Source: an uncultured Thermoanaerobaculia bacterium
GTDB lineage: Bacteria; Acidobacteriota; Thermoanaerobaculia; Multivoradales; J023
Reading direction: 5' to 3'
DNA length: 60,116 bases
NCBI GenBank assembly: GCA_964499975.1
Contig: CAZCOV010000001.1
Span: 1-60,116 of the forward strand
The notes under the pieces were generated by a model. The model was given only the letters and a program-made list of their open reading frames with translations, searched no databases and had not been told where the DNA came from. Positions 1 through 60,116 of this stretch are shown here, in pieces (the first letter of the stretch is position 1; every line of letters starts with the position of its first letter). The position numbers and the translations under genes were made by a program.

Positions 1-268
1 GCTACCGTAACATCCCTCAACTCCAGCGCGAGCATGCTCTGCTGTCAGCTGCCCTGCTCGCCGAGCGGATCACCTAACGGTTGAAGGAAGGATTGATGCG
101 GCCACCGCCCGCGAGGTAGGGTCGCTCCGGCGCGGCGAGGATCCCAGCTGGACGGCGAGCTAGCGTCCTCGGTTCGCTGTCTCGGGTGTACACCATCCCT
201 TTCATCGCTTAGACTCCCTGCAGCTGGGCTCACTGGGCCCGCTGCCCCAAACCGCGAGTTGTCGCAGC

Positions 269-3200
269 TTGCCCCGCTGCCTTGGCGCACTGCAAAGTTG
301 CGGGTCGAGGCGACGCCGCAGCGCGACCGTGGAGGAAGTTTTGACGCTGATCGAGTTACTCGACGAATTGGCCCGCCGCGAGGTCCAGCTCTGGGCCGAA
401 GGGGAATCCCTGCGCTTGCGCGCCCCGGTAGGAGCCGTGGATACGGTGCTGCAAAACGAGCTCAAAACGCACAAGAGCGAGCTCTTGACGCGGCTCCGCG
501 GACGCCGCAATGAGGAACCGCCGACCCTCCCAGAGTCGGTTCCTTTGAACGGCGATTTGCCGCTGTCGCTGGCGCAGCAAAGTCTGTGGTTTCTCCACCG
601 TATGAAGCCCGCAAGCTCGGCGGCCTACAACATCCGCGCTGCCCGACTCTTGCGGGGTCCGCTGCAGCTCGAAGTTTTGCGCTCTGCCATGACCCTGGTG
701 GTCGCACGCCATCCCCAACTCCGCGCTTATTTCGTGCCGGTCGACGAGCACCCGGTCGCGCGCCTCGCCGCCACCGTGGAACTGCCGTGGAGCGTGGTCG
801 ACTTGCGGGGGCAAAGCCCAGCCGAGCAGGAACAAACGCTGGCTCAAGCGCTCGACGAAGAAGGGCGCCGCGTCTTCGCCCTGACCCAGGCGCCGCTTTG
901 CCACGTGCGCTGGTTCCAGCTCGGAGACGAGCATTTTTTCCTGATCCTGAACGCCCATCACCTGGTTGCTGACGCGGTGTCCGCCGGCATCATGCTGCGC
1001 GATCTGGTCGCCATTTACAGCGCCTCGGTCGCGGATCGTCCGCCGGAGCTTGCCGCTCTGCGGTATCACTACCTCGACTTTGTCCACTGGCAGCAACGCT
1101 GGTTGACCGAGCAAGGAGCCACCCACTTGGCTTTCTGGGAGGAGGAGCTACGCGATCTTCCCACCTTGCAGCTGCCGACGGACCGTCCGCGTCCGGCAGT
1201 CCAGTCCTACGACGGACGGTCTGCGCCTTGGACCCTGTCCGCCGCGTTGACCGCGGGGCTGCGCCAGCTGAGCCGCGAGCAAGGTGCCACCCTCTTCGTC
1301 ACCCTGCTCACGGCTTTTGCGGTGTTGCTTTCCCGCTGGTCGGGGCAGCTCGATTTGCCGCTCGGCACTTCGGTCGCCGGACGCGAGCGGCCAGAGATGG
1401 CGGACGTGGTGGGATTTTTCGTCAACCTGGTGGTGCTGCGCCAAGACCTCGCGGGCCGACCGACGTTTCGCCAGCTCCTCGATCGGGTCCGCCAGCGCGT
1501 CTTAGCTGCTTTCGCGCACCAGGAAATGCCCTTTGACGTGCTGGTCAAGGAGCTGCGTCCCGAACGGCGTCTGGACCGTAACCCGCTGTTCCAGGTGCTC
1601 TTTCTCTTCCTGCCGGTGGTGCGGGACCCCTTCCGTTCGCTGGGGTTTGCGGCAGAGAACGTCTCGATCCCGAGCGTGACCGCGAAATTCGACCTCTCCC
1701 TCAACAGCGAGGAAGTGGGGGACGCGGTGCGTGGCCTCATGGAATACAACCCGGCGCTGTTTGACGCTGCGACGATCGAGCGGTGGATCGGTGCTTGGGA
1801 ACTGCTTTTGACCGCGGCCGTGGCTGACCCAGACCAGGGGGTGGCGGCGCTGCCGCTGCTGGGCGCGGCCGAACGCGACGAGTTGGTTTGGGGGCGCAAC
1901 CAGGTCCAGGCGGTCGCGCTGCCGGAGGCAACCTTAAACGACGCTTTTGCCGCGCAGGTCCGGCGCACGCCTGAGCGGATAGCCCTCGGCGACCCGCACC
2001 ACGGCATGACCTATCGCGAGCTGGCCGCGCGCGCGAACCAGCTGGCGCATCGCTTGCGCGCCGTCGGGGTCGGTCCTGAGACCCTGGTTGCCATCTACCT
2101 CGAACGCTCGCCGGACGTGGTCGTGGCAGTGCTCGCGGTGCTCAGCGCCGGCGGAGCCTACCTGCCGATTGATCCGGCGGATCCGGGCGAACGCGTGGCT
2201 TATCTGCTCGCCGACAGCGGCGCTCGCTGCCTGCTGAGCACGGCCGCGCTCGACGCTCGCCTCGGAAATGCGGCACCCAGCTGTGTGCGCCTCCATCTCG
2301 ACGTTGCTGCACCCGCGGCGGCACTCACAGAAGGACCGCTGCCCGCCCGCGCAGACGCAGCGAATCCAGCGTATGTGATTTACACCTCGGGCTCGACCGG
2401 CCAGCCCAAGGGCGTGCTGGTCAGCCATGCCAACGTGACCCGGCTGTTGGCAGCGACGGCCGAGCTCTACGGCTTTTCTGCGGCGGACGTGTGGACGCTC
2501 TTTCACTCCCTGGCCTTTGATTTTTCGGTGTGGGAGATCTGGGGCGCGTTGCTTTATGGCGGGCGGCTGGTGGTCGTACCGTACTTGACCAGCCGCTCTC
2601 CCGAGGCTTTGCACCGCTTGCTGGTCGATCAGGCGGTCACCGTCTTGAACCAGACGCCGTCGGCTTTTCGTCAGCTGATCGCTTGGGAAGGCACGCTCGA
2701 AGTGCGGCCGCCGCTGGCTTTGCGGCAAGTGATCTTTGGCGGCGAAGCCCTCGACCCCGCGATGCTGCAGCCCTGGTTCGAACGCCACGGCGAGGCGGGT
2801 CCGGCGTTGGTCAATATGTACGGCATCACCGAAACCACGGTGCATGTGACCTACCGCGCTTTGACCCTGGCGGATGCGGTGCAGCGGCGCGGCAGCGTGA
2901 TCGGCGCCCGCCTCCCCGACCTCGAACTCTACCTGGTCGACCCCGCCTTGCAGCCGGTGCCGATCGGTGTGGCCGGTGAGCTCGCGGTCGGCGGCGCGGG
3001 CCTGGCCCGAGGATACCTAAACCGTCCAGCCCTGACCGCCGAGCGTTTCGTGCCCAACCCTTTTGCCGCAGGACGGCTCTACAAGAGCGGCGACTTGGCT
3101 CGGTTTTTGGCTGACGGCGACCTTCTCTACCTCGGGCGACGCGATCTCCAGGTCAAGGTGCGCGGTTTTCGCATCGAGCTCGGCGAGATCGAAAACGCGC

Positions 3201-6200
3201 TGCGCGAGCATCCCGCCGTCGCCGACTGCGTGGTGCTGGCGCAGCCGCAGACTTCTGGCCAGCGCCTGGTGGCTTACGTGGTCCAGGCAGATGCGCACTT
3301 GCAAGTCGCGGCGCTCGCCGAGCATTTGCGCGCCAAGCTGCCCGCGCACATGGTGCCTGCGGCGTTCGTGGTCCGGACGGCTTTTCCTTTGACCCGAAAC
3401 GGCAAAATCGATCGCAGTGCCCTGCCCGATCCCGACTGGAGCGAAGCGGTTTCCCGGCAGGCTTACAGCGCACCGCGGACCCGCAGCGAAAAGATCTTGT
3501 GCGCGATCTGGTCCGCGGTTTTGCGGGTCGAGCGGGTGGGGATCGACGATCCTTTCTTTGCTTTGGGTGGGGATTCGATCCTCACCCTCGAGGTGGTGAG
3601 CCGCGCCCGGCGCCAAGGCATCGAGCTGTCGCTCCAGGACATCTACCGCGCCCAGACGGTGCGCGCGCTCGCTGCGGCAGCGGCCAGCGAGCCCAGCGCG
3701 GACGGCGTCTTAGGGCAGGCACCTTTCTCCTTGATCACGGCAGCAGACCGCGAACGCCTGCCGCCAAGCGCGGTCGACGCTTACCCGCTGACCAGCTTGC
3801 AAGCGGGCATGCTCTACCACACCGAACACGCCCCCGGCAGCGCGATCTTCCACGATATCTTCAGCTACCACCTGCGCGCTCCCTGGGACGTCTCAGCTTG
3901 GCGCCGCGCCTTGGATGACCTGGCGGCAACCCACGAGATCTTGCGCACCGCCTTTGACTGGACGAGCTACAGCCAACCGCTGCAAATCGTCCACGCTCAG
4001 GCCACCATCCCTTTGACCGTCGAAGATCTTGCGGAGTGGCCCGCAGCCGAGCAGGAAACCGCGATCCGCGAGTGGCTTGAAAACGAGAAGCGGCAAGCCT
4101 TCGACGAGACCCAGGCCGCGTTGCTGCGCGCCCACTTGCAGCGGCGTTCGGTCGACACCTTTCAGCTGACGATCAGCTTTCACCATGCCATTCTCGACGG
4201 CTGGAGCATGGCGACCCTGGCGACCCAGCTGTTCCAGCTCTATCCGTACCACCTGGGGCAAGGTGAAAAGCCCGCAGCGCCTCCGCCAGACACCCGTTTC
4301 TGCGATTTTGTCGCGCTCGAGCGGGCCACCCTGGACGACCCGCGCGCCCGCGACTTCTGGCGGCAAGAGCTCGCTGACCTGCCCGCAACCCGGCTGCCGC
4401 GTCCCCCTGGAGCGCGCGCGACAGACGCCGCTGCCCGCGAAGTGGTGCAACAGCCAGTCAACTTCGACATTGAGCTGTCGCAGCAGTTGCTCGCCTTCGC
4501 GCGGCAAGCCGGGGTGTCGCTCAAATCCGCGCTGCTCGCCGCCCACTTCCGCATCCTCGCCTGGCTCGCGAGCAGCCGCGAGGTGGTGAGCGGCTACACC
4601 TTGCACGGCCGTCCGGAGAGCGAAGGCGCGCGCCAAGTGCTCGGCTTGTTTTTGAACACCGCGCCGCTGCGTTTTCGGTTGCCGTCCGGCTCGTGGCGCG
4701 AGCTGGCGCAGGCGACTTTTGACCAGGAGCGGCGGATCCTGCCTTTCCGGCGCTACCCCATGGCCGAAATGAAGCGTCTGAACCAAGGCCGCGAGCTTTT
4801 TCAAGCCAGTTTCGACTTTGTCCACATGCATGTCTACGAGGAGACCTTTGCGAGCTCGGTGCTTGCGGTGCAAGGCGTCGAGTTTTTCGAAGAGACGGAC
4901 TTCACTTTCCTGGCGCAATTCGCGCTCAATCCCCGAACCTCTGCCCTCGAACTCACCTTGAGCTACGACGCGAGCGCTTTTGCCGCGAGCCAGATCGAAC
5001 GCATCGCCGGCTACTTCAAGCGCGCGTTCACCGCCATGGTTGAGACGCCGCAAGCACCGCACTTCGCAGCGCAGCTCTTGACCGACGCAGAATTGCGCTT
5101 TTTGCGCACCGCCGGTCTTGCGGAAACCCCCAGCGCAGACCCCTGGCCAGAGGATCTCGCGTCGTGGTTTCAAGCGGTTGCAGCCCGTGAGGCAACGCGC
5201 GTTGCGCTGGTCGCCGAGGGTGAAACCTTGACTTACGGTGAACTGGCAGCACGCGTTTTGGACCTCGCTGGGGTGCTGAGCGAGCGCGGGGTCAAGGCCG
5301 AAGAGCGGGTCGCGATCGCCTTGCCGCGCTCCTCCGAACTGGTGATCGCCGTGCTCGCGGTGCTGGCTGCTGGGGGCGTGGTCGTACCCTGCGATCCGGT
5401 CCTGCCCGAGGCGCACCGCCGCGCTTTGCTGACCGTTTTTGCGTCGTCTTTCCTGCTCAGCTCCAGTGCGGTTGCCCCTCTGGCGTTCGGCGGTCCAACC
5501 TTGCTGCTCGACGCCGAGCCCCGCCCGGTTGCCGCCAGCCCGAGACCGCGGCCACCGCGGATTCATCCCACCCAGGCCGCCCTGGTGATCGATCGCACGG
5601 GTGCGCCCGGCGCCCCCCAGGGGTGCGTGCTCGACCATCGCAGCCTGCGTCAACTGCTCGTTTTGGGGCGAGACTGGCTGGGTCTCGCGCGCGAGGACGT
5701 TTCCCTCCTCTTGCATCCCTGCCTGCTGGAGCCTTTCGTGTGGGAGCTCTTTGGCGCGCTCCTCTGGGGCGGACGGTTGGTGGTGGCGCCCGCGTCAGCC
5801 AGCGCGTCAGCGGACGAACTGCTCGCGGTCTTGGCCCGCGAAGAAGTGACGGTCCTGCACCACACCGCCGCCGGCTTTCGCCGCCTGGTCCAGGCGGACG
5901 AGACCTCGCTCGAGATCTTGCGCCTGCGCCTCGTGGTGTGTGGCGGTGACGGGCTCGACGCTGCCAGCCTCGCGTCGTGGTTCGAGCGCCATGCCGTCGA
6001 CGAGCCGCGCTTGCTCCACGTCCCGAGCAGCGCTACGACCACCTTTCACACCACTTCGCGGGTCCTCGACCGTGCACCGGACGCAGCTGACAGCTGGGCG
6101 CAGCCGGTGCCGCGGCTCGGCCTGCGCCTGCTCGACCGCAACTTGCAGCCGGTGCCGATCGGGGTGCCAGGAGAACTTTGGGTCCCGGCGGACGTGGTCG

Positions 6201-6808
6201 GCCGCGGCTTTATCGGGCGCCCCAGCCAAACCGCTGAGCAATTCGTGCCGGATCCGCTGGGTCCGGTGGGCGGTCGTCTTTACCGCGTCGGCGAGCGCGG
6301 CCGCGTCTGGGAAGACGGGCGGCTAGAACACCTTGCTCCTGGCCGCGAAGCGCTGTCCACCTGGGGCGATGGGTTCGGCGGCGACGAGACCGAGCTGGAT
6401 GAACCGTATGTGGCCCCGCGCAATGCGGTGGAGGCGCGGCTCGCCGAACTCTTCAGCGAGGTCTTGAAAGTTCAGCCGGTGGGGGTGCAGCACAATTTCT
6501 TCTCCCTCGGCGGCGATTCGATCCTCGCGACCCAGCTGGTTTCGCGGATTCGCTTGGCGTTTGCCACCGACTTGCCCTTGAAGGCGCTCTTCGACCGCCC
6601 GAGCATCGCGGAGCTGGCCCCGATCCTCGCTGAACCAGCCCCAGCAATTGCGACCTCGGCCTCGCCTGGGCCGATGTTGGCGCGCTCGCGTGAGCGACGA
6701 ACCCGGGTCGAAGTCTCGCGCGACGGGATCTTGCTTCAAGCCGAAGCACTTCCAGAAACCACACTGCCGGAAACCGCGATCACTTCCCGAACGACCCGCG
6801 AAGAATGA
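269..6808 (+). CDS. Non-ribosomal peptide synthetase, two modules: docking-C-A(Thr)-T-C-A*(degenerate)-T, no TE
   Basis: 2179-aa ORF starting at TTG 269; GTG 329 is an equally plausible start. Motifs read in order: TubC-like N-terminal docking region (VEEVLTLIELLDELARREVQLWAEGESLRLRAPVG); C1 HHLVADAVS (~nt 956); A1 AYVIYTSGSTGQPKG (~2369), NMYGITETT, GRRDLQVKVRGFRIELGEIE, NGKIDRSAL; T1 FFALGGDSI (Ser ~3575); C2 HHAILDGWS (~4181); an A-like region with destroyed core motifs (~5150-6350); T2 FFSLGGDSI (Ser ~6518); then a ~70-aa C-terminal tail. Confidence 0.95.
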   Translation: MPRCLGALQSCGSRRRRSATVEEVLTLIELLDELARREVQLWAEGESLRLRAPVGAVDTVLQNELKTHKSELLTRLRGRRNEEPPTLPESVPLNGDLPLSLAQQSLWFLHRMKPASSAAYNIRAARLLRGPLQLEVLRSAMTLVVARHPQLRAYFVPVDEHPVARLAATVELPWSVVDLRGQSPAEQEQTLAQALDEEGRRVFALTQAPLCHVRWFQLGDEHFFLILNAHHLVADAVSAGIMLRDLVAIYSASVADRPPELAALRYHYLDFVHWQQRWLTEQGATHLAFWEEELRDLPTLQLPTDRPRPAVQSYDGRSAPWTLSAALTAGLRQLSREQGATLFVTLLTAFAVLLSRWSGQLDLPLGTSVAGRERPEMADVVGFFVNLVVLRQDLAGRPTFRQLLDRVRQRVLAAFAHQEMPFDVLVKELRPERRLDRNPLFQVLFLFLPVVRDPFRSLGFAAENVSIPSVTAKFDLSLNSEEVGDAVRGLMEYNPALFDAATIERWIGAWELLLTAAVADPDQGVAALPLLGAAERDELVWGRNQVQAVALPEATLNDAFAAQVRRTPERIALGDPHHGMTYRELAARANQLAHRLRAVGVGPETLVAIYLERSPDVVVAVLAVLSAGGAYLPIDPADPGERVAYLLADSGARCLLSTAALDARLGNAAPSCVRLHLDVAAPAAALTEGPLPARADAANPAYVIYTSGSTGQPKGVLVSHANVTRLLAATAELYGFSAADVWTLFHSLAFDFSVWEIWGALLYGGRLVVVPYLTSRSPEALHRLLVDQAVTVLNQTPSAFRQLIAWEGTLEVRPPLALRQVIFGGEALDPAMLQPWFERHGEAGPALVNMYGITETTVHVTYRALTLADAVQRRGSVIGARLPDLELYLVDPALQPVPIGVAGELAVGGAGLARGYLNRPALTAERFVPNPFAAGRLYKSGDLARFLADGDLLYLGRRDLQVKVRGFRIELGEIENALREHPAVADCVVLAQPQTSGQRLVAYVVQADAHLQVAALAEHLRAKLPAHMVPAAFVVRTAFPLTRNGKIDRSALPDPDWSEAVSRQAYSAPRTRSEKILCAIWSAVLRVERVGIDDPFFALGGDSILTLEVVSRARRQGIELSLQDIYRAQTVRALAAAAASEPSADGVLGQAPFSLITAADRERLPPSAVDAYPLTSLQAGMLYHTEHAPGSAIFHDIFSYHLRAPWDVSAWRRALDDLAATHEILRTAFDWTSYSQPLQIVHAQATIPLTVEDLAEWPAAEQETAIREWLENEKRQAFDETQAALLRAHLQRRSVDTFQLTISFHHAILDGWSMATLATQLFQLYPYHLGQGEKPAAPPPDTRFCDFVALERATLDDPRARDFWRQELADLPATRLPRPPGARATDAAAREVVQQPVNFDIELSQQLLAFARQAGVSLKSALLAAHFRILAWLASSREVVSGYTLHGRPESEGARQVLGLFLNTAPLRFRLPSGSWRELAQATFDQERRILPFRRYPMAEMKRLNQGRELFQASFDFVHMHVYEETFASSVLAVQGVEFFEETDFTFLAQFALNPRTSALELTLSYDASAFAASQIERIAGYFKRAFTAMVETPQAPHFAAQLLTDAELRFLRTAGLAETPSADPWPEDLASWFQAVAAREATRVALVAEGETLTYGELAARVLDLAGVLSERGVKAEERVAIALPRSSELVIAVLAVLAAGGVVVPCDPVLPEAHRRALLTVFASSFLLSSSAVAPLAFGGPTLLLDAEPRPVAASPRPRPPRIHPTQAALVIDRTGAPGAPQGCVLDHRSLRQLLVLGRDWLGLAREDVSLLLHPCLLEPFVWELFGALLWGGRLVVAPASASASADELLAVLAREEVTVLHHTAAGFRRLVQADETSLEILRLRLVVCGGDGLDAASLASWFERHAVDEPRLLHVPSSATTTFHTTSRVLDRAPDAADSWAQPVPRLGLRLLDRNLQPVPIGVPGELWVPADVVGRGFIGRPSQTAEQFVPDPLGPVGGRLYRVGERGRVWEDGRLEHLAPGREALSTWGDGFGGDETELDEPYVAPRNAVEARLAELFSEVLKVQPVGVQHNFFSLGGDSILATQLVSRIRLAFATDLPLKALFDRPSIAELAPILAEPAPAIATSASPGPMLARSRERRTRVEVSRDGILLQAEALPETTLPETAITSRTTREE

Positions 6809-8691
6809 ACTCACTCACGATACCCCGACCTGTCGCAGAGTTGCTGCAAGCCCTGCGCGCCCGCGACGTGACCCTGTGGGTCGCGGACGGCCGTCTGCGC
6901 TTCCGGGCGCCCCAGGGTGCGATGACCCCTGAACTGCGCCGAGAAATGGCGGAACGTCAAGACGAACTGCTGAGCGCGCTCCGCTCCAGCGCCGCGCTGC
7001 CCCCGGACCACGGCCCGGCAGCTGCGGATGAAACCGGCCGCGCCACTGGCCGGCCGCTCCTCTCCCCTGCGGAGCGCGAGCTGATCGTCCACCAGTGGAA
7101 CCAGACCGCCCAGGACTTTCCCCGCACCCGCACGTTCCCCGAGCTTTTTGCGGCGCAGGCGCAACGCACCCCGGACGACCCCGCTTTCCTCTGCGCTGGG
7201 CAGACCCTGACTTACGCCCAGCTGGCGCGCACGGTGGACCATCTGGCCCAGCAGCTGGTTTTAGCCGGGGTCGGATGTGAGCAGATCGTCGCGCTTTTTG
7301 CCGAGCGCGATCAGCACTTTTGGGCCATGGTGATGGCGATCTTCGCGGCCGGGGGGGCTTATCTGCCCCTCGATCCCTTCCACCCCCAAGAGCGGCATCG
7401 GCGGGTACTGGAAGCGAGCACCCCCGCGCTGATCGTGGTCGGTGCGAGCTTGACCGCGGATTGGGCGGCGCTCCGCGCGGCGTTGCCGCCGCTGGCCCGG
7501 CCACGGGTGCTCTTCCTAGACGAGTTGTTGTCGCGCGAAGTCGCGGCAACGCCGCGCACGGAGCTCGCGCAGGCAACCCCCAAGGCACTGGCCTACGTGA
7601 TCTACACCTCGGGCTCGACCGGGGTTCCCAAAGGGGCGATGATCGAGCATTTGGGCATGCTCAACCACCTCTACGCCAAGATCCGTGATTTCTCCTTGAC
7701 CGCCGCAGATGGGGTTGCCCAAAGCGCTCCACAGAGCTTCGATGTTTCGCTCTGGCAGGCCCTCGCACCGCTCCTCGTGGGCGGCTGCAGCCATATCTTG
7801 AACGATGAAGTGGTGCGCGATCCGCGCGCGCTCTTCGATGAGGTCGATCGCGCAGGGGTCACGGTGGTCGAAGTGGTGCCCACCCAGCTGCAAACCATGG
7901 TCGAGGAAGCGCGGTTGCGCGGTCCGCAGCGCCCCGCGCTCTCTGCCCTGCGCTGCATGATGTCGAACGGAGAGACCCTGCAGCCCCAGCTCTGCCGCGA
8001 TTGGTTGGCGTTTTATCCCCACGCTGGTCTGATCAATGCCTGGGGAATCACCGAATGCTCGGACGACGTCACCCACGAAAAAATCCCGCAGCCTCCCGGC
8101 GACGACGTCGCGGTGATCGCGATCGGCCGGGTGCTGATGAACATGCGGCTCTACATCCTCGATCCGCGGCTTGAACCCGTGCCGATCGGGGCTTCCGGGC
8201 AGATCTGGGTCGGCGGCATCTGCGTGGGCCGCGGCTACCTCAACCGTCCCGGACGGACGGCCTGGATCTACTCCCCCGACCCGCTGTCAGGCGAACCCGG
8301 CGCGCGGCTCTACCGCACGGGCGACCTCGCCCGTTTTCTGCCCGACGGCCGCGTCGAGTTCCAGAGCCGAATAGATTTTCAAGTCAAGGTGCGCGGTTTC
8401 CGCATCGAGCTGGGCGAGATCGAAGCCGCGCTCGCCATCCATCCCGCGGTCTTAAGCACGGTGGTGGTGGTGCGCGAACTCGCCGCGGGTGACAAGCGTC
8501 TGGTGGCCTACCTCCAGCCGCGAAAAGGGACCGCCCCGGCTGCGCTCACCGCGGCCAAGCTGCGCCGCTTCCTTTCGCCCAAACTACCCCACTACATGAT
8601 TCCCGCGGCCTTCGTGGTCCTGGCCGCGATTCCCCTGACGGTCAACGGCAAGATCGACCGCAGCGCGCTGCCGCCGCCAGACTTCAGCTGA
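6805..8691 (+). CDS. Stand-alone adenylation domain protein with N-terminal TubC-like docking domain (no carrier domain)
   Basis: 628-aa ORF. Its ATG overlaps the NRPS stop (ATGA at 6805-6808). N-terminus VAELLQALRARDVTLWVADGRLRFRAPQGAMTPEL resembles the docking region of the upstream NRPS. The A core is complete: AYVIYTSGSTGVPKG (~7591), NAWGITECSDDV, YRTGDLARF, IDFQVKVRGFRIELGEIE, VNGKIDRSALPPPDFS, followed directly by the stop. There is no GGxS carrier motif. Confidence 0.9.
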   Translation: MNSLTIPRPVAELLQALRARDVTLWVADGRLRFRAPQGAMTPELRREMAERQDELLSALRSSAALPPDHGPAAADETGRATGRPLLSPAERELIVHQWNQTAQDFPRTRTFPELFAAQAQRTPDDPAFLCAGQTLTYAQLARTVDHLAQQLVLAGVGCEQIVALFAERDQHFWAMVMAIFAAGGAYLPLDPFHPQERHRRVLEASTPALIVVGASLTADWAALRAALPPLARPRVLFLDELLSREVAATPRTELAQATPKALAYVIYTSGSTGVPKGAMIEHLGMLNHLYAKIRDFSLTAADGVAQSAPQSFDVSLWQALAPLLVGGCSHILNDEVVRDPRALFDEVDRAGVTVVEVVPTQLQTMVEEARLRGPQRPALSALRCMMSNGETLQPQLCRDWLAFYPHAGLINAWGITECSDDVTHEKIPQPPGDDVAVIAIGRVLMNMRLYILDPRLEPVPIGASGQIWVGGICVGRGYLNRPGRTAWIYSPDPLSGEPGARLYRTGDLARFLPDGRVEFQSRIDFQVKVRGFRIELGEIEAALAIHPAVLSTVVVVRELAAGDKRLVAYLQPRKGTAPAALTAAKLRRFLSPKLPHYMIPAAFVVLAAIPLTVNGKIDRSALPPPDFS

Positions 8692-8719
8692 GCCGTGGTC
8701 TCGCCTCGCGTCCTTAGGT

Positions 8720-10753
8720 TTAGGGCGCGGCAGCCGAAGAGCCGTTCGCTTCTGGCACGGCTTGCTGGCGAGCAAAGGCGCGGTTCGCCCGGTAGTCGGT
8801 ATAGTTTTTCTTGGCGTTGGCGTACATCTTGTAGGCGATCGGCAGCAGTCGGGAAAAGGTCTCGATCGGGTTGAAGTTCTGCGGTGAGAAGAGAAAGCGC
8901 GGCTGCGTTTGATCGGACATCAGCGGTGATTGGAGCTCGAAATGGACCTTGTGATGTCCGTAGGAGATGAGCAGCGCGTAGGGAATCCAGCACAGGTTGT
9001 GGGGATCACTGATCTTGAGCCGGGCGGGCGGGAGATCGCGCAGCCTGAGTCCGGGACGGTCGAAATCCTGGAAGTAGGCCACCACGTCGTGGGCTAGGTT
9101 GAGGGTTTTGGGATGCCAGGTCCCCCAGCGCGGCATCAAATGGCGCTGGACCCTAAGCAGGGTGTCAAGGGCGGAATCGCGCGCGATGCCCCAGCGGTCG
9201 CGGAGATAGTCGGCGATTTCGTCATAAACCTTCTTCCACGGCAGAAAAGCCGCACTGGAGCGGTAGAGCACCCGGCCTGATTTGCAGCTTTCGTTGCGCC
9301 CCAGGACGTTCAATACATGACGCACTTGCGCGAGTCCTGGGCGCTCGCTCGCCACATCGTCCATCAGCTGGGCGAGGAAGGCAACTGCCTGAATCTGATG
9401 CTCTTTCTGGAGGAACCGCAGCAGATACGCGAAAACCGAGAATTCGGTCGCGACCAGATAGACCTCGTAAAACTGCTGCATTTTCTGGATGTCGTCGGCC
9501 GATGCGGTTTTGGTCGAGATCACGAAGTTCCAGTCGTCGACGACGATGCCATGCTCTTGCATGTAGTCGCGATGCCCCATTTGCGAGTTGGGCAGCACCA
9601 TGCAGGTGTATGCCTTGGCGTGGACGCGGCGATCAAAGCAAAATTGGAGATCACTTTGAAACGACTCGACCGTCGCGCCAGGAAGCCCGATCAAGAGATC
9701 GGTCGAGACGGTCATGTGTTCCTGCTGAAAGATCGCTAGCAAGTCCTCGTAGCGCTCGGTTTTGATGTTCGAGCGCCTGATCGTGTCCAAGGTGTGGGGA
9801 TCGGTGGTCTGGAGCGCGATGATGCCTTCGGCGGCCAACCCCGCGCGGCTGAAAATGCGGACAATCTCGGTGAGCCGCGGAGTCGCGTTCTTGGCGTAGT
9901 TCGCCACCACTTGCCGGGGATAGCCGTAGCGGGCTTTGGCCGCGGCGATCATTTCCGCCACTTCCACGTCGCGCGCCAGGATGCCGAAATTAGCGTCCGC
10001 CAGCCACAGCACTTCCATGCGTCGGCGCGCTGTCCACTCGATTTCGGCTTGCACCCGGGCCAGGTCGAATTGCCGCACCTTCTGCATGGTCGCAGATCCC
10101 CAATCGCAGAAGGTACAGCTGTAAGGGCAACCGCGGTTGGTCTCGAGGATCGCGGCGATCCAGTCCTGGTTCTGCGCGGTGTCAAAGTAGCCGTTCAGGT
10201 AAGGCGATGGGATGGTGTCGAGGTCAAGCAGCCGTTCGCGTTCCTCGGTCCGAAGAACCTGCGTGCGGTCTTTGGGGTCAGGACAGAAGGTAATGCCGCG
10301 CACGTCTGCGATCGCGGGTCGCCAATCTGTACCGCGCGGGACGCTGGCCAGCTGGTCGAGCAGGTCGGCAAGGGTGACCTCCCCTTCACCGCGCACTGCG
10401 ATGTCGACATGGGGATGCTTGGCCATGAACGCCGCGCAAGCGTAATCATACTTGGGCACACTCGGCCCGCCGTGAACCGTGATGCACTCGGGCACCAGGC
10501 GCTTGACTCCTTCCGAGACCGCCAAAAATCCCTCTGAATTCCACAAATAATGCGAAAAAAGCACGATGCCTGGTCCTGAGCGCTGGATCGCCTGGAGCAG
10601 CGACGTGGTGGTGAAATAAAACGTGGGATCGAACTCATAGCTCTCATTCAAGAGCCCGTTGCGGTACGCCTTGGCGTAGCTCACGACCATGCCCAGCGCC
10701 ATCGGACTGTGATGCGGGCGTTCATAAACGCAGTAGACCGTTTTTTTATTCAT
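8720..10753 (-). CDS. B12-binding domain radical SAM protein (class B rSAM, possible C-methyltransferase)
   Basis: 677-aa ORF. Radical SAM cluster motif TNRGCPYSCTFCDWG (CxxxCxxC) lies after an N-terminal Rossmann-like B12-binding region (PGIVLFSHYLWNSEG...VHGGPSVPKY). The gene is convergent with the A-domain gene. Confidence 0.88.
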   Translation of the reverse strand: MNKKTVYCVYERPHHSPMALGMVVSYAKAYRNGLLNESYEFDPTFYFTTTSLLQAIQRSGPGIVLFSHYLWNSEGFLAVSEGVKRLVPECITVHGGPSVPKYDYACAAFMAKHPHVDIAVRGEGEVTLADLLDQLASVPRGTDWRPAIADVRGITFCPDPKDRTQVLRTEERERLLDLDTIPSPYLNGYFDTAQNQDWIAAILETNRGCPYSCTFCDWGSATMQKVRQFDLARVQAEIEWTARRRMEVLWLADANFGILARDVEVAEMIAAAKARYGYPRQVVANYAKNATPRLTEIVRIFSRAGLAAEGIIALQTTDPHTLDTIRRSNIKTERYEDLLAIFQQEHMTVSTDLLIGLPGATVESFQSDLQFCFDRRVHAKAYTCMVLPNSQMGHRDYMQEHGIVVDDWNFVISTKTASADDIQKMQQFYEVYLVATEFSVFAYLLRFLQKEHQIQAVAFLAQLMDDVASERPGLAQVRHVLNVLGRNESCKSGRVLYRSSAAFLPWKKVYDEIADYLRDRWGIARDSALDTLLRVQRHLMPRWGTWHPKTLNLAHDVVAYFQDFDRPGLRLRDLPPARLKISDPHNLCWIPYALLISYGHHKVHFELQSPLMSDQTQPRFLFSPQNFNPIETFSRLLPIAYKMYANAKKNYTDYRANRAFARQQAVPEANGSSAAAP

Positions 10754-10795
10754 CGCATCCGCGATAATATTGCAGCTGGTTCCAGCGGGTCAATC

Positions 10796-10801
10796 TATAA
10801 T
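10796..10801 (+). promoter_or_regulatory. Candidate -10 hexamer (perfect TATAAT) upstream of the four-helix-bundle/OMT ORF
   Basis: A consensus TATAAT lies in a GC-rich divergent intergenic region, 5 bp before the left nonamer array and 79 bp before GTG 10880. No convincing -35 was seen. Confidence 0.3.
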
Positions 10802-10805
10802 GCGC

Positions 10806-10859
10806 TCCGACAAGTCCGACTCGTCCGACAAGTCAGACATGTCCGACAAGTCAGACTCT
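10806..10859. repeat. Tandem array, 6 x 9 bp (left flank of four-helix-bundle module)
   Basis: Units: TCCGACAAG TCCGACTCG TCCGACAAG TCAGACATG TCCGACAAG TCAGACTCT, contiguous with no spacers. Confidence 0.95.
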
Positions 10860-10879
10860 TCCCCCCAAAAAGGAACCCC

Positions 10880-12523
10880 GTGAGCAAGCCCACTCCCCCG
10901 GAAGACACCCTGCTCTTGCCCCATGGCGGCTACCGCAAGTTGCGGAGTCACAAAGTGGCTTCCGCGGTCTACGATGCCACGGTGGTGTTCTGCCGTCGCT
11001 TCTTGGCGCACGATCGGCGCATGGCTGACCAGATGGTGCAGGCTGCGCGCAGCGGGGTGCGCAACATCAGCGAGGGCAGCGGCGCAGCCGCGACGTCACG
11101 CAAGAGTGAGATGAAGCTGACCAACGTCGGCCGCGCCAGCTTGGCGGACGAGCTGCTGCCAGATTATGAGAGCTTTCTGGTGCAAAACGGCCTGCGCGTT
11201 TGGGCCAAGGAATCGCGGGAAGCCCGCGCGATGCGCGCGCGCCTGCGCCAGGACCGGGATGAGAACCTGCCGCCAGCACCCGCGGGCACCGTGCGCCTGG
11301 AAGGGCTTTCCGGGCTGGCGGATTTTGTCGCGCGGGCTGAGCCCGAGCTGGCCGGCAATGCCATGCTGTGCGCCGTGCATCAGGCGGTTTACCTCTTGAA
11401 CCGCCAGCTCCAGAGCCAGGGGCAGGATTTTTTGGAGAAGGGCGGTTTCACTGAACGGCTTTACCGCGAGCGCAGGGAAAAGAGGAGTCAGACAAGTCCG
11501 ACTGGTCGGACAGGTCAGACACGTCCGACAGGTCCGACTCTCCCATCGCTGATCCACGGCTATATCAACACTCAGCTGCTTTATGTGGCGGCCAGGCTCG
11601 GCATCGCTGACCTCTTGCGCGATGGCCCCCAAAGCCGCGAGGCGCTGGCCTGCGCTACCGGGATCGCGGCGCAGGCACTGGAGCGTTTTCTCCTCGGGCT
11701 GGTCACTTGCGGCGTGCTCGAACTGACCGCTGACGAACGCTTTGCCTTGACCCCGGCAGGGATGCTGCTCGCGGCGGATCATCCACAGTCCCTGCGCGGG
11801 CAAGCGCTGCTCGCCGGAGAGCTGTTTTATCCTGCTTGGGGACAGCTGCAAGAGAGCCTTCAACAGGGTGGCACCGGGGTCGAAAAAGCGTTCGGTCGCC
11901 CGCTGTTCGAGCACCTGGCACACCAGCCCGAGGTCGGCACGCGGTTCAACGCCTTCATGGCCGACCTCACCGCGCGCACCGCGGAAGCGCTCCTCGGCGT
12001 CTATGATTTTTCGTCTGCCAAACGCCTCGTCGACGTCGGGGGGGGGCAGGGGACCCTGCTCGCCGCGATCTTGCACGCGCATCCAGGGCTGGTCGGCGAA
12101 GTCTTTGACGCGCCTGCGGTCGCCGCCGAAGCGCGAGCGCAGATTGCTGCTGCCGGACTCACTGCGCGCTGCCAGGTGCAGAGCGGCGATTTTTTCACGG
12201 CAGTTCCCCCTGGGGCTGATACGTATCTGCTCTCCCAAGTGCTCCACGACTGGGACGATGAGCGGTCGATCCTCATCCTCGAGAACTGCCGTCGGGCGGT
12301 TGCTGCGGACGGCAGGGTCTTGGTGCTCGAACGCTTGGTGCCCGAAAAAGCCGCACAGCGCCTTGAAGTGGTGATCATGGACCTGATGATGCTGACCCTG
12401 ACCGGGGGACATGAACGCACGGCTGCGGATTACGCGCGGCTGCTGGCGGCAGCAGGGTTTGAACTGCAGCGCATCATCCCCCTGCCTTCGGGCAGCGCTT
12501 TGCTCGAGGCGGTGGCGCTTTGA
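10880..12523 (+). CDS. In-frame fusion ORF: four-helix-bundle protein (23S rRNA IVS / Avd-like family, with suffix domain) + class I SAM-dependent O-methyltransferase
   Basis: GTG 10880 is preceded by AAAAAGGAA (AGGA 10871-10874, 5-nt spacer). The N-terminal ~200 aa are HGGYRKLRSHKVASAVYDATVVFCRRFL...DQMVQAARSGVRNISEGSGAAATSRKSEMKLTNVGRASLADELLPDYESFL...EKGGFTERLYRERREKR. A repeat-encoded linker SQTSPTGRTGQTRPTGPT follows. The OMT then begins at ~11545: LIHGYINTQLLYVAARLGIADLL (dimerisation helix), LVDVGGGQGTLL (SAM motif), VLHDWDDE. The track ORF start at 10709 was rejected because it overlaps the rSAM start on the other strand. Confidence 0.75.
   Translation: MSKPTPPEDTLLLPHGGYRKLRSHKVASAVYDATVVFCRRFLAHDRRMADQMVQAARSGVRNISEGSGAAATSRKSEMKLTNVGRASLADELLPDYESFLVQNGLRVWAKESREARAMRARLRQDRDENLPPAPAGTVRLEGLSGLADFVARAEPELAGNAMLCAVHQAVYLLNRQLQSQGQDFLEKGGFTERLYRERREKRSQTSPTGRTGQTRPTGPTLPSLIHGYINTQLLYVAARLGIADLLRDGPQSREALACATGIAAQALERFLLGLVTCGVLELTADERFALTPAGMLLAADHPQSLRGQALLAGELFYPAWGQLQESLQQGGTGVEKAFGRPLFEHLAHQPEVGTRFNAFMADLTARTAEALLGVYDFSSAKRLVDVGGGQGTLLAAILHAHPGLVGEVFDAPAVAAEARAQIAAAGLTARCQVQSGDFFTAVPPGADTYLLSQVLHDWDDERSILILENCRRAVAADGRVLVLERLVPEKAAQRLEVVIMDLMMLTLTGGHERTAADYARLLAAAGFELQRIIPLPSGSALLEAVAL
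11488..11541. repeat. Tandem array, 6 x 9 bp (right flank of four-helix-bundle module, translated as linker)
   Basis: Units: TCAGACAAG TCCGACTGG TCGGACAGG TCAGACACG TCCGACAGG TCCGACTCT. Same unit family, orientation and number as 10806-10859, offset by 682 bp. Confidence 0.95.
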
Positions 12524-13713
12524 GCGATGCCCGAGCGGTGTTGCTCCCAGACCCCCGCTCGCCTGCGGTGCGGGCGGATCCCTATCCGGTTTACGCTGCC
12601 CTGCGCGCTGCTGCGCCGCTTTACTTCGACGCAGCCGGCCGCACCTGGTATGTCACGGGCTACGAACCCTGCCGCGCGCTGTTGCGCGATCGCCGCGTGG
12701 TCAACGTCGACACCGCGACTTGGCCGGACGATCCGGCGCCGCTCGCCGGTCTCAAGAAAAAATGGCTGCTCTTTCTCAATCCCCCGGACCATACCCGGGT
12801 GCGCAAACTGGTCCAGAGTGTGTTGACTCCGCAACGGGTGGCAGACCTGCAGCCCACGGTTGAGCGTCTCACTGACCAGTTGCTCGCGCGGGTTGAACCT
12901 GCCAAGTCGATGGACGTGATGGCGGATCTCGCGTACCCGCTGCCGGTTGCGCTGATCGCCGAGATCATGGGAGTACCTGCGGCGGATCGGCAGCGCTTCC
13001 GGCAGTGGGCCGATGCGCTCGCCGGGGTCCTCGATGTGGTGGTCGATGCCGCGCGCCTGAACCGCGCGCTGGACGCGGCCGTTGCGTTCTCACAGTACCT
13101 TGAAGACCTCTTCGCGGACCGCCGGGATGAGCCCCGAGACGATCTCCTGACCCACCTGGTCCAGGCCGCAGAAAACGGTGAGTTGAGCCAGGTCGAGCTG
13201 TGCGCCACCTGCATCTTTCTCTTGATCGCGGGTTTCGAAACCACGGCCAACTTGATCGGCAATGGCCTGCTGGCCTTGCTGCGGGCGCCCGGCGAGCTGC
13301 GCAAGTTGCAGGACGATCCCGCCCTGATCGACAGCGCGGTGGATGAGCTGCTGCGCTTTGATGCGCCGGTCCAGCTCGCGCTCCGCACGGTGCGCGAGGA
13401 AATCGAGCACCCAGCAGGCACGATCCACCCTGGGGAGATGATCTATTTCTTCCTCGGTGCCGCCAACCGCGATCCCGCCTACTTCAGCGCACCCGACGTC
13501 CTGGACATCACCCGAAACGAGGCTCCCCACCTGACCTTCGGCGCTGGCATCCACTACTGCCTCGGCGCTCCCCTAGCCCGGCTCGAAGGGCAAGTCGCGA
13601 TCCGCCAGCTGCTCGCCCGGACGTCCAAGCTGCGGCTTGAACTGGCAGCGCCGCGGTTTCGCGAACATTTCTTGCTGCGCGGCCTCGAAACCCTGCCCAT
13701 CTCCTGGCAATGA
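12520..13713 (+). CDS. Cytochrome P450
   Basis: 397 aa. The TTG start overlaps the OMT stop (TTGA). I-helix LIAGFETT, ExxR (DELLRFD) and heme loop FGAGIHYCLGAPLA are present. Confidence 0.9.
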   Translation: MSDARAVLLPDPRSPAVRADPYPVYAALRAAAPLYFDAAGRTWYVTGYEPCRALLRDRRVVNVDTATWPDDPAPLAGLKKKWLLFLNPPDHTRVRKLVQSVLTPQRVADLQPTVERLTDQLLARVEPAKSMDVMADLAYPLPVALIAEIMGVPAADRQRFRQWADALAGVLDVVVDAARLNRALDAAVAFSQYLEDLFADRRDEPRDDLLTHLVQAAENGELSQVELCATCIFLLIAGFETTANLIGNGLLALLRAPGELRKLQDDPALIDSAVDELLRFDAPVQLALRTVREEIEHPAGTIHPGEMIYFFLGAANRDPAYFSAPDVLDITRNEAPHLTFGAGIHYCLGAPLARLEGQVAIRQLLARTSKLRLELAAPRFREHFLLRGLETLPISWQ

Positions 13714-13723
13714 GATTTCTAGA

Positions 13724-13745
13724 GGGCAGGCACGGGGGCCTGCCC
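13724..13745. terminator. GC-rich hairpin between convergent genes (possible bidirectional terminator)
   Basis: GGGCAGGC-acgggg-GCCTGCCC lies between the P450 stop (13713) and the JmjC stop (13746). There is no clear U-tract. Confidence 0.35.
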
Positions 13746-14678
13746 CTACGGTCGCAATTTCGCGCGCTTGCGGCGCCAGGGCATGGCCCCTGCCAGCAGG
13801 TCATAAGCCATCTTGCCGGTGGGTTGCAGGCTGTAAAGCCGGCCCTGATAACTCCGCCCCAAGACCCCGAGCCAGAAGAAGTCGCGAAACAGCTGCCACC
13901 ATTCCGCAAGCCCGGCGCCCATCATGGTCCTCACGTCGTGGAGGGGCGACAGGGGGAAGCCATACCAGCAGTTGAGCGAAATCGAGACCTCCTGCGCCGC
14001 GAAGTAATGCCACCACCCCTTGGGGATGAAGAGCACGTCCCCCGGCCCGACCACGGCTTCATGGAGGACCGCGTTCTTGAACCTTGGATGCTTGACGAGA
14101 TCGGGATGCTCGGGTGAGACCTGGCTCTTGGTGACGTTGTCGCCAAAGGGATAGAGGCAGCGGGCTGCCGTGGGAGTGACCAGCAGGGCTCTTTTCTCGC
14201 CGTAAATCTGCGCAAAGAAATTGTCGAGGTAATCGTAGTGGAGCCCGGAGCGAGTCTTGGCGCCCAACCACACGGCAGAAACCCGGATGTCTCGCGCGCC
14301 CAGGTCGGCGAAGTCGAACTGCGCTCCGAGCCCGGTAAAAGCCGCGATGTCCGCTTGGTCGAGGTAGCACCGATCGCCGGTCTTGAGAACTTCGACGAAC
14401 GCCCCGACCGTCATCTTGCGCCGATGGTCCACGTCGCGGAAAAGGTAGGGCACTTCTGAATCGGGCAGGCCGATGCTGGTCGACACCACCTGATCGCGAA
14501 ACTGCTCGGCGAAATACTCGGGAGTCCAGGTCGAAAGCGCCGACCATGACCGGATCGCGCCTTTGAGAATCACGGGCCGGCGGGCCTGGTCATAGTCCCG
14601 TCTGAACCGCTCGAGATCGAACTCCGCAAGCGTTTCGATGGGGATGTGGGTGGGACCGTTGCGCGGGGAACGGCTCAT
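13746..14678 (-). CDS. JmjC / cupin-8 family Fe(II)/2-oxoglutarate oxygenase
   Basis: HxD motif in SGLHYDYLDNFFAQIYGEKRALL; distal His in VLFIPKGWWHYFAAQ. Start moved to ATG 14678 (MSRSPRNG), which has GGAGGT 6 nt upstream and removes the overlap with the SDR gene. Confidence 0.8.
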   Translation of the reverse strand: MSRSPRNGPTHIPIETLAEFDLERFRRDYDQARRPVILKGAIRSWSALSTWTPEYFAEQFRDQVVSTSIGLPDSEVPYLFRDVDHRRKMTVGAFVEVLKTGDRCYLDQADIAAFTGLGAQFDFADLGARDIRVSAVWLGAKTRSGLHYDYLDNFFAQIYGEKRALLVTPTAARCLYPFGDNVTKSQVSPEHPDLVKHPRFKNAVLHEAVVGPGDVLFIPKGWWHYFAAQEVSISLNCWYGFPLSPLHDVRTMMGAGLAEWWQLFRDFFWLGVLGRSYQGRLYSLQPTGKMAYDLLAGAMPWRRKRAKLRP

Positions 14679-14692
14679 CAAGTTACCTCCGA

Positions 14693-15697
14693 TCAAAACA
14701 TTTTTTCCGACCAGGATTTCGGGCAATACTGGTTGATGATTTCGAGTTCGAGATGGTAGCGGAATTTCGTGGGGCCGCGCTTGCGGATGTATGCCGCGAG
14801 ATCCATCAGCCCCTGGCGAAGCGGGACTTTAGTGGCATAACCCAGGAGCCGCCGCGCTTTGTCCGCAGAGCAGGTCGCGAGCTTGACTTCCTGCGGCCGG
14901 TCGGGGATGTAGATCGGGTCAAGGTCGAAACCGAGAATGTCGGCGATCAAAGCTGCGAGCTGGTTGATCGAAACAAATTCTTCGTCAGGACCGATATTGA
15001 TCACTTCGCCGACCACGTCGTCTTGACAGCCGAGGCGCTCCAGGCAGTAAATACAATCCTCAACAAAGGAAAAACAGCGTTTCTGCTCGCCGTCGCCATA
15101 GATGATCGGCTGCCGTCCCTGCAGCATCAAATTGATCATGATCGACGCCACGTTGCGAAAAGGATCGTCGTATTTTTGCCGCGGTCCAATGATGTTATGG
15201 GGCACGCAAATGGTGTATTCCATGCCGTGGACCGTACACAAATTCTTGACCAAAAGCTCGGCCGCGTATTTGGCAATGCCGTAAGGGTCCTGCGGCCGGC
15301 ACACCATGTCTTCGGTGAAAGGTAAGGACTCCTGCTCGCCATAGCGTGCCATGCTGGAGCAAAAAACGAAACGTTTGACCCCGTTTTGAATCGCGGCTGA
15401 AAGCAGCGTCGACGTGATCTGGAAGGTGTTCTGGGTCACCAGATGGGGGGAGAAGACCGACAGCCCCTCGTAAGCAGTGCAAGCGGTGTGGAACACCACT
15501 TCGCACCCCCGCATGTACTTGACCATCGAGTTCAGATAGCGGCAGTCGACTTGGTAGAACTCCGCTTCCGTGGGCACGTTGTCGAGGTTGCCGCCGATCA
15601 GGGAATCGACTCCAACCACCTGATGACCGCGCGCCAGCATGGTGTCGGCGAGGTGGCTGCCGAGAAAGCCGGCAATGCCGCTGATGAAAACTTTCAT
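14693..15697 (-). CDS. NAD-dependent sugar epimerase/dehydratase (extended SDR)
   Basis: 334 aa. N-terminal GIAGFLGSHL (GxxGxxG) and catalytic YGIAKYAAE (YxxxK). The gene is visibly less GC-rich than its neighbours. Confidence 0.88.
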   Translation of the reverse strand: MKVFISGIAGFLGSHLADTMLARGHQVVGVDSLIGGNLDNVPTEAEFYQVDCRYLNSMVKYMRGCEVVFHTACTAYEGLSVFSPHLVTQNTFQITSTLLSAAIQNGVKRFVFCSSMARYGEQESLPFTEDMVCRPQDPYGIAKYAAELLVKNLCTVHGMEYTICVPHNIIGPRQKYDDPFRNVASIMINLMLQGRQPIIYGDGEQKRCFSFVEDCIYCLERLGCQDDVVGEVINIGPDEEFVSINQLAALIADILGFDLDPIYIPDRPQEVKLATCSADKARRLLGYATKVPLRQGLMDLAAYIRKRGPTKFRYHLELEIINQYCPKSWSEKMF

Positions 15698-15703
15698 CTC
15701 AAG

Positions 15704-16972
15704 CTACCCTCTTCCGTTAGGGCCCACGGCTGGCGCGGCCGGGGCAGAGGTTGAAGACTTGGCTGGCACCTGGCCCACGGCTTTGAGGATGATCTCGGCC
15801 GCCCGCGCGCCGCCGCCAGCCGCGCGGCAAGCATCGCCGAGACGACCGCTGGCTTGGCGGTAGGAGGGATCCTTGAGCAGCAGGTCAACGGCCGCGCGCA
15901 AACGCTTGGGCGTGGCCTTGGCTGGCCGCAGGTGGATCCCCGCACCGATTGCCGCGATCCGCTGAGCGATCAAGTCGGTCTCGAAAGTCGGCGGCACCGC
16001 GATCATCGGCACGGAAAACCAACCGCTTTCCCGGGCTCCCCCATTGCCGCCGTTCATGATGAAGACCTTGGCGCGCGGCAGGATGTCGAGCTGCGGCACC
16101 AGACCGTCACGGCGCAGGCTCCAGACCACGAAGTTGGGCGGAATCGTGCCGAGGTCCTCGGGCACGGTGCTGTTGCTCAACACCATCACGACTTGCAAGT
16201 CGAGGTCGCCCAGTGCCTGGATGCAGTTGCGGAAGAACTGCGGACCCGGGTCGCAAATGGTGCCAAAGCCGATGTAAATCAATTCGTCGGCGAGGCGGTC
16301 GAGCAGCGCGTTGCCGCTCGCCGGACGGGTATGCACGGAGCCGATAAAGTGGTAGTCGTCACCGAAAAGATGTGCGCTCGGCTGCAGCTCGCGCGGCGCG
16401 TGGCAAAAGTTGACCGGCTGGCGGTTGGTGAAGGTGTCCATGTAGCTGGTCGCGACCCCATAGGTGGCCCGCAGCTGCTTTTCCAGTTGACGAAAAAACT
16501 TCAGACTAGCGAAAGATTTGAGATACATGCGGGGAAACTGCGCCCAGACCTGCGGCGCGCGAAGCACCATGGGCAAGCTGAGGGCTGGGGTGTGGATCGA
16601 GGTGAACGCCGGAACTTCGAGCAAGTGGGCAATGATCCGCCCCCAAATGCACAGCGAGTCGTAGACGATGTAGTCGGGCTTTTCCGCGCGGATCGGCTCG
16701 AGCAATTGGGGGATCCACTCGAGGGCGCACCAGGTCATGACCGGAGCCAGGTCCAGCTCATGATGGTAAGGATACTTGGCCAAAGGCCCAGGATAGGGAC
16801 GGATCGGGGGATAGGGGCGAAACTCGGCGCCCAGCCCGGTGATCCCCGCTTGGAAGCGCGGGATTTCCCAGTAGATGACCTGTTCACCGCGCTGGACCAG
16901 CTCGCCAGCCATGCCGTAAGTCGCGATGACGTGGCCACCGCCCGAAACGTTGAGAAAAACCGCTTTACCCAT
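15704..16972 (-). CDS. Glycosyltransferase family 1, MGT/OleD-like (macrolide-type glycosyltransferase)
   Basis: 422 aa. N-terminus MGKAVFLNVSGGGHVIATYGMAGELVQRGEQVIYW and C-terminal NGGNGGARESGWFSVPMIAVP, which is typical of UDP-glycosyltransferases of the MGT family. Confidence 0.88.
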   Translation of the reverse strand: MGKAVFLNVSGGGHVIATYGMAGELVQRGEQVIYWEIPRFQAGITGLGAEFRPYPPIRPYPGPLAKYPYHHELDLAPVMTWCALEWIPQLLEPIRAEKPDYIVYDSLCIWGRIIAHLLEVPAFTSIHTPALSLPMVLRAPQVWAQFPRMYLKSFASLKFFRQLEKQLRATYGVATSYMDTFTNRQPVNFCHAPRELQPSAHLFGDDYHFIGSVHTRPASGNALLDRLADELIYIGFGTICDPGPQFFRNCIQALGDLDLQVVMVLSNSTVPEDLGTIPPNFVVWSLRRDGLVPQLDILPRAKVFIMNGGNGGARESGWFSVPMIAVPPTFETDLIAQRIAAIGAGIHLRPAKATPKRLRAAVDLLLKDPSYRQASGRLGDACRAAGGGARAAEIILKAVGQVPAKSSTSAPAAPAVGPNGRG

Positions 16973-17041
16973 CTTCAGAATGCTCCAGTGCGTTGACCGT
17001 CAAGGCACGGACCCGCGGATTTTAGAGGTCAAGGAACTCGG

Positions 17042-20000
17042 TCAAGAAACTCCGATTTCGATCGCGTCAAGTTTCTGCCGGAGCCGCAGCTCCAGTTCAC
17101 TGTCGGGAATCTCTTCTTCCGCGGGCCACGACGCGTCCGCGGTCACGGCTGGCGGTCGCTCCTCCGCAACGGGTTCGCCGCTCGTTGTGTTCGCCACAGT
17201 CGCGAGCAGGTGCCGCGTCAGGGATGCAACCGTCGGATAGTCAAAAATCAAATTCGCGGTGAGCGCGCAGCCGAGGCTGAGCTGCAGCTGATTGCGCAGC
17301 TCGAGCGCCAGCAACGAGTCCATACCGAGCTCGAAGAAGGTCTGGTTGGGAGCCAGGGTGTAAGCCGGACCGAGCGCGAGGACCCGCACGACCTGCTGCT
17401 GGATCTCGGCGGCCAGACGCTTCTCGATCTCGCGCGGCGCTGCCCCGGCCAAGGTCTCCAAGAGCCCAGATCCTGCGGCAGGGCCTGTGGCAGGGCCTGC
17501 GGGTCCAGCACCTGAAAGTCCAGGGCCAGCCGCGGCCTGGGCGCTGTCCGCGCGGTTCAGCCGGGCGAAGAGGGGCAAACGGTTGAGCGGGGTCGCGGCA
17601 GCGAGAAAACGCCGCCAGTCGACCCGGATGACGCTGGCTTGGGGAGGATCCTGCCGCAGCAGTTGCTGGAAGATCCCCAAGGCCTGCTCGATCTCAAGCC
17701 CCTCGACTCCCAGGTCAAGCCAGCGGCGGCGGTCGCTCTCGCCCAACGCTTGGACCATGGCAGAGCCCGCCCAAGGCCCCCACTGGAGGGTCTGCCCCGC
17801 CAGACCATGGGCGCGGCGGTGCAGCATCAGCGCGTCCATGAAGGCATTGGCCGCGGCATAGCTGCCCTGACCCGCCGCCCCGACCAGGGCTGCCAGCGAC
17901 GAGAAAGCCACGAAGAAATCGAGCGTCAGCCCCTGGGACGCGCGGTGCAGATTCCACGTGCCGTCGACTTTGGGCGCGAGCACCGGGCGGAAGCGTTCCC
18001 CGGTCTGGTGACGCAGGATGCCGTCGTCGAGCACGCCAGCGGCATGGACGATGCCGCGGAGCGGCGGCAGGGCAGCAGCGATTTCGGCAAAGAGCGCACT
18101 GACTTCCTGCGCCTGGGTGACGTCGACCGCACGCAGGTGGACGTCGACTCGCCCGGCGCGCAGTTCCGCCAAAAACGCGGCGTTCGCCTCGTCCGCTGCG
18201 CGGCGGCCAACCAGCACGAGGTGGGCAGCACCCGCGGCCACCAGGGAACGCGCGACTGCACGGCCGAGCGACCCCAAACCGCCGGTGATGAGGTAGGTGC
18301 CAGCCGAGTCGATCGTGAGCTGGCGCTCGGTGGTCCGGGTCAGCGGTGCGAGGCGGGCCACGTAGCGATTTCCGCGGCGCAACACCACCCGATTTTCCGC
18401 GCTGGCGCCCAGCAGCTCGCTGGCCAGGGCGGGGACGGGATCGGCATCGTCGAGATCGATGAGGGTGCAGGCCAGCGCTGGATGTTCGAGTGCCACGGTC
18501 GCTCCCAGCCCCCACAGCGAGGCTTGCAGGACGCCCGCGAACGACGAACTGTCGCCCGCGGCACGCACGCCCGGGGCACGCTCGCCCGGGGCACGCTCGC
18601 CCGGGGCACGCTCGCCCGCGGCCCGTCCGAACTCGGGCCCAGCAGCACCAGCTGTCACCAGATAGAGCCGAGGTAATTTCTCTGAAGCCGCTTCCGTCAG
18701 GGCTTGAATCAGGTGGAGCGCGCCGCCGCACACCTCTTCGACCGCGGCCATGGGAGTGTCGTCGGGATTGCGGCTGACGGCGTCGAGGCCCGCGAGGTAG
18801 ACCACTGCGGTCGTGCCCTGACCGGAGGAAGCTGCGGCGAGCGCTTCTCCCCCATCGCCGGGCGCAACCAGCACGGTGCGCTGTCCGCGGGCGCGGAGCG
18901 TCGCGTCCAGGCGCTCACCGATTCCCCCGCGGTCGCTAAAGATCAGCCATTGACGCGCTGGGTCGCCAGCCTCCGGGTCGCCGGCCGCCACCGGGTTGGT
19001 GGGCAAAGGCTGGTCCTGCCAGAGCAGCTCGTAGCAGTCGGCGAGCCGCTCTGCGGCCAGCGCACTCTCGACGGTCGCGCGGCTGGCGCGGCGCACCGCG
19101 AAGCCCTGGATCTCGACCACGGCGTGCCCTGCTGGGTCGAAGATCGACAGGTCCGCCCTGCGGGTCGCATCGTCTGCGTGGTCCTGGCGCAGGCGGGCAT
19201 GGCACCACAGGGAGGAGGCCCCGTCAGGTCGGCGGAACAGGTGACAGCGTTCGAGGTGGAAAGGCAGGAAGGTTTCGTTGCCCTCGCCCGCGACCACGGC
19301 CGCGATCGGCTGGAAGAAACTGTCGACTAGGCCCGGATGGAGCGGATCGCGACCCCAGTCCACACCCGCTGGCGCGGCCAAACGGCACAGGGCTTCGCCC
19401 TCGCCTTGGTACAGCTCGGTCAGCCAGCGGTAGGTCGTCCCCAACTCGATGCGCCGCGCCGCCAGGCTGGCGTAGAGGGTTTCGACCGCCGCCGGACGAC
19501 AGCGCGCGCGGAGGGTCGCCAGCGCGACCTGGGCCGGCGGCTCGGCCGGCGCGTTCCGCGCGATCGTCGCGCTCGCGGTCACCCCCCAAGCGTCGCCCGC
19601 GGATCCTGCTGCGGCGACGACGATCAGCTGGGCTACGGCGCGCCCGTCGTCTTGGGGGGAAATCACCAGCTGCAGCTGGGTGCCACCCTCTTCCGGCACC
19701 ACCAAGGCGCGCGGAAAAACCACATCCTCGACGGCGCAGCCAGCGCCGCCGAACGTGTCGAGCACGGCTTCGAGGATCATCCCAAGGCGGGTCGGCCCTG
19801 ACACCACCATGTGGCCGTACACCCGATGGTCGCGCAGGAGCGGCTGCACGTCTGCGTCAAGCTCTGACGCGAAAAGCGTCTCGCGGATGAGGGGAGAATG
19901 CACTTTGCGGCCGAGCAGGGAGTGATTGCCGCGCGAGCGTGGGTCGCGACGGGGGTCGGCGGATGCGGTCGAGCGCGGCAGCGCCGAGCGCGGCAACGCG

Positions 20001-22750
20001 TCGTACCAAAAGCGCTGGCGCTCAAAGGGGTAGGCGGGCAGCAACAGACGGGTGCGCGGCCGCTGACGATAAGGGCCAGCCGGGTCGACCGGGACGCCGA
20101 GGGCGAAGAGCTGGCCGAGGCTCGCGAGCACCTGCTGGCGCGCCGAACGCCCTGGCTTGAGGCTGGGAAGGAAAGCCACCGCGCTCGCGTCGTGGCGCGC
20201 TTCGAGGCAGCGTCGGGCCAGCCCAAGGAGCGCGGTCCCCGGCCCGACCTCGACCAGCGCGCGCACGCCTTGGGCCGCCAAAGTGGCGACCCCATCGCGA
20301 AAGCGGACCGGCTGGCGGGCGTGCGCCACCCAATACTCGGGGGTGGCGATTTCGCGCCCGCTCAGCTCGCCGCTCAAGTTCGCGATCAGGGGGCGCTGGG
20401 GGGGATGAAAGTCGAGGGTGCGCGCCACCGCGGCAAAGTCGTCGAGCATGGGTTCGATCAGCGGCGAGTGGAACGCGTGGGAGACCGCGAGCGGCTTGAC
20501 CCGCGCGCCAGCGGCGGCGAGCTCTTGCCCCACGGCAGTCACCGCTGAGCGTTCGCCCGAGATCACCACCGCGTGCGGCGCGTTCCAGGCTGCAATCGCC
20601 ACCTGGTCGGGATAGGGCGCGATGGCTGCGGCCACACGCTCCGCAGGCGCGTTTACCGCGAGCATGGCGCCATTTTGCGGCAGCTGCTGCATCAGCCGCG
20701 CGCGGGCCGCGACCAGACGCAGCCCGTCGGCGAGGGAGAACACCCCGGCAAAGCAGGCTGCAGCCAACTCCCCCACGCTGTGACCGAGCAAGACCGCAGG
20801 AGCCGCTCCCCACGAGGTCCACAGCTCGGCCAAGGCCAGTTCGAGGGCGAACAGCGCGGGCTGCGCCAGTGCGGTCTGGTCGATGAGCGCACTTTCTTCG
20901 GTCGCAGGATCGAGCACGCTGAGCAGCGGAACTGCGAGCTCGGGCTGAAGCAACTCCTGGCAGTGGTCGAGGACGCGGCGGACCACGGGCTCGCCCTGGT
21001 ACAGCTCGTAGCCCATTCCGCGCAGTTGCGATCCTTGGCCCGAGAACAGAAAAGCGAGCTTGGGCGGTTCCTCCACTACCCCGGAAAAGAGGTCTGCTGC
21101 CGCGCTGTCACGGGTCCAGGCGCGGAGCTTGTCTTGCGCTTCGCTGGACGACTGCGCCACCACCCCGAGGCGATGGGCCAGCCCCCCGCGCACCCGGTTG
21201 CAGCTGCCGCAAAAGTCCGCGAGTTCGACCGCGGGATGCGCCGCGAGATGCTCGGCGGTGCGCGTCGCGAGCTCGCGCAGGGCGGTTGCAGTATGCGCCG
21301 AGAAGGTCAAGAGCTGGTGGACGGGCTGGGGCGGATCCGCCGCCACGAGCAGGGTTGGATTGGCGGGCGCGGCTTCGAGCAAGAGGTGGACGTTGGTGCC
21401 GCTCATGCCAAACGAGCTGACCCCGGCAATGCGCGGTTGCTGGGCGGGCCAGGGGGTGAGCTGGGTGGGCACGCGGAGCGGCAGCCGCGCCCAGTCGAGG
21501 TAGGGGCTGGGCTCCGCGAAATGCAAATGCGGTGGGATCTCGCCGTGTTCGAGCGCCAACACCGTCTTGATCACTCCCGCCACCCCGGCCGCGGCTTCGA
21601 GGTGCCCGAAGTTGGTCTTAACCGAGCCGATCCACAGCGGTTCGTCGGAGGGACGGTCCTGGCCGTAGACCGCGGCCGCCGCCTCAACTTCGATCGGATC
21701 GCCGAGCGGGGTTCCCGTGCCGTGGGCTTCGAGGTAGCCGACTTGCCGCGGTGCCAGCCCAGCAGTCCTCAAGGCGTGGGCGAGGAGTTTTTGTTGGGCC
21801 GGACCGTTGGGCACGGTCAAGCCGCTGCTCGGGCCGTCGTGGTTGATCGCCGAACCGCGCACCAGGGCGAGGATGGGATCGCGATCACGCTGGGCATCGC
21901 TCCAGCGCTTGAGCACCAAGAGCCCGCAGCCCTCGCCGCGACCATAACCGTCGGCAGCGGCCGAGAAGGTCTTACAGCGGCCATCCGGCGAAAGCGCCTG
22001 GGTCTTGGCCAGGGAAATGCTCGGTTCCGGGGCCAGAATCAAATGGACGCCCCCGGCCAAAGCCAGCGCGCATTCGCCGAGCCGCAAGCTCTGGCAAGCC
22101 AGGTGGATCGCCACTAACGAGGACGAGCACGCGGTGTCCACTGCCAAGTTCGGGCCTTGCAGGCCGAGGACGTAGGACAGGCGTCCCGCACCAAAGCAAA
22201 AGCCGTTGCCCGTGCCGTCGTAAGCGTCGATCTCACGGCTGGAGCAGGCCCGCATCTTGCGCAGGAAATAATCGTTCTGGCTGGTGCCAATGAACACTCC
22301 GGTGGCGCTGCCGACCAGCTGCCGCGGTGCCAAGCCGGCGTTCTCCAGCGCTTCCCACGCCACTTCGAGGAGCAGACGGTGCTGCGGGTCGAGGCTCGTG
22401 GCCTCGCGTGGCGAGATGCCGAAAAACAGCGGATCAAATGTCTCGACCTCGGGCAAGAAACCGCCGTAGCGGGTGTTCATCTTGCCCGCGGCAGCCGGGT
22501 CGGGATCCCACCAAGCCGTCGCATCCCAGCGCGCTGCCGGAACTTCCCCGATCGCATCAACGCCCGCGCGCAGAGCTGCCCAAAAACGTTCGGGATCCGC
22601 GCCGCCGCCGGGAAAGCGGCACGCCATGCCGACGAGCGCGATCGGCTCGACCTTGGCCGCTTCGAGCGCAGCGATCCGCGCCTCGAGCTGGTCGATGACC
22701 ATCACCGCCTGTTGCAGCGGGCCAAGCTCGGGCTGGTCGCGCTCTACCAT
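17042..22750 (-). CDS. Modular type I polyketide synthase: KS-AT(malonyl)-DH-KR(B-type)-ACP
   Basis: 1902 aa. N-terminal coiled-coil docking region (VMVIDQLEARIAALEAAK). KS: DTACSSS (Cys ~22127), EAHGTGT, GHLEAAAG. AT: GHSVGE (Ser ~20777) and HAFH. DH: HSLLGRKV...LRDHRVYGHMVVSGP...LVDSFFQ. KR: [25 protein letters not shown]: LGMDSL (Ser ~17315). Acidic C-terminal tail EEEIPDSELELRLRQKLDAIEIGVS. The ATG shares one nucleotide with the upstream PKS stop (TGATG). Confidence 0.95.
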   Translation of the reverse strand: MVERDQPELGPLQQAVMVIDQLEARIAALEAAKVEPIALVGMACRFPGGGADPERFWAALRAGVDAIGEVPAARWDATAWWDPDPAAAGKMNTRYGGFLPEVETFDPLFFGISPREATSLDPQHRLLLEVAWEALENAGLAPRQLVGSATGVFIGTSQNDYFLRKMRACSSREIDAYDGTGNGFCFGAGRLSYVLGLQGPNLAVDTACSSSLVAIHLACQSLRLGECALALAGGVHLILAPEPSISLAKTQALSPDGRCKTFSAAADGYGRGEGCGLLVLKRWSDAQRDRDPILALVRGSAINHDGPSSGLTVPNGPAQQKLLAHALRTAGLAPRQVGYLEAHGTGTPLGDPIEVEAAAAVYGQDRPSDEPLWIGSVKTNFGHLEAAAGVAGVIKTVLALEHGEIPPHLHFAEPSPYLDWARLPLRVPTQLTPWPAQQPRIAGVSSFGMSGTNVHLLLEAAPANPTLLVAADPPQPVHQLLTFSAHTATALRELATRTAEHLAAHPAVELADFCGSCNRVRGGLAHRLGVVAQSSSEAQDKLRAWTRDSAAADLFSGVVEEPPKLAFLFSGQGSQLRGMGYELYQGEPVVRRVLDHCQELLQPELAVPLLSVLDPATEESALIDQTALAQPALFALELALAELWTSWGAAPAVLLGHSVGELAAACFAGVFSLADGLRLVAARARLMQQLPQNGAMLAVNAPAERVAAAIAPYPDQVAIAAWNAPHAVVISGERSAVTAVGQELAAAGARVKPLAVSHAFHSPLIEPMLDDFAAVARTLDFHPPQRPLIANLSGELSGREIATPEYWVAHARQPVRFRDGVATLAAQGVRALVEVGPGTALLGLARRCLEARHDASAVAFLPSLKPGRSARQQVLASLGQLFALGVPVDPAGPYRQRPRTRLLLPAYPFERQRFWYDALPRSALPRSTASADPRRDPRSRGNHSLLGRKVHSPLIRETLFASELDADVQPLLRDHRVYGHMVVSGPTRLGMILEAVLDTFGGAGCAVEDVVFPRALVVPEEGGTQLQLVISPQDDGRAVAQLIVVAAAGSAGDAWGVTASATIARNAPAEPPAQVALATLRARCRPAAVETLYASLAARRIELGTTYRWLTELYQGEGEALCRLAAPAGVDWGRDPLHPGLVDSFFQPIAAVVAGEGNETFLPFHLERCHLFRRPDGASSLWCHARLRQDHADDATRRADLSIFDPAGHAVVEIQGFAVRRASRATVESALAAERLADCYELLWQDQPLPTNPVAAGDPEAGDPARQWLIFSDRGGIGERLDATLRARGQRTVLVAPGDGGEALAAASSGQGTTAVVYLAGLDAVSRNPDDTPMAAVEEVCGGALHLIQALTEAASEKLPRLYLVTAGAAGPEFGRAAGERAPGERAPGERAPGVRAAGDSSSFAGVLQASLWGLGATVALEHPALACTLIDLDDADPVPALASELLGASAENRVVLRRGNRYVARLAPLTRTTERQLTIDSAGTYLITGGLGSLGRAVARSLVAAGAAHLVLVGRRAADEANAAFLAELRAGRVDVHLRAVDVTQAQEVSALFAEIAAALPPLRGIVHAAGVLDDGILRHQTGERFRPVLAPKVDGTWNLHRASQGLTLDFFVAFSSLAALVGAAGQGSYAAANAFMDALMLHRRAHGLAGQTLQWGPWAGSAMVQALGESDRRRWLDLGVEGLEIEQALGIFQQLLRQDPPQASVIRVDWRRFLAAATPLNRLPLFARLNRADSAQAAAGPGLSGAGPAGPATGPAAGSGLLETLAGAAPREIEKRLAAEIQQQVVRVLALGPAYTLAPNQTFFELGMDSLLALELRNQLQLSLGCALTANLIFDYPTVASLTRHLLATVANTTSGEPVAEERPPAVTADASWPAEEEIPDSELELRLRQKLDAIEIGVS
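18561..18620. repeat. In-frame tandem repeat, 4 x 15 bp inside PKS (encodes GERAP-GERAP-GERAP-GVRAA)
   Basis: GCACGCACGCCCGGG followed by GCACGCTCGCCCGGG x2 and GCACGCTCGCCCGCG. The array lies in the loop before LWGLGATVALEHP of the KR structural subdomain. Confidence 0.9.
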
Positions 22751-25700
22751 CAGCTAGCCTCCCCAGCCCACAGCTTGTCCTTGCTGTATTTGCTGTATGT
22801 GCTGTATTTGCTGTATTTAGCAGCAATGATCGCCGCCGCTGCGGAATCGGTCAGCGCTGCAGCCGCAAGGCGGGCCGGGGGCACGGTTTGCGCAACGGCT
22901 GGCACCAGCAGCGGCGACGGCAGGGGCAAGTGGGTCGACGGGGTCAGGGCCAGGGATGCCAGGGTCGGCGCCGCACCCGGTGGCGCAGCAGCTGGCGCTG
23001 AGGGAAAAAGCTTCTCGTCCAGGTAACGAGCCAGGGTTTCGGCGGTCGGATAGTTGAAGATGACGGTGGGCGAGAACTCCCGATCCAAGCTGCGCTGCAA
23101 GCGATTCTTGAGTTCGATCGCCATCAAGGAGTCCATGCCCAGCTCGGCGAAACCGCGGTCCTTGTCGGGCAGCCGCCCGGTCTCGTAACCGAGTGCCCGC
23201 GCCACTTCCTGCCGCACCCAGGTGACCAGCTGCGCGGGTCGGGCGGCAGGGGTCAGCGCGGCCAGCTCGCGAAAAGTTTGCCCGACGCTCGCGCCGGGGT
23301 TGGGGTCGCCCCCCAGCTGACGCAACAACTCCGCGACGATCGGCGAGTCACCGGCAATCTCACGAAAAGCCGCGGGCTCAATCGGCAGCACCCCGACCTG
23401 GGCGCGTCCGCGGTCGCCCAACAGCCGTTCGAGGACCTGCAGTCCCTGGGCCGGAGAAAGCGCGGTCAAGCCACTGGCGCGCTCGGGAGAGCGCGCGGTC
23501 AAGCCACTGGCGCGCTCGTTCCCCTGGTCATGCGCCATCCCGACCGTGCTCCACGGACCCCAATTCAGACTCAAGGCGGGCAGCCCCTGCTGGCGACGGC
23601 AATGGGCCAGGGCATCGAGGAAAGCATTGGCCGTCGCGTAATTGCTTTGGCCGCGCGAGCCGAGGAGGGACGCGGCCGACGAGAAGAGTACGAAGAAATC
23701 GAGCTCGAGATCGCGGGTCTTCTGGTCGAGGTGGAAAGCGCCTTCTACCTTGGGCGCCATCACACGGGCGAAGCGCTGCCAGTTCTGTTGCAAGAGAACC
23801 CCGTCGTCGAGCACGCCAGCGGCGTGGATCACCCCGCGCAACTGCGGCAGCGAAGCCATGGCAGCGAACAGGCGGTCGATGTCGGCAGCGTTCGCCACAT
23901 CGGCTTTTTCGACCAAGACCCGCACTCCCTGCGTTTCGAGCTGACGCACCGCGGCCTGGGCGGCTGGGCTTGCCGCACCGCTGCGGCCGGTCAAGACCAG
24001 ATGGCGCGCGCCGCGCGCTGCCAGCCATCTGGCCAGTTCGAGCCCCAAGCCGCCGAGTCCACCGGTGATCAGATAACTCGCCGTTTGGGACAGGACGAAC
24101 TCACGGCGCGGTGGCGCTGCGGCGAGGGTCAGCCGCGCCACGTGGTTCCGGCCGCCGCGCACCGCCAGATGCGGTTCGCTCTGCGGGTCGAGGATCACTT
24201 GCAGGATCTGCTCGGCCGCCGGATGACCCGCAGGCTCGAGGTCGAGCAGACCGCCCCACAACTCAGGATGCTCGAGCGCGATCGAGCGGCCAAGCCCCCA
24301 CAGGGGCGCTTGCGCCAGCGCGAGGCGCTCCGGCTGGTCGCTCACCGCCACCCCCTGCCGGGTGACCAGCCACAGCTTCGCGCTTTCCTGTTGCTGGCTC
24401 GCGACCAGGGCTTGCAGCAAATGGAGCACCCCACCGCAGAGCCGCGCGTGCTCCGCGCGGAGCTGGGCCAGGGCGGTCGGCGCGTCCACCGCAGCCGGCT
24501 CCTGGGCGTCGAGGCTCCAGAGGAAGACCGCACCGGCGAGCGTTTCCGGGTTTGCGGCGAAGATTGCGCGGAGCTGCTCCCCCGCGTCCGCAGCGCCGGG
24601 GTCGATGGCGCCGTCGACCGCGAGGGGTTCCCCGCCCGAACGGGAGGCGTCTTGGATCAGGACGCTGTGACGTTGCCTCGCGGCGAGCTGGCGTGCGAGT
24701 TCCTTGCCCGTCCCGCCGTGGTCGGCAAAGATCAGCCACCAGCCCGGACGCTCCCCGCCGTGGTCATGGCGGGCAGCCGCGACCGCCGGCTGCCAGCGCA
24801 GCTCATACAGCCACTCGTCGAGGGCTCTTGCCGTGTGCTCGTGCTCGAGCTGCCGCACCAGCTCGCTGACCACCCGTGACAACGACGCCGCTTCTTGGTC
24901 CGCGAATTCGCCGGCCCGGCGCAGGCGTTCGACCACGGCAGGCGTGTCGCCCTGGGCCAAGAGCTGCTGCAGCTCACCTCCCGCGCGAAACCGACGACCC
25001 TGGCCTTGGTCTGTCGCCGTCACCCAATGACGCCGCCGCTCAAAGGGATAGGTCGGCAGCTCCACGTTGCGCCGCCCATCGCCGTCGAGCTGCCGCCACT
25101 CCGGGGTGCCACCCAAGGCGTAAAACCGACCGAGGCCGAGCAACATCTGCTCCTCCTCAGCCCGCTGCTCGGTCAAAGACGGGATCAGCTCGCGGCTCAG
25201 CTCGCTCTGCGGCAAGAGGCCGCCGACCAAGCCGAGAAGGACCGGGCGCGGCCCCACTTCGAGCAGGGCGTCGCAACCCGCCGCGGCCAGGGCTCGGACC
25301 CCGTCGACAAAACGAACCGTCTGCCGCACGTGGTCCACCCAGTACTGCGGCGTCGCGATCTCGTCGCCCGCCAGCCGGCCACTCAGGTTGGAAATCAAGG
25401 GGAGTGTCGGCTTGGCGAAGCGGACCTGGGCAGCGCAACGGGCAAAAGCGTCTAGCATGGGCTCCATCAAGGGCGAGTGAAAGGCATGGGAAACCACCAG
25501 ACGCCGACGGCGGATTTGGGGGTCCAAGCGCGCGATCACCTCTTGGGCGGCGACGCTATCCCCCGAAATCACGACGCTGTGCGGACCGTTCACTGCCGCA
25601 ATCGCCAACTGGTCGCGCCTTGCCGCGAGCAACTCGGCCGCCGCGGGCTCGGCGATTTCGAGGGCCCACATCTCGCCCGGAGAAGTCAGCTCGGCCATCA

Positions 25701-27756
25701 AACGCCCGCGCTCGGCAGCGAGCAGCAGACCGTCCGCGAGGGAGAAGACCCCGGCGAGGTGAGCCGCGACCAGTTCGCCGATGCTGTGCCCGAGCAGCAA
25801 GGAGGGGCGGACACCCCAAGACTGCCACAGCTCAGCCAGGGCGACGGCAAAAGCGAACAGCGCCGGCTGGGTGTTGGCGGTGTGGTGCAGGCGGTCCGCA
25901 GCTGCGCCGGCAGGGGGAAAGAGCAGGCTCAAAAGCGGCCGTTCGAGGCGGTCGCCGAGGATCTCCGCGCAGCGCTCGAGGGCAGCGCGAAACCGCGGCT
26001 CTGCGGCGTAGAGCTGCTGTCCGACGCCCGGCGCCTGGGCGCCCTGTCCGGAGCAAAGAAAAGCCACCTTGAGACCGCGGCGCGCCCGACCGCGAACCAC
26101 CGTGACGGGATCCTGGCCAGCCAAGTAGGCTTTGAGCGAACCTGCCACCTCCGCGGCAGAAGTTCCCACCACGGCCAGCCGCTCCTCGAGCTGCGCACGA
26201 CCGCTGTGGGAAGTCGCGCAGAGGTCAGCGAGCGCGGGCAAGTCGGGCTGAGAGCCATGGCGTTCGTAGCGTTCGGCCAGCCGGCGCAAGGCTGACTCGG
26301 TCTTGGCCGCCAGGGTCAGAAGGTGGTGCTGGCGAACCGCCGCGGGCGCAGGAGGACTGGCTTTGCCCTCGTCCGCGACTGCGTCCGGGGGCAGAGCGAC
26401 GACCACATGGGCGTTGGTGCCGCTGAAGCCAAACGAGCTGACCCCAGCGATGCGCGGGCGATCCGCAGGCCAGGGCTGACCCGCGGTCGGGACCTTGAAC
26501 GCCAGGTCGTCCCACGGAATCTTGGGGTTGGGGTCTTGGAAGTGCAAGTTCGGCGGGATCACGCCGTACTGCAGCGCGAGCACGGTCTTGATCAGCCCGG
26601 CGATCCCCGCGGCCGACTCGAGATGTCCGAGGTTGGATTTGACCGCTCCGACCCACAGCGGATGGCGACGCCCGAAAACATTGGCCAGGCTTTCGATCTC
26701 GATCGGATCGCCCAGGGCGGTGCCGCTGCCATGGGCTTCGATGAAAGCGACCGCAGCAGGCTCAACCCCACCGTCCGCGAGCGCGCGGCGGATCACGTCT
26801 TCTTGCGAGGGTCCATACGGCACGGTCAACCCGGCGCTCGGGCCATCTTGGTTGACGGCCGAGCCGCGGATCACGGCGAGCACACGGTCGTTGGCCGCGA
26901 GCGCGGTTGACAGACGTTTCAACACCACCACGCCACAGCCCTCCCCGCGCACGTAACCATCCGCGCGGCGGTCGAACACCTTGCAGCGGCCGTCCTGGGA
27001 GAGCATCTTGGCGCGGCAGATCACCACCGTCCGCAGCGGCGACAGCACCAGGTTGACCCCGCCGGCGAGCGCCATGTCGCTTTCCTTACAGCGCAAGCTC
27101 TGGCAGGCCAGGTGGACCGCCACCAGCGACGAGGAACAAGCGGTGTCGACCACCAAGGCCGGTCCGCGCAGGCCGAGCAAGTACGACAAGCGCCCGGCGA
27201 TCACGCTTTGCGCGTTGCCCGTGCTGGTGTGGGCATCGAACAGCTCGGGGCTTCCCACTTGCTCCAGATAGTCGAGATTCATCAAGCCCATGAACACGCC
27301 GACCCGGTCACCGCGCAGACCGATCGGGGAAATGGCGGCATTCTCCAGGGCCTCCCACACCACCTCGAGCAAAATCCGCTGCTGCGGATCCATCATGTCG
27401 GCTTCCCGCGGGGCAATGCCGAAAAGCTCCGAATCGAAGCTATCGACCGCACGCAAAAAGCTCCCCCAGCGGGTGTAGATCTTGCCCGGAGCATCATGGT
27501 TGGGATCGTAGTAAGCCGCAAGATCCCAACGCTCCCGCGGGACCTCTTCGATGGCGTCGACGCCGGCGCAGAGCATCCGCCAAAACGACTCGGGGTTGTC
27601 GCCACCGCCGGGGAAGCGACAGCCCAGACCGACAATCGCGATCGGTTCGGCGAACGAACTCTCCAAAGCGCGCTGGCGGCTTTGCAGCTTCTCGATTTCG
27701 AGCAGAGCCCGCTTCATGAGCGCTTCATAATCGGGGCTGGCTGCGGGGATCGACAT
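22750..27756 (-). CDS. Modular type I polyketide synthase: KS-AT(malonyl)-KR(B-type)-ACP
   Basis: 1668 aa. N-terminal coiled coil ([19 protein letters not shown]). KS: DTACSSS (Cys ~27136), [17 protein letters not shown]: GHSIGE (Ser ~25783) and HAFH. KR: [25 protein letters not shown]: LGMDSL (Ser ~23128). A ~90-aa Pro/Ala-rich tail ends in [22 protein letters not shown]. Confidence 0.95.
22781..22816. repeat. Tandem repeat, 4 x 9 bp at the extreme 3' end of the first PKS gene
   Basis: TTGCTGTAT TTGCTGTAT GTGCTGTAT TTGCTGTAT on the + strand. It encodes [12 protein letters not shown] and lies 31-66 nt upstream of the next PKS start codon. Confidence 0.9.
23454..23518. repeat. In-frame tandem duplication, 2 x 33 bp inside PKS ([11 protein letters not shown] / [11 protein letters not shown])
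   Basis: GCGCGGTCAAGCCACTGGCGCGCTCG occurs twice with a 33-bp period, in the KR-to-ACP linker. Confidence 0.9.
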
Positions 27757-27770
27757 CTTGCGGCTCGGTG

Positions 27771-27794
27771 TGGGGCTCGCTTGGGGGCTCGCTT
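27771..27794. repeat. Tandem repeat, 2 x 12 bp in the PKS 5' leader
   Basis: TGGGGCTCGCTT GGGGGCTCGCTT, 15-38 nt upstream of the PKS ATG (27756, minus strand). Confidence 0.85.
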
Positions 27795-27922
27795 CTCGGT
27801 CGCGTCAAAACGCGGTGCTCGCTGGGATTGATAGTTCGAACTTCGCCCCGTGGTTGTGGCGCTTAGCGTTCATCATAGGAAATCCCCTGCGCGGATTCAA
27901 GGGGATCCTCGCCCATAACCTC

Positions 27923-27986
27923 TTTGTCCGTCTTTTGTTTTGTCCGTCTTTTGTTTTGTCCGCTTTTTGTTTTGTCCGCTTTTTGT
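27923..27986. repeat. AT-rich tandem array, 4 x 16 bp in the divergent PKS / exporter intergenic region
   Basis: TTTGTCCGTCTTTTGT x2, then TTTGTCCGCTTTTTGT x2, contiguous. The array is 167-230 nt upstream of the PKS start. Confidence 0.95.
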
Positions 27987-28108
27987 GTCTACTCTTTTGC
28001 TTTTCAATCAAAAATCTCGCAAATTGCAAACTGCCGGGCGCGGCGCGCAAACCGCCGCCTTGGATTCTTCCGATTCTTCCGCATCCGCTCGCACCGCTGC
28101 TCTTCCTG

Positions 28109-28117
28109 TGATAGAAT
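28109..28117 (+). promoter_or_regulatory. Candidate extended -10 element (TGaTAGAAT) for the DUF697/exporter operon
   Basis: A TGnTAnAAT-like sequence sits in the intergenic region about 224 nt upstream of ATG 28341. No -35 was seen, so this is speculative. Confidence 0.25.
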
Positions 28118-28340
28118 CTTTTCTTGATCCGCTCCTAGTTGATCGGGCGAGAGCTGAGAAAAGAGCTGAGAAGAATGCTGAAGAACGCCCCAACTTCAGT
28201 CTAGAATGGATCCGGGTCTGGGTGCTGTCGGAAACGACTACGCCAACGCCTTCGCGAGGCCAACCCACTAGGGTGGGAGTCTCGCTTCAAGCAGCAGTGG
28301 ATAACCAGCAGTTTCGCAGAATCCTTAGAGGAGTAGCAGA

Positions 28341-28871
28341 ATGGCAAGCACAGCCGAAGCCGAAAAGATCGTCAGGCAACACACCAGGTGGGCCTTCGCC
28401 GGGGGATTGATCCCCGTTTCGGGCATCGACCTGGTCGCAGTGAGTCTCTCCCAGCTCAGAATGATCGCCAAGCTGGCCGAACATTACGGCGTCGAATTCG
28501 CCGAGAACCGGGCCAAGTCCCTGATCACTGCCCTGATCGCTCCCCTGGCGTCGAAAGAAGTGGTCCGCGGGACCGTGGGCTCGGCGCTCAAGTCGGTCCC
28601 GATCATCGGCCTTCCGTTCGGGGTCACCGGGGTCGCCCTCTTTGCTGGCGCTACCACCCATGCCGTCGGCAAAGTGTTTACCCAACACTTCGAGGGTGGC
28701 GGCAACTTCATGAACTTCAGCACGGACGCGACCAAGGAATACTTCGCGACCCAGTACCAGGAAGCCAAGGAGTTCTTCTCGCGGAAGAAGGACGCGGAAG
28801 AGAAGCCTGCGGCAGACGACGCAGCTCCGGCGAAGACCTCGGCCAAGGCGAAAGAGCCGAAGGCCAACTGA
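28341..28871 (+). CDS. DUF697 (YcjF-like) domain protein with Lys/Ala/Glu-rich tail
   Basis: 176 aa. RBS AGAGGAG lies 6 nt upstream. Core WAFAGGLIPVSGIDLVAVSLSQLRMIAKLAEHYG...PIIGLPFGVTGVALFAGATTHAVG resembles DUF697. Confidence 0.7.
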   Translation: MASTAEAEKIVRQHTRWAFAGGLIPVSGIDLVAVSLSQLRMIAKLAEHYGVEFAENRAKSLITALIAPLASKEVVRGTVGSALKSVPIIGLPFGVTGVALFAGATTHAVGKVFTQHFEGGGNFMNFSTDATKEYFATQYQEAKEFFSRKKDAEEKPAADDAAPAKTSAKAKEPKAN

Positions 28872-29065
28872 GCGCCCGTCGGCTGTTGGTTGCACCCGGA
28901 AAAATCCGGAGTAGCGCTGGTCCTGAAGTCGGCCACGTCGTCGTGTTCGCGTCGCCGACTTCAGCGGTCCTTGCGTGGGCGCTCTGGTCCAAGAACCCAT
29001 CCAACCGCAGCGCGCAACTTCCTGTTCCTTTCCCCTGCTGATTGCGCGCGGTTGGCCCTCTTCCG

Positions 29066-30733
29066 ATGAAACTGTTTCAGCGCCTCAAAGAAGAGTCGAG
29101 CGTTTCCGTCAGAAATCTGATCGTTCTGGCGGGGATCTCGGGCTTGAGCAATGCTTTGGTTCTGGCGATCATCAACGCCGCAACCGAAAAAATCGCCGAC
29201 GGCGAGGAGAGCTTTCGCTACCTCCTGCTCTTCATCGTGGTCTTGGCGATTTTCATCGTCACCCAGAAGCGGATCATGCTGATCGCGATCGCCGAGATCG
29301 AAGCGATCTTGCACCGAATTCGGATCCGCCTCGCCGACAAGATCCGCCAGTCGGACTTAGAACCCCTCGAAGCCATCGGGCGGTCCAAGATCTATGCCAG
29401 CGTGCAAAAAGAGACGCAGATCATCTCCCAAGGTGCGATGACGCTGGTTTTGGTCAGTCAGATGCTCATCCTCGGGATTTTCACGATGATCTACATCGTG
29501 ATCCTTTCCCCGATCGCTTTGATCCTAATCCTCGCCTTGGGGGCGTTCTCGATCGGCTCCTATTTCAGGAAGCAGAAGCAGATCAACCAGCAACTGCACG
29601 AGGCGCTCGATCGCGAGGACCAGCTCTTCGATGCGCTGACCGACATTCTCGACGGTTTCAAAGAAGTCAAGATGAACCGGGCGCGCAGCGACGAACTCTT
29701 CGATTTCACCCAGCAGATTTCCCAATCCGCGGTCGAACTCAAAGTCCGCACGCAGAGCCAGTTCGCCATGCTCGGCTTGATGACCCAAAGCAACTGGTAT
29801 CTGGGACTCGGAGCCATCGTCTTCGTGTTGCCCCGGCTGAGCGACACCTACACCGACGTCATCGCCCAGGTCACGACCGCGATCTTGTTCGTCATCGGCC
29901 CGATCAACGCCATCGTCGGCGCCTTTCCCAATGTAGTTTCCGCCCAGGTGGCGATCGAAAACGTCTACAAGCTAGAAAGCGCCCTCGATCGTTCGCTCGC
30001 GACGCCCAAAAGACGGCGCAAAGCTTTTCTCTCCTTTGCGCAGATCCAGCTCGAGGGCGTGGTCTTCACGTTCCAGGATCCCAACGGCGATTCCCCTTTC
30101 ACGGTAGGGCCGATCGATTGGACGATCCGGCGCGGTGAGCTGATCCTGATCGTCGGCGGCAATGGCTCGGGCAAATCGACCCTGCTCAAGGTCTTGACCG
30201 CCCTCTACTATCCGCAACAAGGCACCCTGCGGCTCGACAACGCCACGCTCAACCGTTCGAGCTACGACGCCTATCGCGATCTATTTTCCGTGGTCTTCGC
30301 CGACTATCACCTCTTCAGCCGCCTCTATGGCTTCGCGGATCGCGACAGCACGCGCTTCGACGCGCGCTTCGAGGAGCTTCTCGCCAAAATGGGACTCGTC
30401 GGCAAGACCAGCCTCGACGGCAAGGAATTTGAAACCCTTGACCTTTCGACCGGCCAGCGGAAGCGCTTAGCGCTGGTGATCAGCCTCCTCGAAGACAAGC
30501 AGATCTATGTTTTCGACGAGTGGGCCGCGGATCAGGATCCCGAGTTCAAAAAGAAGTTTTATTATGAGATTCTCCCCGAACTCAAAGCGCAGGGGAAGAC
30601 TGTGATCGCCGTCACCCATGACGATCGCTACTTCGAGGTCGCCGATCGCCTGGTCCGCATGGAAGAAGGGCGTATCGTCAAAGTAGAACCAGCAGATAAT
30701 GGTCGAGCAGCGGTCACCGGAGAGCGAGGATGA
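29066..30733 (+). CDS. Cyclic-peptide-type ABC exporter (SyrD/PvdE/YojI-like, fused TMD-NBD)
   Basis: Start taken at MKLFQRLKEES (ATG 29066; the track start 29042 is also possible). Walker A GGNGSGKST, signature LSTGQRKRLAL and Walker B IYVFDEWAADQD are present, preceded by an N-terminal 6-TM region. Confidence 0.88.
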   Translation: MKLFQRLKEESSVSVRNLIVLAGISGLSNALVLAIINAATEKIADGEESFRYLLLFIVVLAIFIVTQKRIMLIAIAEIEAILHRIRIRLADKIRQSDLEPLEAIGRSKIYASVQKETQIISQGAMTLVLVSQMLILGIFTMIYIVILSPIALILILALGAFSIGSYFRKQKQINQQLHEALDREDQLFDALTDILDGFKEVKMNRARSDELFDFTQQISQSAVELKVRTQSQFAMLGLMTQSNWYLGLGAIVFVLPRLSDTYTDVIAQVTTAILFVIGPINAIVGAFPNVVSAQVAIENVYKLESALDRSLATPKRRRKAFLSFAQIQLEGVVFTFQDPNGDSPFTVGPIDWTIRRGELILIVGGNGSGKSTLLKVLTALYYPQQGTLRLDNATLNRSSYDAYRDLFSVVFADYHLFSRLYGFADRDSTRFDARFEELLAKMGLVGKTSLDGKEFETLDLSTGQRKRLALVISLLEDKQIYVFDEWAADQDPEFKKKFYYEILPELKAQGKTVIAVTHDDRYFEVADRLVRMEEGRIVKVEPADNGRAAVTGERG

Positions 30734-31788
30734 AAATGAGCTGGCGAGAACGACTGCGAGAACGACTGCGGGAATGGCGAAGGCGCTACGGGTTTTACCT
30801 GCTCTTGATCTTCCTCGCGTTTTTGCTCTTCGTCGCTTATTTCTGCGACCGCATGTTCATTTCCATCTATCCCGGCGAAGCCGGCGTGCTGTGGCGACGG
30901 TTCACTGGAACGGTCACCGAAACCTTCTATGACGAAGGGTTCCACATGATCTCGCCGTGGAACGTGATGTATGTTTACGACGTCCGTTTCCAACAAGCGC
31001 ACGACTCTTACGATATCTTGACTTCCGACGGCTTGCGCACCACGGTCGATATCGCCGTCCGTTTCCGCCCGATCAAAGAGGCGCTGCCCGGGCTGCACCA
31101 GAACATCGGTCCCGAGTACGTGGAAACCTACATTTTGCCCGAAATCAGGACCTATTTTCGCGAGCTGGCAGCGCAGTACGATCTCCAACAGCTTTACGGC
31201 GACAAGCGAAGAGAGATCATGGATGAGGTTTTGCGGAGGGTGGAAGCGTCGCTGCGGCTGAGCTATCAACCGCAAAGCGCGCTCGCAACGCCGATTTATT
31301 TTCAGGAGGCGTTCGTCCAGAACATCGCTTTACCCGAGACGGTGGCCAAAGCGATCGAGAGCAAGCTGACCCAAGAGCAGCTGATGCTCGAGTATGACTA
31401 TCGCTTGCAAACAGAAAGCAAAGAGAAGGAACGGAAGCGGATCGAGGCCGAAGGCATTCGGCTGTTTCAAGACATCGTGAGTGAGGGCATTTCCGAGCGC
31501 TACCTCAAATGGAAGGGCATCGATGCCACGCTCGATCTCGCGAAATCGGACAACAGCAAGATCGTGATCATCGGCGGCGGCAAAGACGGTTTGCCGATCA
31601 TTCTCGGCCCGCTCGACGCCGCGGCGAACCCGACAGCCACGCCGCGGGCGGGAAACGCGGGGGCACAGAATGCGTCGCCGGGCGCGACCGCCAACCCCGC
31701 AACCTCGGCGACGAGCAGTCCGCCAGCGTCCTCCGCGGGCAACCCATCCTCCTCGGGGGGGAGCTCGAATCAGGAGCCGAACCCATGA
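30730..31788 (+). CDS. SPFH / band-7 (prohibitin-like) membrane protein
   Basis: 352 aa. The ATGA overlaps the ABC exporter stop. One TM segment (YGFYLLLIFLAFLLFVAYF), then IYPGEAGVLWRRFTG...GFHMISPWNVMYVYDVRFQ, a coiled-coil EQLMLEYDYRLQTESKEKERKRIEAEG, and a Pro/Ser/Ala-rich tail. Confidence 0.85.
   Translation: MKMSWRERLRERLREWRRRYGFYLLLIFLAFLLFVAYFCDRMFISIYPGEAGVLWRRFTGTVTETFYDEGFHMISPWNVMYVYDVRFQQAHDSYDILTSDGLRTTVDIAVRFRPIKEALPGLHQNIGPEYVETYILPEIRTYFRELAAQYDLQQLYGDKRREIMDEVLRRVEASLRLSYQPQSALATPIYFQEAFVQNIALPETVAKAIESKLTQEQLMLEYDYRLQTESKEKERKRIEAEGIRLFQDIVSEGISERYLKWKGIDATLDLAKSDNSKIVIIGGGKDGLPIILGPLDAAANPTATPRAGNAGAQNASPGATANPATSATSSPPASSAGNPSSSGGSSNQEPNP
30746..30769. repeat. Tandem repeat, 2 x 12 bp just inside the SPFH gene start
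   Basis: GAGAACGACTGC x2, encoding RERLRERL at codons 6-13. Confidence 0.85.
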
Positions 31789-31820
31789 CCCCAGAACCCA
31801 TGACCTCAGAACCCATGGCC
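31782..31820. repeat. Tandem repeat, ~2.6 x 15 bp spanning the TauD-like gene start
   Basis: CCCATGACCCCAGAA CCCATGACCTCAGAA CCCATGGCC. Each unit carries an in-frame ATG (MTPEP MTSEP MAQG). Confidence 0.9.
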
Positions 31821-32807
31821 CAAGGCGTCAGCCCGGATCTGGTCGCAACCAGCTTCCTCAACGCAAACCAACTGCCTCTTGTCGTCACGCCGCGCCAGGA
31901 CGGAGTGGACCTCTTCGCCTGGAGTGAAGGGCATCGCGCCTGGATCGCCGAGCAGCTCGGTGTGTACGGCGGGATCCTCTTCCGCGGCTTTGAGATCACC
32001 ACTCCGGACGCGTTCGAGACTTGGATCCGCGCGGCGGTTGGCTCCCCTTTGAACTACACCGAGCGTTCCTCGCCGCGCAGTCAGGTTAAAGGCAAGATCT
32101 ACACTTCGACGGACTACCCGCCTGACCAAAGCATTTTTCTTCACAACGAACAGTCTTACAACCTGATCTTTCCCACCAAGATCGCTTTCTGTTGCTTACA
32201 ACCCGCGGTTGCAGGCGGCGAAACCCCGATCGCTGACTCGCGCCGCATCTTGCAGCAACTGCACCCCGACGTCCGCGCGCGTTTCGCCCGCGAAGGCTAT
32301 CTCTACGTGCGCAATATCGACGGTGACTTCGGCCTCTCGTGGCAGCAAGTCTTCCAAACCGAAGAGCGCTCCGCGGTCGAAGCTTATTGCCAGGAAAACC
32401 ACATCGCGTTCGAGTGGTTGGGCGAGTCCCACCTCAGGACCCGCCAGCTGCGGCGCGCCCTCGCCAAGCATCCGACCTACGGCACCGAGACTTGGTTCAA
32501 CCACCTCACCTTCTTCCATGTCACGTCGCTCGAACCGCTGATCAGCGAGATGCTGCTCTTGGAACTCGCCGAGGAAGATCTGCCCAACAACACCTATTAC
32601 GCCGACGGTTCGGCCATCGAGCCAGAGGTGATGGAGCACCTCCAGGGCCTCTACGAAAAAGAGAAGATCCTCTTCCCCTGGCAAAAAGGCGACGTCCTGC
32701 TCCTCGACAACATGCTGGTCGCCCATGGACGGAGCCCTTTTAAGGGTCCGCGGAAAGTGGTCGTCGGCATGGCGGATCCCGTCCCCTGGGAAGCTTGCCA
32801 AGCTTAA
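31785..32807 (+). CDS. TauD/TfdA-family Fe(II)/2-oxoglutarate dioxygenase (SyrP-like amino-acid beta-hydroxylase candidate)
   Basis: ATG 31785 overlaps the SPFH stop (ATGA), with AGGAG 8 nt upstream. Motifs: FLHNEQSY (HxE facial triad) and LLLDNMLVAHGRSPF (distal His/Arg). The track ORF start at 31509 lies inside the SPFH gene and was rejected. Confidence 0.85.
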   Translation: MTPEPMTSEPMAQGVSPDLVATSFLNANQLPLVVTPRQDGVDLFAWSEGHRAWIAEQLGVYGGILFRGFEITTPDAFETWIRAAVGSPLNYTERSSPRSQVKGKIYTSTDYPPDQSIFLHNEQSYNLIFPTKIAFCCLQPAVAGGETPIADSRRILQQLHPDVRARFAREGYLYVRNIDGDFGLSWQQVFQTEERSAVEAYCQENHIAFEWLGESHLRTRQLRRALAKHPTYGTETWFNHLTFFHVTSLEPLISEMLLLELAEEDLPNNTYYADGSAIEPEVMEHLQGLYEKEKILFPWQKGDVLLLDNMLVAHGRSPFKGPRKVVVGMADPVPWEACQA

Positions 32808-32841
32808 AATTGCTGAGGCTCAATTTGCTGATGGCTGTCCC

Positions 32842-34263
32842 ATGGCGACTTCCAAAGTTCCAGCCACTTTCCCAACTCCGGCGATGTTCCTGACGAAGCT
32901 CAAAACCAAACTCACCGCCCGGTGGACCCAACGACGACGCCCCATCGCGCGACCGCCAGGGACCAAGGGACTGCCGTGGATCGGCACCGCGCTCGAGTTT
33001 CGCCGCGGCGGCCTGGATTACTTGCGGCGCATGGCCCAAGCCCATGGCGACGTGATCTGGACGCGTTTCATGGGCGACGACGCTTATCTGATCAGCCATC
33101 CTGACTTCATCCAACGCGTCTTGGTCGACAACCGCGCGGCCTACGCCAAGAGCACCGGCAGCGGACGTTCCGAGCGCCTCCTCGGCAATGCCCTGCAGAG
33201 CCGCAACGGTGAAGCTTGGCTGCGCCAGCGGCGGCGCATGGGGCCTGCCTTTGCCCGACGTCGCATGGTGGTTTACGCGGACACGATCACCGCCGCCGCG
33301 CGCGAGGCCATGGCCGATTGGACCCCCGGACACCGGCTCAACCTCGCGGCGTGGGCCCTCAACCTCACCCTCGAAATCGGCCTCAGGACCCATTTCGGGC
33401 TGTCAGCGGGCGAACTCAAAGAGACCATTCGCCGCACCTTCGCCGACGCAAGTGGCCTGCTATTCGGTGGCCAGCAGAAAGTCTTGAGCCCTCCCCTGTG
33501 GGTGCCCTCACCGCGCAATCGCCGTTTCCTCAAAGCCATGGCCGAACTCGACGACGCGATCTATCAGCTGGTCCGCAAGCGGCGGGCAGCCATGGACGAG
33601 CATGGGATCGACCTCCTATCGCAGTTTCTGCTGACCAGCGATGTCGACGGCGACGGCGGCATGAGCGACCAGAACATCCGCGACGAACTGGTCAGCACCA
33701 TGCTCGCCACCCAGCAGTCCATGGCCCTCGGCTTGATGCAAAGCCTGCGCTTTGTCGCCACCCACCCTGCGGTCGACCGGACCCTCAGCGAAGAACTGCA
33801 AGTACTTGGGGACCGCCCGCCGCAAGCTAGTGACCTCGAAGCGCTCCCCTGGACCGAGCGCATCATCAAGGAAACCTTGCGCCTGGCCCCGCCGGCCGGG
33901 GTTTTGAACCGCAAAGTGGTGGCGGACGACACCATCGACGGCTGGTTGATCCCGCAAGGCGCGATGGTCTTTGTCTCGCAGTGGGTGGTGCATCGCGATC
34001 CCCGCTTTTTCCCGGATCCCGAGGCGTTCAAGCCCGAACGTTGGACCGCCGATTTTGAACGCGAACTCCCTGAATTCGCCTACTTCCCGTTTGGCGGGGG
34101 TCCTCGCACCTGCATCGCAGCGGCCTATTCGCTGCTCGAGCTGCGCCTCCTTCTGGCCAGCGTCCGGCAACGTTTTCGTCTCGAAGTCACCCCGTTCGAC
34201 CCTACCCTACCGAAAAAAGAACGCCAGCGCCGCGGTCTCGAAATCGTGCTTCACCCCCGCTGA
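32842..34263 (+). CDS. Cytochrome P450
   Basis: Start taken at MATSKVPATF (ATG 32842). N-terminal PPGTKGLPWIG, ExxR (KETLRL) and heme loop FPFGGGPRTCIAAAYS are present. Confidence 0.9.
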   Translation: MATSKVPATFPTPAMFLTKLKTKLTARWTQRRRPIARPPGTKGLPWIGTALEFRRGGLDYLRRMAQAHGDVIWTRFMGDDAYLISHPDFIQRVLVDNRAAYAKSTGSGRSERLLGNALQSRNGEAWLRQRRRMGPAFARRRMVVYADTITAAAREAMADWTPGHRLNLAAWALNLTLEIGLRTHFGLSAGELKETIRRTFADASGLLFGGQQKVLSPPLWVPSPRNRRFLKAMAELDDAIYQLVRKRRAAMDEHGIDLLSQFLLTSDVDGDGGMSDQNIRDELVSTMLATQQSMALGLMQSLRFVATHPAVDRTLSEELQVLGDRPPQASDLEALPWTERIIKETLRLAPPAGVLNRKVVADDTIDGWLIPQGAMVFVSQWVVHRDPRFFPDPEAFKPERWTADFERELPEFAYFPFGGGPRTCIAAAYSLLELRLLLASVRQRFRLEVTPFDPTLPKKERQRRGLEIVLHPR

Positions 34264-35480
34264 TCGACCACGATCCGGATGAGGCTCCGCGCCTCTTCTG
34301 CCTCCGCGAGCACTTGCGCGCGATCGGCGCCAGCGGTGATCACAAAGCCCAGCCGATCGAGGGCATGCTCCGCTGGCCGCACGGTTGCTCCGACTGCAGG
34401 CTTGACCTGAATCTCCTGCACCGTGGCGAGCTCACGCGCGGCTTCGATCCCGGTCAGTTGGACCACCCGGCCGGGACGATCCACGGTGAGAAAACGGATC
34501 GCGGCAAAATGCGCGCGCTCAGCCGCGAGCCGCACCGTTTTCCCCAAAGCCAAGTCGAGTTGAGCGCTCAACAAATCCATGCCCGTGGCCCAGCGCACCA
34601 GCTCGGGGATCATGCCCCCAGCCAAGCGCGGGTTGATCTCGACCACAACCGGTCCCGCGGGGCTTAAACGCACCTCGGTGTGCGCCGGGCCAAAGTCGTA
34701 GCACACGGCTTTCAGGGCTGAAAGCACCGCGCCTTCCAGGGCTGTTTGCGTCGCTGGATCCAAAGCGGCGGGGAAATCATGGCCCAGCTCGACGAAGTGC
34801 GGCGGTGGCGAAAGCTGTTTGACCGAGATCCCCACCACCTGGGTGCCGGCTTCGGTGGTCATGGTTTCGACGCTGAATTCGCGCCCGCTGAGCAGGCTCT
34901 CGACGAGCACTGCCCCGCTCAAAACCTGCCCCCGGCCATTGACCCGCCGCTGGTGCAAGGTACCTGCGTGGGCCACCAGTTCGGCGGCATTCTCGACCCG
35001 GCGGACCCCGAAGCTCGAGCTGTCCGCCGGGGGTTTGACCACACACGGGTAGGTGACCTCCTGGGCGAGGCGCTCGGCGTCGGCCAGGCTTTCGAGCAAC
35101 CAAAAATCGGGGGTGGGCAGCCCAGCCGCGCGCAAAGCCTGGCGGGTACGAAACTTGTTGCGGCAAATGCGCGCGGGAGCCAGCCCGAGATGTCGTAACC
35201 CGAGGCCCTGCGCCACGGCAGCCACCACCTCGACATAAAATTCAGAAAACGTGAACAAGCCGTCGATCTTGGGTCGTGCGGCGAGGTCGGCGAGGAGCCG
35301 TTCGGGATCGTTGGTTTCGCCCTCGACCACGGTCAGGTTGGGATGCGTCTGCGTAAGAAAAGGGTAGATCCCAAGCTGCCGCGCCAAGAAAGTCACCCGA
35401 GTTCCCCGCGCGAGCAGGTGTGCAAGCGCTAGCTCGCCCGTTCCCGTGGTGTTGCTTTCGATGAAAACGATGTGCTCCAT
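34251..35480 (-). CDS. ATP-grasp domain protein (carboxylate-amine / amino-acid ligase type)
   Basis: 409 aa. Motifs YPCVVKPPADSSSFGVRRV, LVESLLSGREFSVE and VVVEINPRLAGGMIPEL. Its 3' end overlaps the convergent P450 3' end by 13 bp. Confidence 0.82.
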   Translation of the reverse strand: MEHIVFIESNTTGTGELALAHLLARGTRVTFLARQLGIYPFLTQTHPNLTVVEGETNDPERLLADLAARPKIDGLFTFSEFYVEVVAAVAQGLGLRHLGLAPARICRNKFRTRQALRAAGLPTPDFWLLESLADAERLAQEVTYPCVVKPPADSSSFGVRRVENAAELVAHAGTLHQRRVNGRGQVLSGAVLVESLLSGREFSVETMTTEAGTQVVGISVKQLSPPPHFVELGHDFPAALDPATQTALEGAVLSALKAVCYDFGPAHTEVRLSPAGPVVVEINPRLAGGMIPELVRWATGMDLLSAQLDLALGKTVRLAAERAHFAAIRFLTVDRPGRVVQLTGIEAARELATVQEIQVKPAVGATVRPAEHALDRLGFVITAGADRAQVLAEAEEARSLIRIVVDQRG

Positions 35481-35539
35481 GCGCTCAGCTCTCCTGCTGG
35501 CTCAGTGGCCATTGACCGCACCAAAAATTGACCGCGCAG

Positions 35540-35568
35540 AAAAGCCCGCTCTCGCGCGTGAGCGGGCT
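35540..35568 (-). terminator. Rho-independent terminator candidate (minus strand)
   Basis: Stem AGCCCGCTC / GAGCGGGCT with an 8-nt loop. On the minus strand the hairpin is followed by TTTT (the A-run at 35540-35543). It lies 150 nt downstream of the ORF ending at 35718. Confidence 0.45.
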
Positions 35569-35717
35569 GATCTCCGGGTGCCGTTCGCTGACAGGAACCG
35601 CGGTTATCGGAGCCGGGAACCTAGCGCGCTTCGGGGTGACTGTCAAGCCAGCAAGGCGCCCATGTGTAACCCAAGCAATTATGTCCGCACTAATCTAACT
35701 AACAGCCAACCAGTTGC

Positions 35718-36023
35718 TCACTCGCAGGTGTCAAACGAGCGCAAGTCCTGGATCGGCGCAAACGGCATGCCTTGCGGGTTGGTGTAGATCTCGACTTGAC
35801 CCGAGGCGGTGTCGGTCACCTGGAAGGTGACTTCGACGTTGGTGAGGCCAGCGGCAAACACCCAGAAGCGGTGGAAAGGTTCGAGGTCGCAGGCGTTCAA
35901 GACCTTGGCCACCACTTCGACGTTGCGCCGGTTGAAGAACCAGAAATAGCCGGTGTCGCTGGTCAGGGCTGCAGCTGCGAGGTGCCAGCCGATGTGGACG
36001 CTCGCGAAGTGCCAGCTGATCGG
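35718..36023 (-). pseudogene. C-terminal fragment of a conserved secreted-protein domain, probably frameshifted or truncated
   Basis: The open frame reads PISWHFASVHIGWHLAAAALTSDTGYFWFFNRRNVEVVAKVLNACDLEPFHRFWVFAAGLTNVEVTFQVTDTASGQVEIYTNPQGMPFAPIQDLRSFDTCE. It is preceded by an in-frame TGA at 36024-36026. Similar GWHL / SWH units continue upstream in another frame (..SSWHVQ..DQGWHLSVRVG). No signal peptide or RBS was found. Confidence 0.3.
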
Positions 36024-36221
36024 TCAGCCGACCCGGACGCTGAGGTGCCAGCCCTGATCGCACACCTGAGCGGCGCTGAAGAGCGGCTGGTGGTGCAGGC
36101 CTGACACGACTCCACGGCACTGTACATGCCAGCTGCTGACCGGGGCTGCTTCCGAGGCAGGCGAGTGGGTCCACCGCATCTGAGCCCGTGTTACACTGGC
36201 TGAGAAGTGGAGACGATGACC

Positions 36222-36452
36222 ATGGCCAACCTGACAATCGCAATCGACGATGACTTGCTCAAGCGTGCACGCCTCCGAGCCCTGGAGCAACGCACCTCGG
36301 TCAATGCTTTGCTGCGCGAGTACCTGACAGCCTACGCTGATTCGGACCAGGCACGGGAACGGGCGATTCAGACACTCCACCACTTGGCGGACCAGGCTAC
36401 GAGCGGCAGCGGGGGGCGGGCGTGGAGTCGGGACGAGCTTTATGAGCGATAA
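36222..36452 (+). CDS. Ribbon-helix-helix antitoxin (VapB/CopG-like)
   Basis: MANLTIAIDDDLLKRARLRALEQRTSVNALLREYLTAYA is a typical RHH N-terminus. GGAG lies 9 nt upstream of ATG 36222. Confidence 0.7.
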   Translation: MANLTIAIDDDLLKRARLRALEQRTSVNALLREYLTAYADSDQARERAIQTLHHLADQATSGSGGRAWSRDELYER

Positions 36453-36483
36453 GGCGTTTCTCGCCACCAATGTCCTGGCTTGA
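36442..36483 (+). pseudogene. 13-codon stub resembling the N-terminus of a PIN-domain VapC toxin
   Basis: The ATG overlaps the antitoxin 3' end, as in intact vapBC pairs. It encodes MSDKAFLATNVLA then a stop (compare the usual M..vFLDTNVLi). The first catalytic Asp is replaced by Ala and the frame terminates. Confidence 0.3.
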
Positions 36484-36486
36484 AGG

Positions 36487-36726
36487 ATGAGTGAGCCCAA
36501 GACCATGCCCGACTGGTGGGCCGAGCACGAAGCCCAGACGATGGCCGAGCGGGAAGCCAATCAGGCGGCTTTTCAGGCCGGCCAACCTGTACCGTTTCCT
36601 AACCCCTGGGACGTCTGGGACCCGAGCAAGCTCCCCCGTGACGCACCCCCCGAGGCTTACCCGGAGAGTTACCGGGCCTTTACTCGCCTATGTCGGCCCA
36701 AACCGCGAAAACGGCACGTACTCTAG
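36487..36726 (+). CDS. Hypothetical small protein
   Basis: 79-aa ORF (MSEPKTMPDWWAEHEAQTMAEREANQAAF...) with GC-rich third positions. No recognisable motif and no good RBS. Confidence 0.3.
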   Translation: MSEPKTMPDWWAEHEAQTMAEREANQAAFQAGQPVPFPNPWDVWDPSKLPRDAPPEAYPESYRAFTRLCRPKPRKRHVL

Positions 36727-36794
36727 AAGACTTCGCCGATTTCTTCACCCGGCTCCGCTTAGACGACGTCTTTAGACCTCAAAAGGAGATTGGC

Positions 36795-38429
36795 ATGCGC
36801 CGGACAACCTTGACCCTGATCTGCTTCTTCCTCACCGCACCGCTCATGGCGGACCACCCGGCCGATCTGGTGCTCTACAACGGTAAGGTCTTCACCGTGA
36901 ACCACGACCAGCCGTGGGCGGAAGCGGTGGCGATTCGCGGTTCGCGGATTGTCGCGGTGGGTAGCAATGCTCAGGTGCTGCCCCACGTCGGCCCCGATAC
37001 GCAATCGCTGGACCTCGGCGGACGGGTGGTGGTGCCGGGTTTCAACGATGCACATTCCCACCTTGGGGTCGGTCTTCCCCGTCTGACATTGCCCCCGATC
37101 GACATTCCCGGCCCCGGACCCACCCTCGCAGTCGCCCTTGACCAGGTGGCGCAAGCCGTGACCGTGGCCGCTCCGGGAGAGTGGATCCTAGTCTTCATCG
37201 GCGAGGCAGCTTTTTTTGATCCTGCGGCCGACCGTCTGGCCCTTGACCCAGTGGCCCCGGACAACCCGGTGATGCTCTTGACTTGGTCGAGCCACAGCGC
37301 CGTGATCAACACTGCGGCCATGACCGCAGCCGGCATTGCCGAGGACGAGCCCAATCCTTTTGGTGGTTCTTATGGTCGGTTTCCCAGCAGCAGCACCCTG
37401 AACGGTGTGGTCAACGAGTACGCGCTTTTTCGTCTGTTCCGGGTTGTCCGCGCAACCGCACCCGAGGAGGTCTTGCGCGCACAGTTCGAAGCGCTCACGG
37501 CGCTGGTCGCCCAGGTGGGGGTGACCTCGGTGCAAGAGATGACCATCGGGTTGACGCGCGAGCAAAGCGAACGGGTGCTCCTTGGGGCTGAGCTGGCAAT
37601 CCGGCTGCGCTCGATGTGCGCGCCCTTGACGCTCGACGAACCCTGTCGTGCGCGCTTTTCGCAGCCGACGGACCTTCTGACCTGGTCGGGCATCAAGTGG
37701 CTGCTCGATGGCACCCCGGTCGAACGCAGCGCCGCCCTGCTTGCGCCTTACGCCGACTTCCCCGGCAGCGGCAACTTCAACGTCAGCAGCTCCGAGCTGA
37801 CCCAGCTGGTACGGCGTAGTCTGCTCGGACCACCGATCAAAAACCAGCTGCTCACCCACGCGGTGGGCGACCGAGCGCTCGACAACATCTTGAGCAACCT
37901 GGAGCATCAGGCGCCGCCTTGGGCGTGGCGCCTACTGCGTCCGCGGATCGAGCACGGCGACCTGCTCCACCCCGAACAAATCGAGCGGGTGCAGCAGCTG
38001 GGGGTGATCGTGGTGCAGAACCCCACCCATCTGGCCCTGAATCTGGAACCGGCGCTGGGGCCAGCGCGGGCAGCTGCAGCTCAGCCGCTCAAGTCCCTGC
38101 TCGAAGCCGGCGTTCACCTCGCTTTTGGCTCGGACAGCGCCCAGCCCAACCCCTTCGTCGACCTTTTCTTCGCCGTCTTCCACCCCTTCCACCCGCTCGA
38201 AGCCCTGACCGTAGAAGAAGCGGTCACCGCCTACACCCATGGCTCAGCCCGCGCCGAGTTCCAGGAGTGGCAGAAAGGCTCGCTCAAACCCGGCTACCTT
38301 GCAGATCTCGCAGTCCTCTCGCAAGACATCTTCACCATTCCGCCACCGGCCATCCCGGCCACGGTAAGCGTGCTCACGCTGGTCGGCGGCGAAATCGTGT
38401 GGGACGCCGGGGTCCTGGCGCTGCCGTGA
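36795..38429 (+). CDS. Secreted metal-dependent amidohydrolase (Amidohydro_3 / YtcJ-like)
   Basis: ATG 36795 with AAGGAG 6 nt upstream. Signal peptide MRRTTLTLICFFLTAPLMA. Motifs DLVLYNGKVFTV and VVPGFNDAHSHLG (HxH metal site), plus C-terminal GSDSAQPNP. Confidence 0.85.
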   Translation: MRRTTLTLICFFLTAPLMADHPADLVLYNGKVFTVNHDQPWAEAVAIRGSRIVAVGSNAQVLPHVGPDTQSLDLGGRVVVPGFNDAHSHLGVGLPRLTLPPIDIPGPGPTLAVALDQVAQAVTVAAPGEWILVFIGEAAFFDPAADRLALDPVAPDNPVMLLTWSSHSAVINTAAMTAAGIAEDEPNPFGGSYGRFPSSSTLNGVVNEYALFRLFRVVRATAPEEVLRAQFEALTALVAQVGVTSVQEMTIGLTREQSERVLLGAELAIRLRSMCAPLTLDEPCRARFSQPTDLLTWSGIKWLLDGTPVERSAALLAPYADFPGSGNFNVSSSELTQLVRRSLLGPPIKNQLLTHAVGDRALDNILSNLEHQAPPWAWRLLRPRIEHGDLLHPEQIERVQQLGVIVVQNPTHLALNLEPALGPARAAAAQPLKSLLEAGVHLAFGSDSAQPNPFVDLFFAVFHPFHPLEALTVEEAVTAYTHGSARAEFQEWQKGSLKPGYLADLAVLSQDIFTIPPPAIPATVSVLTLVGGEIVWDAGVLALP

Positions 38430-38510
38430 GCGAGTTGGCCGTTGCGACTCGCGCAAGTAGAATGACCCAGTGTCTCTTGCATCACCACCCAACTACTCAT
38501 GAGGTCAACC

Positions 38511-38699
38511 ATGAAACGACGGCCCAAGAAACTCGCTCTCACCAAAGAGACCCTGCGCCAGCTGGCTGGCGGCTACGTCAAGCCCATTGGCGCGGGGGAC
38601 TGCGTCTCGATTCAAAGCGGCGAGACCAACTGCTGGTGCTCGGATAGTTGCAACGGCTGCAGTGGTGCGCTGGAAGTCGGCGGGATCTGGCAGCGGTAA
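38511..38699 (+). CDS. Small Cys-rich peptide with Gly-Gly-type leader (bacteriocin/RiPP-precursor-like)
   Basis: 62 aa. GAGG lies 6 nt upstream. Leader MKRRPKKLALTKETLRQLAGG, then YVKPIGAGDCVSIQSGETNCWCSDSCNGCSGALEVGGIWQR (5 Cys). Confidence 0.5.
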   Translation: MKRRPKKLALTKETLRQLAGGYVKPIGAGDCVSIQSGETNCWCSDSCNGCSGALEVGGIWQR

Positions 38700-38789
38700 A
38701 CCGCGGACCGGGTTGCGGGGCCATCTGGCCAACTGGCCACGCCCGCGCAACCCGGCTGGTGCGCTTCAGGCGCTTGCTGCGCGGGTGGG

Positions 38790-41129
38790 CTACCCAGTTT
38801 TGGACGCTTCTGCCAGCTCCCACAGCCGGCACGGGTTGAGCGGGATCTCCAGGATCTCGAAGCGGTGGCCGAGCGCATTCTCGACGGCCTGGGCAAAAAG
38901 CGCACCTACGGGAATGGCGCCAGCTTCACCCGCACCTTTGATCCCCAGCGGATTGAGCGGTGACGGCGTGGTCACGTGGCCGATCACAATCAGCGGGACG
39001 TCGTGCGCCGTGGGCAACAGGTAATCCATGAGCGAGGCGTTCTTGAGCTGGCCGTTTTCGTCGAACACCAGCTGCTCATAAAACGCATTGCCGATCCCCT
39101 GGGCCACGCCGCCTTGGATTTGACCGTCCAGGATCAGCGGGTTGATCACTTCGCCGCAGTCGTGGACCACCACGTATTTCTGGATCTGCACCTGGAACGT
39201 CTCGGGATCGACCTCGAGAATCATGGCGTGGACCCCGCTCGCCGTGGCCCCGCGTTCCGGACCGAAATAGCGGGTGGCTTCGAGCCCGGGTTCGGTCCCC
39301 GGACGCACCGCTCCGCGCATGGGATTGGCGCGCACCGCCAGCTGACTGAGCGGGATCGCCCGCTGCGGCACCCCGCGCACCTGCACCACGCCCGCTGCGA
39401 TTTCGAGGTCCTCGGGCGCCACCTCGAGCTCGTCGCTCGCCAGCTGCAAGATCTTGCGCCGCACTTCGACCGCTGCCGCGTGGATCGCATTGCCCGCGAC
39501 CACGGCCCCGCGGCTGGCGAAAGTACCCGCACCCCAGTGGAACTGATCGGTATCCCCGGTCACCACCTCGATGTCGCTCACCGCTACCCCGACTTGATCG
39601 GCCACGATTTGGGCAAATGAGGTCATGTGTCCTTGACCTTGGGTGCCCACTCCGGTCACCACGCTGACCTTGCCGCTCGCTTGCACCTGGACCCGCGCGC
39701 CTTCATACGGCCCGATGCCCGTGCCTTCGACGTAAGCCGCCACCCCGATCCCGACCTGCCGTCCTGCGGCGCGGCAGCTCGGTTGGGTCTGCGCGATGAA
39801 CTCGCGGTAGCCGATCAGTTCGAGGGCTTGATCGAGCACTGGCTCGTAGTTGCCGCTGTCATAAACCAGCGGCGCAAAGTCCTGGAAAATGATCTCGTGG
39901 TTGTGGGGAAAAGCTTGCGGTGACAAGAAGTTGCGCCGACGGATCTCGGCGGGGTCGAGGCCCAGCTCGCGCGCGCCGAAATCGAGCAAGCGTTCGATCA
40001 CGAACACGCCGTGTTGACGCCCGGCCCCGCGGTAGGGCGTGACGATCGGCTTGGTGGTGAACACCGCAGTGAACTCGCTCGTGTAGTTGGGCACGTCGTA
40101 GGGCCCGAGCAACGTACACTGGCTGTTGATCGGCACGGTCAAGCCATAAGGGTTGTAGGCCCCGGTGTCGTGCAGAAAAAGGTCCTTGACCCCCAAGATC
40201 TTGCCGTCACTGCGCAAGGCGATTTCAGCCTGGTGGATTTGTCCGCGCTCCTGGGTGGTGGCGAAGAAGTTCTCCTCGCGGTCTTCGATCCACTTGATCG
40301 GTCGTCCCAGCTTCAGGGCCAACCAAGGGACCAACACCTCCTCGGGGTAAAACATCATGATTTTGGGACCAAACCCGCCGCCGATGAACGGCGCGATCAC
40401 CCGCACCTGGCTTTCCGACAACCCCAACATGGCCGCAAGCCCGTTGCGGATCGGGATCGGCGCTTGGGTGGTGTCCCACACCGTGAGCCGGGCGCTGCGC
40501 TCGTCCCAGTCCGCGACCACTCCACGGTTTTCGAGGGCGGCGGCGGTCCCGCGGTCGTAGGTTAAGCGCCGTTCGAGCACCAAGTCGGCAGCGGCGCGCG
40601 CGGCCGCATAATCGCCTTTGCGTTGGACCACGTGCGCGGCCAGATTGGACGGCAAGTCGTCATGGATGAGCGCGGCCGTGGGCGCGAGCGCAGCCGCGAG
40701 ATCGACCACCGCAGGCAGGGGCTCGAAGTCGACGAAAATCTCGGCGACCGCGTCTTCGGCGGCGTACCGGCTGGTCGCGACCACCACGACAATGGGCTCA
40801 CCCTGGTGGCGAACTTTGTCGCGCGCCAGCGGAACTTGGGTGCGGGCATGGAAGACCGCATCCTGAATCGGCGGCGGCGGCACTAGGAGGGGTCCGGGCT
40901 GCCACAGCGGGCCGAGGTCGGTGGCGGTAAACACCGCGTGGACGTCGGGCCGCTCCCGCACCCCGCCGAGGTCGACCCCGCGGATCCGGGCGTGGGCATG
41001 CGGGCTGCGCAAAAACGCCACATGCCCCATCCGCGGCAAGTTGACATCGTCGACGAAAAGCGCTTTCCCGGTGAGCAGCCGGGGGTCCTCGTTACGCCGA
41101 ATCCGCTGACCGAAAGCCCGGGTCGACAT
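38790..41129 (-). CDS. Xanthine dehydrogenase / aldehyde oxidase family molybdopterin-binding large subunit
   Basis: 779 aa. N-terminus GQRIRRNEDPRLLTGKALFVDDVNLPRMGHVAFLRSPHAHARI, plus family-typical length and C-terminal GIKGAGEAG. Confidence 0.9.
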   Translation of the reverse strand: MSTRAFGQRIRRNEDPRLLTGKALFVDDVNLPRMGHVAFLRSPHAHARIRGVDLGGVRERPDVHAVFTATDLGPLWQPGPLLVPPPPIQDAVFHARTQVPLARDKVRHQGEPIVVVVATSRYAAEDAVAEIFVDFEPLPAVVDLAAALAPTAALIHDDLPSNLAAHVVQRKGDYAAARAAADLVLERRLTYDRGTAAALENRGVVADWDERSARLTVWDTTQAPIPIRNGLAAMLGLSESQVRVIAPFIGGGFGPKIMMFYPEEVLVPWLALKLGRPIKWIEDREENFFATTQERGQIHQAEIALRSDGKILGVKDLFLHDTGAYNPYGLTVPINSQCTLLGPYDVPNYTSEFTAVFTTKPIVTPYRGAGRQHGVFVIERLLDFGARELGLDPAEIRRRNFLSPQAFPHNHEIIFQDFAPLVYDSGNYEPVLDQALELIGYREFIAQTQPSCRAAGRQVGIGVAAYVEGTGIGPYEGARVQVQASGKVSVVTGVGTQGQGHMTSFAQIVADQVGVAVSDIEVVTGDTDQFHWGAGTFASRGAVVAGNAIHAAAVEVRRKILQLASDELEVAPEDLEIAAGVVQVRGVPQRAIPLSQLAVRANPMRGAVRPGTEPGLEATRYFGPERGATASGVHAMILEVDPETFQVQIQKYVVVHDCGEVINPLILDGQIQGGVAQGIGNAFYEQLVFDENGQLKNASLMDYLLPTAHDVPLIVIGHVTTPSPLNPLGIKGAGEAGAIPVGALFAQAVENALGHRFEILEIPLNPCRLWELAEASKTG

Positions 41130-41150
41130 GGCGGCTTCTCCTCATAACGA

Positions 41151-41981
41151 TCATGAAGACTTCTCTTCGACAAACGCCACGATCCGCGAAAAAGCTGCTT
41201 CGCCGCCTTTGAAGCGGAAGGGGAAACAGCCCAGCCACACCCGCTGGTCGAGCACTTCGTCGACCTGGCCACCGACGTTTTCCGCGTGAAAAACCCCATG
41301 CGGGAAGAGCTTGATGTGCATGCACTGGTAATCCTCGGGCCACGGGAAAGCTTCGGCGAGCGACATCCCGATCGCGGCTTCGACTTCGGGGATCAAGTCG
41401 GGCCGGGCCTTGCGCACGTTGGTGTTCCAGGGATGGTCGGCGGCGATCGCATCGACCGCCAGCCAGCGGATGCCGCGATCGAGGATCCATTCACAAAACT
41501 CGCTCTGCGGTCCGGGATGGCGCAGGAAGCAACGCGGCAGGTCGGGTTCCGTCTGGTGGTGGACCTTGTACCAGTCTTCGTTGTAGTAGTGGTGATAGCC
41601 GGTGTGGATCACCAGGATATCGCCGCGTTCGATTTTGATCCCGGTTTTCTGCTCCCAGGCCTCGAAGTGGTGGGAACCATAGATCTGATAGTCGCCGATC
41701 CCGAACTGGGTCAAATCGACGATACACGCGGGACCGAACAGGGTTTCGATGGGAATCCCGGCGATATCCGCGCCAGGATCGTGAAAATGGCAAGGCGAGT
41801 CGAGGTGGGTCGAGATGTGGTTGGTCGACGAGATCAGCTGAGCATTGACCCCCTCGAAGGCCAACCGCTTCACCCACTTGACCGTGGGTCCCTCGTAAAA
41901 CGCAAACGAGGGCGAATTCATACTGAAATTTTGTGAAAGGTCGAGGATCTTGACCTTGCTCATGTCATAAGGCACGTACAT
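41151..41981 (-). CDS. Cyclase family protein (kynurenine-formamidase-like fold)
   Basis: 276 aa. Motif NHISTHLDSPCHF (HxxTHxDxPxH). It lies 21 nt upstream of the molybdopterin subunit gene. Confidence 0.82.
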   Translation of the reverse strand: MYVPYDMSKVKILDLSQNFSMNSPSFAFYEGPTVKWVKRLAFEGVNAQLISSTNHISTHLDSPCHFHDPGADIAGIPIETLFGPACIVDLTQFGIGDYQIYGSHHFEAWEQKTGIKIERGDILVIHTGYHHYYNEDWYKVHHQTEPDLPRCFLRHPGPQSEFCEWILDRGIRWLAVDAIAADHPWNTNVRKARPDLIPEVEAAIGMSLAEAFPWPEDYQCMHIKLFPHGVFHAENVGGQVDEVLDQRVWLGCFPFRFKGGEAAFSRIVAFVEEKSS

Positions 41982-42064
41982 CGTGAATCTCCTTGAGAAG
42001 CGTCCAAGCGCAAACCCAAACCGTCCGCTGATTCTATGCTAGTCGACAGCACCGTCATGCAACC

Positions 42065-44587
42065 TCACTGCCTGTGGCTGCCGCGACCCAGGGCTTGGCG
42101 GGCAGCTACGGTGCGGGGATCTTGGTCGCCGAAAGCGTTTTGATAAATCGCGAGGGCGCGTTCGAACTCGCTCGCGGCTGCAGCGGACTGGCCGAGAACC
42201 GCAAGCGAGGAGCCCAGACCGAGCAGGGCGTCGGCGATTTCGGGGTGGCGCGGGGAGAGCTTGGCGGACAAGGCGTCAAGCGCCTGACGAAAAGCCACTG
42301 CGGCTTCTGCGGGGTTGCCGCGGGCAGCAAGGAGGGACGCGAGGTGGGTGCGGGTGACCGCAGTGCTGCGGTGTTCGGAACCGAGCAGGCGCTCGAACAA
42401 GGCGAGCGCCTCGCGCAACATGGGCTCGGCAGCGACAAGGTCGCCCTGGGCGAACAGGGCTTGCCCCAACGCGTCGAGATCCTGAGCGACATCGCGGTGA
42501 GCATTGCCATGGGCACGGCGGTGGAGCTCGAGCGCTTGGCGAGCATAAAGCTCAGCGCCAGCTGGATTGCCGCGCAGGCGTTCGAGCTCGGAGAACTGGC
42601 GCAAGCCGACCCCAACCGAGGGATGGCGGGCGCCGAGCAGCTGACGCCGGATCTCCTGGGCTTGCTGCAACACGGTGGCAGCGGCGTCGAGCTGACCGCG
42701 CTCTAAGAGCAGGTCGCCCAGGGTGCCCAAACCGACCGCGATGTCGCGGTGCTGCTCGCTCGGGTGGATCTGGCGGTCGATGTCCAGGGCTTGCCGGAGC
42801 AGAGCTTCGGCTTCGTCATAATCCCCCTGGACCTCGAGCACCTTGGCCAGGTTGTGCAGGCTCCCCGTGACTTTGGAGTGGGCAGTACCGAACAGCCGCT
42901 GGCGCATGGCCAAGGCTTGCCGGTAGAGCTGTTCCGCGCCGATATAGTTGCCGCGATCGCGCAAGGTTCCGGCCAGATCGTTCATCGTCTGGGCGACCTC
43001 GCCGTGGTCGCCCGGCCAGAGCTTTTGGTGCAGCTTGAGGGAGGCTTCGAGCAACGGCTGAGCCCGATCCAAAGCGCCCAGCCGCCAGTAGATCTTGCCG
43101 ATCACGTGGAGCATTTCCGCGCGGACTTCGGGCTGCTCGCTCAGCTGGTCGTCGATCCGCCGCGCGCCGCGTTCGAGGAGCTCGCGCGCAGTGATCTCGC
43201 CGCCCATGGCCTGGTCGGGATCCGCGGATTCGAAAAGGTCGAGCAAAAAGCCCTTGACCTGTTCGGCCTTGGCCGCTTCGGCACGAGCCAGGTCGCGCTG
43301 GGCGCGGATCTCCTGGCTCTGGAGCGTCACCGTGGCAGCGTAGCCGACGAGCAAGAGGGTAAACCCGACTGCCGACGCCACTCCCAGCCGATGGCGTTCG
43401 ACAAACTTGCGGACGCGGTAACCCAGACTGTCGGCTCGCGCCAGCACTGGCCGACCCGACAAGAAGCGCTCGACGTCCTCGGCCAGTTGCTCGACTGAGG
43501 GATAACGGCTCTCCGGCTCTTTGCGCAGGGCCTTGAGGATGATCGCGTCGAGATCGCCGCGCAGCTGGCGGCGCAACCGCTTGGGCGTGGTGCGACGGGC
43601 GGCACTCCAGGCTGCGAGGGCTTCCGCGGGTGATCCTTCAGCCGGTCGGAACACCACCGTGCTGGGACGTTGCGGTTCCTGTTCGCAAATCGCGCGCGCC
43701 ACTTCGATCAGGCTCCGCTCTTTCACCGAGTAGGGCCGCTGTCCGGTCACCAGTTCAAAGAGCAGGAGGCCGAGCTGGTACTGGTCGCTGGCAGTGGTCA
43801 GCGGCCGGTCCAGGACCTGCTCCGGGCTGGCATATTCCGGGGTCATCCACGAAGACCCGGTCCGGGTCAACGGCGCGGAGAAGCGCGATTCCGCTTGGAG
43901 CAACTTGGCGATCCCGAAATCCAGCAATTTGACCTGGCCGTCCCCGGTGACGAAGATGTTGGCCGGCTTCAAGTCGCGATGCACCAGCAAGTTGCGGTGG
44001 GCGTAGTGGACCGCTTGGCCGACTACCACGAACAAGCGCAGGCGTGCCTCGACGCTCAGCTGGTGCTGGTCGCAGTAGGAGTCGATCGGCAGGCCGTCGA
44101 CATATTCCATGGCGAAGTAGGGTTGATCGCCTGCGGTGAGCCCGCCGTCGAACAGGCGGGCGATATGCGGATGGTTGAGCGAGGCCACGATCTGCCGTTC
44201 CTGGTGGAAGCGGCGGATCACTTCCTCCGTGGCCTTGCCCGGACGGAGCAGTTTGAGCGCGACCTGCTGCTCGAAGTGCTCGTCAGCGCGTTCGGCCAGA
44301 TAGACCTCTGCCATGCCGCCAGCGCCGAGCGGACGGACGATGCGGTAGGGTCCGATCCGTTCGCCCGGCTGCGCCGCTTCGTTGTCCAGCCACTCGGCCG
44401 CCATCGCCGCAAACAGGGGTCCTTGGAATGCCCCACCCGGCTGGAGAAAGGGGTCGCTGGGATCCATCTCCGACCAGTTCTGCGTGGTCTCAAGTTCGAG
44501 ATCGTGGGGAGCGCGCGCTGACTTGCTGGCCCGGGAGAGCGGGACCCGGGCGTCAGATTCCTGAGAGCGCTCTTCCGCTGGCGGCAT
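42065..44587 (-). CDS. Ser/Thr protein kinase with transmembrane segment and C-terminal TPR array
   Basis: 840 aa. Kinase motifs LGAGGMAEVYLA, VALKLL, HRDLKPANIF and LLDFGIAK. A TM segment (VASAVGFTLLLVGYAATV) is followed by multiple TPRs (NLAKVLEVQGDYDEAEALLRQAL etc.). Confidence 0.9.
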   Translation of the reverse strand: MPPAEERSQESDARVPLSRASKSARAPHDLELETTQNWSEMDPSDPFLQPGGAFQGPLFAAMAAEWLDNEAAQPGERIGPYRIVRPLGAGGMAEVYLAERADEHFEQQVALKLLRPGKATEEVIRRFHQERQIVASLNHPHIARLFDGGLTAGDQPYFAMEYVDGLPIDSYCDQHQLSVEARLRLFVVVGQAVHYAHRNLLVHRDLKPANIFVTGDGQVKLLDFGIAKLLQAESRFSAPLTRTGSSWMTPEYASPEQVLDRPLTTASDQYQLGLLLFELVTGQRPYSVKERSLIEVARAICEQEPQRPSTVVFRPAEGSPAEALAAWSAARRTTPKRLRRQLRGDLDAIILKALRKEPESRYPSVEQLAEDVERFLSGRPVLARADSLGYRVRKFVERHRLGVASAVGFTLLLVGYAATVTLQSQEIRAQRDLARAEAAKAEQVKGFLLDLFESADPDQAMGGEITARELLERGARRIDDQLSEQPEVRAEMLHVIGKIYWRLGALDRAQPLLEASLKLHQKLWPGDHGEVAQTMNDLAGTLRDRGNYIGAEQLYRQALAMRQRLFGTAHSKVTGSLHNLAKVLEVQGDYDEAEALLRQALDIDRQIHPSEQHRDIAVGLGTLGDLLLERGQLDAAATVLQQAQEIRRQLLGARHPSVGVGLRQFSELERLRGNPAGAELYARQALELHRRAHGNAHRDVAQDLDALGQALFAQGDLVAAEPMLREALALFERLLGSEHRSTAVTRTHLASLLAARGNPAEAAVAFRQALDALSAKLSPRHPEIADALLGLGSSLAVLGQSAAAASEFERALAIYQNAFGDQDPRTVAARQALGRGSHRQ

Positions 44588-44623
44588 GGTCTCTCTAACG
44601 CTAAAAGCCAGCCAAGCCGCCCA

Positions 44624-45967
44624 CTAATCGATCAGATAGAGCGGTGCGCGGTCGGAGGTGTCGCGCGAGTTGAATTGGGGGTCGAGCAGAAAGTCGCCAG
44701 TGATCCCTTCCGAACGCTCGAAACCTTCTTCCCCTTCCCTGGTCTCGGCCGGGATGATCCGGTAGCGCAGCTCATCGGCTTCGTAGGCCAGACGTTGGCC
44801 GGTGGGATCGCGCAGGTCCGCCGGGGAAAGCAGGCCCTTGGTCACCAGCTCTTCGAGCCGGTCAGGGTAGTGGGCTTGGATCAAGAAGAGGCTTTTGGCT
44901 ACCCGGTCGAGGCGTCCGAAAAGCGATTCACGCAAACTCCGTTCGACGCCCTCGCGCTGAGCTGCTTGCCAGGGAAAGGGCAACAGCAACTGCTGCGGCC
45001 GCAGCAACACGCTGCCGAGCAGGGCCACCGCGAGGATGGCGGCCAGCGACGGTGCCAGCCAGCGCATCGACGGCGGCAGGACCGGAACTGTCACTTTGGC
45101 TTCGAGGTCGTCGCGACTGCCGCGCCCTGGTTCGGGCGGCAGGAAGATTTCAGCCTTGAGTTCGGCCGCCTCCAGGCGCGAGGTGGTCCGCTCGGTGGCG
45201 CGCTCAGGGCCACGCTCGACCACCCGGGTCGGCTCGATCAGCCCTTCTTGCAGCAGACGGTAGAGGAAGAACTGTGTTTGGTAGCGGTTGAGGTTCTTGC
45301 TTTCGGCGACCTTGCTCGCGCTCTTTTCACCGTCCAGCTTTTCGAGGAAGCTCAGCTGGGCTTCGGTCAACCAGATGCCCGTGCCGCTGCCGTCGCCGTC
45401 GCGCCCGAGGATGCGGACCGAACCGCGGGGCAAGAGACGCCGATAAGCCGAATCCAAGTTGGGTAAAGTGCGCCGTGCCTTGTCCGGGCCGCTTTGCTCT
45501 TCGAGCGAGCGGATCAGCAGTTCTTCCACCGCAATCGGCTGGAAGCCTTGCTCGTAGGAGACTTCGTCACCGCTATAAAACTTGAATTCTCCGCTTTTCC
45601 ACCCCAGGATCTGCAGCATCAAGCGGTGGGTTTGCCAGCGCAGTCCGCGCAGCAGCTGGTCACGGCTGATCAGATTGCGGGCGATCAGCAGGTCCCCAAA
45701 GCTGCCGCTGCTGCCGCCTTGATAGTCGCGGACCGCAGCTGAGAAGTCTTCGGGGGTGATTGCACGCTGGCTCTTGAGCGCCTCGCCAAGCCCTTCTTCC
45801 ACCGTCTGGTTGAGGGCATCTGCGGCCACGACGTCGCCACGGAGCAAGGAAATCGCGACAATGTCTTCCTGCCCTTGCACGGTCAAGATGCCAGTGCTCT
45901 GACTGGCAGCCACGCGCTGCAAGACTTGCCACAGAGGTATCTGTTGCAGATCACCCTCGAAATTCAT
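44624..45967 (-). CDS. DUF4388 domain protein
   Basis: 447 aa. N-terminus MNFEGDLQQIPLWQVLQRVAASQSTGILTVQGQEDIVAISLLRGDVV is typical of DUF4388. There is one TM segment near residue 300. Confidence 0.72.
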   Translation of the reverse strand: MNFEGDLQQIPLWQVLQRVAASQSTGILTVQGQEDIVAISLLRGDVVAADALNQTVEEGLGEALKSQRAITPEDFSAAVRDYQGGSSGSFGDLLIARNLISRDQLLRGLRWQTHRLMLQILGWKSGEFKFYSGDEVSYEQGFQPIAVEELLIRSLEEQSGPDKARRTLPNLDSAYRRLLPRGSVRILGRDGDGSGTGIWLTEAQLSFLEKLDGEKSASKVAESKNLNRYQTQFFLYRLLQEGLIEPTRVVERGPERATERTTSRLEAAELKAEIFLPPEPGRGSRDDLEAKVTVPVLPPSMRWLAPSLAAILAVALLGSVLLRPQQLLLPFPWQAAQREGVERSLRESLFGRLDRVAKSLFLIQAHYPDRLEELVTKGLLSPADLRDPTGQRLAYEADELRYRIIPAETREGEEGFERSEGITGDFLLDPQFNSRDTSDRAPLYLID

Positions 45968-45996
45968 GTTTTTCCTTTGCGCAGGTTCGCCGTTAG

Positions 45997-46040
45997 CATG
46001 GTTTTTCCTGGGTCAACCAACATGGTTTTCCTGGGTCAAC
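45997..46040. repeat. Tandem duplication (~21 bp x2, 3-nt spacer) at the TPR-gene stop / DUF4388 leader
   Basis: CATGGTTTTTCCTGGGTCAAC caa CATGGTTTTCCTGGGTCAAC. A third partial copy, CATGTTTTTCCT (45965-45976), contains the DUF4388 start codon and RBS (minus strand AGGAAAAACATG). Confidence 0.85.
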
Positions 46041-47856
46041 GCTTGGCCAAAGCGCGGCTGAAACGCCAGCCGATCAACCCCAGCAAGACGAGGATGCTGA
46101 AACCGCCGACCAGCCCGTTGAAGCTGCCACTGTAACCGAGTGGCACGCGATAGCCGCGGCTCAAAAGAATCGGAACAAGGAGTAAGCCCACCGGCAAAAA
46201 AATCGCGGCAAACGCCCGTAGACCACGGCCTTGCCGGAGCGAAACAAGGCCGGGGACGAGGGCGGAGAAACGGCTGGTCACTGCGCTGCCAGGAGGCGCT
46301 GGAAACGTCTCCCGCCCGCGGTTCCGCAGCTGGTGCCATAAGACCGCCAGGACCAGCGCGAAGACTGCAGCGCCCGGCGTCAAGTAAAACCGCCAGTCCC
46401 TGAGCGCGGAACGGTCGCTGCCACTCCACCCTGCGGCGAGTTGCTCGCTGATCTGGTTCCGCCGCGCGAGGCCGCCTTCGATCGCAATCACGCTGCTCGC
46501 TGGATCCTCTTGCCCCTTGCTCTTGAGCCAGCCGTCGACTTGACGGCTGCCCAGTTCTTTGGCGCGCGCCAGGGCGTTGTTGGAGTTGGGGAAGTCGTAG
46601 GACTGCGAGAAGGCTTGACTGAGGTTGAAGAAAGCTTCGGGGAGCCGCGGGTCCGCTTCGGTCGCGGAGCGAAAGTAGGTGATCGCCGTGGCGTAGTCGC
46701 CATTGCGGTGATGGTAAACCCCGATGTTGTTGAGCGCTGCGGCTGCCCGCTCCCGCTGCTGATCCGTGGCCAGATCGTTGTAGATCAGCCGCGCGTGGTC
46801 CCACTGGTTGAACTTGCGGTGGAGGTCCGCTGTCAGTTCCAAGACCGCTGGGTTATTGGGCAGCAGGGATCCGAGGACCGAGAGATCAGTGAACAAGGCG
46901 CCGTAGAGCCGTCCGTTCACGATGCCGGCAATGCCGCGCGTCGGCGGCGCCAGGTCGAGCTGGAGCTGCCGTTGCTGCTGGGCGAGCACCAACGGCATGG
47001 CGCCCAAAAGCAACCACCAGCTGATCAAGACTCCCCGTTCGCTTTTCGTGCCGTATCCCCAGATCAGGATCGACCCATACAAGATGAGCCACAACAGGCC
47101 GCCCGGCAGGACGATCGGCCACACCAGCACCAGCGCCAGGGCCAGGGTCCGCGTGCTGCCCCTGAGCCCGGTCGGCAGCCGGCGGTTCAGGTCTTCGAGC
47201 AACCGCGTCCCTTGGGCCCAAAGCGACAGGGCCACGAACAGCCCACCGCTCACGACCAGGGTGCAAAGCGCCCAATAAACCAAGTTGTGGGCCGCGAAAT
47301 TGCGTTCGAACGGGAGGTTCAAGAGACGCCAGGTCCCCTTGCAGCTGCTGAGCAAGGCGCCGAAATAATTGCCGCTCGCGCGCAGCACCGTGGCGCGCGC
47401 AAACTCGGTCTCGGGACGTCCGGGGTCGAGCTGCTCGGCAGCGGCCAGCGCCCACAGTGCACGGTTTTTGTCGCCGCCGGCATCAGCGCCGCCCTCGGTG
47501 GCCGCGAGCACCGCAGAGGAAGCCGCGGCAATGCTCAGATCCGGCAGCCGCGGCAGGCCGAGAAACTCGGCGATCTCCACCAGTTCTTCGACCGCGGCTT
47601 CGGCTTTTTTCTGATCTCCGCGGAAGTAAGCATTGACCCACACCTGCCAGGTTTGCTGCAGCAACTGGAGTTGTTGCCGCACTGCCGGGGTCAGTTCAAG
47701 CCCCAGAGCATCACCGGGGGCCGTCGTTTGGGCAGCTCCGCCTGTAGCCAAGATCAGGGCCAGCAACAGTCCGCTTCTGAGCCCGCGCCTGACGCTGGCT
47801 CTGGACTGCTGCGGTGGCGGATCGCACTGGCTGGATCGCTGCCCGATCATACGCAT
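46036..47856 (-). CDS. Polytopic membrane protein with TPR repeats
   Basis: Start moved to ATG 47856 (MRMIGQRS), with GGAGGT 9 nt upstream. Several TM segments plus the TPR NNIGVYHHRNGDYATAITYFRSATEADPRLPEAFFNLSQAF. Confidence 0.7.
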   Translation of the reverse strand: MRMIGQRSSQCDPPPQQSRASVRRGLRSGLLLALILATGGAAQTTAPGDALGLELTPAVRQQLQLLQQTWQVWVNAYFRGDQKKAEAAVEELVEIAEFLGLPRLPDLSIAAASSAVLAATEGGADAGGDKNRALWALAAAEQLDPGRPETEFARATVLRASGNYFGALLSSCKGTWRLLNLPFERNFAAHNLVYWALCTLVVSGGLFVALSLWAQGTRLLEDLNRRLPTGLRGSTRTLALALVLVWPIVLPGGLLWLILYGSILIWGYGTKSERGVLISWWLLLGAMPLVLAQQQRQLQLDLAPPTRGIAGIVNGRLYGALFTDLSVLGSLLPNNPAVLELTADLHRKFNQWDHARLIYNDLATDQQRERAAAALNNIGVYHHRNGDYATAITYFRSATEADPRLPEAFFNLSQAFSQSYDFPNSNNALARAKELGSRQVDGWLKSKGQEDPASSVIAIEGGLARRNQISEQLAAGWSGSDRSALRDWRFYLTPGAAVFALVLAVLWHQLRNRGRETFPAPPGSAVTSRFSALVPGLVSLRQGRGLRAFAAIFLPVGLLLVPILLSRGYRVPLGYSGSFNGLVGGFSILVLLGLIGWRFSRALAKR

Positions 47857-47863
47857 GTTCAGT

Positions 47864-48367
47864 CTACCTCCGCATCTCGACGTAGTGGAACCGTAGCTGG
47901 TACAAAGCATCATCTAAAACTGCCTGCTCTTCGGGCGTCAAGTTGCCGGCGGTCTTGATTTTGAGCAAGGCCAGTAAATCAATGTGGAGGCGCGCCAGTT
48001 CGAGATGTTGGGCGGCTTGGCCGTCGGGGATCTGGGCCTGCTGCAAGTAGATGGAAGCGGGCTCGGCGAGCAAGGCGACCAGCTCGAACATGGTCGGCGC
48101 GTTCGGTCCCAGAGCTTCTGCGGCAGCGCCTTGGGGTGCTGCGGGAGGCGGCGCAGCCGGGGACGGGGCAGGGGAAGATGGCGGGGTAGCGATCGTTGCG
48201 GGTGAGGAACTCCCGCGTTCGGCAGTAGCACCCCCCGAGCCAGCTGCGGCATCGATGTGAACAAATTCCTCGCGCAAACGTCCGTCCGCAGTGAACATGC
48301 GGCGGTCGCTGACTTTGATCGTCTTCTCGCTCAATTCAGACCTCGTTTTCAGCACGAATTCGTGCAC
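47864..48367 (-). CDS. DUF1844 domain protein
   Basis: 167 aa. The C-terminal FELVALLAEPASIYL...LELARLHIDLLALLKIKTAGNLTPEEQAVLDDALYQLRFHYVEM matches the DUF1844 pattern. Confidence 0.7.
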   Translation of the reverse strand: MHEFVLKTRSELSEKTIKVSDRRMFTADGRLREEFVHIDAAAGSGGATAERGSSSPATIATPPSSPAPSPAAPPPAAPQGAAAEALGPNAPTMFELVALLAEPASIYLQQAQIPDGQAAQHLELARLHIDLLALLKIKTAGNLTPEEQAVLDDALYQLRFHYVEMRR

Positions 48368-48512
48368 TCATCTCAGATCGGGTTCGATAGGATCCGGGGG
48401 CCGGAGAACCTCGTTCATGATTTCCCTACCGCACAAGGCTCAAATCTTCAAGGGGCGGGCCAAGACCGACCAGCCATTTCGCGGCTCAGGGCGTCGGTTG
48501 CATTCTAACTCG

Positions 48513-48561
48513 GAATCTCCAAACCATGAATCGCAAGACCGTGAATCTCCATCCCATGAAT
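48513..48561. repeat. 30-bp-period tandem repeat over the mazG 5' end
   Basis: GAATCTCCAAACCATGAAT (48513-48531) and GAATCTCCATCCCATGAAT (48543-48561). A third CCATGAG lies at 48584. The in-frame ATGs at 48526, 48556 and 48586 are exactly 30 nt apart. Confidence 0.85.
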
Positions 48562-49488
48562 GTCCAGAGCCTGGAGCCCAAGACCATGAGCCGTGAAGCG
48601 CCAAATCCCCCGACCTCGTCCAACCCAGAGCAGATTAGCCCGTCGTCTCCAAGCCCTGGGCCAGACCTCGAGCGCGAAGCCCCTGGCCATTTAAACCCGG
48701 ATTTAGGCAAGTTGGCGCGGCTCATGGAACGCTTGCGCGCTCCCGACGGCTGTCCCTGGGACCACGCACAAACCGCCCAGAGCTTGCGCGCCTATGTGCT
48801 AGAAGAAGCGCACGAAGTGGCTGCAGCCATTGACGCTGGCGATCTCGAACAGCTGGCCGGAGAGCTGGGGGACCTCTTGTTCCAGGTCGTCTTCCTGGCG
48901 CAAATCGGCCGTGAGCAAGGCGTTTTTGACCTGCAAACCGTGATTGATCGTATCCATACCAAGATGGTCGAGCGGCATCCGCATGTTTTTGGTGATCGCG
49001 CGGCAGCGGATGCGCGCGCGGTCCATCAAGCGTGGGAACGGCGCAAGCTGGAACAGGCGGGGGCGGATCGCCGCTCCCTGCTCGCGGGAGTGCCGACCTC
49101 CCTACCCGCCCTGGTGGCCGCCTACCGCATGACCCAAAAAGCTGCTGGCGTCGGCTTTGACTGGCCCGATGCCGCGCCGGTCTTGGCCAAAGTGCGCGAA
49201 GAGCTGGGCGAGCTCGAAGCTGCTGGCGTTGGCCCTGAACCCCCGCTAGACCCTGCAGCCGTGGTCGAGGAATTGGGCGACCTCTTGTTCACCGTGACCA
49301 ATCTCGCGCGGCATCTCGCGGTCGACCCGGAAGCCGCCCTGGCTCAAAGCAATCGCAAGTTCCGTCGCCGATTTGCCGCGCTCGAAACCGAGTTTGCCGC
49401 CCGCGGGCGCTCGCTCGCCGACGCCACCCTGGCTGAACTCGATGCTGGCTGGGAGGTGGTCAAGGCTGCCGAACGAGCCCAACAGTAG
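48526..49488 (+). CDS. mazG: Nucleoside triphosphate pyrophosphohydrolase MazG
   Basis: Motifs LARLMERLRAPDGCPWDHAQTAQSLRAYVLEEAHEVAAAI and two EELGDLLF-type motifs. The start is ambiguous among ATG 48526, 48556 and 48586. Confidence 0.85.
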   Translation: MNRKTVNLHPMNVQSLEPKTMSREAPNPPTSSNPEQISPSSPSPGPDLEREAPGHLNPDLGKLARLMERLRAPDGCPWDHAQTAQSLRAYVLEEAHEVAAAIDAGDLEQLAGELGDLLFQVVFLAQIGREQGVFDLQTVIDRIHTKMVERHPHVFGDRAAADARAVHQAWERRKLEQAGADRRSLLAGVPTSLPALVAAYRMTQKAAGVGFDWPDAAPVLAKVREELGELEAAGVGPEPPLDPAAVVEELGDLLFTVTNLARHLAVDPEAALAQSNRKFRRRFAALETEFAARGRSLADATLAELDAGWEVVKAAERAQQ

Positions 49489-49540
49489 CGCTCGTTGGGT
49501 CCCTGAACCCCTTAGCCGTTTGCCTCGGGGCAAGACCCTT

Positions 49541-50293
49541 TCAGCGAGGTGTGGCGCTCACCTGAGCGAGGACTTGGCGGAAAGTGGGCAGCAGGTGCTT
49601 GGCGACCCGCCGCTGACCCTCGGCATTGGGATGGATCCCGTCTGCCAGGTTGAGGTCAGGGACCGCGGCCACTCCGGTGAGCAAGAACTCGACAAAAGTC
49701 ACCGGGAATTGCCGGGCTAAACGCGGGTAGATGGCAGCGAACTGAGCAGCATATTCGGGACCGTAATTGGGTGGCACCTGCATTCCGGCAAGGATCACCT
49801 GGACCCCGGCGCTTTGCGCACGGCGGAGGATCTGCTGCAAGTTGGCTTCCGATGTTGCGAGCGGCAAGCCGCGCAGCCCGTCGTTTGCCCCCAAGCACAC
49901 GAACAGCACGTCGGGCGCTTGCCGTAAGAGCCAGTCGAGGCGCTCCAGGCCCCCTGCGGTGGTGTCGCCGCTGACCCCGGCATTGACTACCCGGACCGGC
50001 TGCCCTTCCTGGCGCAAAAGCTCATCGAGCAAAGCAGGAAAAGCTTCGTCCTCATCGAGTCCGTAGCCGGCGGTCAAGCTATCCCCGAGAAAAACGATGA
50101 CCGGCAGGTCCGCAGCTGGCGGCTGGGGAACCGGGGCGAGCGACGCTGGGGGGACCGCTGCCGAGCTGGCCGGAGTCGGACTGGGTTCCGGGTGCTCGCA
50201 CCCCCCCAAGAGCAGGGTCAAGAGAGCTGTGCTGGCAGTTAGCCAGGCGGCTTGTCGAGGGGTTTGCCCAGGGGTTCGCCTCAGGGTTCTCAT
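49541..50293 (-). CDS. SGNH/GDSL arylesterase-type lipoprotein (TesA-like)
   Basis: Start at ATG 50293 (MRTLRRTPG). Lipobox LLLGGC. Blocks VFLGDSLTAGYG, GANDGLRG and DGIHPNAEG. Confidence 0.85.
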   Translation of the reverse strand: MRTLRRTPGQTPRQAAWLTASTALLTLLLGGCEHPEPSPTPASSAAVPPASLAPVPQPPAADLPVIVFLGDSLTAGYGLDEDEAFPALLDELLRQEGQPVRVVNAGVSGDTTAGGLERLDWLLRQAPDVLFVCLGANDGLRGLPLATSEANLQQILRRAQSAGVQVILAGMQVPPNYGPEYAAQFAAIYPRLARQFPVTFVEFLLTGVAAVPDLNLADGIHPNAEGQRRVAKHLLPTFRQVLAQVSATPR

Positions 50294-50478
50294 GGCCTTA
50301 TTGTAGTTGGAGTTGGTGGCAACCCAGCTGACCCTGAGGACCCTGAGGCGTCCCATCAGCGCGCACGTCCCGCCCATTTTCCATATTTGCCGCGTTTGCC
50401 GCCCAGCGGGCGACCCCTGCGGACGAGACTTGTGGGGGAGTGCTTGCGCGGTTACCGGAGGTACTTTAGCAGATACTT

Positions 50479-50889
50479 TTAGTTGCGGCCGAGGACCTTG
50501 ACCCGGGCTTTCTTTCCCGCAAAGGACTGCGCGTCGTAAGTGAACTCGATCGTGCGGATCACCCGATCTCCGCCCTGGATGCGGATGATCCGAGATTCCC
50601 CGCCAGCTGGGATGACCCGCCGCAACTCGACTTTCTGGTCACCTCCGTTGGCGAAGTGAATGATCACCTCGCGAAACTCGACTCCGTGGTCGAAAACCTG
50701 GAACTTGACCGCTCTAAACGAGCCCTGGGCTGCGGTCACTGCCAGGGTGTCATGGTCTTTGCTGTCGTTCACGGTCAACTCACCCAGGGATTCCCAGCCC
50801 CGCTGCTTGCCTAACTTGGCGTCCGCTGGCAGCACGGCCAGCAAGAAAAACAACACGGCAAAACACGTCACAATCGCACGTCCACGCAT
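50479..50889 (-). CDS. Small secreted protein of unknown function
   Basis: 136 aa from ATG 50889. Signal peptide MRGRAIVTCFAVLFFLLAVLPADA. No enzyme motif was recognised. Confidence 0.55.
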   Translation of the reverse strand: MRGRAIVTCFAVLFFLLAVLPADAKLGKQRGWESLGELTVNDSKDHDTLAVTAAQGSFRAVKFQVFDHGVEFREVIIHFANGGDQKVELRRVIPAGGESRIIRIQGGDRVIRTIEFTYDAQSFAGKKARVKVLGRN

Positions 50890-51067
50890 GGAGGATCTCC
50901 TTGATCGTTGGGTTGCACGCTCGAGCGCCAGAGGTCTTTGGCGCAAGAAACGCTGGAATTCTAATCCGCTGGCCAGCTGTGGACAACTGGCTCTCAGGGA
51001 CGTTGAAACCACAAGATGTGGGTTTCTTGCGGTGGCGTCCCCTGGTAAGATCTCGCCGGAGAGAGCC

Positions 51068-52354
51068 ATGGACGTCGATCCCCAACCCGCGCTCCAAGAT
51101 CCCACCCTGGAAGTGATGAACTTCCTCAACGAGGCGGTGTCGCGTTACCCTCAGGCCATCTCTTTTGCCCCCGGTCGACCCCTCGAATCCTTGCTCGACG
51201 TGCCCGGCAGCATTGCCCGCATCGGCCCGTGGGTGGAAGCGCAGGCGCGCGCGCGGCAGGTCCCGACGCAGAGGATTTATGGCATGCTCGGGCAGTACGG
51301 TAAGACCAACGGCTTGATCCAGGAGCAGCTCGTCGCGCATCTGGCTCAGGATGAAGGTATTAAGGTGCCTCCTGCTGCGGTGATGGTCACCACCGGGTGT
51401 CAAGAAGCCATGTTGATCGTGTTGCTCGGGCTGTTTACCCCGGGCCACGACGTCCTCCTGGTCAGTGATCCCACCTACATCGGCATCACCGGGTTGGCGC
51501 GTATCCTCGGCATCGAGGTGGTACCGATCCCGAGCGGCGAAGCCGGCCTGCCGCCCACGGCGGTCGAGGCCGCGATTCGCGCAGTGCAGCGTCAAGGCAA
51601 GCGGCCGCGGGCGGTCTATGACATTCCAGGCTTCAACAATCCGCTTGGCACCAACATGCCGCTGAGCGCCCGGCAAGCGCTCTTGACGATCGCCCAAGAG
51701 CACCAGGTGTTGATCTTCGAAGACAATCCGTATGGTCTCTTCGCTTATGATGGTGAACCACCGCCCACCCTCAAGTCCCTCGACCCAAACCAAGTGGTGG
51801 TCTACCTCGGCAGCTTCGCCAAGACCATCTTCCCGGGTTTGCGCCTTGGCTACTTGGTTGCGGACCAGCAAGTCAGCGGGAAAAACCAGTACCTCGCCGA
51901 AGCCCTGGCCTGCGTCAAGAGCTTGACCACGGTCAATACCACCCCCCTGGCGCAAGCGATTGCCGCTTCTGTCCTCGAAGAGCATCACGGCTCACTGCGC
52001 GGGCTGATCGAACCCCGACGCGCGCATTACCAAGCCAATCGGGACCACTTGCTGGCCGCGCTCGAACGCGCTTTTGGCACTGCTGGCGAAGTGCGCTGGA
52101 ACCGACCGCAAGGTGGTTTTTTCCTCACCATGACCTTGCCCTTTGCTTTTGACCAGGCATGCCTAGAAAGCTGCGCGCGCGACTATGGGGTGATCTGTTG
52201 CCCGATGTCGTTTTTTGCGCTCCAGGCTGGGTATGAACAGCAGATCCGCCTCTCCTTCAGCTACGTGTCTCCCGCCCAGATCGACGAAGGCATTGCCCGC
52301 CTGGCTCGTTTCGTCACCGACCGCATGGCCGCGGTTTTGGCCGGAGCTCAATGA
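51068..52354 (+). CDS. PLP-dependent aminotransferase, class I/II fold
   Basis: Start at ATG 51068 (MDVDPQPAL). Motifs ISFAPGRP and SFAKTIFPGLRLGY (PLP lysine), and NNPLG. The track start at 50660 overlaps the neighbouring gene and was rejected. Confidence 0.85.
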   Translation: MDVDPQPALQDPTLEVMNFLNEAVSRYPQAISFAPGRPLESLLDVPGSIARIGPWVEAQARARQVPTQRIYGMLGQYGKTNGLIQEQLVAHLAQDEGIKVPPAAVMVTTGCQEAMLIVLLGLFTPGHDVLLVSDPTYIGITGLARILGIEVVPIPSGEAGLPPTAVEAAIRAVQRQGKRPRAVYDIPGFNNPLGTNMPLSARQALLTIAQEHQVLIFEDNPYGLFAYDGEPPPTLKSLDPNQVVVYLGSFAKTIFPGLRLGYLVADQQVSGKNQYLAEALACVKSLTTVNTTPLAQAIAASVLEEHHGSLRGLIEPRRAHYQANRDHLLAALERAFGTAGEVRWNRPQGGFFLTMTLPFAFDQACLESCARDYGVICCPMSFFALQAGYEQQIRLSFSYVSPAQIDEGIARLARFVTDRMAAVLAGAQ

Positions 52355-53472
52355 CACCGTCCGAGGTCTCTGCGGCAGGCCCATCCCAGGCAGGAGGACC
52401 CAGGGCTCCTGCGGCCTTGCTCGCACGCCTGATGCAGACCGCACTCACGGCTCGCGGACTGTCCACCGCGCACGTCGAGCAGGTGGTTTCGGGTTTGCTC
52501 ACTGCCTCGCTCCGCGGGATTGACACCCATGGAGTGGTGCTTTTTCCCACCTACCTCGCCGAACTCGACGGTGGACGCAGTCAGGCTCAGCCGGCCCTGC
52601 GCTGGCAACGCGCAGCCCCGGCTGTGGCAGTGCTCGACGCCGGCAACGCGCTGGGCCTGGTGGCCGGTTTTGCCGCAGCCGCAGAAGCCGTGCAGCTCGC
52701 GACAACCCACGGGGTGGGAGTGGTCGCGGTGCGCAATTCCAACCACTTTGGCGCGGCGTCCACCTTCACCCTCGAGATGGTCCGCAGCGCCGAAGTGATC
52801 GGCGTCTGCTGCACCAACAGCGATGCGCTGGTCGCGGCGCACGGGGGGCTGACCCCGCTTTTTGGCACCAACCCTTTGAGCTTTGCGGTGCGCGGGCCAG
52901 ACGATGAGCTCTTTTGCGTGGACATGGCAACCAGTCAGGTCGCCTACTCACGGATCCGCCAATATCAAGCGGCGCACCGTCCGCTCGAGCCCGGTTGGGC
53001 TTTGGGTCCAGACGGTGCGGATGTCGGCGAGACCGCGGCTACGCCCAGCGAAATCGTGGCCTTGCAGCCGCTCGGTGGCTACAAGGGCCAGTGCCTGGCG
53101 ATGTTGATCGAGATCCTCTGTGCGCTGCTCGTCGATTTGCCCTGCGATCACCAGCTCAGCCATCTCTTTGCCCCACCTTTTGACACGCCCCGCCAGGTAG
53201 GACACTGCTTTCTCGCCTTGCAGCTCGCTGCTTTGGGTGATCCGGCGGCTTTCCGTACGCGCCTGGGCCATTACTTTTCCTGGGTCCGCGCGCAGCCGGC
53301 GCAACAGGGCTCCCGCGTGCTCGTGCCCGGCGATCTCGAACGCGCTGCCACCGCAGAGCGCACCACGGCCGGGATTCCCCTCGGGCCCAGCGAGTTCGCG
53401 GCCTTTCGTGACCTGGCGACCCGCCACAACGACCTTGAAGCGCTGAGCCTCTTGTCTTCACTCGGGTCTTGA
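52351..53472 (+). CDS. Ldh_2 family (malate/L-lactate dehydrogenase type 2) oxidoreductase
   Basis: 373 aa. The ATGA overlaps the aminotransferase stop. Motifs LRGIDTHGVVLFPTYL and VRNSNHFGAAS. Confidence 0.85.
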   Translation: MTPSEVSAAGPSQAGGPRAPAALLARLMQTALTARGLSTAHVEQVVSGLLTASLRGIDTHGVVLFPTYLAELDGGRSQAQPALRWQRAAPAVAVLDAGNALGLVAGFAAAAEAVQLATTHGVGVVAVRNSNHFGAASTFTLEMVRSAEVIGVCCTNSDALVAAHGGLTPLFGTNPLSFAVRGPDDELFCVDMATSQVAYSRIRQYQAAHRPLEPGWALGPDGADVGETAATPSEIVALQPLGGYKGQCLAMLIEILCALLVDLPCDHQLSHLFAPPFDTPRQVGHCFLALQLAALGDPAAFRTRLGHYFSWVRAQPAQQGSRVLVPGDLERAATAERTTAGIPLGPSEFAAFRDLATRHNDLEALSLLSSLGS

Positions 53473-53515
53473 CCGGGGTGCTGGTTACCAGCTGCTCGCG
53501 GCACCGCCACCGCCT

Positions 53516-55099
53516 TTAAAGCGGGATGTTGCCGTGCTTCTTTGGCGGCATGGTGGCCCGCTTGCTGCTCAGCTGGCGCAAGGCGCGGATCAAGTGCGTC
53601 CGGGTGGTTTTGGGCTCGATGATGGCGTCGATATACCCGCGTTCGGCAGCGATGTAGGGGTTCGAGAACTTGGCCCGGTAGTCGGCGATCCGCGCTTGAC
53701 GCAAGCGGGCACCGTCATCGCCCGCGGCTTGGAGTTCGCGGCGGTAGAGAATATTGACCGCCCCCTCGGGTCCCATCACCGCGATCTCCGCGGTCGGGAA
53801 AGCGAAGTTGGCGTCGGTGCGCAGGTGCTTGCTCGCCATCACACAATAAGCACCGCCATAAGCCTTGCGGGTGATCACGGTCAGCTTGGGCACGGTGGCC
53901 TCGGCATACGCGAAGAGCAACTTCGCCCCGTGCTTGATGATGCCGCCAAATTCCTGCTGGGTGCCGGGCAAGAACCCAGGGACGTCTTCCAACGTGATCA
54001 GCGGAATGTTGAAAGCATCGCAGAAACGGACGAAACGCGCGCCTTTGAGCGAGGCGTTGATGTCAAGGACGCCGGCGAGGTAGGCCGGCTGATTGGCCAC
54101 AATGCCCACCGGATGGTTGGCCAACCGGGCAAAGCCGACCACGATGTTGCGGGCATAATCGGCCTGAACTTCCAGGAACTGGCCATCGTCGACCACCCCG
54201 TGGATCAGCTTCTTGATGTCGTAAGGCTTGTTGGGATCGCTCGGGATCAGCTGGTTCAAGCTCTCGTCTTCGCGGCCGGGATCGTCCTGGCTGTGACCGA
54301 GCGGCGGATCTTCCAGGTTGTTGCTCGGGAGGTACGACATCAACTCGCGGATCGCGAGCAAACAAGCTGCGTCGTTGGGGCGGACGAAGTGCGCTACCCC
54401 GCTCTTGGCGTGGTGGGTCATGGCTCCGCCGAGCTCTTCCTTGGTCACTTCCTCGTGGGTCACGGTCTTGATCACGTCCGGGCCGGTCACGAACATGTAG
54501 CTGGTGTTCTCAACCATGAAAATGAAATCGGTGATCGCTGGCGAATAGACCGCACCTCCAGCACAAGGACCCATGATCGCGCTGATCTGCGGGACCACCC
54601 CGGACGCGAGGGTGTTGCGCAGAAAAATGTCCGCGTACCCGCCGAGCGAAGCCACCCCTTCCTGGATGCGCGCACCGCCCGAATCATTGACCCCGATCAC
54701 TGGCGCACCGTTCTCGACCGCAAGGTCCATGATCTTGCAGATCTTGCGCGCATTGGTCTCAGACAAGGAGCCGCCGAACACGGTGAAGTCCTGAGCAAAG
54801 ACGTAGACCAAGCGCCCTTCGATCGTGCCATAGCCGCAGACCACCCCATCTCCGGGAATACGCTGCTGGTCCATGCCGAAGTCCTGGCAGCGGTGAGTCA
54901 CCAGCGCATCGATCTCGACAAACGACTCGCCGTCGAGCAAGAGTTCGATCCGCTCGCGCGCGGTGAGCTTGCCTTCCTGATGCTGGCGTTCGATCCGCTC
55001 GGCTCCCCCACCCTGCCTGGCCTCGGCCAGACGGCGTCCCAGCTCGCTCAAAACTTCCTCTGCGCTGGTACTCGCGGTTGCAGTCTCTGGTTGACCCAT
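53516..55099 (-). CDS. Acyl-CoA carboxylase carboxyltransferase subunit (propionyl-CoA carboxylase beta / methylmalonyl-CoA carboxyltransferase family)
   Basis: Start at ATG 55099 ([10 protein letters not shown]). Motifs [54 protein letters not shown] and [14 protein letters not shown]. Confidence 0.9.
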
Positions 55100-55411
55100 A
55101 CTACCCCCTGATCTGGTTAGCGACTCCTGACGACCGTAAAAACGCAACGGCTGTTGCCTATCACAGTCGAGGTTCAAGACTCAATCCTGACAACTTGCGG
55201 AGGCAAATGCGCTACTCTAAGGGAGGCCGATGGCGGCGATAGCCTGCAGGTATGATCCTCCTTGGGTTTTCCCAGGAGACGGACCTGCAGGCGATGGTCA
55301 TAAGATGGTATGCAGATGGTCATGCGATGTTTTGCTGGCGCCCAGGCCGTTCGAGCATCGCTGCTCCAAGGTCGCCGCTCCGAGAAGCTGCTCCAAGAAT
55401 CTCAAGAATCT

Positions 55412-56152
55412 ATGGTCAAGGATGCTTTGAAACGGGTCCATCTGTTCCACGATTTGCCCGAGCCCGAGCTCGAGCGCCTGGCGGCGCTGTGTCGGTCTCA
55501 GGAAGTGGTCGAGAGCGAGATGGTCTTTCGCGAAGGCGAGCCTGCCACCGCGCTTTACATCACGGTTTCGGGCAAGGTGGCCTTGTTCAAAGACATGGTG
55601 GGCAAGCCGTTGCAGCTCCTCGACCGGCTGCAGCCTGGTGAGTTTTTTGGGGAGATGGGCTTGTTTGATGGCGCCCTGCGCACAGCTTCGGCTCAAGCGT
55701 CCGAACCTGGCCGCTTGCTCCGGATCGAACGGCAAGCGCTGCTCGACTTCCTTGAGGACCGGCCGGTCCTGGCGCTCAAGCTGCAGATGGCCGCCGCCCG
55801 TCGGCATAGCGCCAACGTGGCTGCAGCACTCGAACTCGGACAGCGGCGAGTCGTCCGCATCAAGATCAACCAACAAGTCCTCCTGGTGCTGGAAAACTCC
55901 GACGTGCGCCTGGCCGTGCTCGAGAATCTTTCCCCCGTGGGGCTGTGCCTGAGCCGTGCACCGAGCGACTGGCAGCCTGAGCGTTTGGTCAATTTTCGCT
56001 TGCGCAAGGGTGGCAGCGAGTTAGAAATTGCCGGTCGGGTGGCCTGGCGGCGCGGCGACGCCGTGGGAATCGCCTTCACCGACCGATCGCCGCACCAAGA
56101 CGCCAAAGTGCAAGCTGCCCTCCGCCGCATGCTCCACGGCGACCCGCTCTAG
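55412..56152 (+). CDS. Cyclic-nucleotide-binding domain + PilZ domain protein
   Basis: Start at ATG 55412 (MVKDALKRVHLF). cNMP domain: GEFFGEMGLFDGALRTASAQA. PilZ: RRVVR (RxxxR) and NLSPVG (D/NxSxxG). Confidence 0.8.
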   Translation: MVKDALKRVHLFHDLPEPELERLAALCRSQEVVESEMVFREGEPATALYITVSGKVALFKDMVGKPLQLLDRLQPGEFFGEMGLFDGALRTASAQASEPGRLLRIERQALLDFLEDRPVLALKLQMAAARRHSANVAAALELGQRRVVRIKINQQVLLVLENSDVRLAVLENLSPVGLCLSRAPSDWQPERLVNFRLRKGGSELEIAGRVAWRRGDAVGIAFTDRSPHQDAKVQAALRRMLHGDPL

Positions 56153-56227
56153 GTTGGCGATGCGGGTCAGGCTCGGATCTGCCCGCGACGGCGTCGCGGG
56201 CATGGGCGAGAAAACCGCTCTCAGCAC

Positions 56228-56896
56228 TCATTCCAGCACGACGATCACCACCCGGCGATTCTGAGCCCGACCTTCGCGCGTCGTGTTGTCAGCGATCGGC
56301 AGGCTCTCGCCGTAAGACATGGTCGCGATGCGATGGAGCGGAATCTCATGTTCGCGCCGCAAGTAGTCGCGCACTGCCAGCGCCCGATGCTCCCCCAGGT
56401 GTTGATTCCAAACGCTGTTGCCCGTGGCGTCGGTGTGACCTTGAACTTCGACGAAAACGCTGCGGTTTTCTTGTTTGAGGCGTTCACCCAAAGCATCGAG
56501 CGCGCTTCGCGCCCCGTCGCTGAGCGCTGCCTGGCCCACCCCAAAGTGAACCTGGTCGTCGGTCAGGACGGTTTCAAAGAGCAGCTTACCTTGTGCCAGC
56601 TTGCCGGCCTGACGCGCGCGTTCGAGCGCTTCGCGGGCGGTTTGCGACAAGGAGTTGATCTCACGGTCATGCTGGGCCACCTGCTCTTCGCTCCGCTCGA
56701 GGCGCGTTTGGGTCAGCTCAAGACTGGTGGCGATGGCGTCGGTCCGCTGCTCCACCGTGGACAGCTCCTGCGCCATCTCTTGGCGCACGAAGTTGCGGGT
56801 CGCGCAGCCGATTAAGAGCGCGGTGATCAAGCCTCCAACCAGCAGGAAAGACCCGGCGAGGCGCTTGCGATTGGGTTTGTAGGGGATGGTGTTCAT
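56228..56896 (-). CDS. OmpA-family lipoprotein with coiled-coil spacer
   Basis: 222 aa. Lipobox ALLIGC. OmpA C-terminal domain VEVQGHTDATGNSVWNQHLGEHRALAVRDYL...NRRVVIVV. Confidence 0.85.
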   Translation of the reverse strand: MNTIPYKPNRKRLAGSFLLVGGLITALLIGCATRNFVRQEMAQELSTVEQRTDAIATSLELTQTRLERSEEQVAQHDREINSLSQTAREALERARQAGKLAQGKLLFETVLTDDQVHFGVGQAALSDGARSALDALGERLKQENRSVFVEVQGHTDATGNSVWNQHLGEHRALAVRDYLRREHEIPLHRIATMSYGESLPIADNTTREGRAQNRRVVIVVLE

Positions 56897-57243
56897 GGTG
56901 TTCCTTCCTTTCTCTCCTAAACCGCACCAAACCGCGGTTCAGGTCAAAGCGGCCAAGAGCAACCTGGGTGCCAGCGCGAACCGCCACCCCAGGTCCATGG
57001 CCAGAAACCGCGAGCAGCCCGTGTTTTTAGGCTCTGGTGGTGCGGCCAGCCCTCGCTTGGGGATCGTGATCGCCCACGCCGATCGGGGAAATTTTCCCCG
57101 CTTTACCGCGGACTGCCGTCGCTCGCTACCTTGAAACCTCTCGCCACCTTGGGCCGCCCCTGACAGGACGAGGAAGAAGACCATTCTGCCGCTGCGGGGC
57201 GAGAATCTCTGATATCTTTTCTGCACTCAGGAGACGGAACGGG

Positions 57244-57897
57244 ATGCATCTCTTACCCGAAGAACCGCTGGACTTAGAGGAGCCGCCGGCCCCACGCGAG
57301 CTCGACCCGCAGGTTTTTGCCGCGCTCTTGCACTGGCTTGACCCCGACCGCGAAGTCGCAGCCCGCAGCTACGAGGGTTTGCGCACTCGCCTGATCCGCC
57401 TCTTTGCTTGGCGCGGCGCTGACGCCCCCGAAGAGCTGGCGGACTTGACCCTTGACCGCGTCGCGCTCAAAGTCAGCGCCGGGCTCGAACTAGCTGTCGG
57501 TGATCCTGTCCGCTATGTTTGCGGCGTGGCTTTTCTGGTGTTCAAGGAAGTGCTGCGGAAAAGCGAGCGGCAGCGCGAAAAACAGCAGCAGTACGCGTTC
57601 GAGCGCAACCGGCTCGCACCCGCAGACGAGACCGCGAGCGACGACCGACCCCTGCTTTGCCTCAACCACTGCCTCGCCACGCTCACGCCGCAAGACAAGG
57701 CCCTGATTTTGCGCTACCATGAAGGCAGCGATGGCCGCCGGATCCCTCGCCGCAAGGCATTGGCGGAGGAACTCGGGCTGCCGCTCAACGCCCTGCGGAT
57801 CCGTGCCCACCGCCTGCGTCAACGCCTCGAACAGTGTACCCGGCAGTGTTTGGCGCGAAATCTGGACGGAGGTCCCAGGCGAGGAGGAAACTCATGA
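57244..57897 (+). CDS. ECF-like sigma-70 family RNA polymerase sigma factor
   Basis: 217 aa. Region 2-like FAALLHWLDPDREVAARSYEGLRTRLIRLFAWRGADAPEELADLTLDRV. Region 4 HTH RRKALAEELGLPLNALRIRAHRLRQRL. Confidence 0.7.
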   Translation: MHLLPEEPLDLEEPPAPRELDPQVFAALLHWLDPDREVAARSYEGLRTRLIRLFAWRGADAPEELADLTLDRVALKVSAGLELAVGDPVRYVCGVAFLVFKEVLRKSERQREKQQQYAFERNRLAPADETASDDRPLLCLNHCLATLTPQDKALILRYHEGSDGRRIPRRKALAEELGLPLNALRIRAHRLRQRLEQCTRQCLARNLDGGPRRGGNS

Positions 57898-58655
57898 CCC
57901 AACTGGCTGCGTCCACTCTCCTCCCCCACCGCTTCTTGCGCGGCGAACTCAAGAGCGCGGAACGCGAGGAGTTCGAAGCCCAGCTGCTCGCGGATCCTGA
58001 CTTGTTCCAAGAGACCCTGCTCGCCGAAGACGATTTGCTCGATGACGTCGCCCAGGGCAACCTGCCAGCCTCCGCGCTGAGGTCGCTCGCGACCTTGCCC
58101 GACTTGAAACAGCGCCTAGCTTTCGCGCAGGCACTCGCCACCATAACGCGCACGCCCGTCGCACCACCGGAAGCGCAGGCAGAGCAGCCAGCGTGGCCGG
58201 CTCAACCGCCCCAGCGGCTTGCCCGCACGCGCTGGCTGGCCCTCGCTGCTTTGCTCACCCTCGCCTTGGGACTCGGCTTGTTGTGGCCCCGCGGACCCGC
58301 GCCGACCTCGCCTCCCCTGCAGTTCGTGCTCTCGGCCGACGTGGTGCGCAGCAACAACGCCGCGACCCCGACGCTCACTATCCCCCAGGCAGCCGTCAGC
58401 GCAGCCAAACCGGTCGAACTCTGGCTCGAAGTCGCGCCTGGGGATGCCGCCGCCCGCTTTGACGCCCAGCTGCTCGCCGCTGATGGCCGCTTGCTGCGCG
58501 CCTGGGATGGGCTCAGCCCGCGCAGCCTGGACGCCAGCCTTGCCGTAGTGTTGACCTTGCCCGCAGCAGACCTCTTGCCCGGTCCGCAGGCGCTCGTCTT
58601 AAACCTGGATTCGACTCCCGCTTACACGTTTGCTTTCACGGTGGTTCACCGCTGA
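57894..58655 (+). CDS. Putative anti-sigma factor (single-pass membrane protein)
   Basis: The ATGA overlaps the sigma-factor stop, with GAGGAGG 6 nt upstream. N-terminal FLRGELKSAEREEFEAQLLADPDLFQETLLAEDDLLDDV and TM segment WLALAALLTLALGLGLLW. Confidence 0.5.
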   Translation: MTQLAASTLLPHRFLRGELKSAEREEFEAQLLADPDLFQETLLAEDDLLDDVAQGNLPASALRSLATLPDLKQRLAFAQALATITRTPVAPPEAQAEQPAWPAQPPQRLARTRWLALAALLTLALGLGLLWPRGPAPTSPPLQFVLSADVVRSNNAATPTLTIPQAAVSAAKPVELWLEVAPGDAAARFDAQLLAADGRLLRAWDGLSPRSLDASLAVVLTLPAADLLPGPQALVLNLDSTPAYTFAFTVVHR

Positions 58656-60116
58656 TTCAGCGCAGCGCCGTTGCCACCCGCTAGCCAGCGCGCTCGGGTG
58701 GCTGTGGGTTTTCGGCTGGCTGTGGGTTTGCGGACTGGGAGCGCCAGCTGCTGCGAGCACGCCCCTGCTCAGCCCTGACACCACGCTCCGCGGCGAGCTG
58801 CGCGCACCGCAGGTCGCGCTTTTCGCGGTGACCGTCCCGGCCAACTCCTACCTCGAAATCGCAGCTGAGCAGTCGGGCGTCGACTTCGAAGTCCGCTTGC
58901 GCGCAGCCGTAGGCGAGGTGGTCAGCAGCGTCGACCGCATCGCGGACGCAAGCGAAACCGAATGGCTTTTTTGCGAAGTGAGCGCAGCAGGGACTTACCA
59001 GGTCGAGCTGCGCGCCAAGTCTGGCGCGGGTCACTACCGGGTCAAACTCGCCGATCTGCGGCCAGCCACCGCCGCAGACCGGCAGGCCATGCCGCAATGG
59101 GACGCTTATTACGTTGCTCGCGAACTGCAGCGCACCCGCCGCACCCGCCCCGACTTGCTCCGGGCAATCGAACTCTTCACGTCCACGTTGGCGACTTGGC
59201 AAGCGCTCGATCAGCCGTTGGTCGAAGCTTCAACTTTGGACAACATCGGCTTCGTTCATCGTCTGCTCGAACAAGTGAGCACTGCGGTCACGTTCTATGA
59301 GCTCGCCTTGCCCCTCTGGCGAAAAGCTGGCGACCGCATCAACGAAGCCAACACCTGGATCAACCTCGGGGCCGCACAGTATTATCTCGACGACTTGCGC
59401 GCCGCCCGCACCAGTTACGAACACGCCCTGGCGCTGCTGCGCAGCCCGAGCCCAGGATCGCTCAGGTTCGTGGCGAGCGCCCAAGACAACTTGGCGCAAG
59501 TCGATCAAGAAGAAGGCAAGCTCGCCTCCGCGCACAGCTGGCTGCGTTCGGCTTTGACCCTGCGCCAGCAAACCCAGGACGTGGTCGGGCAGGCCCGCAC
59601 CTTGAACAACCTCGGCTCGGTGGCCACCGACCTCGACAAGTTGGGCGATGCCCAGGGTTACCTCGAACAAGCCCTCGCCTTGGCTGCCCACATGGGCGAA
59701 GAGGGCGACCAGGCCGCCATCGAGGCCGCCATCTTCTCCAACCTCGGGATCGTGGCCCACCGCCGCGGCGAGCCGCAAGATGCGCTCGACTTCCTGCGTC
59801 AGTCGCTCGCCTTGAACCGCAAGCGCCAGGACCGCAAAGCCGAGGCGGATGTGCTGCGCAACCTCGGCAATGTTTACCTCGAACTCGGCGAACTGGACGG
59901 GGCGTTGCAGAATTTCAACGAAGCCCACGAGCTCAACCACCAACTGGGGCGCCGAGCGGACATGGCGCAAACCCTGCTCAGCGCCGGCTGGGTCCACGCC
60001 CAAGCCGGCCGTCCGGTCGCGCGCCCCGTGATCGAAAAAGCCATTGCGATCTTGCGCGAACTCGGTCCGCCGTTTTTTCTCGCTGCTGCGTGGGAAAAGT
60101 TGGGCAAGTCGCTGAA
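58630..60116 (+). CDS. Secreted/membrane TPR-repeat protein, 3'-partial (continues beyond the window; CHAT-type architecture possible)
   Basis: This frame is open from the TAA at 58600 to the window end and is absent from the ORF track because it has no stop. The TTG 58630 start is tentative. A hydrophobic N-terminus (LGWLWVFGWLWVCGLGAPAAA) is followed by at least 6 TPR-like units (NIGFVHRLLEQVSTAVTFYELAL, NNLGSVATDLDKLGDAQGYLEQAL, RNLGNVYLELGELDGALQNFNEA). The minus-strand ORF 59230-60003 is its shadow. Confidence 0.65.
   Translation, partial: MLSRWFTADSAQRRCHPLASALGWLWVFGWLWVCGLGAPAAASTPLLSPDTTLRGELRAPQVALFAVTVPANSYLEIAAEQSGVDFEVRLRAAVGEVVSSVDRIADASETEWLFCEVSAAGTYQVELRAKSGAGHYRVKLADLRPATAADRQAMPQWDAYYVARELQRTRRTRPDLLRAIELFTSTLATWQALDQPLVEASTLDNIGFVHRLLEQVSTAVTFYELALPLWRKAGDRINEANTWINLGAAQYYLDDLRAARTSYEHALALLRSPSPGSLRFVASAQDNLAQVDQEEGKLASAHSWLRSALTLRQQTQDVVGQARTLNNLGSVATDLDKLGDAQGYLEQALALAAHMGEEGDQAAIEAAIFSNLGIVAHRRGEPQDALDFLRQSLALNRKRQDRKAEADVLRNLGNVYLELGELDGALQNFNEAHELNHQLGRRADMAQTLLSAGWVHAQAGRPVARPVIEKAIAILRELGPPFFLAAAWEKLGKSL

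Follow-up and report, generated by a model that had tools for sequence, protein, structure and literature searches.

A four-helix-bundle gene flanked by nonamer arrays and joined in frame to a tailoring O-methyltransferase

How does an O-methyltransferase (OMT) come to begin with an unrelated four-helix-bundle protein that is bracketed by two arrays of 9-bp repeats? The question is raised by a locus in the 60,116-nucleotide stretch of DNA from an uncultured Thermoanaerobaculia bacterium that was analysed here (the window). The host cluster is an antibiotic-type NRPS-PKS cluster, and the OMT is one of its tailoring enzymes. A first-pass annotation had described the locus as a repeat-delimited cassette that was captured in frame at the 5ʹ end of the OMT gene. 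The features involved are as follows.

8720..10753, minus strand: B12-binding radical SAM gene, divergent from the unit (PF04055 and PF02310).
10754..10805: residual divergent promoter region, from sequence and promoter scan.
10800..10883, plus strand: possible leader ORF through the 5ʹ array, read in the Ser-Asp-X frame as MRSDKSDSSDKSDMSDKSDSSPQKGTP.
10806-10859: 5ʹ array, six units TCNGAC-NNG with core GTCNGAC, a family-typical leader array.
10860..10879, plus strand: spacer, in which AAGGA at 10871-10875 is a weak ribosome-binding site.
10880..12523, plus strand: chimeric ORF of 547 aa (four-helix bundle, apparently frame-shifted array linker, OMT).
10880..11485, plus strand: four-helix-bundle and suffix module, 202 aa (TIGR04258, AF2, Foldseek), with the suffix domain at 11342-11485.
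11486..11487, plus strand: remnant ‘AG’ of the pre-array codon, the apparent 1-nt deletion site.
11488-11541: 3ʹ array, six units, a family-type (Ser-Asp-X)n-coding tail array.
11542..12523, plus strand: OMT body with its own start missing (PF08100 and PF00891).
11608..11610, plus strand: TGA at which the four-helix-bundle ORF would stop, at 243 aa, with the deleted base put back.
12520..13713, plus strand: cytochrome P450 (PF00067), its start overlapped by the OMT stop.

The fusion itself is real in the sequence, as had been reported: GTG 10880 begins a single open frame that closes with the stop codon at 12521-12523, and the database gene call for the contig is the same 547-aa protein (P0121). 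Its N-terminal module, as the first-pass annotation had proposed, is a four-helix-bundle protein of the IVS/S23p family that is complete and includes its suffix. The TIGR04258 profile (4helix_suffix) scores 64.2 bits on residues 1-202 of the chimera against a cut-off of 40, and profile positions 1-48 of 49 are covered by residues 155-202. TIGR02436 (23.5 bits, cut-off 24) and PF05635 (18.8 bits, cut-off 33.8) both partly match helices 1-3 and fall under their cut-offs, and relative to these models the module belongs to a divergent subfamily. An AF2 model (pLDDT 87.6) adopts the S23p/IVS-type fold and carries an insert of ~50 residues between helices 3 and 4. The best Foldseek match is 2gsc_D (probability 1.00, TM 0.87 normalised to the target), followed by 2rld_E (TM 0.77), with weak E-values (0.1-1) for the 2gsc and 2rld matches; both are solved structures of the PF05635/S23p family. 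Avd is not among the top Foldseek matches of the module, and a PDB sequence search with the family profile gave no match.

More than 7700 homologues of the module were found. The best 120 of these are 75-88% identical, and judged from them the subfamily appears to be extremely conserved, with at least 75% identity across phyla. The window module deviates at none of the positions that are invariant in 32 homologues, and comparison with the copy at locus L001 gives a dN/dS of 0.094/1.44 (~0.07). Synonymous sites between copies of the unit are saturated, and thus high protein identity alone is no evidence of recent transfer. PADLOC matched neither the module nor two long-form relatives, PHROGs gave no significant match, and Pfam and NCBIfam searches of the family produced helical-bundle, suffix and, in relatives, zinc-finger matches only.

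Both domains of the OMT are above cut-off and intact, with the PF08100 dimerisation domain at ~11543-11776 (39.4 bits, 5e-10) and the PF00891 Methyltransf_2 domain at ~11837-12463 (176.8 bits, 5e-52). The earlier observation that this gene has no independent start holds: downstream of 11486 the first in-frame ATG, GTG or TTG is GTG 11584, which already lies within the first conserved OMT helix. Orthologues P0122 and P0123 have ~22 extra N-terminal residues that are missing in the window. The nearest orthologues (78% identity) are stand-alone, array-free and accompanied by a syntenic P450, and more than 1300 further OMT homologues are likewise stand-alone proteins of ~340 aa. The window P450 is 82% identical to L073:3729-4382, which shows the same 4-nt overlap with its OMT. 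Compared with these loci, the unit occupies the place of the 5ʹ UTR, the ribosome-binding site, the start codon and the first ~20 codons of the OMT. On the other side, the radical SAM protein has no homologue closer than 54% identity, and that one belongs to another cluster. The upstream junction is unmappable because the databases hold no syntenic radical SAM-OMT locus. DNA upstream of the OMT orthologues has no convincing homology to the window, and the predicted empty site, whether of the radical SAM-OMT junction or holding a single array, was not found.

The two arrays read TCCGACAAG TCCGACTCG TCCGACAAG TCAGACATG TCCGACAAG TCAGACTCT at 10806-10859 and TCAGACAAG TCCGACTGG TCGGACAGG TCAGACACG TCCGACAGG TCCGACTCT at 11488-11541, with a start-to-start distance of 682 bp. 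TRF calls both with period 9 (5.7 and 5.8 copies), and a three-unit pattern allowing at most one mismatch is matched in the 60 kb window solely at these two places (16 overlapping matches versus 0.02 expected from shuffles), in agreement with the original description. Duplication of an array by the assembly is ruled out, because 8/54 positions differ in register (86% identity) and because the family pattern leads one to expect both arrays. The GTCNGAC core is its own reverse complement, which makes the arrays simultaneously direct and inverted repeats (78% complementary over 45 nt as an inverted pair). Their direct orientation, correctly noted before, says little for this reason.

A TATAAT sequence that had been pointed out 5ʹ of the left array is present at 10796-10801 (plus strand), inside the residual divergent promoter region, but it is unsupported as the promoter of the unit: the promoter scan found no −35 partner for it, and no similar box is apparent upstream of the arrays of relatives. 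The sole supported site of the scan is a sigma-70-like TTGACC-18-TATTAT on the minus strand (10793..10764). The TGA of the possible leader ORF (10881-10883) overlaps the GTG start of the module (GTGA). Of 31 loci with a 5ʹ array, nine show an overlap of this kind, and at three or more of these nine the overlapping frame belongs to the end of a real gene located upstream, for example HsdS or a glycosyltransferase. GGAGG-like ribosome-binding sites are found in relatives at the position equivalent to that of the spacer.

Comparison with relatives indicates that these arrays are not special boundaries of a capture event, as the first-pass annotation had taken them to be, but normal flanks of the family in dozens of unrelated loci. 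Under a strict criterion of at least three exact units, a 5ʹ and/or a 3ʹ array occurs in 40 of 49 close loci, and both occur in 23, which bears out the suggestion that other four-helix-bundle genes might be bracketed in this manner. The 5ʹ array, present in 30/49 close relatives by the same criterion, ends ~10-65 nt before the start codon. The close loci derive from Acidobacteriota, Planctomycetota, Verrucomicrobiota and Sumerlaeota, as well as from Kiritimatiellia, Lentisphaerae, Hydrogenedentes and Myxococcales MAGs, and the bracketed layout is the norm for the family across at least eight phyla.

The array that follows the suffix is normally translated into an acidic (Ser-Asp-X)n tail. Short family members have no zinc finger, and longer members carry a topoisomerase-type C4 zinc finger with a third array after it; the SDx tails and the finger are visible in the proteins of relatives, and the difference between the two forms is precisely an array-to-array segment. 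The number of units per array varies from 3 to 11. At variable positions, the similarity between 5ʹ and 3ʹ arrays of the same unit is 0.48, versus 0.43 between units (p about 0.007), and so the supposed twins look like independent runs of one motif rather than copies of each other. Neighbourhoods of the unit are diverse (80 Pfam families among 77 neighbours). Many units lie within operons and have stop/start overlaps with their neighbours, and two (L006, L035) reside inside a type I restriction-modification operon, between hsdS and hsdR. Related genomes keep the unit at the same position, for example L014/L017/L018 and L036/L039/L042.

Codon-by-codon alignment with nine relatives accounts for the chimera. 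In 7/9 the array begins exactly 16 codons after the sequence GGFTE; in L003 and L005 it begins later, yet keeps to the Ser-Asp-X frame. Over this interval the window counts 15 codons plus 2 nt. In 21/21 relatives the array next to the suffix is read in the Ser-Asp-X frame; the window alone has it in frame 2. Its native reading would be SDK SDW SDR SDT SDR SDS, and as read in the window it is QTSPTGRTGQTRPTGPT, which corresponds to the one frame of the motif that is unable to hold a stop codon. A 1-nt deletion just before the 3ʹ array thus appears to create the chimera, by moving the array into its stop-proof frame so that the four-helix-bundle ORF reads straight into the OMT. With the base restored, the tail (…EKRxSDKSDWSDRSD…) matches those of relatives such as L020 (…EKRRSDKSDRSD…). 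The missing stop codon and in-frame joining reported earlier are genuine, but they are best attributed to this deletion and not to the design of a cassette. The 547-aa chimera is unique to this contig.

What is conserved in the arrays can be read from their codons. Serine is encoded by AGY in 65% of cases in the gene body versus 0/124 in the tails, and aspartate by GAT in 41% versus 2/124. X codons end in G in 89/93 tail units, versus 37% G at third positions of the body, and the equivalent G is present in 114/124 units (92%) of the non-coding 5ʹ arrays. Stop codons occur in the SDx frame of 4/31 5ʹ arrays, and in the short forms L003 and L005 the stop codon lies within an array, which continues beyond it. 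The codon statistics show that constraint acts on the nucleotide motif G-TCN-GAC, in coding and non-coding arrays alike, and not on the peptide; selection for the Ser-Asp-X tail at the peptide level is ruled out by them. The motif also co-varies with the protein clade, since GTCNGAC arrays are found at 41/51 close and 0/12 distant loci, and GATCNG arrays at 0/51 close and 10/12 distant loci. The distant clade carries its GATCNG motif at both gene ends.

The arrays extend well beyond this family. Among metagenome arrays of at least four units, ~90% have no adjacent family member, and among viral-contig arrays of this length none has one, and hence arrays need no gene in cis. The doubt raised at the outset, that they might be ubiquitous microsatellites unrelated to four-helix-bundle genes, is thus justified as to their abundance elsewhere, but not as to the absence of a relationship, because array density is ~40 times higher near the gene than in the 3-kb flanks. 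In an unbiased pattern search that yielded 157 heterogeneous arrays, the four-helix-bundle family recurs at 10 loci and no second gene family is recurrently array-adjacent across independent contigs; the other recurring clusters all belong to one set of five overlapping, near-identical viral contigs. Arrays also lie in frame inside unrelated enzymes, including a type IA topoisomerase (L234) and HsdR (L035), and similar arrays occur in many unrelated ORFs and in collagen-like GPT repeats of viral proteins. As the first-pass annotation had anticipated, no description of such arrays was found in the literature on TIGR04258, PF05635-linked repeats or GTCNGAC/SDx strings.

The reading that we consider probable is that one copy of a very strongly conserved, array-flanked unit sits at about 10802-11541 in front of the OMT, that a 1-nt deletion makes the chimera, and that the arrays are putative cognate cis-sites. 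The unit would have come by insertion or recombination in front of the OMT-P450 operon, and the residual intergenic promoter would now drive a transcript from which the OMT can be produced only within a fusion protein. Because the OMT is translatable only as a fusion, the frameshift may have been retained for restoring its translation. Our best guess is that the basic helix-bundle (and zinc-finger) protein of the unit itself recognises the arrays as cis-acting sites in nucleic acid, with a putative role in autoregulation and/or in the maintenance and spread of the unit. Arrays inside genes would be harmless to reading frames because of their 9-bp period. A more ambitious version, which we hold only tentatively and think somewhat unlikely as a whole, is a two-part system in which the protein recognises clade-specific arrays as DNA or RNA and maintains or spreads them, in the manner of iteron/operator pairs or of REPINs and their RAYTs. 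The 9-bp period and the stop-proof frame would let such arrays settle in leaders, linkers and surface loops, and could allow them to splice neighbouring reading frames together, as in the window.

Several other explanations must be weighed against this one. The arrays might be recombination ends of a mobile cassette, resembling terminal repeats or target duplications, which excises and integrates through array-array recombination and leaves solitary arrays as footprints or landing sites. The inserted segment is indeed bounded by the outer edges of both arrays, solitary arrays are frequent, neighbourhoods are very diverse, forms with the zinc finger differ from those lacking it by precisely an array-to-array segment, and arrays of the same unit are slightly more alike. 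However, flanking arrays are never near-identical, copies are saturated at synonymous sites and hold their position in related genomes, no single-array empty site was found, and neither the window nor the set of recurrent array neighbours includes a recombinase, transposase or integrase, all of which makes this scheme rather unlikely. Another explanation dispenses with function altogether: a low-complexity Ser-Asp-X tail would have given rise to the arrays as 9-bp microsatellites prone to slippage, these would hitch-hike with the gene, and the fusion would be a neutral accident. Frame-preserving period, variable unit number and the look-alike repeats of unrelated ORFs and viral proteins are what such a process would yield. 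We nevertheless regard it as unlikely, given that non-coding 5ʹ arrays keep the ninth-position G although adjacent synonymous sites are saturated, that the codons avoided in tails are common in gene bodies, that arrays continue through stop codons, and that the distant clade has a different motif fixed at both gene ends. The fusion could also be an artefact, with the G missing at 11486-11487 as an assembly error, the bundle gene ending in a normal SDx tail at TGA 11608-11610, and the OMT being a 5ʹ-truncated pseudogene or the user of an unusual start. Only one metagenomic contig represents the locus, so that a second copy for comparison is lacking, and restoring one base gives a tail of the L020 type. 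An error is nonetheless improbable: the site is a two-base run and no long homopolymer, the OMT has an open, well conserved frame of 327 codons (dN/dS versus an orthologue 0.15/1.29) in which the SAM-binding and catalytic motifs can be recognised, and without the shift this enzyme has no route to translation.

Two further ideas carry less weight. The arrays might act as RNA, pairing with each other or folding on themselves to yield a processed or protected transcript, as in the RNase III excision of the 23S intervening sequence (IVS). The core is self-complementary, the predicted duplex between the two window arrays is at −46.6 kcal/mol, and each array alone folds below shuffled sequences (−15.7 and −20.4 versus −8.3 and −13.1 kcal/mol). 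Transcript processing would be useful in the operons with stop/start overlaps in which units often lie. The pairing that had been suggested is thus possible, but nothing specific to the 5ʹ/3ʹ pair emerges beyond the generic palindrome: arrays of the same unit pair no better than arrays of different units (p = 0.84), the helices break off after every 3-4 bp, and the bases at the centre show no co-variation. An rRNA IVS or a known RNA family is ruled out, because an Rfam search of the window found no rRNA and no other family, and the gene lies between protein-coding genes. We therefore judge an RNA role very unlikely. Least credible of all is an old functional fusion, in which the four-helix bundle would be a regular N-terminal domain of an OMT lineage. 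The open frame and the intact appearance of both parts are compatible with it, but the domain is found only in the window’s own protein among 1365 OMT homologues, the 78%-identical orthologues are without it, and the junction is a frame-shifted array. On this point the caution voiced in the first-pass annotation can be laid to rest.

Stand-alone four-helix-bundle proteins related to Avd and IVS proteins are abundant in bacteria and have no assigned function, and the two-part system, if true, would provide the first. Constraint on the arrays, the switch of motif between clades and the spread of arrays in frame together lead to the concrete hypothesis of a cognate pair formed by the protein and its arrays, and the arrays represent a repeat class for which we found no description in the literature. 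For natural-product genomics, the locus is a reason for caution: a tailoring OMT of an NRPS-PKS cluster is start-less and exists only as a chimera, and its union with an unrelated domain could change or abolish methylation of the cluster product.

Among known systems, the nearest by fold is the TIGR02436/PF05635 family (2GSC, 2RLD), with which the module shares its fold while missing both curated cut-offs. Like many members of that family, some copies reside inside type I restriction-modification operons. The ~50-residue insert and the nonamer arrays are features of the window unit, and the arrays are absent from the descriptions found. The 23S rRNA IVS differs in that the window unit is not within an rRNA gene. 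Avd, the accessory protein of diversity-generating retroelements, is basic and has two binding partners, nucleic acid and its reverse transcriptase (RT). It is a distant homologue of the module within the same helical-bundle superfamily (PMC10053308). A diversity-generating retroelement (DGR) is ruled out, as the first-pass annotation had concluded, since Pfam scans of large ORFs in the 60 kb window revealed no RT and the window has no template/variable repeat pair, its long direct repeats being NRPS/PKS module paralogues only.

Integron cassettes are comparable in being small promoter-less genes with imperfectly palindromic bounding sites that are expressed from outside. However, the window has no integrase, attC site or cassette array, and neighbourhoods of the unit are scattered. 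Rickettsia palindromic elements are in-frame insertions that occur singly, measure 100-150 bp and have no associated gene. The present repeats resemble them in being tolerated inside ORFs of conserved enzymes, here the L234 topoisomerase and the L035 HsdR, but are tandem nonamers with an associated gene. In REP/REPIN-RAYT systems a low-copy gene typically lies between short palindromic repeats, which also occur in larger numbers across the genome, much as the arrays are concentrated at the family gene and yet mostly lie elsewhere. RAYTs are HUH tyrosine transposases and REPs are extragenic hairpins, whereas here a helical bundle with no recognisable catalytic domain is accompanied by 9-bp tandem arrays that are often translated; Pfam and NCBIfam gave no match to an HUH (Y1) transposase in the flanked gene. 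Tandem short repeats beside the gene of their binder are known from the met-boxes of MetJ, the heptads of the omega repressor and the iterons of ParR/parC, all of which are bound by ribbon-helix-helix proteins. The arrays of the window family differ in extending into and past the coding sequence, and their binding by the protein is putative. They resemble these operators and iterons in that 3-11 short, partly palindromic units with a fixed period lie beside the gene of a putative binder, and in that the motif shifts with the protein clade, as is expected of a cognate protein-site pair.

Two tandem arrays bracket a single protein-coding module in the window, and this module is joined in frame to the cluster O-methyltransferase (OMT). 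The features concerned are as follows.

8720-10753, minus strand, radical SAM gene
10806-10859, 5ʹ array
10880-11485, module comprising the four-helix bundle and its suffix (residues 1-202)
11488-11541, 3ʹ array
11542-12523, plus strand, OMT body
12520-13713, plus strand, P450 gene
Junction peptide of the chimera: …REKRSQTSPTGR…

Each array consists of six contiguous 9-bp units, with the units as transcribed in the first-pass annotation, and both are reported by Tandem Repeats Finder with a period of 9. Searching the window for TCNGAC-N3-TCNGAC-N3-TCNGAC (at most one mismatch) yields 16 overlapping matches versus 0.02 expected from shuffles, and the only two array sites in the 60 kb are these, which are 86% identical in register. 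Their earlier description as lying in direct orientation carries little information, because the core G-TCN-GAC is its own reverse complement and the arrays are thus direct and inverted repeats simultaneously.

The surroundings form an NRPS-PKS cluster with radical SAM, OMT, two P450, cupin, epimerase and glycosyltransferase genes, and the far end of the window (42065-56152) encodes a Ser/Thr kinase-TPR protein, a DUF4388 protein and a cNMP-PilZ protein. The source organism has no close relative in the collections, as judged from the best radical SAM homologue found anywhere (54% identical) and the third-best OMT homologue (51%). Other tandem repeats are also present in the cluster. Four 16-bp units (TTTGTCCGTCTTTTGT) at 27923-27983, which precede the beginning of the minus-strand PKS operon (27756) by approximately 170 bp and are followed by further short repeats at 28063-28181, may constitute a regulatory site of the cluster. 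A 15-bp repeat (4.7 copies) resides within the first PKS gene at 18552-18622, and a 9-bp repeat (TTGCTGTAT, 4.2 copies) is found where the two PKS genes adjoin, at 22781-22818.

The proposed assignment of the module to the IVS/Avd-like four-helix bundles proved to be right. Residues 1-202 score 64.2 bits against NCBIfam TIGR04258 (‘4helix_suffix’, cut-off 40), and fall below the cut-offs of TIGR02436 (23.5 versus 24) and Pfam PF05635 (18.8 versus 33.8), such that the module belongs to the latter families by fold but not by HMM cut-off. An AlphaFold2 model built on 33 sequences (mean pLDDT 87.6) predicts long helices at residues 22-41, 46-69, 74-102 and 155-187, a terminal helix at 190-201, and an insert of approximately 50 residues between the third and fourth helices. 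The top Foldseek match of this model in the PDB is 2gsc (Xcc0516; probability 1.00, TM 0.87 normalised to the target), which has been cited as one representative structure of PF05635, homologous to the diversity-generating retroelement (DGR) protein Avd (PMC10053308); the next is 2rld (BT_0352, ‘S23 ribosomal protein family’). The module matches nothing in PADLOC or PHROGs, and a profile of its family likewise found nothing among PDB sequences. The first-pass annotation made no DGR claim, and neither a reverse transcriptase nor template/variable repeats were found in the window. The unit formed by the 5ʹ array, module gene and 3ʹ array is likewise not an rRNA intervening sequence, an integron cassette or a RAYT.

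More than 7700 proteins of the collection are homologous to the module, and among the best 120, which span several phyla, identity is 75-88%. A recurrent protein design consists of the helical bundle and suffix followed by a run of Ser-Asp-X triplets and, in long forms, by a topoisomerase-type C4 zinc finger (PF01396; CPxCGxPM…FWGCSxYPxC) and a second Ser-Asp-X run, whereas short forms end within or directly after the first run. Because TCN-GAC-NNG encodes Ser-Asp-X, the right array of the window is the normal tail of the family. We examined 72 loci at the DNA level from one-genome-per-species contigs. Under a strict criterion of three or more exact units, applied to metagenome-assembled fragments of which short flanks were read, a 5ʹ array whose end is separated from the start codon by about 10-65 nt occurs at 30 of 49 close loci, at least one 3ʹ-side array at 33, both at 23 and at least one of either at 40. 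The arrays had been taken as boundaries specific to a captured cassette; as they flank most close relatives, the bracket is instead a family trait and not a scar of the event in the window. Long forms have the order array, bundle, array, zinc finger, array, with each module bracketed. In two short forms, L003 (about 3610-3672) and L005 (about 3601-3636), an ‘X’ triplet of the array serves as the stop codon (TAA or TAG), and the array runs on downstream.

The conserved entity in these arrays is GTCNGAC at a 9-bp period, and the constraint acts at the nucleotide level. Codon choice in the tails departs from that of the gene bodies:

Codon usage in gene bodies and Ser-Asp-X tails, compared within the same genes
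Ser codons AGY: gene body 65%; tails 0/124
Asp codons GAT: gene body 41%; tails 2/124
G at third codon position: gene body 37%; X codon of tails 89/93

The array unit is free to vary at its centre base, where the Ser codon has its wobble position. In non-coding 5ʹ arrays the ninth base is G in 114 of 124 units and the centre base is distributed almost evenly, and TAG or TAA interrupts the Ser-Asp-X frame in 4 of 31 of them. Between the window copy and its relatives, synonymous sites are saturated (dS 1.0-1.4, dN 0.09-0.13), and an unconstrained leader would therefore have lost the motif.

The array motif also co-varies with the protein clade:

Array motifs by identity to the window module
Close clade (at least 64%): GTCNGAC arrays 41/51; GATCNG arrays 0/51
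Distant clade (41-56%): GTCNGAC arrays 0/12; GATCNG arrays 10/12

Distant-clade loci (within L052-L069) have GATCNG arrays flanking the gene at either end and also within the segment encoding the helix 3-4 loop, for example at 2929-2973 and 3597-3623 of L056 and at 2785-2820 of L057, and their 9-bp motif, GATCNG-NCN, contains a Dam-type GATC site. A third group (L197, L251) has a GTCNGAC array in the same helix 3-4 loop.

As a mark of four-helix-bundle genes the arrays serve only in part: their density within a few hundred bases of the gene is approximately 40 times that of the rest of the flanks, but many lie elsewhere. An exact four-unit pattern was found in 86 viral and at least 120 metagenomic stretches, with a family member adjoining the array in none of the 86 and in 10 of 120 among the metagenomic matches listed. 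Many viral matches come from long ORFs with homogeneous collagen-like Gly-Pro-Thr repeats (e.g. L080, L084, L098, L139, L157), an unrelated route to the same nucleotide pattern. Heterogeneous arrays are located in intergenic DNA, at gene ends or within long frames. Among the heterogeneous ones, GTCNGAC arrays are translated in frame as Ser-Asp-X within a type IA DNA topoisomerase (L234, 3767-3802 and 4409-4444) and, in a type I restriction HsdR, within its helicase region (L035, 4845-4889), and thus behave like frame-neutral insertions in conserved enzymes. When ORFs around 157 heterogeneous arrays were clustered, the four-helix-bundle family was the sole one recurring across independent contigs; all other clusters came from one set of five overlapping viral contigs.

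The 77 neighbours of the units represent 80 Pfam families, with type I restriction-modification genes somewhat enriched; in L006 and L035 the unit resides between hsdS and hsdR. Among the 31 loci that possess a 5ʹ array, the Ser-Asp-X reading of that array ends on a TGA overlapping the start codon (ATGA or GTGA) in 9, including L002, L009, L028, L032, L035 and the window (10800-10883). This frame is the tail of a true upstream gene in at least three loci, encoding HsdS (L032, L035) or a glycosyltransferase (L009). These arrangements suggest that expression of the unit often occurs by translational coupling within host operons.

As the first-pass annotation proposed, module and OMT share one open frame in the window. 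It begins with GTG 10880 and closes with the stop at 12521-12523, and the protein collection’s own gene call for the 60,116-bp contig is the same 547-aa protein. The closest OMTs, P0122 and P0123 (78% identity), are stand-alone proteins of 346 aa that start M(S/T)(N/D)DHET…LARIAPMIHGYINAQL; no arrays lie upstream of them, and downstream is a P450 82% identical to that of the window with the same 4-nt overlap. OMT homology in the window begins at …LPS-LIHGYINTQL, nine bases past the last array unit, and therefore approximately 20 OMT codons, the start codon, the ribosome-binding site and the 5ʹ UTR have been replaced by the unit. The upstream junction could not be mapped, since different genes precede the OMT in the orthologous loci and the nearest homologue of the radical SAM gene resides in a different cluster. 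The TATAAT noted at 10796-10801 is present, but a promoter scan finds no −35 partner for it and supports a minus-strand promoter of the radical SAM gene (10793..10764). No such box is apparent upstream of relatives’ arrays, and we regard the stretch as left over from the intergenic DNA of the host, not as part of the unit.

The module was said to lack a stop codon. The frame is indeed open, but alignment with relatives traces this to a 1-nt deletion before the 3ʹ array. In a codon-level alignment of nine relatives, seven have exactly 16 codons between the conserved GGFTE and the start of the first 3ʹ array, and in L003 and L005 the array starts later, yet in the Ser-Asp-X frame; in the window the interval is 15 codons and two bases (AGG AG|TCAGAC). 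Of the relatives, 21 of 21 read the suffix-proximal array in the Ser-Asp-X frame; only the window reads it in frame 2. With one base restored, the protein would read …EKRxSDKSDWSDRSDTSDRSDS… and stop at 11608-11610, comparable to …EKRRSDKSDRSD… in L020. One of the three frames of (GTCNGACNN)n, CNG-ACN-NGT, can never hold a stop codon, and the deletion shifts translation into this stop-proof frame (QTSPTGRTGQTRPTGPT), which is that of the OMT. As had been noted, the OMT has no start of its own: no in-frame ATG, GTG or TTG precedes GTG 11584, already within the first conserved helix, and the chimera is therefore the sole evident route to OMT translation. Both halves look intact from their sequences, with zero deviations at module positions invariant in 32 homologues and an OMT dN/dS of 0.15/1.29 relative to its orthologue.

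The fusion seen here is an accident specific to this lineage, and its molecular cause is clear. We infer that the unit was inserted in front of the OMT-P450 operon, and the frameshift may persist because OMT translation is restored as a fusion. An old domain fusion, in which OMT orthologues would generally carry the N-terminal bundle, is extremely unlikely, as the only long protein among 1365 OMT homologues is that of the window. An assembly error at the deleted base would instead make the frameshift an artefact, which we regard as improbable.

For the arrays themselves, we tentatively propose that they are putative cognate cis-sites of the unit’s basic helical-bundle (and zinc-finger) protein, which would account for the fixation of another motif at the two gene ends in the other clade and for the massing of arrays at the gene. 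Array-mediated recombination or mobility fits the unit boundaries and the presence or absence of the zinc finger, but flanking arrays are not near-identical copies (identity at variable positions 0.48 versus 0.43, p about 0.007) and no recombinase accompanies them, making this rather unlikely. That the arrays are a functionless microsatellite is contradicted by their nucleotide-level constraint, clade-specific motif and density at the gene, and has little probability. Pairing or processing as RNA, in the manner of rRNA intervening sequences, seems less probable still: the pairing suggested earlier is possible between the window arrays (a duplex of −46.6 kcal/mol), but the two arrays of one unit pair no better than arrays of different units (p = 0.84). 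Our confidence in the descriptive part is high, and in the entire account, which adds the insertion and the cis-site role to that description, it is moderate.

An extremely conserved IVS/Avd-like protein travels with clade-specific, nucleotide-constrained palindromic nonamer arrays, a pattern that seems to be undescribed. The first-pass annotation knew of no account of nonamer-array boundaries, and our literature search likewise found no paper on TIGR04258, such arrays or Ser-Asp-X strings of the kind seen here. The local fusion matters mainly as a caution for cluster annotation, whereas the pairing of a conserved protein with clade-specific arrays makes the function of these proteins testable. 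The nearest mechanistic analogies may be tandem-repeat operators or iterons with their binding proteins, and REPIN-RAYT pairs. For arrays located within genes, the palindromic elements (RPEs) inserted in frame in Rickettsia genes offer a possible parallel.
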